Shown here piece after piece: positions 1 through 23,977 of a stretch of 23,977 nt of DNA. Source of the DNA: Nitrososphaerota archaeon (GTDB lineage Archaea; Thermoproteota; Nitrososphaeria; Nitrososphaerales; UBA57); NCBI GenBank assembly GCA_013378385.1, contig JACAFS010000012.1, positions 1-23,977 of the forward strand. Reading direction: 5' to 3'. A model generated the notes under the pieces. It worked only from the letters and a program-made list of their open reading frames with translations, was not told the DNA's origin and did no database searches. Within the stretch, counting starts at the first letter, position 1. Every line of letters starts with the position of its first letter. A program made the translations under genes and the position numbers.

Positions 1-273
1 GAGATTATGGGTATAGAGAATCTATTTTCAAACATATTTACAAGAGACAATTATACCAACCGGTACGACCAAATAATACATACAATGAAAAAATTCGATG
101 TTGATGCACTTGAAACATTGATGATTGGCGATAGAATCAATGACTTTGAATCAGCCGAGAAAGCTGGATGTAAATCAATAATTATTAGGCGAGGCGAACA
201 AGAAGGGAATAATAACATGAATTGGGTTAAAAATAACATACAACTCAAAGATGAAATAGTAAAAATATTATAG
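1..273 (+). CDS. HAD-superfamily hydrolase, C-terminal fragment (5' end outside window)
   Basis: Frame is open from base 1. The motif GDRINDFESAEKAGC matches HAD motif III (GDxxxD) followed by the usual small-residue stretch. Stop codon at 271-273. Confidence 0.5.
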   Translation, partial: EIMGIENLFSNIFTRDNYTNRYDQIIHTMKKFDVDALETLMIGDRINDFESAEKAGCKSIIIRRGEQEGNNNMNWVKNNIQLKDEIVKIL

Positions 274-289
274 GTATTAATTTGACCTC

Positions 290-1777
290 TTAACTCCTAA
301 TCTTTTTAATAAAATCTATTGTTGATTCTCTAATAAATGAATCTATACTCAAAACAATTATAGTATAAACTAATACAGAAATGAATCCTGGAGGTATGAT
401 ATAAATAATTATTGACCCAACTGAAGTCCCTGTTAAAGGAATTAATTCTTGATAAACATATAAAAATCCTGCCATTATTATTCCTGAAAAACTATATCTT
501 AATATTGATAACTTAGGAAAGTCGAACTGCATTACGCGTTTTGCTAATAGTATTTTATATATTGTAAATGGAATTGTTATCAATAACAATGTTATTGCCC
601 AATACATACTAAGCATCAATTCATTTTCAACGCCTTTTGACGTATACATTATTACTCCCAATATTGAGAAATATCCTGCATATTTCATTAAATCAATTAA
701 CGGCAGCCTTACTAACCAACTATTTCTCAATCTCTTAAACTGTAGATTGTTTATATTTTCGTCAATTTTTTCCAAACCCGTTAATATATTCCACATGAAA
801 TACTCTATTCCTTCAATTACTGCCACTATTGTCAAAATTCTTAAAACAAGTTTTGCTTTTACATATTGTTCACCCAAAATTCCCAACAGTGGTTCTGCCA
901 ACATCAATGCTCCAACAGCAAGTGGAATTACGACAAAACTCTGTAGTCTAAATGTCAATGTAATATCTTCATTTCTATTATCACGAATTAATTTTGGATA
1001 TAAAACACGCAAAAATTCTTCACTATAACGAACTATTAATGTAAATACTCTACTTGCTTGAAATATTCCGACAACTGTGGTTGAACCAAGAATTATTGCT
1101 ACAAGTATTGAATCAGAAATCGATAATCTTGAAACCGACATGTTCGATATTGGTATCCATGCTGCTTTATACCATTTTTTTATAGTAGAACTCTTAAACG
1201 AACCTCTTAATTTCGGTCTTATTATGTAGATAACAATAGCTAATTGTAAAAATTGCCCTAACGCTAATGATAATATCGCACCAATTAAACCAAGTTTTAG
1301 AATTGCTATTGTATAATAAGCACCAGATACTTTTCCAATTTCTAAAGCAATCGTTGCATATCCTAGATATTCCGGTTTATATGATCTTGCAACTGGCTTA
1401 ACCACCTCCCAAATACATAAAGCTGGAATTTGTATACTGTAAATCAATACATAAATCAATATTGCTTCTATTGACGAAGAGGCTGTCAGTGCAAGTACTA
1501 AGTATGCTATGACAAAAATTGGCACTGCAATAATTCCTGCCAATAAAGAGGTTCTTGCTACGTCTTGGCCTCTGGCAGAATATCTTAATGTCCAATAATT
1601 TAAAGGGGCTAACGGTATCAGCAATAATCCTACTGAACTTCCTAATGTTTGCCATAAACCAAATTCATCAACAGGAAGATTTCTTGTTACTAATGTAATG
1701 AAAATTAGTCCTGTAATTAATGTAGCAAACCGCGCAATTAGCTGAATAATTCCTGCATAAGCTATTCTTAATGTCAA
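290..1777 (-). CDS. Polytopic membrane protein, Wzx/MOP-superfamily polysaccharide/oligosaccharide flippase-like
   Basis: 495 aa and hydrophobic throughout, with roughly 12-14 predicted helices. The N-terminus (IIQLIARFATLITGLIFITLVTRNLPVDEFGLW) is typical of polysaccharide biosynthesis/flippase proteins. A TTG start is required because there is no nearby in-frame ATG. Confidence 0.6.
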   Translation of the reverse strand: MTLRIAYAGIIQLIARFATLITGLIFITLVTRNLPVDEFGLWQTLGSSVGLLLIPLAPLNYWTLRYSARGQDVARTSLLAGIIAVPIFVIAYLVLALTASSSIEAILIYVLIYSIQIPALCIWEVVKPVARSYKPEYLGYATIALEIGKVSGAYYTIAILKLGLIGAILSLALGQFLQLAIVIYIIRPKLRGSFKSSTIKKWYKAAWIPISNMSVSRLSISDSILVAIILGSTTVVGIFQASRVFTLIVRYSEEFLRVLYPKLIRDNRNEDITLTFRLQSFVVIPLAVGALMLAEPLLGILGEQYVKAKLVLRILTIVAVIEGIEYFMWNILTGLEKIDENINNLQFKRLRNSWLVRLPLIDLMKYAGYFSILGVIMYTSKGVENELMLSMYWAITLLLITIPFTIYKILLAKRVMQFDFPKLSILRYSFSGIIMAGFLYVYQELIPLTGTSVGSIIIYIIPPGFISVLVYTIIVLSIDSFIRESTIDFIKKIRS

Positions 1778-1835
1778 TTAAACAACTTTCTTTGTAACAT
1801 ATTCTTAATATAGTCTTTTCTCTTCTTGATTATTG

Positions 1836-2105
1836 CTATTTTTTCCATAATATTATTTTATACTGTCCTGAACCTGATTTCCATATTCCATATTCTGAAA
1901 CATCGTTACTTACCGATTGAGGCACTGCTTTAGTTGCCATTACATGATCTGTTTGTATAACAACAATCTTCCCAGAATCAATTTTTTTAATTTCTTCTCT
2001 TGCAATAATCTGCGGATAAGGACATACCTCTCCTTCCATGTCTATTATTATTGCACTTTGTTCAATCTCTTTCATATCTTCGTCATTCACTTTTCTTTCT
2101 TCCAT
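1836..2105 (-). CDS. TusA/SirA/YedF-like sulfur-carrier protein (CPxP motif)
   Basis: 89 aa with the EGEVCPYPQ motif (CPxP active-site cysteine) and TusA-like length and layout. It starts 16 nt after the YeeE/YedE stop and is preceded by an AGGTGA Shine-Dalgarno-like box. Confidence 0.8.
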   Translation of the reverse strand: MEERKVNDEDMKEIEQSAIIIDMEGEVCPYPQIIAREEIKKIDSGKIVVIQTDHVMATKAVPQSVSNDVSEYGIWKSGSGQYKIILWKK

Positions 2106-2111
2106 TATATT

Positions 2112-2117
2112 TCACCT
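2112..2117 (-). promoter_or_regulatory. Shine-Dalgarno-like box (AGGTGA) 6 nt upstream of the TusA-like ATG
   Basis: The minus strand reads TGA TCATAGGTGAAATATA ATG. The box is complementary to the conserved 3' end of archaeal 16S rRNA. Confidence 0.45.
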
Positions 2118-2121
2118 ATGA

Positions 2122-3219
2122 TCAAACTGCACAACCTGACCTTCTAAACATCCAGTGAGTAGCAACATATACTCCTAATAATAGACCTAGTGATGTTATA
2201 AAACCTGCTACGGACAAAAATGCTAACCCACTAAATGTATTACTGATGTTACAACCTGGCGCCATTCTTGAACCGAAACCCATAACCAATCCACCAATTA
2301 CTGCATTTGGAATTCTTGATCTCTTTATTACTCTTATCTTAAAATCTCCGCTTAAATACGCTGAGATGAAAGCTCCTAGAATTAAACTTACAAATAATAT
2401 CATATCTAAGCTAATTGAAAATATACCATCACGAAATACAACACTATTCCAATAAATATTATTTTGAAGAGTTTCTATACCAAATATCTCACTATAAACT
2501 AAACCTGTCCATTTTGCCTGAGGTCCTGTTACACTTAATGTTCCCCAAACTACAAACCACAATGTCGCTAATACTCCCATTCCAACACCAACTAATTTTG
2601 TATCCCATTCTGCTTTGAGACTCTCTGATGAAATATTAGATATTTTTAGACCTTGGATTGTTTGATTTATAACTAATTTGTTTTTACTTCGTAAATAAAC
2701 CACTGCCGCACTTATCAATAATACTGGGACAATCGGCGAGAATAATTCTAAACTCGAAATAACACTATAACCATCAAAAATTTGTAATGGAACAAAGAAA
2801 TATGGTAAAAAGACTTCTGGAAATAGTGCAGCAAATGCTATGTATCCCACACACGCTGAAATCAATAACAACCAATAATGTATGTATCCTTCTCCCGCAC
2901 GATATAATGTACCTGATGCACATCCTCCACCGTAGACCATTCCTATTCCAAATACAAATCCTCCTATTATGTTAGAAAGACCATAATTCGAAACCCAAAA
3001 ATTAGAACTAGAAACTCCTAACACATATGCTATACTTGTGCCAAGCATCATCGTTACAATTCCAATAATTACTCCATTTAGCACTCTTGTATCTTTGAAC
3101 GCAATAAAATCTCTTAATGCACTAGTAAAACAAAAGCGTCCTTTTTGTAGAAGTATTCCAAATCCCAGTCCAATGAGTAAAGTTGCACCTAATGATAAAA
3201 TATTATTGTATTCTAACAT
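2122..3219 (-). CDS. YeeE/YedE-family membrane transporter (thiosulfate / sulfur- or selenium-compound permease)
   Basis: 365 aa polytopic protein with the three family signature cysteine motifs: RFCFTSA (C30), GGGCASGTLYRAGEG (C100) and APGCNISN (C323). It has the two-repeat architecture. Confidence 0.85.
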   Translation of the reverse strand: MLEYNNILSLGATLLIGLGFGILLQKGRFCFTSALRDFIAFKDTRVLNGVIIGIVTMMLGTSIAYVLGVSSSNFWVSNYGLSNIIGGFVFGIGMVYGGGCASGTLYRAGEGYIHYWLLLISACVGYIAFAALFPEVFLPYFFVPLQIFDGYSVISSLELFSPIVPVLLISAAVVYLRSKNKLVINQTIQGLKISNISSESLKAEWDTKLVGVGMGVLATLWFVVWGTLSVTGPQAKWTGLVYSEIFGIETLQNNIYWNSVVFRDGIFSISLDMILFVSLILGAFISAYLSGDFKIRVIKRSRIPNAVIGGLVMGFGSRMAPGCNISNTFSGLAFLSVAGFITSLGLLLGVYVATHWMFRRSGCAV

Positions 3220-3222
3220 GCT

Positions 3223-4293
3223 CTAACCTCCACAATTGAAATTCGCACTAACAATTTTTGCATCATCTTTTGCCACATTTAATCCCGTATTACTATTCAT
3301 TATGTTGTAAAATTGCACATTGTGAGATCCATTTCCTGTTTCTATTGTTGCAATAATTTCAAACTTATTCAAATCAATTACAGATACAGTTGCATCGTTA
3401 CTATTACTGATATATCCATAGTTTCCATTGGGCTCAATATCGATATTATGAGGAAAATCTCCTGTTTGAAGCTCTTTAATTATTTCTCCCTTCATGTTTA
3501 TGATCAATACCTTATCTTCTTCAGGCAACGTGACAATAACGTTTTCCCCATCTGCAGTTAATGCTATTCCATGTGGATCTGATTCTAAGTTTATGCTATT
3601 CTTTACTTCTTCATTATCTATGAAGAAAAGCTTTGCAGGTCTTATTGCTCCAACAATAATTCTTTCATCTTTATCTGACACTATCATTAAAGGGTCTGCA
3701 TCGATCTTAATGTTATTTACTACCTCTAATTCTCTGAAATCTACAATGGATATTGATTGTGATTCTGTATTTGTAACTGCAACAGAATCTGATAATAATG
3801 CTACGTGATGCGGCTGTTCTTGCACTTCAATTCTTGATATTATTTTATCTGTTGTCGTATTAATCATTACCAAGGAATTCGAATCTCTACTTATTAAGAA
3901 AAATATATCTCCTTTGTCATCAAATATTCCTGCATGTTGAAGATTTGGACCAACTCTGACTCTTGATTGTATTTCTAATGATTGCGGATCTAATGTTAAC
4001 AATTCAGATTCACCATCATGAATAAGATATAATTTGTTATTCTTTTCATTATAATGTGCACCATATTGACCAGAATCGATTTCAATATTGATATTTGTTA
4101 AACTAATAAGAAGATAATTATCTATTACAGTTGCTGTTTTACCAATAGTATTGAATACCACTGCTTGATATTGTTCAATTTCTATATCATTATTCGAATG
4201 ATAAACAAACGTGCCACCAATCAAAAAACCTATTGTTAGCGCTGTTATTATTGCGCTAACTAATAGCAGATTCTGATTGTTTTGTTCTGACAA
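3223..4293 (-). CDS. Membrane-anchored YVTN-type beta-propeller repeat protein
   Basis: 356 aa with one N-terminal TM/signal anchor (LLLVSAIITALTIGFLIGGTFVY). Repeated ~40-residue units match the YVTN propeller pattern, e.g. PHNIDIEPNGNYGYISNSNDATVSVIDLNKFEIIATIETG. TTG start. Its stop lies 3 nt before the YeeE start. Confidence 0.7.
   Translation of the reverse strand: MSEQNNQNLLLVSAIITALTIGFLIGGTFVYHSNNDIEIEQYQAVVFNTIGKTATVIDNYLLISLTNINIEIDSGQYGAHYNEKNNKLYLIHDGESELLTLDPQSLEIQSRVRVGPNLQHAGIFDDKGDIFFLISRDSNSLVMINTTTDKIISRIEVQEQPHHVALLSDSVAVTNTESQSISIVDFRELEVVNNIKIDADPLMIVSDKDERIIVGAIRPAKLFFIDNEEVKNSINLESDPHGIALTADGENVIVTLPEEDKVLIINMKGEIIKELQTGDFPHNIDIEPNGNYGYISNSNDATVSVIDLNKFEIIATIETGNGSHNVQFYNIMNSNTGLNVAKDDAKIVSANFNCGG
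3226..3231 (-). promoter_or_regulatory. Shine-Dalgarno-like box (GGAGGT) for the YeeE/YedE gene, embedded in the last codons of the upstream gene
   Basis: The minus strand reads TGT GGA GGT TAG AGC ATG. GGAGGT lies 6 nt before the ATG and simultaneously encodes the C-terminal Gly-Gly of the propeller protein. Confidence 0.45.
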
Positions 4294-4302
4294 CTATTCC
4301 AC

Positions 4303-5496
4303 TTAGTAATTGTTTGTATTTATTGGAACAATTTTTGATGGCGAATAAGGTAATTTCAGACTGTCTACTTTCTTAAACGAGCCTACCTCGAACACATCAA
4401 CTGAACTGTCTCCTGGATTTGGTATATATGCAAGAGTACTGTCAGGACTAAATGCTGGATGTCCAGTATTTTCGATTTCTATCTTCGTGACTTCAGTCAA
4501 ACTTTCGACTTCATATACTATTGACGCTGGTCTAGTTCTAACTACACAGTATTTTCCATCTGGCGTAAACTCACTAGTACGTGGACCTGATTCTAATGGA
4601 AATTCTTTTACTATTTCCTTAGCCTGAATATCCCACACCATTTCAATTGGATCTAAATTCTTGAATCCACCTGCATTCGACCAATTTCCTGCTGAATTTA
4701 CTTCGATAAATGCAACATCATTGTTAGGCGAAATTGTTATCATGCTTGCACCATAGTCAGCGTAATCTACAGCTAAATGTTCTTCAATTGTAAATGTCTT
4801 TGTATCTACTACTGAAATCAAACTCTCTAATTGATTTACAAGCCACAATTTACCATCAGGTGCTATTGCAACGTCACAACAGAATTTTGGAACTGGTAAT
4901 ACATCGACTACTTCTCCCTTGAGAAGATCAATTTTATGAATTTCTCCTGGATCAATGTCATTATATGGAATTTCAAATTCATCTCTAGATGCATTGAACT
5001 TTTCTGAATCATATTTGTCTGCAATATATCCATTTAACATATATCCGTATTTTCCTTCTTCATCTGTTTCTCCTAATCTTATTCTCCATCTTCCTTCTAA
5101 TGGAACATCGTGAACTAATTCATTAGTAGTTGGATTTACTGCAATTGTAGAACCTATTTGACCAGGTTTTCTTACTAGTCCCCATACGTTTCCATTTGCA
5201 TCCGGATAATGGTTACACCAGTCTATACTTCCTGCTTCAGCGATCCAAGTTGGACCTGATGATGCTAAGACTTTTCCACGAGCTAAGTCAATTGTTGCAA
5301 TTGATCCTTCAGCACCAAAGACATAGCCTAAATGTCCTCTTCCTTTAAGTTCTTCTTTTACCTCATCGAGTTCACTTGTTACTGTGCCTACTTGAGAATT
5401 AGCAGACAGATAACCTGCTCCTCCAATTCCTAGACCGACAGCTGCTCCCCCGATATATTTGATAAAATCTCTTCGATTTACGTTTGTATCTGACAT
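4303..5496 (-). CDS. Tat-signal secreted beta-propeller protein (YVTN/lactonase-like repeats)
   Basis: The N-terminus MSDTNVNRRDFIKYIGGAAVGLGIGGAGYLSA carries a twin-arginine motif (RRxFIK) plus an h-region. It contains propeller-like repeats (IAPDGKLWLVNQLESLISVVDTKT, FTPDGKYCVVRT, FSPDSTLAYIPNPGDSSVDVFEV) and a vicinal Cys pair, C206-C207. Its stop lies 9 nt before the next gene. Confidence 0.65.
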   Translation of the reverse strand: MSDTNVNRRDFIKYIGGAAVGLGIGGAGYLSANSQVGTVTSELDEVKEELKGRGHLGYVFGAEGSIATIDLARGKVLASSGPTWIAEAGSIDWCNHYPDANGNVWGLVRKPGQIGSTIAVNPTTNELVHDVPLEGRWRIRLGETDEEGKYGYMLNGYIADKYDSEKFNASRDEFEIPYNDIDPGEIHKIDLLKGEVVDVLPVPKFCCDVAIAPDGKLWLVNQLESLISVVDTKTFTIEEHLAVDYADYGASMITISPNNDVAFIEVNSAGNWSNAGGFKNLDPIEMVWDIQAKEIVKEFPLESGPRTSEFTPDGKYCVVRTRPASIVYEVESLTEVTKIEIENTGHPAFSPDSTLAYIPNPGDSSVDVFEVGSFKKVDSLKLPYSPSKIVPINTNNY

Positions 5497-5564
5497 TTTA
5501 TATCGTTATTTTATAATGCCGTTATATTTATATACTTTTCGACGTCCGATTAATTGTTTCATAC
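5497..5564. promoter_or_regulatory. Divergent archaeal promoter region with two TATA-like boxes in a 16-nt-spaced imperfect direct repeat
   Basis: This 68-bp AT-rich spacer lies between the divergent ATGs at 5496 (-) and 5565 (+). It contains CGTTATTTTATAA (5504-5516) and CGTTATATTTATA (5520-5532). Which box serves which strand cannot be resolved from sequence. Confidence 0.4.
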
Positions 5565-6995
5565 ATGAGTACAAAACAGGAATTTTGGGACAATGTCTCC
5601 AAATATAGAGAAATGGGAATGGATCCACTTAGATGGGTGGCAGGATGTGCTGTCAAAGTAGATCTTGATACTGTCGTTTATCCTAGCTTGCACAATCTAA
5701 AACCTAGCCTTAAACAAATGGGAATCTCCTTAGGAGAGCGCGTTGACGCCGATATATTTCCATTAACTGAAAATGGTCCTGTAATAACTCGTAGAATCTA
5801 TAATCCTTCTAATCCTGAAATTGACCTTGACGATTTAAAAAAGATCAATCCAAAACGTGCAATCTCTTTGTTACAAGTCTTTCAGAAAAATGCCGAGAAG
5901 CAAGAAAAATTTCAAGCATTGTTAAACACTCTTTATACATCAATATCTAAATCTGACGTTCATTTTGCTGTTGGAAAAGGACATTCAATTATTACCGGTT
6001 TTCCAGACGCTGAATTTGCATTATTTGATTTTATTTCATATGAAGAAGGACGATCTGATGGATGGTGCCTCTCTAATAATGATACTATTCAAATTATTGA
6101 TCCAACCGCCGATCCATCTTCTGAACAACAAACTAATGTTGCTATATCTAACTCCTTAAACGATTTAATTTCCCTTGGCTGTTACGAAGAACTCAAAGTT
6201 TCTCCAGTTGTCGATGCGCCAAATGAAGAAATTCAAAATAATATCTCTAAAAATATGAAAACCTTTTCTAATAAATACGGTATGGAATTACTTCCTTCAG
6301 AATCACCACAACGTGGAAAGCTATTGATTGGCGCTACACTTTTTGGTACACTGAGAAAGGAACCTCCTACTAAACTCGATCTTCTAGATACTGGAATGCA
6401 AATCTTGGTTACTAGACCTTTCGGAGATTTAGCTCCAATCAATGTATTCCTATCATGTGTTGCCGACGAAACATTTCTTCAGGAATTGGAAAAAACTGGC
6501 TATTCCCTTAATGACGTCCAAAATGCTAAAGATTCTGTTATTAGTACTATGAATCAACCTAATCTGAAGGTTGCAGAGATCATCAACAAGTATTTGCCTG
6601 AATTTGGCAGTTCTTTTGACATTAACGAACATGTTCTAGCTACTGGTGATCTATCTGGTCCTGGTATTATGATATTCAAAGAACATGCTAATAATGCAGG
6701 TGTTGACATATCTCTTGATAATCTTCCTTTGCGTTATCCTGAATTCGTTAAATATGCTACTGAAAACTTTCTTATGGATAATGCTACTGCAGGCACTAAT
6801 GGAGCTGTAGCGGTAATAGCTTCTCCTAATATCATATCAAATATTAGCTCTGAACTTAAATCAACAGGTTACGATCCACATATTATTGGTACTATTCTAG
6901 GAAAAGGAAACGGAACTGTAAAAATCTCGAAAGACGTAAATGACATGATTGCGTCAGATATATTATTAAATCAGTTAACAATAGGAGATGAATGA
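5565..6995 (+). CDS. SelD-like protein (selenophosphate synthetase-like, PurM/AIR-synthase superfamily), enlarged, Cys-type
   Basis: 476 aa. Hand alignment to E. coli SelD gives four matches. AGCAVKVD aligns to GCGCKISP, placing Cys28 and Lys31 at the Cys17 and Lys20 positions. GERVDADIF aligns to ETRDDAAVY. NVAISNSLNDLISLG aligns to RIAATNAISDIFAMG. ILVTRPFGDL aligns to LFLTKPLGIG, and TGDLSGPGIMIF aligns to MTDVTGFGLLGH. The Cys codon is TGT at 5646-5648. Confidence 0.7.
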   Translation: MSTKQEFWDNVSKYREMGMDPLRWVAGCAVKVDLDTVVYPSLHNLKPSLKQMGISLGERVDADIFPLTENGPVITRRIYNPSNPEIDLDDLKKINPKRAISLLQVFQKNAEKQEKFQALLNTLYTSISKSDVHFAVGKGHSIITGFPDAEFALFDFISYEEGRSDGWCLSNNDTIQIIDPTADPSSEQQTNVAISNSLNDLISLGCYEELKVSPVVDAPNEEIQNNISKNMKTFSNKYGMELLPSESPQRGKLLIGATLFGTLRKEPPTKLDLLDTGMQILVTRPFGDLAPINVFLSCVADETFLQELEKTGYSLNDVQNAKDSVISTMNQPNLKVAEIINKYLPEFGSSFDINEHVLATGDLSGPGIMIFKEHANNAGVDISLDNLPLRYPEFVKYATENFLMDNATAGTNGAVAVIASPNIISNISSELKSTGYDPHIIGTILGKGNGTVKISKDVNDMIASDILLNQLTIGDE

Positions 6996-7237
6996 TTATG
7001 CAACAACAAAGTAAAAAACTCGATCTTGTCGGACAAGTATGTCCTTGGCCAGTGATTAACACTGTCAAAGAACTTAAAAAATTAGATGTTGGAGAAGTAT
7101 TAGAAGTTACAGTTGATCACTTACCTTCTACAATAAACATTCCTTCAGCTGTTAAAAAAGATGGACATGAAGTTCTTAGCTCAGAAGAGACTGATGAAGG
7201 CGTCTTCAAAATTTTCATAAAAAATAACAATAATTAA
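6992..7237 (+). CDS. TusA/SirA-like sulfur-carrier protein
   Basis: 81 aa with LDLVGQVCPWPV (CPxP). The ATG at 6992 overlaps the SelD-like stop (ATGA). An alternative ATG at 6998 sits 8 nt after a GGAGAT SD-like box (6984-6989). Confidence 0.8.
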   Translation: MIMQQQSKKLDLVGQVCPWPVINTVKELKKLDVGEVLEVTVDHLPSTINIPSAVKKDGHEVLSSEETDEGVFKIFIKNNNN

Positions 7238-7245
7238 TTGTTTAA

Positions 7246-7488
7246 TTGGTGAATCTCTTTTTGAAAATTGATCAATCACTTGATGTTAAAGGTCTTGTAT
7301 GCCCGATTCCTGTTCTCAAAACTAAACAATTTATTTCTAAAATGGAAAGTGGGCAAGTCCTGGAAATTTCAGCGACTGATCCTGCATCTAAAGAAGATAT
7401 TCCTGCATGGGCTAATCGTGTGGGTCATGAAATTATTGAAATTAAAGAAGAAGATAATCACTTTAAATTTATTTTGAGGAAAAAATAA
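7246..7488 (+). CDS. TusA/SirA-like sulfur-carrier protein (second tandem copy)
   Basis: LDVKGLVCPIPVLKT (CPxP) plus a conserved C-terminal half (ATDPASKEDIPAWANRVGHEIIE). There is no in-frame ATG before the motif. Candidate starts are TTG 7246, GTG 7249, or TTG 7261, which lies 8 nt after GGTGA at 7248-7252. Confidence 0.8.
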   Translation: MVNLFLKIDQSLDVKGLVCPIPVLKTKQFISKMESGQVLEISATDPASKEDIPAWANRVGHEIIEIKEEDNHFKFILRKK

Positions 7489-8291
7489 TGTCTATTTTAT
7501 TGGATTCTACGTGGCTGAAAGAAAATCTTGACGACTCTCACTTTGTAGTTCTTGATATTCGTTCTCCTCGTGAATACAATTCTGCTCATATTCCTAATTC
7601 TCGATTAGTTCCTTATGCTAAAATCTTGAGTTTCACTGATTCTACATCGTATTTTGATTTGGCTTCTAAAGAGCAAATAGAAGAATTATTGAGCATTCTT
7701 GGTATTAATAACGAATCCACACTTGTAATATGCGGTGATAGAGGTGGAGCTACTGCATCACGCTTATTTTGGTCACTTGCATACTATGGACTTTCAGTAC
7801 AATTTCTAGATATTAGTTTCTCTAAATGGATGTCATTAGGATATCCTGTAACTGATAAAATCGAAACAATTGAAAATTCAAACTTTGTTATTACTCAATC
7901 TCAACTTGACTTCAAAGTTGATCATGAATACGTACTATCTAAAATCAAAGATTCTAATTCTATATTGGTTGATACTCGCAGTCCTGAAGAATTTAATGGA
8001 ATTGTTGCAGCAGGACCTAAATCTGGTAGGATTCCAACCTCAAAAAACTTTCCCTGGGAAGTAGCAGTAGGAGACGATGGATATATATTTAAAAACATAG
8101 AACATCTAAATAGTCTCTTTGAAGAATCTGGAATTACTAAAGATAAAGAAATAATTTGTTATTGTCAAGTTGGAGAAAGAGCATCTCATACTTTTGTAGC
8201 ATTACAAATATGTGGATATAATAATGTTAAAATTTACGACCGATCATTTGCTGATTGGAGTACTAGAGACAATCTTCCTATTGAAAGTTAA
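7488..8291 (+). CDS. Tandem-domain rhodanese (thiosulfate/3-mercaptopyruvate sulfurtransferase family)
   Basis: 267 aa with two rhodanese domains. The C-terminal active-site loop is CQVGERAS (Cys226, TGT 8163-8165). The N-terminal domain loop CGDRGGAT also keeps a Cys (C82, TGC 7731-7733). TAATG overlap with the upstream gene, and a GAGGA box 7 nt upstream. Confidence 0.85.
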   Translation: MSILLDSTWLKENLDDSHFVVLDIRSPREYNSAHIPNSRLVPYAKILSFTDSTSYFDLASKEQIEELLSILGINNESTLVICGDRGGATASRLFWSLAYYGLSVQFLDISFSKWMSLGYPVTDKIETIENSNFVITQSQLDFKVDHEYVLSKIKDSNSILVDTRSPEEFNGIVAAGPKSGRIPTSKNFPWEVAVGDDGYIFKNIEHLNSLFEESGITKDKEIICYCQVGERASHTFVALQICGYNNVKIYDRSFADWSTRDNLPIES

Positions 8292-8296
8292 TCTAA

Positions 8297-8566
8297 TTAA
8301 AATTCATTTGTATTTGAACTAGAATTCATAACAGTTTTTGTAGATATATTTTTCTTGCCTGACGATGTCTTAGATTTTTTCTTTGCTGATACTGCTTTTT
8401 CTTTTTCTAATACAGCACTGAATAATACCACTGTATTTGAACGTGTTGAACCAATACTTACTGAACTACCATAATGAATTATCTCCCATCCATCTTCAGA
8501 TAATTTATTTAATTCTTCTTCAAATGCTTTTTTAGATTGCTCTGCAACAATTTTAAACTGTCTCAT
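8297..8566 (-). CDS. Small hypothetical protein with Lys/Ser-rich tail (possibly DUF4177-like)
   Basis: 89 aa. The N-terminal ~55 aa (KIVAEQSKKAFEEELNKLSEDGWEIIHYG) resemble small DUF4177-type domains, followed by a low-complexity K/S tail. A TATA-like ATTATAT lies upstream on the minus strand. Confidence 0.35.
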   Translation of the reverse strand: MRQFKIVAEQSKKAFEEELNKLSEDGWEIIHYGSSVSIGSTRSNTVVLFSAVLEKEKAVSAKKKSKTSSGKKNISTKTVMNSSSNTNEF

Positions 8567-8607
8567 AGTTATGATAACAGACTTCTTCGATATAATCTTT
8601 ATTATTA

Positions 8608-8620
8608 TTTTTTTTAAAAA
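8608..8620 (-). terminator. Oligo-T tract immediately after the MenA-like stop codon (possible archaeal terminator)
   Basis: The minus strand reads TAA TTTTT AAAAAAAA. Archaeal termination commonly uses short T-runs. Confidence 0.25.
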
Positions 8621-9571
8621 TTAGCTAATATTTTCAGGAAGAATTGTTGTCACTCCAGGGAAATATATTGATAAGAAATACCAAATTAGATAACCTACCA
8701 ATAACAGTACTCCACTTTGTATTGTTCCCATTACAGTGTTTCCCATCGCAGGAATTAATTCCATGATTTTTTCATACTCTTTCTGTAATATGGCATTTGC
8801 AACTCTGAATTTTGGAATAGTAGCCAGTGCAATTATTGTTGTTGGTGGTATTGTGTATGTAACTACTCCAAGTATCAATATGACAAAACCCGCATTAACT
8901 ATGTACTTGTATATTCCTGCGGCACGTTTCTTACCTAATCTTGCAACTAGATGAAATCTTCCTTTTGATTTATCAGCATCTGTATCTGGAAATTGATTAA
9001 TGTACAGTATTCCTGTAGTCATTAATCCTACTATTGATCCAACAACCATTGCTTCCGTACTGATCAAACCACCACTTTGAATGTAATATACACCTGTGAA
9101 TAATAATGGACCGAAATTCAAAAATACAAAAACTTCTCCTAACCCAATTTTTGATAGCACTGGTGAATATGCAACCGATGTAATTATTGCAATTGAAATT
9201 AATGCAATTAATAATGGTGGAAAATTAAATATATAAAGAAAATATAATCCTATCAAAGATCCGATTGCAAGTAGTATTATTCCTCCAATTAAAACACTTT
9301 TTGGAGTTAAAAGATTTTCTGGAAGCACTCTACTTCCGCCACTAAATGGCGTTGGCGTGGTAGCTGTATCTATTCCACTCTTAAAATCAAAATAATCATT
9401 TAAGACATTAACACTTGCATGTATACATACAATTCCAATTAGTGTTAATATGCCATATACTAGATTGAAATACCCATCTAGTAAAGCGACAGTTATTCCA
9501 AGTGGCACAAAAATTGCTGGAAGACTGAGAAATGGAATTCTTAATTCTTTTGCCCAGACTTCTAGTTTCAA
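8621..9571 (-). CDS. UbiA-family aromatic prenyltransferase, MenA-like (1,4-dihydroxy-2-naphthoate polyprenyltransferase-like)
   Basis: 316 aa polytopic protein. NVLNDYFDFKSGID matches the N(D)xxDxxxD motif in its MenA-type form (NDYxDxxxGxD), with a second Asp-rich region at QFPDTDADKSKG. TTG start. Confidence 0.75.
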   Translation of the reverse strand: MKLEVWAKELRIPFLSLPAIFVPLGITVALLDGYFNLVYGILTLIGIVCIHASVNVLNDYFDFKSGIDTATTPTPFSGGSRVLPENLLTPKSVLIGGIILLAIGSLIGLYFLYIFNFPPLLIALISIAIITSVAYSPVLSKIGLGEVFVFLNFGPLLFTGVYYIQSGGLISTEAMVVGSIVGLMTTGILYINQFPDTDADKSKGRFHLVARLGKKRAAGIYKYIVNAGFVILILGVVTYTIPPTTIIALATIPKFRVANAILQKEYEKIMELIPAMGNTVMGTIQSGVLLLVGYLIWYFLSIYFPGVTTILPENIS

Positions 9572-9590
9572 TTAATCACCTTATTTTTTT

Positions 9591-9926
9591 CTAGATATTC
9601 TCAACAAACTCTGTTTTTCCCATAAAGCCAATTTGCTGACCATCTTGCATCAATGGTTTAACATTTAATCTTCCTTTGAAATGTGATCCGTCTTTTCGTA
9701 CTAATTCTACTACGTCCTCCCATTCGCCTTTCTCTGAAGCGGTTTGGAGCAATAACGGGACTAAAGTCTGTAAGTTTGCTTCGATATGAAACATGCCTAC
9801 ATTTCCTTTGCCTACTAATTCATCTCTCGTATAACCGAATAATTCTTCAGCACCTTTGCCGAATTCGGTTATAGTTCCTTTTAAATCACATGCTATTCCA
9901 GATACTGGAAATTTCTCTTCACTCAT
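9591..9926 (-). CDS. Stand-alone PAS-domain protein
   Basis: About 111 aa with a PAS-like core (DLKGTITEFGKGAEELFGYTRDELVGKGNVGMFH ... VRKDGSHFKGRLNVKPL). The ATG at 9926 is preferred; an upstream GTG at 9935 is also possible. Its stop lies 19 nt before the MenA-like start. Confidence 0.6.
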   Translation of the reverse strand: MSEEKFPVSGIACDLKGTITEFGKGAEELFGYTRDELVGKGNVGMFHIEANLQTLVPLLLQTASEKGEWEDVVELVRKDGSHFKGRLNVKPLMQDGQQIGFMGKTEFVENI

Positions 9927-9993
9927 AATTACCACTCCACCATGGTAATAAATAAACCTTGTTAGATAAATAACCTGAAACCCTGATAATACT

Positions 9994-11145
9994 GTGATAT
10001 TTTATACATTATTGGAAATTATTATTCCGATACTGGCATTATCTTGGTTTCTTATTCTTCTTTTCCGAATATTCAGTTTTTTCAATATAGATAAATTAAG
10101 TTTAGACGAAGACCCTCTGCATACTCCGTTAATCTCAATTATCATTCCCGCTAGAAATGAAAAATTAAATATCCTTCGTTGTTTAGAATCCATACAGAAA
10201 CAAACTTATAGTAATTTTGAGGTAATTGTCGTAGACGATAATTCTACTGACGATACATACCATATTGCCAATCAGTTTTGTCAGAATGATGATAGATTCT
10301 CGCTTTTAAAATTAAACAATGATGATAAAACTTGGGTCGGAAAAAACCGCGCATGTCATGAAGGATCTCAAATATCCAATGGTTCATTATTATTATTTAT
10401 CGACGCTGATACGGAACACCAAACTAATTCAATCAAATCTTCTTTATCCTATATGCAAAATAATAATCTTGATGTATTCACTATGTTTCCTCAATTAACG
10501 TGTTCTGACTTTTGGGGGAAACTTATTTTACCTATTTTGATTTCTATGATTAATATATTATATTCTCCTTTATTATTAAACTCAAAAAGTACATCTGTCG
10601 CTTATCTTGTTGGCGGTTTTATCTTAATTAAAAAACAGATATATGATGATATTGGCGGTCATGAAAGTGTAAAATCATCCTTTGTTGAAGATAAATCTCT
10701 TGGCGAACGTCTTAAAAAATCTGGTTATAATCTAAAACTGATACGTTCTGGTGATTCTGTTAAAACTTATTCTAATACTGGCTTTACCAATAATATTGAT
10801 GCTATACAACGTGCAACATCTGCATCATTTATAGAATCTCATTTGTTTCTTGGATTAATTTCTATCTTTCTCGCGTTTATAGGCCTTGTACTTCCTTATT
10901 TTCTAATCTTTTTTGTAACTTCATTGGAAATTTTATATTCTATCCTGATTCTTCTCACTATAACTTTTATGGGTATATCGTATCTTATCGAATTTGTTGA
11001 TATTAATCATTCTAAGTTGTATGTACTCTTCCAACCAATTACTAATCTGATATTCTTTTACTGTATGATTTTTTCAGTCTTTAAAATATATTCAAATTCT
11101 TCATTTGTTTGGCGTGAACGTGCTTATACAAAAAAACAATTATAG
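9994..11145 (+). CDS. Integral-membrane family-2 glycosyltransferase
   Basis: ISIIIPARNEKLNILRCLESIQKQTYSNFEVIVVDDNSTDDT is a classic GT2 N-terminal signature, and LLFIDADT provides the DxD. One N-terminal TM helix and several C-terminal TM helices. GTG start. Confidence 0.8.
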   Translation: MIFYTLLEIIIPILALSWFLILLFRIFSFFNIDKLSLDEDPLHTPLISIIIPARNEKLNILRCLESIQKQTYSNFEVIVVDDNSTDDTYHIANQFCQNDDRFSLLKLNNDDKTWVGKNRACHEGSQISNGSLLLFIDADTEHQTNSIKSSLSYMQNNNLDVFTMFPQLTCSDFWGKLILPILISMINILYSPLLLNSKSTSVAYLVGGFILIKKQIYDDIGGHESVKSSFVEDKSLGERLKKSGYNLKLIRSGDSVKTYSNTGFTNNIDAIQRATSASFIESHLFLGLISIFLAFIGLVLPYFLIFFVTSLEILYSILILLTITFMGISYLIEFVDINHSKLYVLFQPITNLIFFYCMIFSVFKIYSNSSFVWRERAYTKKQL

Positions 11146-11763
11146 ATCTATATCTCTTTGTCTTCTGTATCCAAAATACGGTCTTAGATACAATCCAAAT
11201 ACTATTCCTACAATTAATCCTGCTAAATGCGCGCCATGTGCTATTCCTGAAGGGGCAGACAATCCAACAACGTCAATGAACGCATATGCTGCAGTTAATA
11301 TTATTATTGGCACAGGTAATAGTCCCCAAACATATACCGACATAAATGGAGCTAGAACTGACAATGTACCCATTAGACCATAAGCTGCACCAGACGCGCC
11401 TATTGCTGGTATCATGTTGTTTGACGCAGTCACAAGATATCCTATATTTCCAACTATTCCAGCAGATATGAATATTATCAAAAATCTGTTACTTCCCAAC
11501 AATCTTTCTAAATATGACCCAAAGAAAAATAATGCAAACATATTGAACAATAAATGATTAAAATCTGCATGAAGAAATACTGAAGTTATTAAAGTCCATG
11601 GCCATTTTATTGCCAGTGCAGGGAAAAATGCAAAATATTGCCAAATCTCTGGACCAAGAATATTTTGCAATATAAAAAATATAACTGATATTCCAATAAA
11701 CCTCAGAGTCCATTTTGTTTGTGGAATCCTTGGCTGTCTGTAACTATCTCCGTTGAATTCCAT
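11140..11763 (-). CDS. Rhomboid-family intramembrane serine protease
   Basis: 207 aa with FLHADFNHLLFNM (HxxxxHxxxN), GASGAAYGLMG (catalytic GxSG) and AHGAHLAGLIVG (catalytic His). Its 3' end overlaps the GT2 gene by 6 nt in convergent orientation. Confidence 0.85.
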   Translation of the reverse strand: MEFNGDSYRQPRIPQTKWTLRFIGISVIFFILQNILGPEIWQYFAFFPALAIKWPWTLITSVFLHADFNHLLFNMFALFFFGSYLERLLGSNRFLIIFISAGIVGNIGYLVTASNNMIPAIGASGAAYGLMGTLSVLAPFMSVYVWGLLPVPIIILTAAYAFIDVVGLSAPSGIAHGAHLAGLIVGIVFGLYLRPYFGYRRQRDIDL

Positions 11764-11847
11764 ATCTATCTACTTATAATTCTTGTATTATAAAATATTA
11801 GTCTATTACTGTGTTATAATTAATAGTGACCAATAATATTGTAAATT

Positions 11848-12723
11848 ATGGATAAATCCAAGTCTTTGCGTAAACTTCTCGAAACAAACAAACCTATATT
11901 TGTACCTGGAGTATATGACGCATTAAGTGCAAAAATCGCACAACAAGTGGGATTCGATGCAGTTTTTCATACAGGATATGGAACTGCCGCAACTTTACTT
12001 GGCGTTCCTGACATTGGTCTTGTAAGTTTTTCGGAAATGAAAGAAAGAGTTTCTAATATCTGTAATTCTATTGATATTCCTGTAATTGCTGATGCAGATA
12101 CTGGTTATGGTAATTCTCTGAATACTATGAGGACTGTCAAAGATTATATTCGTTCAGGCGCAGCAGGACTTATTCTTGAAGACCAAGTATGGCCAAAAAA
12201 ATGCGGACATATGGAAGGAAAATTAGTCATTCCCATAGATGAGATGGAATCAAAAATAATTGCAGCTGCACAAAGTCGAAAAGAAGAAAAATCAGATTTG
12301 GTGATTGTAGGACGTACTGATAGTTTAGCAGTCGAAGGAGTAGATATGGCTATTGATAGAGTTAAACGTTATAGTAAAGCTGGTGCAGATCTTTTATTTA
12401 TAGAAGCTCCTAACAAAGTCGACGAACTAGAAATTATTGCAAAACAAGTGAAACTTCCATTATTATTAAACCAATTAGAAGGAGGACGCACTCCTTTAAT
12501 TTCTATGAAAAAGGCAAAAAAAATTGGTTTTAAAATTATCTTATTTCCTTTGACATCTCTTTACGCATCTACTAAGGCCGTATTTGATTCTTTGTCTTAT
12601 CTAAAGAAACACCAAACCTCTCTTGGTATTGAAGATCAATTAATTACCTTTGATAAATTCAATCAACTCGTTAATCACGATGATTTGATTAAATTAGAAA
12701 AGAAATTATCTAATAGAAAATAA
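11848..12723 (+). CDS. Isocitrate lyase/PEP mutase-family enzyme (methylisocitrate lyase / carboxyvinyl-carboxyphosphonate phosphorylmutase-like)
   Basis: 291 aa with PGVYDALSAKIAQQVGFDAVFHTGYG, DADTGYGN and LEDQVWPKKCGHMEGK, the family K(K/R)CGH loop. Confidence 0.8.
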   Translation: MDKSKSLRKLLETNKPIFVPGVYDALSAKIAQQVGFDAVFHTGYGTAATLLGVPDIGLVSFSEMKERVSNICNSIDIPVIADADTGYGNSLNTMRTVKDYIRSGAAGLILEDQVWPKKCGHMEGKLVIPIDEMESKIIAAAQSRKEEKSDLVIVGRTDSLAVEGVDMAIDRVKRYSKAGADLLFIEAPNKVDELEIIAKQVKLPLLLNQLEGGRTPLISMKKAKKIGFKIILFPLTSLYASTKAVFDSLSYLKKHQTSLGIEDQLITFDKFNQLVNHDDLIKLEKKLSNRK

Positions 12724-13872
12724 TTATTTTATATATTCTTGAATCTTCTCTTTACAAATTTCTATTCCATTGTATTTCGAAGTTAGGCTTCTAAAATTAT
12801 TTGTAGCCTTTAAAAATTTACCATCGTTTAATACTGATTCAACATTTTCAACTAATGAATAATCATCTTCTTCCATATGTATTCCTAAATTTAATTCATC
12901 AATTCTCTTTGCATTTTGTATCTGTTCGCTTTGTCCTTTTATTGGTACTATTATTGATGGTTTTCCTAAAGATACTGCATTTCCTATACTCGAATGACCT
13001 CCTCGTATTATTACACAGTCGGATATATCGAACATCTCTCTCCAAGGACACCATTCAAATTCAGTCCAATACTCTTTCTTTTTTGGTATAGATTCTCCAT
13101 TTGGATCGCCTTTGGAAATTATAATATTATACTCGTCTTTTATTGATTCAATCTGTTCAATGATTCTATTATAAGCACTTAATCTTGATTGTTTTGGTCC
13201 GCTTATTTGCACGTATATCGTACTCTTTTTTCCATCTATCTTCAACTCATTAATTATTGATTTCTTTCTTTTTTCATCTAATTCTTTGGCTAGAAATCCG
13301 ATATATCTTAATTTAGTTTTTATTGAGTCTATTCCTTCTATATTTTCCTTACATATTGTATAAGGAGGCGGCAAATCTGGAATGAATATCTCGTCTGCAT
13401 AATTCCAGAAATGTGCTAATAGCTGTCCATTGATTTTCTCTAATCTTCTTTTACGTGTATTCCTGATTTCTACTAATAATTTGATTTGATTAAGAATTAC
13501 AATTGATGGTATTCCCATCTTATTTGCACACAAAACCGGAGATAGCCTTGAATCACTAAATACTATATTTGGTTTATATTTTTTCAAGAATCGTAATTCT
13601 TCTTCTAGATGATATAAAAAAGTTCCTGCTAATACTGGAAGTCTAATTATTGTTCTTGTTGTTGATACTGTTCCATCATCTTTCCAAGATATATCTAATG
13701 GACGAATTTTTTTACATTGAAATTTATTTGCCACTAAAAATTCATAACCATCTTTGAATGAACTGAATGTATATGTAAAGTCTTTATTCAATGAACTTGC
13801 AATTAATGACGCTCTATTTGCATGTCCTACTCCTGATCCATATGTGGGAAAATATACCTTCTTTTTCAACAC
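12724..13872 (-). CDS. GT-B fold glycosyltransferase (GT28/GT1, MurG/MGT-like)
   Basis: 382 aa. The N-terminal GSGVGHANR glycine-rich loop and the C-terminal IIRGGHSSIGNAVSLGKPSIIVPIKGQSEQIQNA resemble the nucleotide-sugar binding domain of MurG/UDP-glycosyltransferases. GTG or TTG start. Confidence 0.6.
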   Translation of the reverse strand: MLKKKVYFPTYGSGVGHANRASLIASSLNKDFTYTFSSFKDGYEFLVANKFQCKKIRPLDISWKDDGTVSTTRTIIRLPVLAGTFLYHLEEELRFLKKYKPNIVFSDSRLSPVLCANKMGIPSIVILNQIKLLVEIRNTRKRRLEKINGQLLAHFWNYADEIFIPDLPPPYTICKENIEGIDSIKTKLRYIGFLAKELDEKRKKSIINELKIDGKKSTIYVQISGPKQSRLSAYNRIIEQIESIKDEYNIIISKGDPNGESIPKKKEYWTEFEWCPWREMFDISDCVIIRGGHSSIGNAVSLGKPSIIVPIKGQSEQIQNAKRIDELNLGIHMEEDDYSLVENVESVLNDGKFLKATNNFRSLTSKYNGIEICKEKIQEYIK

Positions 13873-13890
13873 GTTATCGCCTCAAGGTTA

Positions 13891-15156
13891 TCAAAAGTCA
13901 ACTTCTTTCTCTAACACTCTGCCAGTTCCAGGACTAGCAATTATCTTTTTTCCATCAAATACTACTTGACCATTAATTATCGTCTTTGCAACTACTCCTA
14001 AAATCTGATTACCATCAAATGGCGAATTCTTTGCTTTAGACAAAAAATTATTAACATTTATTGTATTCATCTTATTCTCATTAATCACTATCAAATCTGC
14101 ATTATACCCTTCTTTAATCTGACCAATATTTCTTAATCCAAATCTTTTGATTGGATTATCTACCAATATCTCATAGATTCTCTGTAGCGTAATCTTATTT
14201 TTCATATACAAATCAATCATCAAAGGCAGAGTTATTTCTAGACCTGGAAAACCTGGCTTTCCTTCATCTTTATCTCTTAATGAATGTGGCGCATGATCAG
14301 TTCCTATAATATCAATTCCCCCATCCACCACGCTGTTAAATATTGTTTCTTGATTTTCTTTATCCCTTAAAGGAGGCTCACAGTAATGTTTTTCACTATT
14401 TGTCTTCTCTGTATTCAGAATCATATGATGTGGCGTTGCTTCACATGATATATCTACAATCGACTTGTTATTCTTAATCGCTTCAATACCTTCTTTTGTT
14501 GAAACATGTACAAAATGTATTTTACAATTTGTTTGTTTTGCTAGTTTTATGATTCTATTTATGGCATGAACTTCTGATTCGGTAGTATGGTTGTTATTTT
14601 GATCAAATAATTGATGATCTTCTGCATGCACTGCTAATATTGAATCACATTCACTTATTCTATTCATAATTCTAATCAAATTCACATCTGATAAATCCTG
14701 TTCCTTGAATGGCTTATGTAAATATATCTTGAATGCAATTGTATTTGATAATCTTAATTGATTTACATCCTCAGATCTGATAGGCGAACTATAGAATCCA
14801 ACGTTACAAAAAATTCTATTTTTCGCATTATTCTGTCGTTTTTTTAATTCTTTTACGTTAATTATGGGTGGATTTGTATTCGGCATATCTAATACAGTTG
14901 TAAATCCTCCTGCCACTGCTGCCTGCGTTCCTGAAATAAAATCTTCTTTATATGAAAATTCTGAATCTCTTAAATGCGAATGCACATCTACGCATCCAGG
15001 AAATACAATGTTGTTCTCTACATCTATTGAAACATCCGCTTCAGGAATGTTGTCCTGATTTCCCAATTTTGATATTTTTCCATCTTTAATTGATATTGTG
15101 ATATTTTCTAGATTACTGTTTATCCACACTCTTCCATTTATTATATTTAGATTCAT
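13891..15156 (-). CDS. pyrC: Dihydroorotase
   Basis: 421 aa with PGCVDVHSHLRD (metal-binding HxH), AVHAED, HFVHVST and GTDHAPH, in the canonical order of amidohydrolase/DHOase motifs. Confidence 0.85.
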   Translation of the reverse strand: MNLNIINGRVWINSNLENITISIKDGKISKLGNQDNIPEADVSIDVENNIVFPGCVDVHSHLRDSEFSYKEDFISGTQAAVAGGFTTVLDMPNTNPPIINVKELKKRQNNAKNRIFCNVGFYSSPIRSEDVNQLRLSNTIAFKIYLHKPFKEQDLSDVNLIRIMNRISECDSILAVHAEDHQLFDQNNNHTTESEVHAINRIIKLAKQTNCKIHFVHVSTKEGIEAIKNNKSIVDISCEATPHHMILNTEKTNSEKHYCEPPLRDKENQETIFNSVVDGGIDIIGTDHAPHSLRDKDEGKPGFPGLEITLPLMIDLYMKNKITLQRIYEILVDNPIKRFGLRNIGQIKEGYNADLIVINENKMNTINVNNFLSKAKNSPFDGNQILGVVAKTIINGQVVFDGKKIIASPGTGRVLEKEVDF

Positions 15157-15168
15157 CTCAATTCATTC

Positions 15169-17064
15169 CTAATTATCTAGTATTTCTGACCCTCCAGGCG
15201 GTAGCACTCGTAAATATTCATCAATTGATTTTCCTTTGTATATTTCGGATATATCATTATTTAATTTTGAAATAAGTTTGTTCTTAATCAATTTTGCAAT
15301 ATCTGAAGATTTTCCTTTACCTGGTTGTATTCTTACCCATGCTAAAGATTCTCTCGTTAATGCTTCTACAGGACCACTCATTATTGTATATTTGTCTTGA
15401 TATTTTACTGCTCCTACTGCAAGTTCCAGTTTTACATTTTTCAATATATTCTTTTTACCTTCAATCATAAAACTTCCTTTTGACATGGACATACCACTTG
15501 GTGCGCCTTTCTTTACTTGTTCATATTTTACATAATATACATTTACCGAAGTCTGTGTTTTCCATGCTCTGCTAAATGAAGCAGTAGCTGTTGCAATTTC
15601 AGCAATTGAACTTTCACTTATTCCATCTTTTATTATAAAAAACGGAGACCCCACTATGTCTGAATGAAAAACTAAATCATTTTGTTTTGCATATTTCTTT
15701 ATTATATTCACATTTGATTGTGCATCTCTTCCACCTATTACTAATATTTCCTCTGGCAATATGAACCATCTAAATTTCTCAAACCATAACATCTCTTCTT
15801 TTACTTTTATTGTGGACTTCATCTCTTCACGTTCATTCATCTTGTTTCTAATCTTTTCTAAATCTCCTTTTAGTTTATTTGACGCAATCTCAATTGCTTT
15901 TATCTTCTTTTCCATCTTTTTCGCATAATCAAAACATAAAGATGATAATTTTATAGGTGCAATATTCTCTTCTAACTCTTTTTCCGAATCAATGAATGGA
16001 ATTTTAATAACATTCTTTCTATATTTTATTATTTCGATGTTTTTCCCTTTAAATATCTCTATATAGCTGTTTGCTTTACTCAATTCTGTTGCTATATTTC
16101 TTAATTCTATAGCTTTATTCTTATTCTTGTTATAGGCTTCCTCTTGCAATTTAATTGATTTCTCTAACTCGGTTATTTTATTTTTTAATGGTTCCTGTTT
16201 GTTGGTAGTTTGAACTCTTGACAAATTCAATGTAATATAATTATCTAGTTCACTCATTAGCGATTCTGATTTATGATATGTCTTTTCTTTACTAATATCC
16301 AAATTCATCAAAGAAATATCATCAATCATTTCTCCATCTCTTGCAATCCATACACTCATATCATCAGATTTAATTATTTTAACTAATCCGATTATCTCTG
16401 TTTCTAGATTCTCTATTTCTTCGTCTGATAAAGTATTACACTTTCTCTCTTTTTCTATTTCTATTTTTTTAAGTATTTCTTCAATATATTTTTTTGATAT
16501 TGAATAATTTCTTCCAATCCATTTTGCTATTTCTAACTCTGTTTCATTGATATTTTTTAAATCATTTTTTTGAAAGTTCTCTATACTGGTTGCTTTTAAT
16601 GGCGGAAATTCATACACGCTGCCAGGAAATATTTCTCTATGCCGCACTTTTAATTTCTTTAAACATGATAAAATCTTATTATTTTCATCTACAACTATGA
16701 TGTTTCCTCCTCTAAAAAATTCACAAATTATCTTTCTCAGTCCTTTTTTAGTTTCAAAGTGAATGATGCATATTCTTTCTCCTGGAGGTTGTTCAAACTT
16801 GATTAATTTTGCTCTTAGCAAATTCTTTCTTAATGCGGTCACATAGCCAATAGATTCATCTTTATCTATGTCGTATTTTGAAGCCCATATTCCAATTTTT
16901 GGATTTACCATTACGTATTTCTTTGGTTTACCTACTTGATGCAACTTGAATAAATACGAATCATTCATCACTTGGTAAACATTATTCAAATAAATGCTGT
17001 CTGATTCTATTTCTTTATTCAACGCTGAAATTATCTTGAATATTTCAATAGACGATAATTCCAT
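15169..17064 (-). CDS. NFACT-family protein (FbpA N-terminal domain plus DUF814; Rqc2/RqcH homolog)
   Basis: About 631 aa with a long K/E-rich coiled-coil middle. The C-terminal GGRDAQSNVNIIKKYAKQNDLVFHSDIVGSPFFIIK matches the DUF814/NFACT-R signature. The ATG at 17064 is preferred over the upstream TTG at 17076. Confidence 0.8.
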   Translation of the reverse strand: MELSSIEIFKIISALNKEIESDSIYLNNVYQVMNDSYLFKLHQVGKPKKYVMVNPKIGIWASKYDIDKDESIGYVTALRKNLLRAKLIKFEQPPGERICIIHFETKKGLRKIICEFFRGGNIIVVDENNKILSCLKKLKVRHREIFPGSVYEFPPLKATSIENFQKNDLKNINETELEIAKWIGRNYSISKKYIEEILKKIEIEKERKCNTLSDEEIENLETEIIGLVKIIKSDDMSVWIARDGEMIDDISLMNLDISKEKTYHKSESLMSELDNYITLNLSRVQTTNKQEPLKNKITELEKSIKLQEEAYNKNKNKAIELRNIATELSKANSYIEIFKGKNIEIIKYRKNVIKIPFIDSEKELEENIAPIKLSSLCFDYAKKMEKKIKAIEIASNKLKGDLEKIRNKMNEREEMKSTIKVKEEMLWFEKFRWFILPEEILVIGGRDAQSNVNIIKKYAKQNDLVFHSDIVGSPFFIIKDGISESSIAEIATATASFSRAWKTQTSVNVYYVKYEQVKKGAPSGMSMSKGSFMIEGKKNILKNVKLELAVGAVKYQDKYTIMSGPVEALTRESLAWVRIQPGKGKSSDIAKLIKNKLISKLNNDISEIYKGKSIDEYLRVLPPGGSEILDN

Positions 17065-17133
17065 TTTAAATCCCAAATAACATTATTCATATAGTTTTAT
17101 ATCTTCTTGTATTTTTATATTAAATTGTTAATC

Positions 17134-17424
17134 ATGGCCGACTCTAAATTTATATTCAATACCATTTTTTGGCTAAGAGCCGCTTTCGGCATAATCTCTG
17201 GTTTCTCTGCTGGTTTACTAGGTTTCACATCTAATAATCCCAATGCTAATTTAGGCATATTATTTGGAATATCAATGTATCTTTTTACTTTGGCACTTGT
17301 ACGTCAGATGTTTTATTCGAAGATTAAAGAAGACGAACGTCGTAAGCTATTATATACTGGTGTGGGAAGCTTCATTGGCTTGTTCCTTTTCAGCTGGATC
17401 TTCTACAATACCTTCTTTATCTAA
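17134..17424 (+). CDS. Small two-to-three-TM membrane protein (possibly EMC6/Rab5ip-like)
   Basis: 96 aa from the ATG at 17134; the track's TTG at 17107 adds only a hydrophobic leader. The Gly/small-residue-rich TM pair (AAFGIISGFSAGLLGF ... GILFGISMYLFTLALV) is reminiscent of EMC6-type proteins. This call is weak. Confidence 0.45.
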   Translation: MADSKFIFNTIFWLRAAFGIISGFSAGLLGFTSNNPNANLGILFGISMYLFTLALVRQMFYSKIKEDERRKLLYTGVGSFIGLFLFSWIFYNTFFI

Positions 17425-17730
17425 TTTTTCTATTGCATTTTTTGTAAATACTTTCCATACTGAAAAATAGCCTTTCTCAAAATCATCAATCCAAACCGAA
17501 GATAACTTAGAATTAATACTTTTTTTCATCATCTTAAAATCGTCTATTGAATCATTCATATTCACATTCTTGGGTGAATATTTTGCTATGATTCCTTCAA
17601 GAGCAAAAACTGATCCAATAATCTTATTATTCGAAGAATTTTTCAAATGTTCAGCTATTATTGCTTTTGCCTTAGTAAAATCCTTTGCAATTATTTTCTC
17701 TACACATTCATTAATCGCTTCTTTTGCCAT
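17350..17730 (-). CDS. Hypothetical helical protein, translationally coupled to the RadA paralog
   Basis: 126 aa. Its ATG overlaps the upstream stop by 1 nt. I recognise no motif. Its last 25 codons overlap the convergent membrane-protein gene. Confidence 0.4.
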   Translation of the reverse strand: MAKEAINECVEKIIAKDFTKAKAIIAEHLKNSSNNKIIGSVFALEGIIAKYSPKNVNMNDSIDDFKMMKKSINSKLSSVWIDDFEKGYFSVWKVFTKNAIEKLDKEGIVEDPAEKEQANEASHTSI

Positions 17731-18521
17731 TACACTCTACCTATTCCATCTTCAGAAATATTAAAAATACATTGGTTTCCATCGTTATTTCTTGCTAACC
17801 ATAAGTTATCCATTCTTTTTAAACTCACTTTTAGATGTATTAATCTATTTATTAAGAAATCATATGTTTCTCTTTCTTTCATATTTGAATCATCTATTCT
17901 TGCCCGTACTGTGTTTGTTGTTATTATTGCAATATTCTTATTCCATGCTAAATCAGACAATTCTCTTACATATTCTATTAATATGTCCATCATTTCGTTC
18001 CTTAATTCAAATTGATGTTCAGTAAAATTTCTTGTTATGTCATCTATCATTACACATGTAATATTATTATTTTTAATAAACTGTTCAATCTTTGAAATTG
18101 TTTCTAATTGACTATCTAAAGAATTACATCTACTTGTATAGATGTTGTCTAAGATATTTTTTGATTCCTGTTTCTTTGCTTTGCTTAATTGAACAATTCT
18201 CTCAGGACGGAAGTTTCCTGACGAGTCAATGAAAAGAATTTTTTGGTTCTTAATTGATGTATTTACCGCAATTTGGAATAAAATTTGTGATTTCCCTGAC
18301 GAATTTGGCCCAAATAAATCTGTAATTGTTCCAGTTGGAAAACCATATGTGACTAAATCAAGTTCCCCTACACCAGTTTCATGTTTTGTTATTTTTCTAT
18401 TCTCTTCTTCCTCTAATAAATCGAATCCGCTAAATTTCCTTTCCATATAATTCTTATTTGTTCCTGTTATGAAATTATCAAATCTACTGAATTCATCTAT
18501 ATTGGTAAAATTGCCATCCAT
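17730..18521 (-). CDS. RecA-superfamily ATPase, RadA/Rad51 paralog (RadB-like)
   Basis: 263 aa with Walker A GPNSSGKSQ, the Rad51-family ILFIDSSGNFRPERIVQL motif and a Walker B-like VMIDDI. Confidence 0.7.
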   Translation of the reverse strand: MDGNFTNIDEFSRFDNFITGTNKNYMERKFSGFDLLEEEENRKITKHETGVGELDLVTYGFPTGTITDLFGPNSSGKSQILFQIAVNTSIKNQKILFIDSSGNFRPERIVQLSKAKKQESKNILDNIYTSRCNSLDSQLETISKIEQFIKNNNITCVMIDDITRNFTEHQFELRNEMMDILIEYVRELSDLAWNKNIAIITTNTVRARIDDSNMKERETYDFLINRLIHLKVSLKRMDNLWLARNNDGNQCIFNISEDGIGRV

Positions 18522-18595
18522 TCGAATCTTCCTTAAATATACCTTCTTTATACAATACCAAGCTTTTTATTTTTGTTTACGTCTTTTTTCCTTAG

Positions 18596-18865
18596 ATGAG
18601 TAACAACTTTAATGACAACTCTGATTTGAAGATCACAAAACCTCTCAATAAGTTACAAAGGTCTGTTAACAAGAACGTTATGGTCCGACTGAAAAATGAC
18701 GTTGAATATCGAGGAAAAATGACAAATGTAGACGCTTACATGAATGTTATTCTTAACGACGCAGAAGAATATGCAGATGGAGCATTGTCTGCAAATTATG
18801 GCAAAGTTGTTATCCGTGGAAATAATGTTTTATTTATTAATATTAAACCTGATATCCTGATGTGA
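18596..18865 (+). CDS. Archaeal Sm-like (LSm) protein
   Basis: 89 aa with Sm1 (VMVRLKNDVEYRGKMTNVDAYMNVILNDAEE) and Sm2 (KVVIRGNNVLFI) motifs. Confidence 0.85.
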   Translation: MSNNFNDNSDLKITKPLNKLQRSVNKNVMVRLKNDVEYRGKMTNVDAYMNVILNDAEEYADGALSANYGKVVIRGNNVLFINIKPDILM

Positions 18866-18953
18866 CATTTATTGACTTCTGTCTGCAATTCCTTGTATTC
18901 AATATCAATCCTTTTTAATACATGGATTGTTGATAAACTTCGGTAATTTCAAA

Positions 18954-20048
18954 ATGAATAATAACTTTACTTTTACTTCTGAATCAGTGTCTTCTGGACA
19001 TCCAGATAAAGTTGCTGATCAAATCAGTGACGCACTAGTTGACGCTGCTCTTTCTGCCGGTGATGAAACTACTCGATGTGGTATTGAAACTGCTAATACT
19101 ACTAATTATGTATTAGTGTTTGGAGAGACTAAAAATTTTCTCCCTACTTCTGAAGAAGTTGAATCTATTATTCGTAATAAAGTTCGCGAAATTGGCTATG
19201 AGCAAGATGGCTTTCACTGGAAACATCTGAACATTGATAACCGTTTACACAATCAATCTGCTGATATCGCATTAGGCACAGATGACTTTGGCGCAGGTGA
19301 TCAAGGTTTAATGTTTGGTTATGCATGTAAAGAAACTCCGTCTCTTCTTCCTGCACCTATACATTATTCACATGAAATTTTGAAACATTTACGATCTATT
19401 CGAGATAAAAATCTTGATATATTGGGTCCTGATTCAAAAAGCCAAGTGAGCATAGTTTATGAAAATAATATTCCTAAATTCATTGACAAGGTAGTAGTCT
19501 CAACTCAACATTCTGCTAATGAAAATAATTCTGCTAGAGAACTAGCTGAAACTGCAATTCATGAAGCTTGTGGGGAACTTATTGATAATAATACTGAATT
19601 TTTCATTAATCCAACAGGAAACTTTGTTATAGGTGGACCTGAAGGAGATTCTGGAATGACTGGACGAAAAATTATTGTAGATACATATGGAGGATATGCC
19701 CCGCATGGCGGTGGTGCATTTTCAGGTAAAGACCCTAGCAAGGTTGATCGATCCGCTGCGTATATGGCTCGGTGGCTTGCAAAGAATGTCGTTCTTAACA
19801 AGCTTGCAGATTGGTGCAGCGTCCAATTAAGTTATGCAATTGGTGTTAAAGAGCCCACTTCTCTCTATGTTGATTCTAATGGAGATAATCAATCGATTGC
19901 CTCTTTAATCCGTGATTCACAAGATCTTACACCTCTTGGCATAATTCGAAAATTTGATCTTTTCAACTTTACTGAATATTCAAAAAATTGTATATATGGA
20001 CATTTTGGAGATAAGAATGTACCATGGGAAAAAACTGAAAAATTCTAA
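18954..20048 (+). CDS. metK: S-adenosylmethionine synthetase, bacterial/eukaryotic-type MetK
   Basis: FTSESVSSGHPDKVADQISDA, GAGDQGLMFGYA, DSKSQV, GGGAFSGKDPSKVDRSAAYMAR. The ATG at 18954 is preferred over the track's TTG at 18927. Confidence 0.9.
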   Translation: MNNNFTFTSESVSSGHPDKVADQISDALVDAALSAGDETTRCGIETANTTNYVLVFGETKNFLPTSEEVESIIRNKVREIGYEQDGFHWKHLNIDNRLHNQSADIALGTDDFGAGDQGLMFGYACKETPSLLPAPIHYSHEILKHLRSIRDKNLDILGPDSKSQVSIVYENNIPKFIDKVVVSTQHSANENNSARELAETAIHEACGELIDNNTEFFINPTGNFVIGGPEGDSGMTGRKIIVDTYGGYAPHGGGAFSGKDPSKVDRSAAYMARWLAKNVVLNKLADWCSVQLSYAIGVKEPTSLYVDSNGDNQSIASLIRDSQDLTPLGIIRKFDLFNFTEYSKNCIYGHFGDKNVPWEKTEKF

Positions 20049-20151
20049 CCTTATTGATACTTAAATTAATACACTCGTGATTTAGTTAGTCATTTACTTC
20101 TTGAATAAAAAAAACTTTTTACTTATCTATATATAATAAATATTGAATAAC

Positions 20152-21105
20152 ATGATTTCATTAGTCGGACATCAAAATCCCTTACTCTCCAGACAAATCT
20201 CTGGCAATATTGATTCTAAAACAGGTACTATATTACTAAAACGAGGTTTCGCTCATATGCTTAAACATGGAGTTATTATGGATGTTACTGACGTTAATCA
20301 AGCTCAAATTGCAGAAGAGGCTGGCGCTGTAGCAGTTATGGTCCTTGATAAATTGCCTATTGAAGTAAGACAATCGGGTGGAGTTGCTCGTACTGCTGGC
20401 ATGAAGATAATCAAAGATGTTGTTAATAATGTATCTATTCCTGTAATGGCAAAATGTCGGATTGGTCATATTTCTGAAGCAGTGGTATTAGAAAATTCAG
20501 GCGTTGATATGATTGATGAATCTGAAGTTTTAACTCCTGCCGACGAATCTTCTCATATATGGAAATGGGATTTCACTACTCCGTTTGTTGATGGAGCTAA
20601 GAATCTTGGTCAGGCACTGCGTAGAATTGAAGAAGGTGCTTCCATGATGCGTACTAAAGGAGAACCTGGTACTGGAAATGTAGTTGAAGCTGTTAGACAC
20701 ATGCGTGCTATGAATCAAGATATTGCAAAGATAACTTATTTCTACAATCAACAAGATAAACAAGAGCTATTCCGTATCTCTAAAGAACTCAATACATCCT
20801 ATGAGTTGGTTGTTGAAACAGGTCGTCTTGGTCGATTACCCGTTGTTAATTTTGCCGCAGGTGGAATAACAACTCCTGCCGACGCAGCTCTTATGATGAA
20901 ACTTGGTTGTGATGGAGTCTTTGTTGGTTCAGGAATATACAAATCTTCAGATCCTTTAGAAAGAGCTTTAGCTATTGTATTAGCAACTACTTTTCATGAT
21001 AAAGTTGAAGTTGTAGCAGAAGCACAAGAAATGATTGATGAAAAAAAATCTATGGTTGGCCTTGGCGACAATTTAGATTTTAAAATGCAAGATCGTGGTA
21101 TATAA
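20152..21105 (+). CDS. pdxS: Pyridoxal 5'-phosphate synthase, synthase subunit PdxS
   Basis: [93 protein letters not shown]. Start is the ATG at 20152 or the TTG at 20143. Confidence 0.9.
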
Positions 21106-21719
21106 TGAAAAAAGTCAATATCGGTATTCTTGGTATACAGGGAGATGTTGAAGAACACGTTGCATCTGTTGAATCTGCATTTCGTGAAATTACTATGGAT
21201 GGTGTTGTAAGCATAGTCAAATACCCCGAAGAAATTGATTCCATAAATGGATTAATAATTCCTGGCGGGGAAAGTACTTCTATTGGTAAATTATCTAACA
21301 ATGATGATTTTCAATCTTCTATTAAGAAAAAGATAACTCAAGGTATGCCTGTTTTAGGTACTTGTGCAGGATTGATTTTCTTATCTAATCATATTATTCA
21401 AAATTCTTCTAATACTTCACAAAAACTATTAGGATCTCTAGATATCGAGACTGAACGTAATGCATTTGGAAGACAACACGAATCGTTCCAATCTGAGTTT
21501 CCAATTCCAAAATTTGGAATCGATAAATTTATGGGCATATTCATTCGCGCACCCCGAATACGTAGTATTGGATCTAATGTCGAAATTCTTGCTAAATTAA
21601 ACGATGACATAGTTGCTGTAAAACAGGGTAATATAATCGGAACTTGTTTTCATCCAGAACTTTCCAACACTGTCATATTCCATAAATACTTGATTGAATT
21701 GGTTCGAGAATCACTTTGA
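21105..21719 (+). CDS. pdxT: Pyridoxal 5'-phosphate synthase, glutaminase subunit PdxT
   Basis: IGILGIQGDVEEH, IIPGGESTS, GTCAGLIFLS (catalytic Cys), ERNAFGRQ, FHPEL. TAATG overlap with pdxS. Confidence 0.9.
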   Translation: MKKVNIGILGIQGDVEEHVASVESAFREITMDGVVSIVKYPEEIDSINGLIIPGGESTSIGKLSNNDDFQSSIKKKITQGMPVLGTCAGLIFLSNHIIQNSSNTSQKLLGSLDIETERNAFGRQHESFQSEFPIPKFGIDKFMGIFIRAPRIRSIGSNVEILAKLNDDIVAVKQGNIIGTCFHPELSNTVIFHKYLIELVRESL

Positions 21720-22021
21720 GAATATCTGATCTTCAGAACGAACAAAAAAATGTAAGCATTGGAGGAGTCGTAACTTATATTGGTCAATCTCGCGATGTTT
21801 CATTAAAATCCGGTAATGTTGAAAAAATCACAACAATAACAATTCAAGATGATTCCGGTTCAATTCCCGTGAATATTTGGGGATCAATAATTGAAAAAAT
21901 CAAAATAAATTCTGAAATACGAGTTGAAAAAGGACACGTTAATGAATTTAGAAATCAATTACAATTTAATTTAGGTTACTATGGTAAATTGTTTATCTTA
22001 CTTGATTCCGAAAATAAATAA
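21716..22021 (+). CDS. Small single-OB-fold nucleic-acid-binding protein
   Basis: 101 aa. ISDLQNEQKNVSIGGVVTYIGQSRDV ... ITIQDDSGSIPVNIWG ... VEKGHVNEFRNQLQFN fits the archaeal tRNA/helicase-type OB-fold pattern. The protein has no Met at all, so the TTG at 21716 (TTGA overlap with the pdxT stop) is the likely start. Confidence 0.6.
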   Translation: MRISDLQNEQKNVSIGGVVTYIGQSRDVSLKSGNVEKITTITIQDDSGSIPVNIWGSIIEKIKINSEIRVEKGHVNEFRNQLQFNLGYYGKLFILLDSENK

Positions 22022-23668
22022 TCACTTTTTATTTGAACTTCTATTTTCAATTATTGCTTTAATAAAATTATTATAAATTGGCTCTGGTTTACCGGGCTTA
22101 CTCAAAAATTCTGGATGATATTGAGTTGCCATATAAAATCGATGATTAGGAATCTCTAATATTTCGGTTCGTCTTCCATTATCACTAAAACCTGATAATA
22201 CTATTTTGTTCTTCTCCAATAATTCTTGATATTCTTGATTAAATTCAAATCTGTGTCTGTGACGCTGTCTTATTTTATCTTTTCCATAAATTGCATGAGC
22301 AAGAGTATTTTTAACTAGCTCTACATCATGTCCTCCTAACCTCATACTTCCACCTTTTTCTTTAATCTTTTTTTGAGATGGCAATATATTGATAATTGGA
22401 TTCTTTGTTTTTGGATCTAGTTCTATAGAATTTGCATCGTCTAATCCACATGCATATCTTGCAAATGCAATTAATGCTAATTGAAAACCAAAACATAATC
22501 CTAAAAATGGAATTTCATTCTTTCTTGCATAATCTGCCGCTAACATTATTCCCTCAGTCCCTCTTTTCCCAAATCCTCCAGGTACAATAATTCCGTCATA
22601 TTTGTCTAATTTCTCTAAATTATTCTTATTTTTCTCAAAATCTTCACTTTCAACCCACTCTAAATTTGCAGTAAAATTCATTCCTGCCGCCGCATGTGAC
22701 AATGCTTCATTTACACTTACATAACTATCGGTTAGAGATACATATTTTCCAACCATTGCAATATTGATAGATTTTTTATTCTTATTGAATGTCTTTGAAA
22801 CGTCCTTCCAATCTCTCCAATTCATCTCTCTTGACGGTAATTTTAGTTTATCAATAATTGATGTTATTATTCCATCATTGTACAAATTTTCGGGAACATT
22901 ATAAATTGAATCTGCATCAGGATTTGAAATTATGCTTTCCAATTCTACACTTGTAAATAATGAAATCTTCTTTTTAGAAGTCTGTGATAACTGTTTCTCA
23001 CTTCTTACCACAATTATATCTGGTTGTATGCCTATCCTTCTTAATTCTTGCACACTGTGCTGCGTTGGTTTTGTCTTTTCTTCTCCAACCGGTCCCATTA
23101 TTGGGGCTAGTGTTACGTGTATAAACAATGAATTCTCTTGACCAAGTTCTAATCTTAACTGTCTTATTGCTTCAATGAATGGCAGACTCTCTATATCTCC
23201 TACAGTTCCACCACATTCCACTAATACGATTCCATTATTCTGAAATTTTGCTACATATTTTATTTTTTCTTTTATTGAATTTGTAATATTAGGAATAATT
23301 TGTACACATTCACCCAGAAAATCACCTTTTCGTTCTGATTCTATTACATCCAAGTAAACCTGGCCTGTAGTTAGATTATGCATTTTTGATAATTCTTTAT
23401 TCAAAAATCTTTCATAATTTCCTATATCCATGTCAGTTTCTCCTCCGTCATCGGTTACAAATACCTCTCCATGAGCGAACGGATTCATAGTCCCTGCATC
23501 GACATTTAGATAAGGATCTATTTTCACACAAGTAGTTGGTAATCCATATAAATCCAGTAATTTGGCAATAGAAGCTGTTACTATTCCTTTTCCTATTCCG
23601 GAAAGCACCCCGCCTGTAACAAATATAAATTTATTTTTCTGACCTGAATCTTGCTTTACTGCCTGCAT
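22022..23668 (-). CDS. pyrG: CTP synthase
   Basis: 548 aa with KFIFVTGGVLSGIGKGI, DPYLNVDAGTMNPFAHGEVFVTDDG, GGTVGDIESLPF and the GATase domain GLCFGFQ, and YHPEF. Confidence 0.95.
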   Translation of the reverse strand: MQAVKQDSGQKNKFIFVTGGVLSGIGKGIVTASIAKLLDLYGLPTTCVKIDPYLNVDAGTMNPFAHGEVFVTDDGGETDMDIGNYERFLNKELSKMHNLTTGQVYLDVIESERKGDFLGECVQIIPNITNSIKEKIKYVAKFQNNGIVLVECGGTVGDIESLPFIEAIRQLRLELGQENSLFIHVTLAPIMGPVGEEKTKPTQHSVQELRRIGIQPDIIVVRSEKQLSQTSKKKISLFTSVELESIISNPDADSIYNVPENLYNDGIITSIIDKLKLPSREMNWRDWKDVSKTFNKNKKSINIAMVGKYVSLTDSYVSVNEALSHAAAGMNFTANLEWVESEDFEKNKNNLEKLDKYDGIIVPGGFGKRGTEGIMLAADYARKNEIPFLGLCFGFQLALIAFARYACGLDDANSIELDPKTKNPIINILPSQKKIKEKGGSMRLGGHDVELVKNTLAHAIYGKDKIRQRHRHRFEFNQEYQELLEKNKIVLSGFSDNGRRTEILEIPNHRFYMATQYHPEFLSKPGKPEPIYNNFIKAIIENRSSNKK

Positions 23669-23763
23669 ATAAGAAAGTAACTATTATTAGTTTTAACATT
23701 TTCGAAAATACAGCTACTCTTGATTAATTTTAATTAATATTATGTGTATATTATTAGTATATT

Positions 23764-23977
23764 TTGATTACTGCATTTTCTCCCGGCTATATTACTGGCT
23801 TCTTTGAAGCAAATTATTCAAAAAATCAATTATTGGCTGGTTCAACAGGAGCAGGTATTTGCCTCGAAAAAGGCGTTACAACCACTGTTGATGTCATACC
23901 TTCTACAAAATTCAGATTAAAAATATTTATTAACGGAATTTTTTATCCAAATGCATTAGTCTCTCGTTCTGTTGTAA
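23764..23977 (+). CDS. 5' fragment of a GHMP-kinase-like protein (possibly pantoate-kinase-like); not in the supplied ORF track
   Basis: Frame 1 is open from the TAG at 23755-23757 to the window end. The TTG at 23764 gives LITAFSPGYITGFFEANYSKNQLLAGSTGAGICLEKGVTTTVDV. The AFxPGxITGFF start resembles archaeal GHMP/pantoate kinases. This call rests on memory only. Confidence 0.3.
   Translation, partial: MITAFSPGYITGFFEANYSKNQLLAGSTGAGICLEKGVTTTVDVIPSTKFRLKIFINGIFYPNALVSRSVV

Follow-up and report, generated by a model that had tools for sequence, protein, structure and literature searches.

The closest described relative of the system considered here is a SelD-like protein family of Crenarchaeota, described computationally by Li et al. 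2014 (BMC Genomics 15:908, PMC4210487). The family was reported to be tightly linked to SirA/TusA and rhodanese and was hypothesised to form an ATP-dependent thiophosphate-type product. It was found only in hyperthermophilic Sulfolobales and Thermoproteales, groups without any known selenium trait, and was absent from Desulfurococcales and bacteria; a selenium role was considered not fully excludable (PMC4210487). The corresponding NCBIfam model, NF038049, carries the title "SelD-related putative sulfur metabolism protein". YeeE, thiosulfate, propellers, and Thaumarchaeota are not mentioned in the text of Li et al. 2014. Two further systems are relevant. Comparative genomics has associated YedE and YedF with SelD (PMC5322559), and thiosulfate is relayed by three cysteines of YeeE and the CPxP cysteine of its cytoplasmic partner YeeD, the "fourth cysteine", with the formation of YeeD persulfide and thiosulfonate adducts (PMC11073785).

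The locus described here lies in a 24-kb window, by which we mean the whole 23,977-nucleotide stretch of DNA that was analysed. The DNA belongs to a heterotrophic marine thaumarchaeon (HMT/HMN, pSL12-like). The thaumarchaeon-like host proposed in the preliminary description is a thaumarchaeon, but one of the HMT lineage rather than a Nitrosopumilus-type ammonia oxidiser. Reading the window sequence directly confirmed the eight ORFs at positions 1836-8291, with their coordinates and strands, gaps and overlaps, and 68-bp divergent spacer. In the leftward operon, 16 nt separate the genes for TusA_L and YeeE, 3 nt those for YeeE and a YVTN propeller, and 9 nt those for the two propellers. In the rightward operon, the SelD-like gene overlaps that of TusA_R1 by 4 nt (ATGA), an 8-nt gap follows between TusA_R1 and TusA_R2, and TusA_R2 overlaps the rhodanese gene by 1 nt. 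SD-like boxes, previously ascribed to the internal genes as a whole, are present at four of the six (YeeE, GGAGGT; TusA_L, AGGTGA; TusA_R1, AGGAG; rhodanese, GAGGA); the box of the YVTN propeller is weak, and TusA_R2, which begins with TTG, has no clear one. The full layout is also found in seven species-level genome representatives, whose SelD-like proteins are 79-97% identical to this one, and an identical SelD-like protein is encoded on 13 ocean metagenome contigs, Tara Oceans samples among them. This recurrence places the layout beyond chance. The eight-gene cluster is therefore real and conserved, and the gene identities and operon logic first assigned to it hold in profile searches and at the junctions. 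As that description also supposed, a literature search yielded no characterised pathway joining these parts.

The 68-bp intergenic region between the operons (5497..5564) is presumed to be a bidirectional archaeal promoter. It contains two conserved TATA-like elements, TTTTATAA (5509-5516) and TTTATATA (5527-5534), which lie inside a core, ATTTTATAATGCCGTTATATTTATATA, that is near-invariant in six HMT relatives. In these relatives the spacer is 67-71 nt long, and the bases flanking the core have diverged in places. A sigma-70 scan gave no enrichment (34 sites versus 34.4 expected), a bacterial model being irrelevant for an archaeon.

The first gene of the rightward operon (5565..6995, + strand) encodes a 476-aa protein of the PurM superfamily. 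It matches NF038049 with 547.4 bits (cutoff 250) over positions 2-464 of 465, and the Pfam profile search returned no match for it. Its assignment as a true SelD was considered and rejected, since the SelD model PRK14105 scores only 32.8 bits where 291 are required and NF038049 is a separate curated family. The label "SelD-like" is thus correct as a resemblance, not as a membership. SelD is the nearest solved family by both profile and fold, and the protein does not group with PurM, ThiL, or HypE: the top 14 PDB fold matches of the AF2 model (pLDDT 92.4) are all SelD, and a profile search against PDB sequences gave 1.6e-7 for SPS1 and 1.9e-4 for HypE. Residues G27, C28, K31, D33, R59, D61, D63, and G137-K-G-H140 are invariant in 73 sequences, as are N171, N172, T174, D179, N196, D200, D362, G365, G367, T408, and T411-N-G413. 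N196, D200, and D362 align to the SelD motifs ANVLSD and TDITGFG. C28 and K31, which form an invariant Cys-x-x-Lys loop, are candidate catalytic-loop residues; the low pLDDT of the loop in the model fits a mobile loop. Together, the family membership, the invariant Cys28/Lys31 loop, the Asp/Asn motifs, and the fold argue for the predicted role of the protein as an ATP-dependent activator of carrier-delivered sulfur.

Members of the SelD-like family occur in mesophilic open-ocean Thaumarchaeota, Desulfurococcales, Halobacteria, and bacterial MAGs including Bipolaricaulota, as well as in Methanobacteriota and Hydrothermarchaeales MAGs. This range, well beyond hyperthermophiles, is new here, as is the variant of the system, whereas the family itself had already been described (Li et al. 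2014, PMC4210487). The marine locus shares with the crenarchaeal members the Cys-x-x-Lys loop, the Asp/Asn residues, the link to TusA and rhodanese, and the proposed ATP-dependent thiophosphate-type chemistry; it differs in its mesophilic open-ocean thaumarchaeal host and in a window without the acylphosphatase partner. A thiophosphate-type product, one of two readings offered in the preliminary description, coincides with the hypothesis published by Li et al. 2014 (PMC4210487).

Downstream of the SelD-like gene lie two TusA genes and a rhodanese. TusA_R1 (81 aa; 6992..7237, + strand; PF01206 75.5 bits, cysteine C17) is translationally coupled to the SelD-like gene, as judged from the ATGA overlap. 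When a TusA directly adjoins a SelD-like gene elsewhere, its best match is nearly always TusA_R1, so that this kind of partner is conserved family-wide. TusA_R2 (80 aa; 7246..7488, + strand; PF01206 89.6 bits, cysteine C19) is the copy nearest canonical TusA, scoring 69 bits with NF001423, under the cutoff of 78. The tandem rhodanese (267 aa; 7488..8291, + strand) is cytoplasmic and matches PF00581 in two stretches (109 bits). Its C-terminal domain carries the active-site loop, C226-QVGER, and among NCBIfam models the protein comes closest to 3-mercaptopyruvate sulfurtransferase (100 bits, under the cutoff of 250). A cytoplasmic rhodanese with multiple TusA proteins, each of the three having a CPxP cysteine, would imply a persulfide relay like those of the rhodanese-TusA-DsrE cascades (sHdr/Dsr). 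Unlike those cascades, the window contains no sHdr, Dsr, or DsrE, and the relay would end at an ATP-dependent PurM-superfamily enzyme rather than at an oxidoreductase.

The leftward operon encodes a YeeE/YedE-family membrane permease of 365 aa (2122..3219, - strand), which matches PF04143 over its full length (187 bits). Three cysteines lie in its motifs, GRFC30F, GGGC100ASG, and APGC323N, and C30 and C100 are invariant in all 31 aligned YeeE sequences. Beside it, 16 nt downstream, is the gene for TusA_L (89 aa with an N-terminal extension; 1836..2105, - strand; PF01206 38.3 bits), whose CPxP cysteine is C28 (EGEVC28PYP). By position, TusA_L is a YeeD-like partner of YeeE. The pair resembles YeeE-YeeD (TsuA-TsuB) in its PF04143 permease, three motif cysteines, and adjoining small CPxP protein. 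However, both proteins fall under the TsuA and TsuB equivalog cutoffs, and the characterised system has nothing equivalent to the two extracytoplasmic cysteine-bearing propellers that precede the permease here. YeeE is under the selenium YedE/FdhT cutoff as well, which gives its best partial score; these sub-threshold scores were counted against the sulfur reading proposed below.

Both propellers could be identified by profile, as the preliminary description had them. The first, of 397 aa (4303..5496, - strand), is a 7-bladed beta-propeller whose Tat signal passes TIGR01409 (19.0 bits, cutoff 16.7). In its homolog alignment, Cys207-Asp208 of the motif FCCDVAIAPDG is invariant (C206-D207 in the alignment numbering, in which the query lacked Met1). 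The family is narrow, with 22 close homologs and six more at 33-36% identity. A Foldseek search with its AF2 model (pLDDT 78.6 overall, 85-95 in the propeller body) found only generic 7-bladed propellers and no functional assignment, and generic folds were likewise counted against the sulfur reading. The second propeller (356 aa; 3223..4293, - strand) has an N-terminal hydrophobic anchor and YVTN repeats (TIGR02276, 48.5 bits, cutoff 27.85; also PF02239 and PF21783). Only about five single-domain relatives were found among 1.84 billion representative proteins. Its sole cysteine, C354, lies in the C-terminal tail ...SANFNCGG, and ANF[NT]CGG is kept in relatives down to 27-36% identity. The terminal Gly-Gly codons double as the yeeE SD box, and this overlap, seen in the sequence, is a caveat on the meaning of the conserved CGG tail and a further point counted against the sulfur reading. 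The SoxY C-terminal motif is GGCGG. The YVTN protein is like SoxYZ in being extracytoplasmic and in having a candidate reactive cysteine two residues from the C-terminus, followed by Gly-Gly; unlike SoxY, it is a 7-bladed propeller, with no other Sox genes present and with Gly-Gly codons shared with an SD box. Thus, its likeness to the SoxYZ carrier, whose C-terminal cysteine is termed a "swinging arm" in the passage of PMC12997753 that cites Sauve et al. 2007, is a resemblance only, not membership.

The leftward operon is a separable module, and both of its extracytoplasmic propellers carry conserved cysteines. Two other loci, L081 and L083, have a propeller-YeeE-TusA module; the L081 YeeE is 51% identical to this one and its adjoining TusA is 44% identical to TusA_L. 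The L081 module adjoins a CcdA/DsbD_TM protein and a CxxC thioredoxin-like protein. These neighbours, together with C207-D208 and the lone YVTN tail cysteine, suggest extracytoplasmic thiol chemistry.

A survey of 80 SelD-like loci, with a partner radius of 3 kb, found a partner in 71. TusA was the commonest (no more than 100 nt from the SelD-like gene in 49), followed by acylphosphatase (38), YeeE (34), and rhodanese (24), which argues for a coupling of the enzyme to carriers and import. The commonest operon is YeeE-TusA-[SelD-like]-acylphosphatase, and this recurrent arrangement fits the earlier idea of sulfur capture, import, relay, and activation. Further sulfur genes that recur as neighbours in other lineages are DsrE, an FCSD/SQR-like flavoprotein, a CysK/CBS-type PLP enzyme (in 10 loci, about 87 nt upstream), and ThiF (in 6); the last two hint at an assimilatory role.

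Our best reading, to which we give even chances, is that this HMT/HMN locus comprises two modules for the acquisition of reduced sulfur and its ATP-dependent activation for assimilation. At the cell surface, the leftward module (B) would present the Tat-exported propeller, with its invariant Cys-Asp, and the membrane-anchored propeller, with its ...NFNCGG tail. These may capture or convert a sulfur compound from outside the cell, with thiosulfate or sulfane sulfur the likeliest, and hand it on to YeeE. TusA_L would take the sulfur at the cytoplasmic face of the permease, a step for which the YeeE-YeeD relay is the precedent (PMC11073785). In the rightward module (A), rhodanese, TusA_R1, and TusA_R2 would carry the sulfur, in the form of a cysteine persulfide or thiosulfonate, on to the SelD-like enzyme, which may load it on the mobile Cys28-x-x-Lys31 loop and activate it with ATP. 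By analogy with selenophosphate synthesis, the product would be the hypothetical metabolite thiophosphate or an enzyme-bound phosphorylated persulfide, and the output would enter sulfur assimilation as cysteine or cofactor sulfur. In this reading, the identities of the genes, the conserved residues, the fold, the synteny, the host lineage, and the independent union of the modules in distant lineages are observations, whereas the substrate, the tasks of the propellers, the phosphorylated product, and the acceptor are inferred. No downstream sulfur acceptor is encoded in the window, an absence counted against the proposed reading.

It is unlikely that the operons are independent neighbours, the left importing sulfur generally, the right performing an unrelated cytoplasmic task, and the spacer being incidental. 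The modules do occur apart, which was also counted against the two-module reading: L008-L011 have only module A within 10 kb, with rhodanese-TusA and [SelD-like]-TusA but neither YeeE nor propeller in the groundwater Thaumarchaeota L008, L010, and L011 (L010 with full 10-kb flanks), and no SelD-like gene is present on the L081 and L083 contigs. However, YeeE directly adjoins TusA-[SelD-like] in about 30 crenarchaeal loci, and the divergent spacer core is kept across seven HMT species. In addition, the distant Bipolaricaulota have independently united the SelD-like gene, a Tat propeller, rhodanese, YeeE, and TusA in one operon (L049 and L077, whose propellers share a PCD..SPDG motif and Cys-rich C-termini), indicating that modules A and B belong together.

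Equally improbable is another PurM-superfamily chemistry on a TusA-bound adduct, with no chalcogen phosphorylation: either a HypE-like ATP-dependent dehydration or ligation, in which acylphosphatase would supply or trim an acyl-phosphate as in HypF, or an ATP-driven release of sulfide from a carrier persulfide. In the 38 loci, acylphosphatase is either fused to the SelD-like gene or follows it by 0-62 nt, and DSP-PTPase, HIT protein, and metallophosphatase recur nearby. After SelD, HypE is the nearest family in both profile and fold comparisons, and the SelD-like family carries an insert of about 110 residues with an invariant GKGHS motif that has no SelD counterpart. Nevertheless, the reactive cysteine belongs to an N-terminal Cys-x-x-Lys loop like that of SelD, whereas HypE has it at the C-terminus (PMC4210487), and no YrdC- or Kae1-type carbamoyl-transfer domains are found among the recurrent neighbours. 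Acylphosphatase itself, though the second commonest partner, is absent from the 24-kb window, suggesting that the marine version may work differently; this absence, too, was counted against the sulfur-activation reading.

A selenium trait, in which YeeE would be a YedE-type importer, TusA would correspond to YedF, and the SelD-like enzyme would make selenophosphate for a selenium-dependent product, was the other reading offered originally, and it is now disfavoured as quite unlikely. The locus does parallel SelD/YedE/YedF in combining a YeeE/YedE permease, a TusA-fold carrier, and a PurM-superfamily ATP enzyme with an invariant N-terminal Cys/Sec-x-x-Lys-type loop. YeeE, TusA_L, and TusA_R1 have their best sub-threshold scores with the YedE/FdhT and YedF models, and Li et al. 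2014 left such a role possible (PMC4210487). However, the enzyme does not pass the SelD models and has the extra residues, the permease and carriers stay under the YedE/YedF cutoffs, the family was described from groups without a known selenium trait, and its recurrent neighbours are sulfur genes. Moreover, no tRNA-Sec, Rfam element, or selenium-pathway gene was found in the window.

A dissimilatory or protective role, with reduced sulfur imported for oxidation as an energy supplement or toxic sulfane sulfur buffered, is very unlikely: YeeE-like SoxT, TusA, rhodanese, and DsrE relays supply sHdr in sulfur oxidisers (PMC11094781, PMC11582611), and some Sulfolobales loci have DsrE and an SQR-like flavoprotein close to the SelD-like gene, but genes of the hdr, dsr, sox, and sqr types are all absent from the window, HMT are described as without sulfur-oxidation energy pathways (PMC13374868), and an ATP-spending step suits assimilation better than energy gain.

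The reading of the locus as a system for acquiring and activating reduced sulfur also makes physiological sense. By published account (PMC13374868), HMN have neither sulfite reductase nor sulfonate transport, and their proteomes are poor in Cys and Met. The cluster, surrounded by housekeeping genes, takes up 6.5 kb of a genome of only about 0.6-1.0 Mb. It is probably a means of obtaining sulfur for tiny-genome deep-ocean archaea that are unable to reduce sulfate.

The locus consists of eight genes in two operons that diverge from a short spacer. The leftward operon (5496 to 1836) encodes a propeller with a Tat signal, a membrane-anchored YVTN propeller, a YeeE/YedE permease, and a TusA protein (TusA_L). 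The rightward operon (5565 to 8291) encodes a SelD-like protein of 476 residues, two further TusA proteins (TusA_R1 and TusA_R2), and a tandem rhodanese. An ORF scan reproduced all eight genes at the coordinates and on the strands of the preliminary description, together with the junctions it had reported: gaps of 16, 3, 9, 68, and 8 nt, a 4-nt ATGA overlap of the TusA_R1 start with the SelD-like stop codon, and a 1-nt overlap. Profile scans bore out the domain identities (three TusA proteins, YeeE/YedE, tandem rhodanese, Tat-signal propeller, and YVTN propeller). The SD-like boxes ascribed to the internal genes are present for four of the six, being weak or absent for the YVTN propeller and TusA_R2.

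In six related genomes the divergent spacer measures 67-71 nt. Its core, ATTTTATAATGCCGTTATATTTATATA, contains two TATA-like elements and is near-invariant in these genomes although the flanking spacer bases have diverged, and for this reason it fits a shared archaeal bidirectional promoter. A sigma-70 promoter scan of the window gave 34 sites against 34.4 expected, using a bacterial model that is irrelevant for an archaeon; only three terminator-like sites were found in the window, none at an operon end.

The surroundings of the cluster are housekeeping genes, encoding a RadA/B-like protein, MetK, PdxS/T, and CTP synthase. The S-adenosylmethionine synthetase (18927-20048, + strand) has the three MetK domains PF00438, PF02772, and PF02773. 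This form is usual in bacteria and eukaryotes, while most archaea have a different type, and the gene may thus have come by horizontal transfer. A PEP-mutase/isocitrate-lyase superfamily protein (11848-12723, + strand; PF13714, 166 bits), syntenic in relatives among the heterotrophic marine Thaumarchaeota (HMT), may serve phosphonate or methylisocitrate metabolism. On the minus strand, an 89-residue ORF with a Lys/Ser-rich tail and no Pfam family (8297-8566) is convergent to the rhodanese gene and is kept in 7 of 7 HMT relatives and on metagenome contigs. Also on the minus strand, 58 nt downstream of TusA_L, lies a gene for a 495-residue protein (290-1777) with many hydrophobic membrane-like segments and no Pfam match; it could be a flippase or transporter.

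The SelD-like protein belongs to the family NF038049, "SelD-related putative sulfur metabolism protein", which it matches with 547.4 bits (cutoff 250, E = 2.1e-164), its residues 6-472 covering model positions 2-464 of 465. It is placed only by this family profile and by fold search: Pfam gave no match at all, AIRS and AIRS_C included (E <= 0.01), and a single-sequence phmmer search of the PDB returned nothing meaningful. With the family profile, the best PDB sequence is human SPS1 (1.6e-7), followed by HypE (1.9e-4) and PurM (0.16). A Foldseek search of the PDB with the AF2 model (pLDDT 92.4, the Cys28 loop being the exception to this confidence) placed SelD at all of ranks 1-14 (E = 1.9e-15 to 6.6e-13), ahead of HypE, ThiL, and PurM; the TMq of these SelD matches is only about 0.5 because the protein carries extra residues. 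Placement with PurM, ThiL, or HypE, which the preliminary description had weighed against SelD, was therefore not found, SelD being nearest by both profile and fold. The name "SelD-like" stands in this sense, but the protein is not SelD itself, since it scores 32.8 bits on the SelD equivalog model NF010705/PRK14105, whose cutoff is 291.

Residues invariant in 73 family members are G27, C28, K31, D33, R59, D61, D63, N171, N172, T174, D179, N196, D200, D362, G365, G367, T408, and T411-N-G413, and a family-specific G137-K-G-H140 motif is likewise invariant. Alignment places N196, D200, and D362 in the SelD motifs ANVLSD and TDITGFG. A Cys-x-x-Lys loop of the SelD type is present near the N-terminus (C28, K31). 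It is equated with the SelD loop by motif identity and by the work of Li et al., the segment being unaligned by profile methods; hhalign against an approximate E. coli SelD sequence aligned only residues 183-390, so the mapping of the loop is at motif level. The assignment of D61/D63 and D173 as ATP and Mg ligands is likewise a motif-level one. Li et al. (2014, PMC4210487), who defined the family computationally, reported that all Asp/Asn ligands of ATP and Mg in SelD are conserved in it, that its conserved cysteine is the counterpart of the SelD Sec/Cys, and that it forms a separate branch of the PurM superfamily with SelD nearest.

Roughly 110 extra residues lie between the first and second Asp motifs. 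This family-specific insert (residues about 65-170) carries the invariant G137-K-G-H140(-S) motif together with R76 and R98, and in the AF2 model it forms an extra alpha/beta subdomain without counterpart in SelD, HypE, ThiL, or PurM. It could provide an anion site or a surface on which the carrier docks.

When one genome per GTDB species was scanned, 117 SelD-like loci emerged. In the best 80 of these, ORFs were called and then searched with the proteins of the window and with clusters built de novo. Among these 80, archaeal loci come from marine and groundwater Thaumarchaeota, from Halobacteria, Methanobacteriota, and Hydrothermarchaeales MAGs, and from Desulfurococcales, Acidilobales, Pyrodictiaceae, Thermofilaceae, and Sulfolobales. 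Bacterial loci come from four Bipolaricaulota/Acetothermia MAGs and one MAG labelled Acidobacteriota, with the proviso that MAG taxonomy can be wrong. The range is thus far beyond the hyperthermophilic Sulfolobales and Thermoproteales of the 2014 description, which widens the family and leaves the membership of the window's protein unaffected. In the MAG labelled Acidobacteriota, a locus at 9455-13033 (L012) reads ArsR-type regulator, then SelD-like, TusA, rhodanese, acylphosphatase, and TusA. Its SelD-like protein is 57% identical to that of the window, and the locus represents either a bacterial acquisition or a mislabelled 406-kb contig.

The neighbors reported for the family by Li et al. 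are SirA/TusA, DsrE-like, and rhodanese genes, with acylphosphatase fusions in Thermoproteales; YeeE, thiosulfate, propellers, and Thaumarchaeota are not mentioned there (PMC4210487). Among the best 80 of the 117 loci, at least one partner lies within 3 kb of the SelD-like gene in 71. TusA is within 100 nt in 49, and the counts within 3 kb are 34 for YeeE, 24 for rhodanese, and 10 for a propeller. Acylphosphatase occurs in 38 loci, fused or within 100 nt in 37 of them, and the commonest operon is YeeE, TusA, SelD-like, acylphosphatase. Rarer neighbors in the same 80 are a CysK/CBS-type PLP enzyme (10 loci, about 87 nt upstream), ThiF (6), an FCSD/SQR-like flavoprotein (5), and phosphohydrolase-type proteins, namely a HIT protein (5), a DSP-PTPase (4), and a metallophosphatase (7). 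DsrE was near the gene in three loci by single-sequence search and in four by de novo clustering. The frequency of acylphosphatase and other phosphohydrolases suggests that the product of the enzyme is labile and phosphorylated, although a six-frame hmmsearch found no acylphosphatase in the window at E <= 10, and it is absent too from the eleven loci L001-L011, HMT and other Thaumarchaeota among them. Acylphosphatase is a variable rather than a defining feature of the family. The acylphosphatase link and the GKGHS insert would also accommodate HypE-like or sulfide-releasing chemistry by the SelD-like enzyme, a reading that we consider unlikely.

The leftward operon begins with the two propellers. 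The first scores above the cutoff of the Tat-signal model, the second above that of the YVTN repeat model; a hydrophobic N-terminal segment anchors the second. The Tat propeller belongs to a very small family, in which 22 close homologs are followed by six proteins at 33-36% identity, all from an organism of 52% GC. There, the four-gene set recurs: a Tat propeller and a membrane-anchored one are accompanied by a YeeE with 51% identity and by a TusA with a long N-terminus and 44% identity, and the contigs that carry the set hold no SelD-like gene. The leftward operon is thus a separable module. In one of these loci (L081, 9260-10875), the Tat propeller gene is followed by genes for a CcdA/DsbD_TM thiol-disulfide membrane transporter and a membrane-anchored CxxC thioredoxin-like protein (FWTYSCINC), and this adjacency suggests that extracytoplasmic cysteines are kept reduced.

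Each propeller has a conserved cysteine. In the Tat propeller a single invariant cysteine is followed by an invariant aspartate (C207-D208, full-length numbering). In the YVTN propeller the sole cysteine, C354, lies in the tail ...SANFNCGG, and relatives with 27-36% identity still end in ANF[NT]CGG. When 1.84 billion representatives were searched exhaustively with HMMER, no more than about five single-domain relatives turned up. The end codons of this gene, TGT GGA GGT TAG (3223-3240), also serve yeeE, 3 nt downstream, as its SD box (GGAGGT). The GGNGG string is always kept at the Gly-Gly codons, and the dual coding is found likewise in L081 and in L083, a second propeller-YeeE-TusA locus of the 52%-GC organism. 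In contrast to the Gly-Gly codons, Asn-Phe-x-Cys is kept through synonymous changes. A SoxY-type sulfur carrier has the SoxY fold, a C-terminal GGCGG arm, and a SoxZ partner; the YVTN propeller resembles it only in the C-terminal Cys-Gly-Gly, its fold being that of a YVTN propeller, and the window is without sox genes. A 335-residue protein, P0197, in which an NAD-dependent epimerase-like N-terminus runs into the last propeller blades and the SANFNCGG tail, is probably a chimera produced by assembly or gene calling.

For the function of the propellers, Foldseek against the PDB returned only generic 7-bladed propellers: a YVTN S-layer protein, QHNDH-beta, NirF, lactonases, hydrazine synthase-beta, thiocyanate dehydrogenase, and AztD. 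Identity with selenium-binding protein/methanethiol oxidase was dropped, as a Pfam search gave no such match, and so was a role in PQQ catabolism (TIGR03866, 81 bits, cutoff 287); the ped cluster of Pseudomonas offers no more than a loose parallel.

Each module occurs alone elsewhere, so the locus might simply hold two independent modules side by side. Against this stands their recurrent joining, and we regard independence as improbable. In three Bipolaricaulota loci a Tat-signal propeller with a motif (PCD..SPDG) related to that of the window's Tat propeller and a Cys-rich C-terminus directly follows the SelD-like gene, and two of the three continue with rhodanese, YeeE, and TusA. The modules have thus been joined independently in two very distant lineages, which is the best evidence that they work together. 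In one Bipolaricaulota operon (L049) the rhodanese (13055-14023) bears a twin-arginine signal of its own (STLSRRDLLK), and the transfer of sulfur may therefore start outside the cytoplasm there.

The remaining proteins resemble characterized sulfur relays. The permease (PF04143, 187 bits) has C30, C100, and C323 in canonical motifs, and TusA_L, which starts 16 nt downstream, is its adjacent YeeD-like partner. In these respects (PF04143, the three relay cysteines, and the neighboring TusA-like YeeD) it is like the YeeE/TsuA thiosulfate transporter; unlike TsuA, it falls below both equivalog cutoffs (NF041049, 113.7 against 645; NF052577, 138.4 against 400). In the characterized system, thiosulfate travels along three YeeE cysteines and is handed to YeeD at its CPxP cysteine; YeeD forms both persulfide and thiosulfonate adducts (PMC11073785). 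The three TusA proteins (PF01206; 38, 75, and 90 bits) carry C28, C17, and C19 in CP[YWI]P, and the rhodanese (PF00581, two stretches, 109 bits) has the loop C226-QVGER in its C-terminal domain.

For the permease and two TusA proteins, the best scores, all below threshold, come from the YedE and YedF models (165.8 against a cutoff of 350 for the YedE/FdhT model NF033796), as a selenium-utilization trait would have it. Such a trait is nevertheless quite unlikely: the SelD-like protein fails the SelD models, its family has a sulfur-gene context, and the Sulfolobales and Thermoproteales, where Li et al. found it, have no known selenium trait. No selA/selB/tRNA-Sec, ybbB, yqeB/yqeC, or senA/senB was found within the 24-kb window. 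A dissimilatory role is very unlikely, the window being without any gene that supports it.

The host is a mesophilic heterotrophic marine thaumarchaeon (HMT/HMN). The exact SelD-like sequence occurs on 13 metagenome contigs, Tara Oceans samples among them. For the CTP synthase of the window, identities of 83-99% are reached by uncultured marine sequences alone; any named Thaumarchaeota entry is at most 68% identical, and no cultured Nitrosopumilus protein is among the top 120 matches. An ammonia-oxidizing host of the Nitrosopumilus type was rejected on this search and on the full-cluster MAGs named in the HMT literature. These are SAT139 (L007), called an HMN genome (PMC13374868); ASW2_bin45 (L006), one of the two pSL12-like MAGs of Reji and Francis; and "Isolate ATL" (L004), which matches HMT_ATL of Aylward and Santoro. 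HMN genomes are about 0.6-1.0 Mb and average 32.6% GC. Neither sulfite reductase nor sulfonate transport is reported for HMN, and their proteomes are described as poor in Cys and Met (PMC13374868). The locus has been overlooked: three HMT genome papers (PMC13374868; Reji and Francis; Aylward and Santoro) do not discuss it and make no mention of YeeE, TusA, rhodanese, thiosulfate, or selenium, although a supplementary table of one of them places the ortholog groups of YeeE and TusA under "function unknown".

The reading that we favor, at about even odds, is that the locus serves the capture, import, relay, and ATP-dependent activation of reduced sulfur for assimilation. The propellers would capture or process external sulfur species via their conserved cysteines. 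By homology to the characterized system, YeeE would pass thiosulfate over its three cysteines to the YeeD-type CPxP cysteine, and rhodanese and TusA, like their characterized homologs, would exchange sulfane sulfur. TusA_R1 would then hand sulfur to Cys28 of the SelD-like enzyme, which would spend ATP to make thiophosphate or a phosphorylated persulfide. The CysK-like and ThiF neighbors in other loci hint at an output toward cysteine or sulfur-carrier chemistry. A fuller version is doubtful, namely a complete, unrecognized assimilation route. In it, conserved cysteines of the surface propellers, among them the one on a C-terminal Cys-Gly-Gly arm, would capture thiosulfate or sulfane sulfur from outside; YeeE and then the TusA carriers would bring it to the SelD-like enzyme, which with ATP would make thiophosphate, and the route would be the main sulfur source of HMT lacking sulfite reductase. 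If true, the enzyme would be the first biological thiophosphate synthetase.

The interpretation in the preliminary description holds in that the gene set is real and SelD is nearest; the enzyme, though, is not SelD, and its family was already described in 2014. The core idea, a SelD-like enzyme working with TusA toward a thiophosphate-type product, was also published then as a hypothesis, thiophosphate being the product proposed (PMC4210487). A literature search for a SelD homolog linked to TusA, YeeE, or propellers gave only Li et al. 2014 and two reviews, a search for experimental work on the family found none, and a 2026 review still calls its function speculative. New here are the HMT host together with a physiological rationale, a phyletic range much wider than that described before, partner counts that include YeeE, and the Cys-bearing two-propeller module, an extracytoplasmic module previously undescribed.

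The SelD-like family has awaited a function since 2014. If its enzyme makes thiophosphate or a phosphorylated persulfide, this would be new sulfur biochemistry parallel to that of selenophosphate. Members are now found in mesophilic archaea and in bacteria, whose proteins may be easier to express, and the usual partners (TusA, YeeE, acylphosphatase, and rhodanese) are a guide to the protein combinations to assay. HMT, with genomes smaller than 1 Mb, are abundant in the dark ocean. A conserved reduced-sulfur locus of 6.5 kb would account for their sulfur supply despite the reported lack of sulfite reductase. SAR11 is dependent on reduced sulfur, and the locus would predict the same dependence for HMT.

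Follow-up and report, generated by a model that had tools for sequence, protein, structure and literature searches.

The window (the whole 23,977-nucleotide stretch of DNA analyzed here) carries at 5565..6995 on the forward strand an ATG-initiated open reading frame of 476 aa, which we annotate as a SelD-like protein of the NF038049 family with a PurM-superfamily fold on the basis of the ORF, its NCBIfam match, an AF2 model and Foldseek searches. We found that this gene is the first of a tightly packed operon that continues with two TusA-family sulfur carriers and a rhodanese. The start of the first carrier (TusA1; 6992..7237, forward strand; CPWP cysteine motif; Pfam TusA, E 3e-21) overlaps the stop codon of the SelD-like gene (ATGA), and the stop codon of the second (TusA2; 7246..7488, forward strand; CPIP cysteine motif; Pfam TusA, E 1e-25) overlaps in turn the start (TAATG) of a tandem-domain rhodanese sulfurtransferase with the active-site loop CQVGER (7488..8291, forward strand; Pfam Rhodanese in two stretches, E 1.5e-31). 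Upstream, an AT-rich divergent intergenic region of 68 bp (5497..5564), presumed from its sequence to be the promoter, separates the SelD-like gene from a second operon on the reverse strand. This divergent operon comprises a beta-propeller protein with a twin-arginine signal (4303..5496; profile matches), a second, YncE/YVTN-type beta-propeller protein (3223..4293; profile matches and neighbourhood), a YeeE/YedE-family (Sulf_transp) membrane transporter with the cysteine motifs GRFCF, GGGCASG and APGCN (2122..3219; Pfam PF04143, E 7e-55) and, paired with this transporter, a third TusA-family protein (1836..2105; CPYP; Pfam TusA, E 1.2e-9). The CPxP cysteine is kept in all three TusA proteins, as is the active-site cysteine in the rhodanese.

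The pairing of a Sulf_transp transporter bearing three cysteine motifs with a small TusA-fold protein is shared with both the YeeE/YeeD (TsuA/TsuB) thiosulfate uptake system and the SelD-YedE-YedF selenium clusters, but in the window the transporter and the TusA-fold protein both fall under all curated NCBIfam subfamily cutoffs; the best matches below cutoff, for the transporter and for TusA1, were the selenium-linked YedE/FdhT and YedF models. SelA, SelB, tRNA-Sec, MnmH/YbbB and YqeB/YqeC were all absent from the 24-kb window, and tRNA and Rfam scans of it returned nothing. An 89-aa ORF adjoining the rhodanese (8297-8566) was considered as an acylphosphatase and was ruled out when the ORF was checked, and the marine operon contains no acylphosphatase. 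At 290-1777 lies a 495-aa ORF for a polytopic membrane protein that matched no family; it could at a guess be flippase-like from its sequence, and nothing that we see connects it with the sulfur module.

The SelD-like gene is a full-length member of a family that is already known, not a new kind of protein. It scored 547.4 bits against the NF038049 model (curated cutoff 250), with residues 6-472 covering profile positions 2-464 of 465. NF038049 is described as "SelD-related putative sulfur metabolism protein" (SelD_rel_HyperS) and corresponds to the family of SelD-like proteins that Li et al. described in 2014 (PMC4210487; BMC Genomics 15:908), which settles the question, left unverified in the original prediction, of whether the protein belongs to an archaeal SelD-like group. 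The same name was given by several of the sources behind the 217 homologues returned by our protein search, and the identical protein was present on 13 independent metagenome contigs, TARA Oceans among them. With the described family the protein shares the invariant Cys-x-x-Lys loop and the Asp/Asn residues, a length of ~465-480 aa that includes an inserted domain, and linkage to TusA (SirA-like) and rhodanese genes; its identity to Sulfolobales members is ~40%. The SelD equivalog model (NF010705 / PRK14105), on the other hand, reached only 32.8 bits, far under its cutoff of 291, with a match to residues 174-459 only, the Pfam AIRS models stayed below threshold on this protein, and the family profile met E. 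coli SelD in the PDB at an E-value of 0.57. A further large-scale search, with E. coli SelD as the query, retrieved enterobacterial SelDs alone (77-94% identity) and scarcely strengthened the SelD profile. The literature that we found reports no biochemistry for any member, and a 2026 review still describes the role of the family in sulfur metabolism as only "speculated".

Structural comparison places the protein closest to selenophosphate synthetase. The AF2 model of the full protein (pLDDT 92.6, pTM 0.91) matched 110 PDB chains at E <= 1e-3, and the best 50 of these 110 were all SelD/SPS1, HypE, ThiL or PurM, except for one unnamed Thermus thermophilus protein. SelD/SPS1 came first (E 5e-16 to 1e-14), followed by HypE (1e-12) and ThiL (8e-12). 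HypE, ThiL and PurM have the same fold, with E-values only ~100 to 10,000-fold weaker than those of SelD, but an N-terminal Cys-x-x-Lys loop and a nested extra domain are absent from all three; HypE also gave weak matches at the sequence level. Selenophosphate synthetase (SelD/SPS; selenide, water dikinase; 3u0o, 2yye, 3fd5), the best structural match, shares with our protein a PurM-type core of two domains, an N-terminal loop of the Cys/Sec-x-x-Lys type and equivalents of D51, N87, D91 and D227 at collinear positions. It differs in that identity is only 13-19%, with the SelD-like protein far under the SelD model cutoff and without a Pfam AIRS match, and in that the SelD-like protein has a second N-type domain of 98 residues nested between the first two strands, carries the GGH motif in that inserted copy instead of the core, and sits among sulfur genes, not selenium genes. 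The predicted architecture, as shown by alignment and model, thus runs from an N-terminal Cys/Lys loop through a first Asp strand, a nested N-domain copy and a core N-domain to a C-domain.

We assessed the catalytic residues in a family alignment of 36 sequences with identity down to 37%, in which C28, K31, D61, D63, N196, D200 and D362 are all invariant. When the family profile, with its inserted block deleted, was aligned to SelD with hhalign, C28 fell on C17, K31 on K20, D61 on D51, N196 on N87, D200 on D91 and D362 on D227. This bears out the hand alignment of the original prediction, which had described a Cys-type protein of 476 aa with Cys28 and Lys31 on the catalytic loop and had listed VDAD (60-63), N196/D200 and the Asp of TGDLSGPG as retained SelD motifs. 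The Cys28 codon, within AGCAVK, is TGT (5646-5648), and all five residues of the G27-C28-A29-V30-K31 loop (5643..5657, forward strand), the counterpart of the SelD Cys17/Lys20 loop, are invariant. The loop does stand opposite G16-C17-G18-C19-K20 of E. coli SelD, as had been proposed, but the change from GCGCK to GCAVK is not unusual, as Aquifex aeolicus SelD has SSGCAAKV (loop GCAAK) in its PDB chain. Further along the same strand, the first Asp strand R59-V-D61-A-D63 (5739..5753; R59, D61 and D63 invariant) aligns with SelD R49-D50-D51-A-A, with R59 on R49; N196-x-x-x-D200 (6150..6164) corresponds to SelD N87/D91; and D362-L-S-G365-P366-G367 (6648..6665) supplies the C-domain Asp equivalent to D227 in TDVTGFG, both of these last motifs being invariant. 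The alignment of the N-terminal part to SelD is weak when taken alone (P 0.04).

Six residues of the SelD set (the Cys, the Lys, three Asp and the Asn) are therefore aligned in the SelD-like protein, while the fourth Asp, D68, lands on Q176. The region of the SelD TTD68 motif is represented by the invariant residues N171-N172-D173-T174 and D179-P180 (6075..6104, forward strand), so that an invariant Asp lies three residues to either side of Q176. The D68 equivalent could be D173 or D179, and the sequence leaves the choice ambiguous; in the AF2 model, strand 167-171 stops just short of D173. An equivalent of D68 was missing from the motif list of the original prediction. K31, GKGH or NNDT is missing from a few relatives that are very divergent (27-33% identity), so that inactive offshoots do occur elsewhere in the family; the mapped catalytic positions are all intact in the window's copy.

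Compared with SelD, the protein contains ~98 extra residues (68-165; 5766..6059, forward strand), which deletion alignment, a stand-alone model and Foldseek define as a domain of beta-alpha-beta-alpha-beta-beta topology. These limits agree with the insertion of ~90-100 residues at ~65-165 first noted by hand. With residues 68-165 deleted, the family profile produced an end-to-end alignment to residues 4-346 of E. coli SelD at an hhalign probability of 97.3% and a score of 86.3, as against 76.5 for the undeleted profile, whose alignment was forced through the insertion with zero confidence; a deletion scan gave ~72-183 as the best block, with a shallow optimum. The insertion was found in all family members aligned, at a conservation near that of the core, and the extra length characterizes the family as a whole and is nothing particular to this gene. 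The model also revises two details of the first description: in the K/Q-rich helical stretch, only residues 113-128 form the long helix, and LLQVF belongs to a beta-strand (98-106), while FPDAEFALFDF, once offered as a possible DDAAV equivalent, is instead, by the model and the SelD alignments, the strand that closes the inserted domain.

Since the insertion modelled alone gave a confident structure (pLDDT 91.7) and its best 24 Foldseek matches in the PDB were all SelD, HypE, ThiL or PurM (best E 4.9e-4), it looks like a nested, degenerate second copy of the PurM-type N-domain. Residues 58-166 are collinear with E. coli SelD 48-170, placing GKGHSI opposite GGHSI, in an alignment that is individually weak (P 0.03). 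The motif concerned, G137-K138-G139-H140 (5973..5984, forward strand), is invariant in the family and lies opposite the G-G-H of SelD LAGGHSI; the core N-domain lacks GKGH and has LLPSES at the matching place. A motif kept in the insertion and lost from the core is a pattern typical of complementary degeneration after duplication. Because a profile-profile comparison of the inserted domain with the core N-domain gave no significant similarity (P 0.24), the case for duplication is built on the fold and the collinearity with SelD and draws on no resemblance between the copies. At the sequence level, a search of 1.84 billion representatives with the insertion returned only proteins of SelD-like size, fragments of them and one weak odd match. 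Within the superfamily there is a precedent in PurL (FGAM synthetase), in which PurM-type domains duplicated in one chain form a pseudo-dimer with one half degenerate. PurL, however, duplicates the whole N-plus-C unit in tandem, whereas the SelD-like protein repeats only the N-type domain, nested in the N-domain hairpin. Together, the PurM-type fold predicted for the insertion and its invariant GKGH point more to a structural or catalytic role in a pseudo-dimer than to docking, and the duplicated domain probably replaces the N-domain that the partner subunit contributes in PurM-family homodimers, supplying the GKGH that the core has lost.

We counted gene neighbourhoods at 80 species-representative loci of the family. 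TusA was the most constant neighbour, lying within 300 bp of the SelD-like gene in 58 of the 80, followed by an adjacent acylphosphatase (37/80), a YeeE-type transporter within 3 kb (31/80) and a rhodanese within 3 kb (27/80); in Vulcanisaeta (Thermoproteales) the acylphosphatase is fused to the SelD-like protein. An sHdr-LbpA-DsrE cluster is the neighbour at one locus, and sulfite reductase at others. The divergent arrangement of beta-propeller and SelD-like genes is kept in related marine MAGs, and a beta-propeller gene also adjoins SelD-like genes in MAGs of the bacterial Acetothermia/Bipolaricaulota; an Acetothermia MAG has genes for a beta-propeller, a rhodanese, YeeE and TusA all next to the SelD-like gene. 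The recurrent module of YeeE, TusA, SelD-like protein and acylphosphatase or rhodanese defines the likely partners of the enzyme. Compared with the loci described previously, the window has neither acylphosphatase nor DsrE beside the gene and has instead two TusA genes, a tandem rhodanese and the divergent operon of beta-propellers, YeeE and TusA.

The window is collinear with MAGs of heterotrophic marine Thaumarchaea at 86-92% nucleotide identity, including 90% over 8.8 kb with a contig of the MAG isolate 'ATL', which is taken to be HMT_ATL of Aylward and Santoro. Its host belongs to these deep-ocean, small-genome archaea and is not a hyperthermophile or hot-spring organism. The hosts described for the family are hyperthermophilic, sulfur-reducing Crenarchaeota, whereas this one is a mesophilic, aerobic marine Thaumarchaeon with a small genome; the host thus differs from the range that the family was named for and given in 2014 (hyperthermophilic sulfur-metabolizing archaea), a difference of range only and not of molecular definition. 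Besides mesophilic marine and groundwater Thaumarchaeota, the range of the family also takes in MAGs of Halobacteria and Hydrothermarchaeales and of bacterial Bipolaricaulota and Fraserbacteria. Heterotrophic marine Thaumarchaea have genomes of ~0.8-1 Mb, have been described as deficient in sulfur metabolism and are reported to be without sulfite reductase (PMC13374868). The words TusA, rhodanese, thiosulfate and selenophosphate are absent from the two published genome analyses of these organisms that we consulted.

By analogy with SelD and from the gene context, the protein most likely carries out an ATP-dependent step of sulfur trafficking through TusA, which may be the synthesis of thiophosphate. 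The YeeE-type transporter would import a reduced sulfur compound such as thiosulfate, and the sulfur would be held as a persulfide or thiosulfonate on cysteines of TusA and the rhodanese before passing to Cys28 on the mobile N-terminal loop. Mg-ATP, with D61, D173 or D179, N196, D200 and D362 as ligands, would then be used to phosphorylate the sulfur, yielding, as SelD yields selenophosphate, thiophosphate or a related phospho-sulfur compound; in other lineages, the adjacent or fused acylphosphatase would process the phospho-intermediate or product. We know of no established biological role for thiophosphate. We give an even chance to this explanation as a whole, namely that a SelD-like NF038049 enzyme with a nested N-domain copy serves sulfur trafficking through such steps. 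A bolder version, in which the eight-gene cluster (YeeE-type importer, three TusA proteins, rhodanese, two exported beta-propellers and SelD-like protein) is the cell's means of obtaining reduced sulfur and the SelD-like protein acts as a monomeric pseudo-dimer making thiophosphate as a new activated sulfur donor for biosynthesis, seems to us unlikely.

Rather unlikely, in our view, is a scheme in which ATP activates protein-bound or small-molecule sulfur in place of free thiophosphate, either by HypE-like chemistry on the protein's own cysteine or that of TusA, or through an acyl- or thio-phosphate that a partner acylphosphatase hydrolyses for ATP-driven sulfur release or transfer. HypE is indeed the next-best relative in both structure and sequence, and the acylphosphatase that adjoins or, in Thermoproteales, is fused to the SelD-like protein has a parallel in HypF, which has an acylphosphatase domain and works with HypE. 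Model 1 of Li et al. (PMC4210487) is of the same type, but neither the Cys-x-x-Lys loop nor the Asp/Asn set is HypE-like, both being specific to SelD, HypE uses a C-terminal Cys of which the family alignment has no conserved counterpart, and an acylphosphatase is absent from the marine operon.

The insertion comes straight after the segment bearing the Cys loop, and the constancy of TusA as a neighbour would suit a domain that serves chiefly to dock TusA or the rhodanese, as the original prediction suggested, and is neither a pseudo-dimer half nor a catalytic element; we think this improbable, as the fold of the insertion is the family's own N-domain and its invariant GKGH is kept opposite a motif lost by the core domain.

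Less probable still is that the protein truly works on selenium, as a divergent selenophosphate synthetase for an unrecognized selenium-use trait, to which the YeeE/YedE-like and TusA/YedF-like proteins would deliver selenium as in bacterial SelD-YedE-YedF clusters. The SelD-type catalytic set is kept, with the D68 equivalent ambiguous, the best sub-threshold matches of the transporter and TusA1 are to selenium-linked models, and Li et al. did not wholly exclude a role in selenium (PMC4210487). Against this stand the low score against the SelD model, the membership of a separate family with an extra domain, the report by the same authors that carrier Crenarchaeota are without any known selenium trait (PMC4210487), the sulfur-specific neighbours in other lineages (sHdr-LbpA, DsrE and sulfite reductase), and the absence of tRNA-Sec or any other selenium gene from the window. 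Finally, that the extra block arose by misassembly or frameshift, a possibility raised at the outset, or that the protein is an inactive relic, is scarcely credible: nothing speaks for it directly beyond the motif losses in divergent relatives, and the identical protein on independent contigs, the conservation of the block in all aligned members and the intact catalytic positions rule out misassembly and frameshift and argue against a relic.

An ATP-dependent sulfur-trafficking enzyme thus remains our preferred reading of this SelD-like protein. Its family extends well past the hyperthermophilic Crenarchaeota and has been known by sequence since 2014; the nested N-domain copy and its invariant GKGH offer clear targets for mutagenesis, and the arrangement predicts a monomer. 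Thiophosphate synthesis, if true, would add a new activated-sulfur metabolite parallel to selenophosphate. For the deep-ocean heterotrophic Thaumarchaea, the cluster is a candidate sulfur-acquisition pathway, and it may be how these streamlined marine organisms, from which sulfite reductase is reported to be missing, obtain reduced sulfur.

The SelD-like gene is an ATG-initiated open reading frame on the forward strand (5565-6995) that encodes a protein of 476 aa. This protein has no Pfam match, and NCBIfam model NF038049, "SelD-related putative sulfur metabolism protein" (SelD_rel_HyperS), matched it over its full length at 547 bits (cutoff 250), compared to only 32.8 bits for the genuine SelD model (cutoff 291) and 20 bits for HypE. 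We are nearly certain that it belongs to this SelD-like family. An assembly or frameshift artefact was ruled out since the identical protein was called on 13 independent metagenome contigs, TARA Oceans samples included. Among 5.8 billion clustered proteins we found 217 relatives, at 80-93% identity in marine Nitrososphaerales and Thaumarchaeota MAGs; at 50-63% in MAGs of other Thaumarchaeota, Halobacteria, Euryarchaeota, and Hydrothermarchaeales; and at about 40% in Sulfolobales, Thermoproteales, Desulfurococcales, and Acidilobales, some with a fused acylphosphatase domain. In a computational study, Li et al. 2014 (PMC4210487) described this family, saw its conserved Cys, Lys, Asp, and Asn, linked its genes to SirA/TusA-like, DsrE-like ("Prx-like", COG2210), and rhodanese genes, recorded the acylphosphatase fusion, and proposed thiophosphate-compound synthesis as its function, which reviews of 2022 and May 2026 still call speculative. 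The family thus has both a publication and a curated model behind it, and enlargement is its hallmark.

The original prediction of an enlarged SelD-like protein that keeps the catalytic set was correct in its main interpretation, as seen from a collinear alignment to SelD and a structural ranking led by SelD. Cys28, within A-G-C-A-V-K, is encoded by TGT (5646-5648, forward strand), in line with the predicted Cys-type loop, and V60-D61-A62-D63, N196/D200, and D362 in TGDLSGPG were all found. The GCAVK loop, which had been presented as a departure from SelD, is present but unexceptional, since the Aquifex SelD chain in the PDB reads SSGCAAKV. In a 36-sequence family alignment reaching down to 37% identity, the invariant residues are G27, C28, A29, V30, K31, and D33; R59, D61, and D63; G137, K138, G139, and H140; N171, N172, D173, T174, D179, and P180; N196 and D200; D362, G365, P366, and G367; and N406, T408, G410, T411, N412, and G413.

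As the E. coli SelD reference we used a sequence checked against the PDB, which differs from 3u0o chain A by four residues; the Aquifex SelD and human SPS1 chains came from the same PDB search as 3u0o. The confident part of the match between the undeleted family profile and SelD began only at about residue 174 (96.4% probability, profile-profile), agreed with an HMM search of PDB sequences, and equated N196 with N87, D200 with D91, and D362 with D227. The N-terminal 70 residues alone were collinear with SelD 4-60 in a weak match (P 0.04) that pairs C28 with C17, K31 with K20, and D61 with D51. When residues 68-165 were removed, the score rose from 76.5 to 86.3, and one end-to-end alignment to SelD 4-346 (97.3% probability) held all of these pairs plus R59 with R49. 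The best placements of the block in a deletion scan fell within residues 72-183, and the optimum was shallow. SelD D68 aligns to Q176, with the invariant D173 and D179 each three residues away; its equivalent is ambiguous between these two, and the model slightly favors D173 because strand 167-171 stops just before it. Our findings demonstrate that the SelD-type Cys, Lys, and Asn and three of the Asp residues are intact in this protein. K31, GKGH, or NNDT has been lost in a small number of highly divergent members (27-33% identity). Two divergent relatives in alignment A3 illustrate this at 30-33% identity: P0262 has GCSVELD (K31 to E) and IGRLH where GKGH is expected, and P0264 has GCSNEID, has lost GKGH, and carries ATSTVT in place of NNDT. 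Such members are possibly inactive or re-purposed offshoots.

An AlphaFold2 model from the family alignment was confident (pLDDT 92.6, pTM 0.91), and Foldseek placed SPS1 and SelD first among PDB entries (5e-16 to 1e-14), ahead of HypE (about 1e-12), ThiL (about 1e-11), and PurM (about 5e-10), over alignments of about 310-335 columns. The protein therefore has a PurM-superfamily fold, with SelD as its nearest relative. HypE comes next in this ranking, and the protein could activate a bound sulfur species in a HypE-like way; we consider this unlikely.

All family members in the alignments carry the insertion (about residues 68-165), which goes unmentioned in the Li et al. 2014 main text (PMC4210487). 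The block is slightly less conserved than the core, with a mean majority-residue frequency of 0.52 compared to 0.57-0.60 in other regions, and contains five invariant positions. Its predicted secondary structure in the AlphaFold2 model is beta-alpha-beta-alpha-beta-beta, which, with the Asp strand before it, has its elements in the same order as a PurM-type N-domain. Residues 64-172 modelled alone were again confident (pLDDT 91.7, pTM 0.83), and the 24 best matches among 350,542 PDB chains were all SelD, HypE, ThiL, or PurM, led by Aquifex SelD (E 4.9e-4), in alignments of about 100-110 columns that cover the entire query. These findings demonstrate that a nested extra domain is present. The profile of residues 58-166 was weakly collinear with E. 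coli SelD 48-170 (P 0.03), pairing REDADIF with TRDDAAVY and VGKGHSI with LAGGHSI, and the core N-domain (166-265) keeps the D68-region, N87, and D91 equivalents and has LLPSES where SelD has AGGHS. Because of the PurM-type fold matches, the SelD collinearity, the GGH-type motif in the insertion, and LLPSES in the core, we read the insertion as a nested N-domain duplicate followed by complementary motif loss in both copies, which are not significantly alike in sequence (P 0.24). By analogy with PurL, we infer that the extra copy would take the place that the second subunit has in the usual homodimer. The original prediction saw in the block a possible docking surface for the TusA or rhodanese proteins encoded downstream; given its PurM-type fold, it is rather improbable that docking is its main role. 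When 1.84 billion representatives were scanned exhaustively by HMMER with the insertion profile, only 31 proteins matched at E <= 1e-3. Most are fragments or measure 450-490 aa and carry the block in the same place; the one exception is a protein of 1243 aa, whose match is weak (E 3.8e-4). Since nearly all are SelD-like-sized or fragments, the block is essentially confined, at the sequence level, to the small SelD-like family.

In the window, the SelD-like gene and the TusA gene after it overlap at stop and start (ATGA), and on the same strand a second TusA gene follows whose stop overlaps the start (TAATG) of a tandem-domain rhodanese that keeps its active-site Cys. The SelD-like gene is thus in an operon with TusA and rhodanese. 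The divergent side, on the reverse strand, carries a YeeE/YedE-family transporter with three Cys motifs and a third TusA; the CPxP cysteine is kept in all TusA copies of the window. Two YncE/YVTN-type beta-propeller genes (3223-5496, reverse) lie between the transporter and the SelD-like gene, and the one divergent from the latter carries a twin-arginine signal for export. In bacterial Acetothermia/Bipolaricaulota MAGs, a similar propeller (8850-10040 of locus L088) sits beside SelD-like, rhodanese, YeeE, and TusA genes; the pairing of an exported propeller with a presumed sulfur importer is conserved across domains. A polytopic membrane protein of 495 aa (290-1777, reverse), encoded downstream of the YeeE-TusA pair and in the same direction, had no Pfam or NCBIfam match; from its sequence, we would guess that it is flippase-like. 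An 89-aa open reading frame with a Lys/Ser-rich tail (8297-8566, reverse) is position-conserved in three related marine contigs (L001-L003); its family matches were sub-threshold only, and it is not an acylphosphatase. Further along, NFACT-family (635 aa) and RadA/Rad51-like (263 aa) genes lie near each other (15169-18521, reverse) and are unrelated to the sulfur cluster. A bacterial/eukaryotic-type S-adenosylmethionine synthetase (18927-20048, forward; Pfam S-AdoMet_synt N, M, and C domains) may have been horizontally acquired, since archaea usually carry another type.

Across 80 species-representative genome loci, TusA lies within 300 bp in 58, an acylphosphatase is adjacent in 37, and a YeeE-type transporter (31), rhodanese (27), beta-propeller (10), DsrE (5), or sulfite reductase (2) lies within 3 kb, with none of these in six; the counts are lower bounds because contig ends interrupt several loci. 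Many Desulfurococcales, Pyrodictiaceae, and Acidilobaceae MAGs share the order YeeE, TusA, SelD-like, acylphosphatase, and a bacterial Acetothermia MAG repeats the window's set of beta-propeller, rhodanese, YeeE, and TusA. In Thaumarchaeota from lakes and groundwater (L004 9720-11618, L013, and L015), the SelD-like gene directly adjoins a 632-aa NIR_SIR sulfite reductase, with TusA genes on both sides plus rhodanese; YeeE was not detected in the fetched flanks. In one MAG (L089, 1-6400), a complete sHdr-LbpA-DsrE-LplA sulfur-oxidation cluster lies divergent to an operon of SelD-like, TusA, rhodanese, and free-standing acylphosphatase genes. GTDB locus L017, which is nearly identical, carries an Acidobacteriota label, but the SelD-like protein groups with Thaumarchaeota sequences (57% identity to the window protein). 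SelD is never mentioned in the sulfur-trafficking papers searched on sHdr, TusA, and DsrE systems. From these counts and contexts, the link to cytoplasmic sulfur-carrier proteins is robust across phyla.

A role in TusA-linked sulfur trafficking is probable. We propose that TusA or rhodanese would deliver sulfur to Cys28 on the mobile loop, that ATP would phosphorylate this sulfur, much as SelD acts on selenium, to give thiophosphate or a phospho-sulfur species related to it, and that acylphosphatase partners in other lineages would process a phospho-intermediate; thiophosphate itself, by the same analogy, is a tentative product. The SelD-type residues might also suit a cryptic selenium function, which we consider very unlikely.

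The window (32% GC) is collinear with several marine MAG contigs, and its nucleotide identity is 92% over 6.9 kb to a contig labelled Nitrosopumilales and 90% over 8.8 kb to contig ATL_8 of "Thaumarchaeota archaeon isolate ATL", which we take to be HMT_ATL, a heterotrophic marine Thaumarchaea MAG of Aylward and Santoro 2020 (PMC7300363). These pSL12-related archaea have genomes of about 0.8-1 Mb, and a 2026 study (PMC13374868) describes them as lacking sulfite reductase and deficient in sulfur metabolism; the words TusA, rhodanese, thiosulfate, and selenophosphate are absent from both main texts. Li et al. 2014 (PMC4210487) reported the family absent from Desulfurococcales and bacteria; we found it in many Desulfurococcales MAGs and in bacterial MAGs of Bipolaricaulota/Acetothermia, Fraserbacteria, and one labelled Acidobacteriota. 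With a marine Thaumarchaea host, it therefore reaches far beyond "hyperthermophilic sulfur-reducing archaea". Altogether, what is modestly new is the duplicated-domain reading, this wider phyletic range, and the cluster as a candidate sulfur-acquisition route in streamlined deep-ocean Thaumarchaea.
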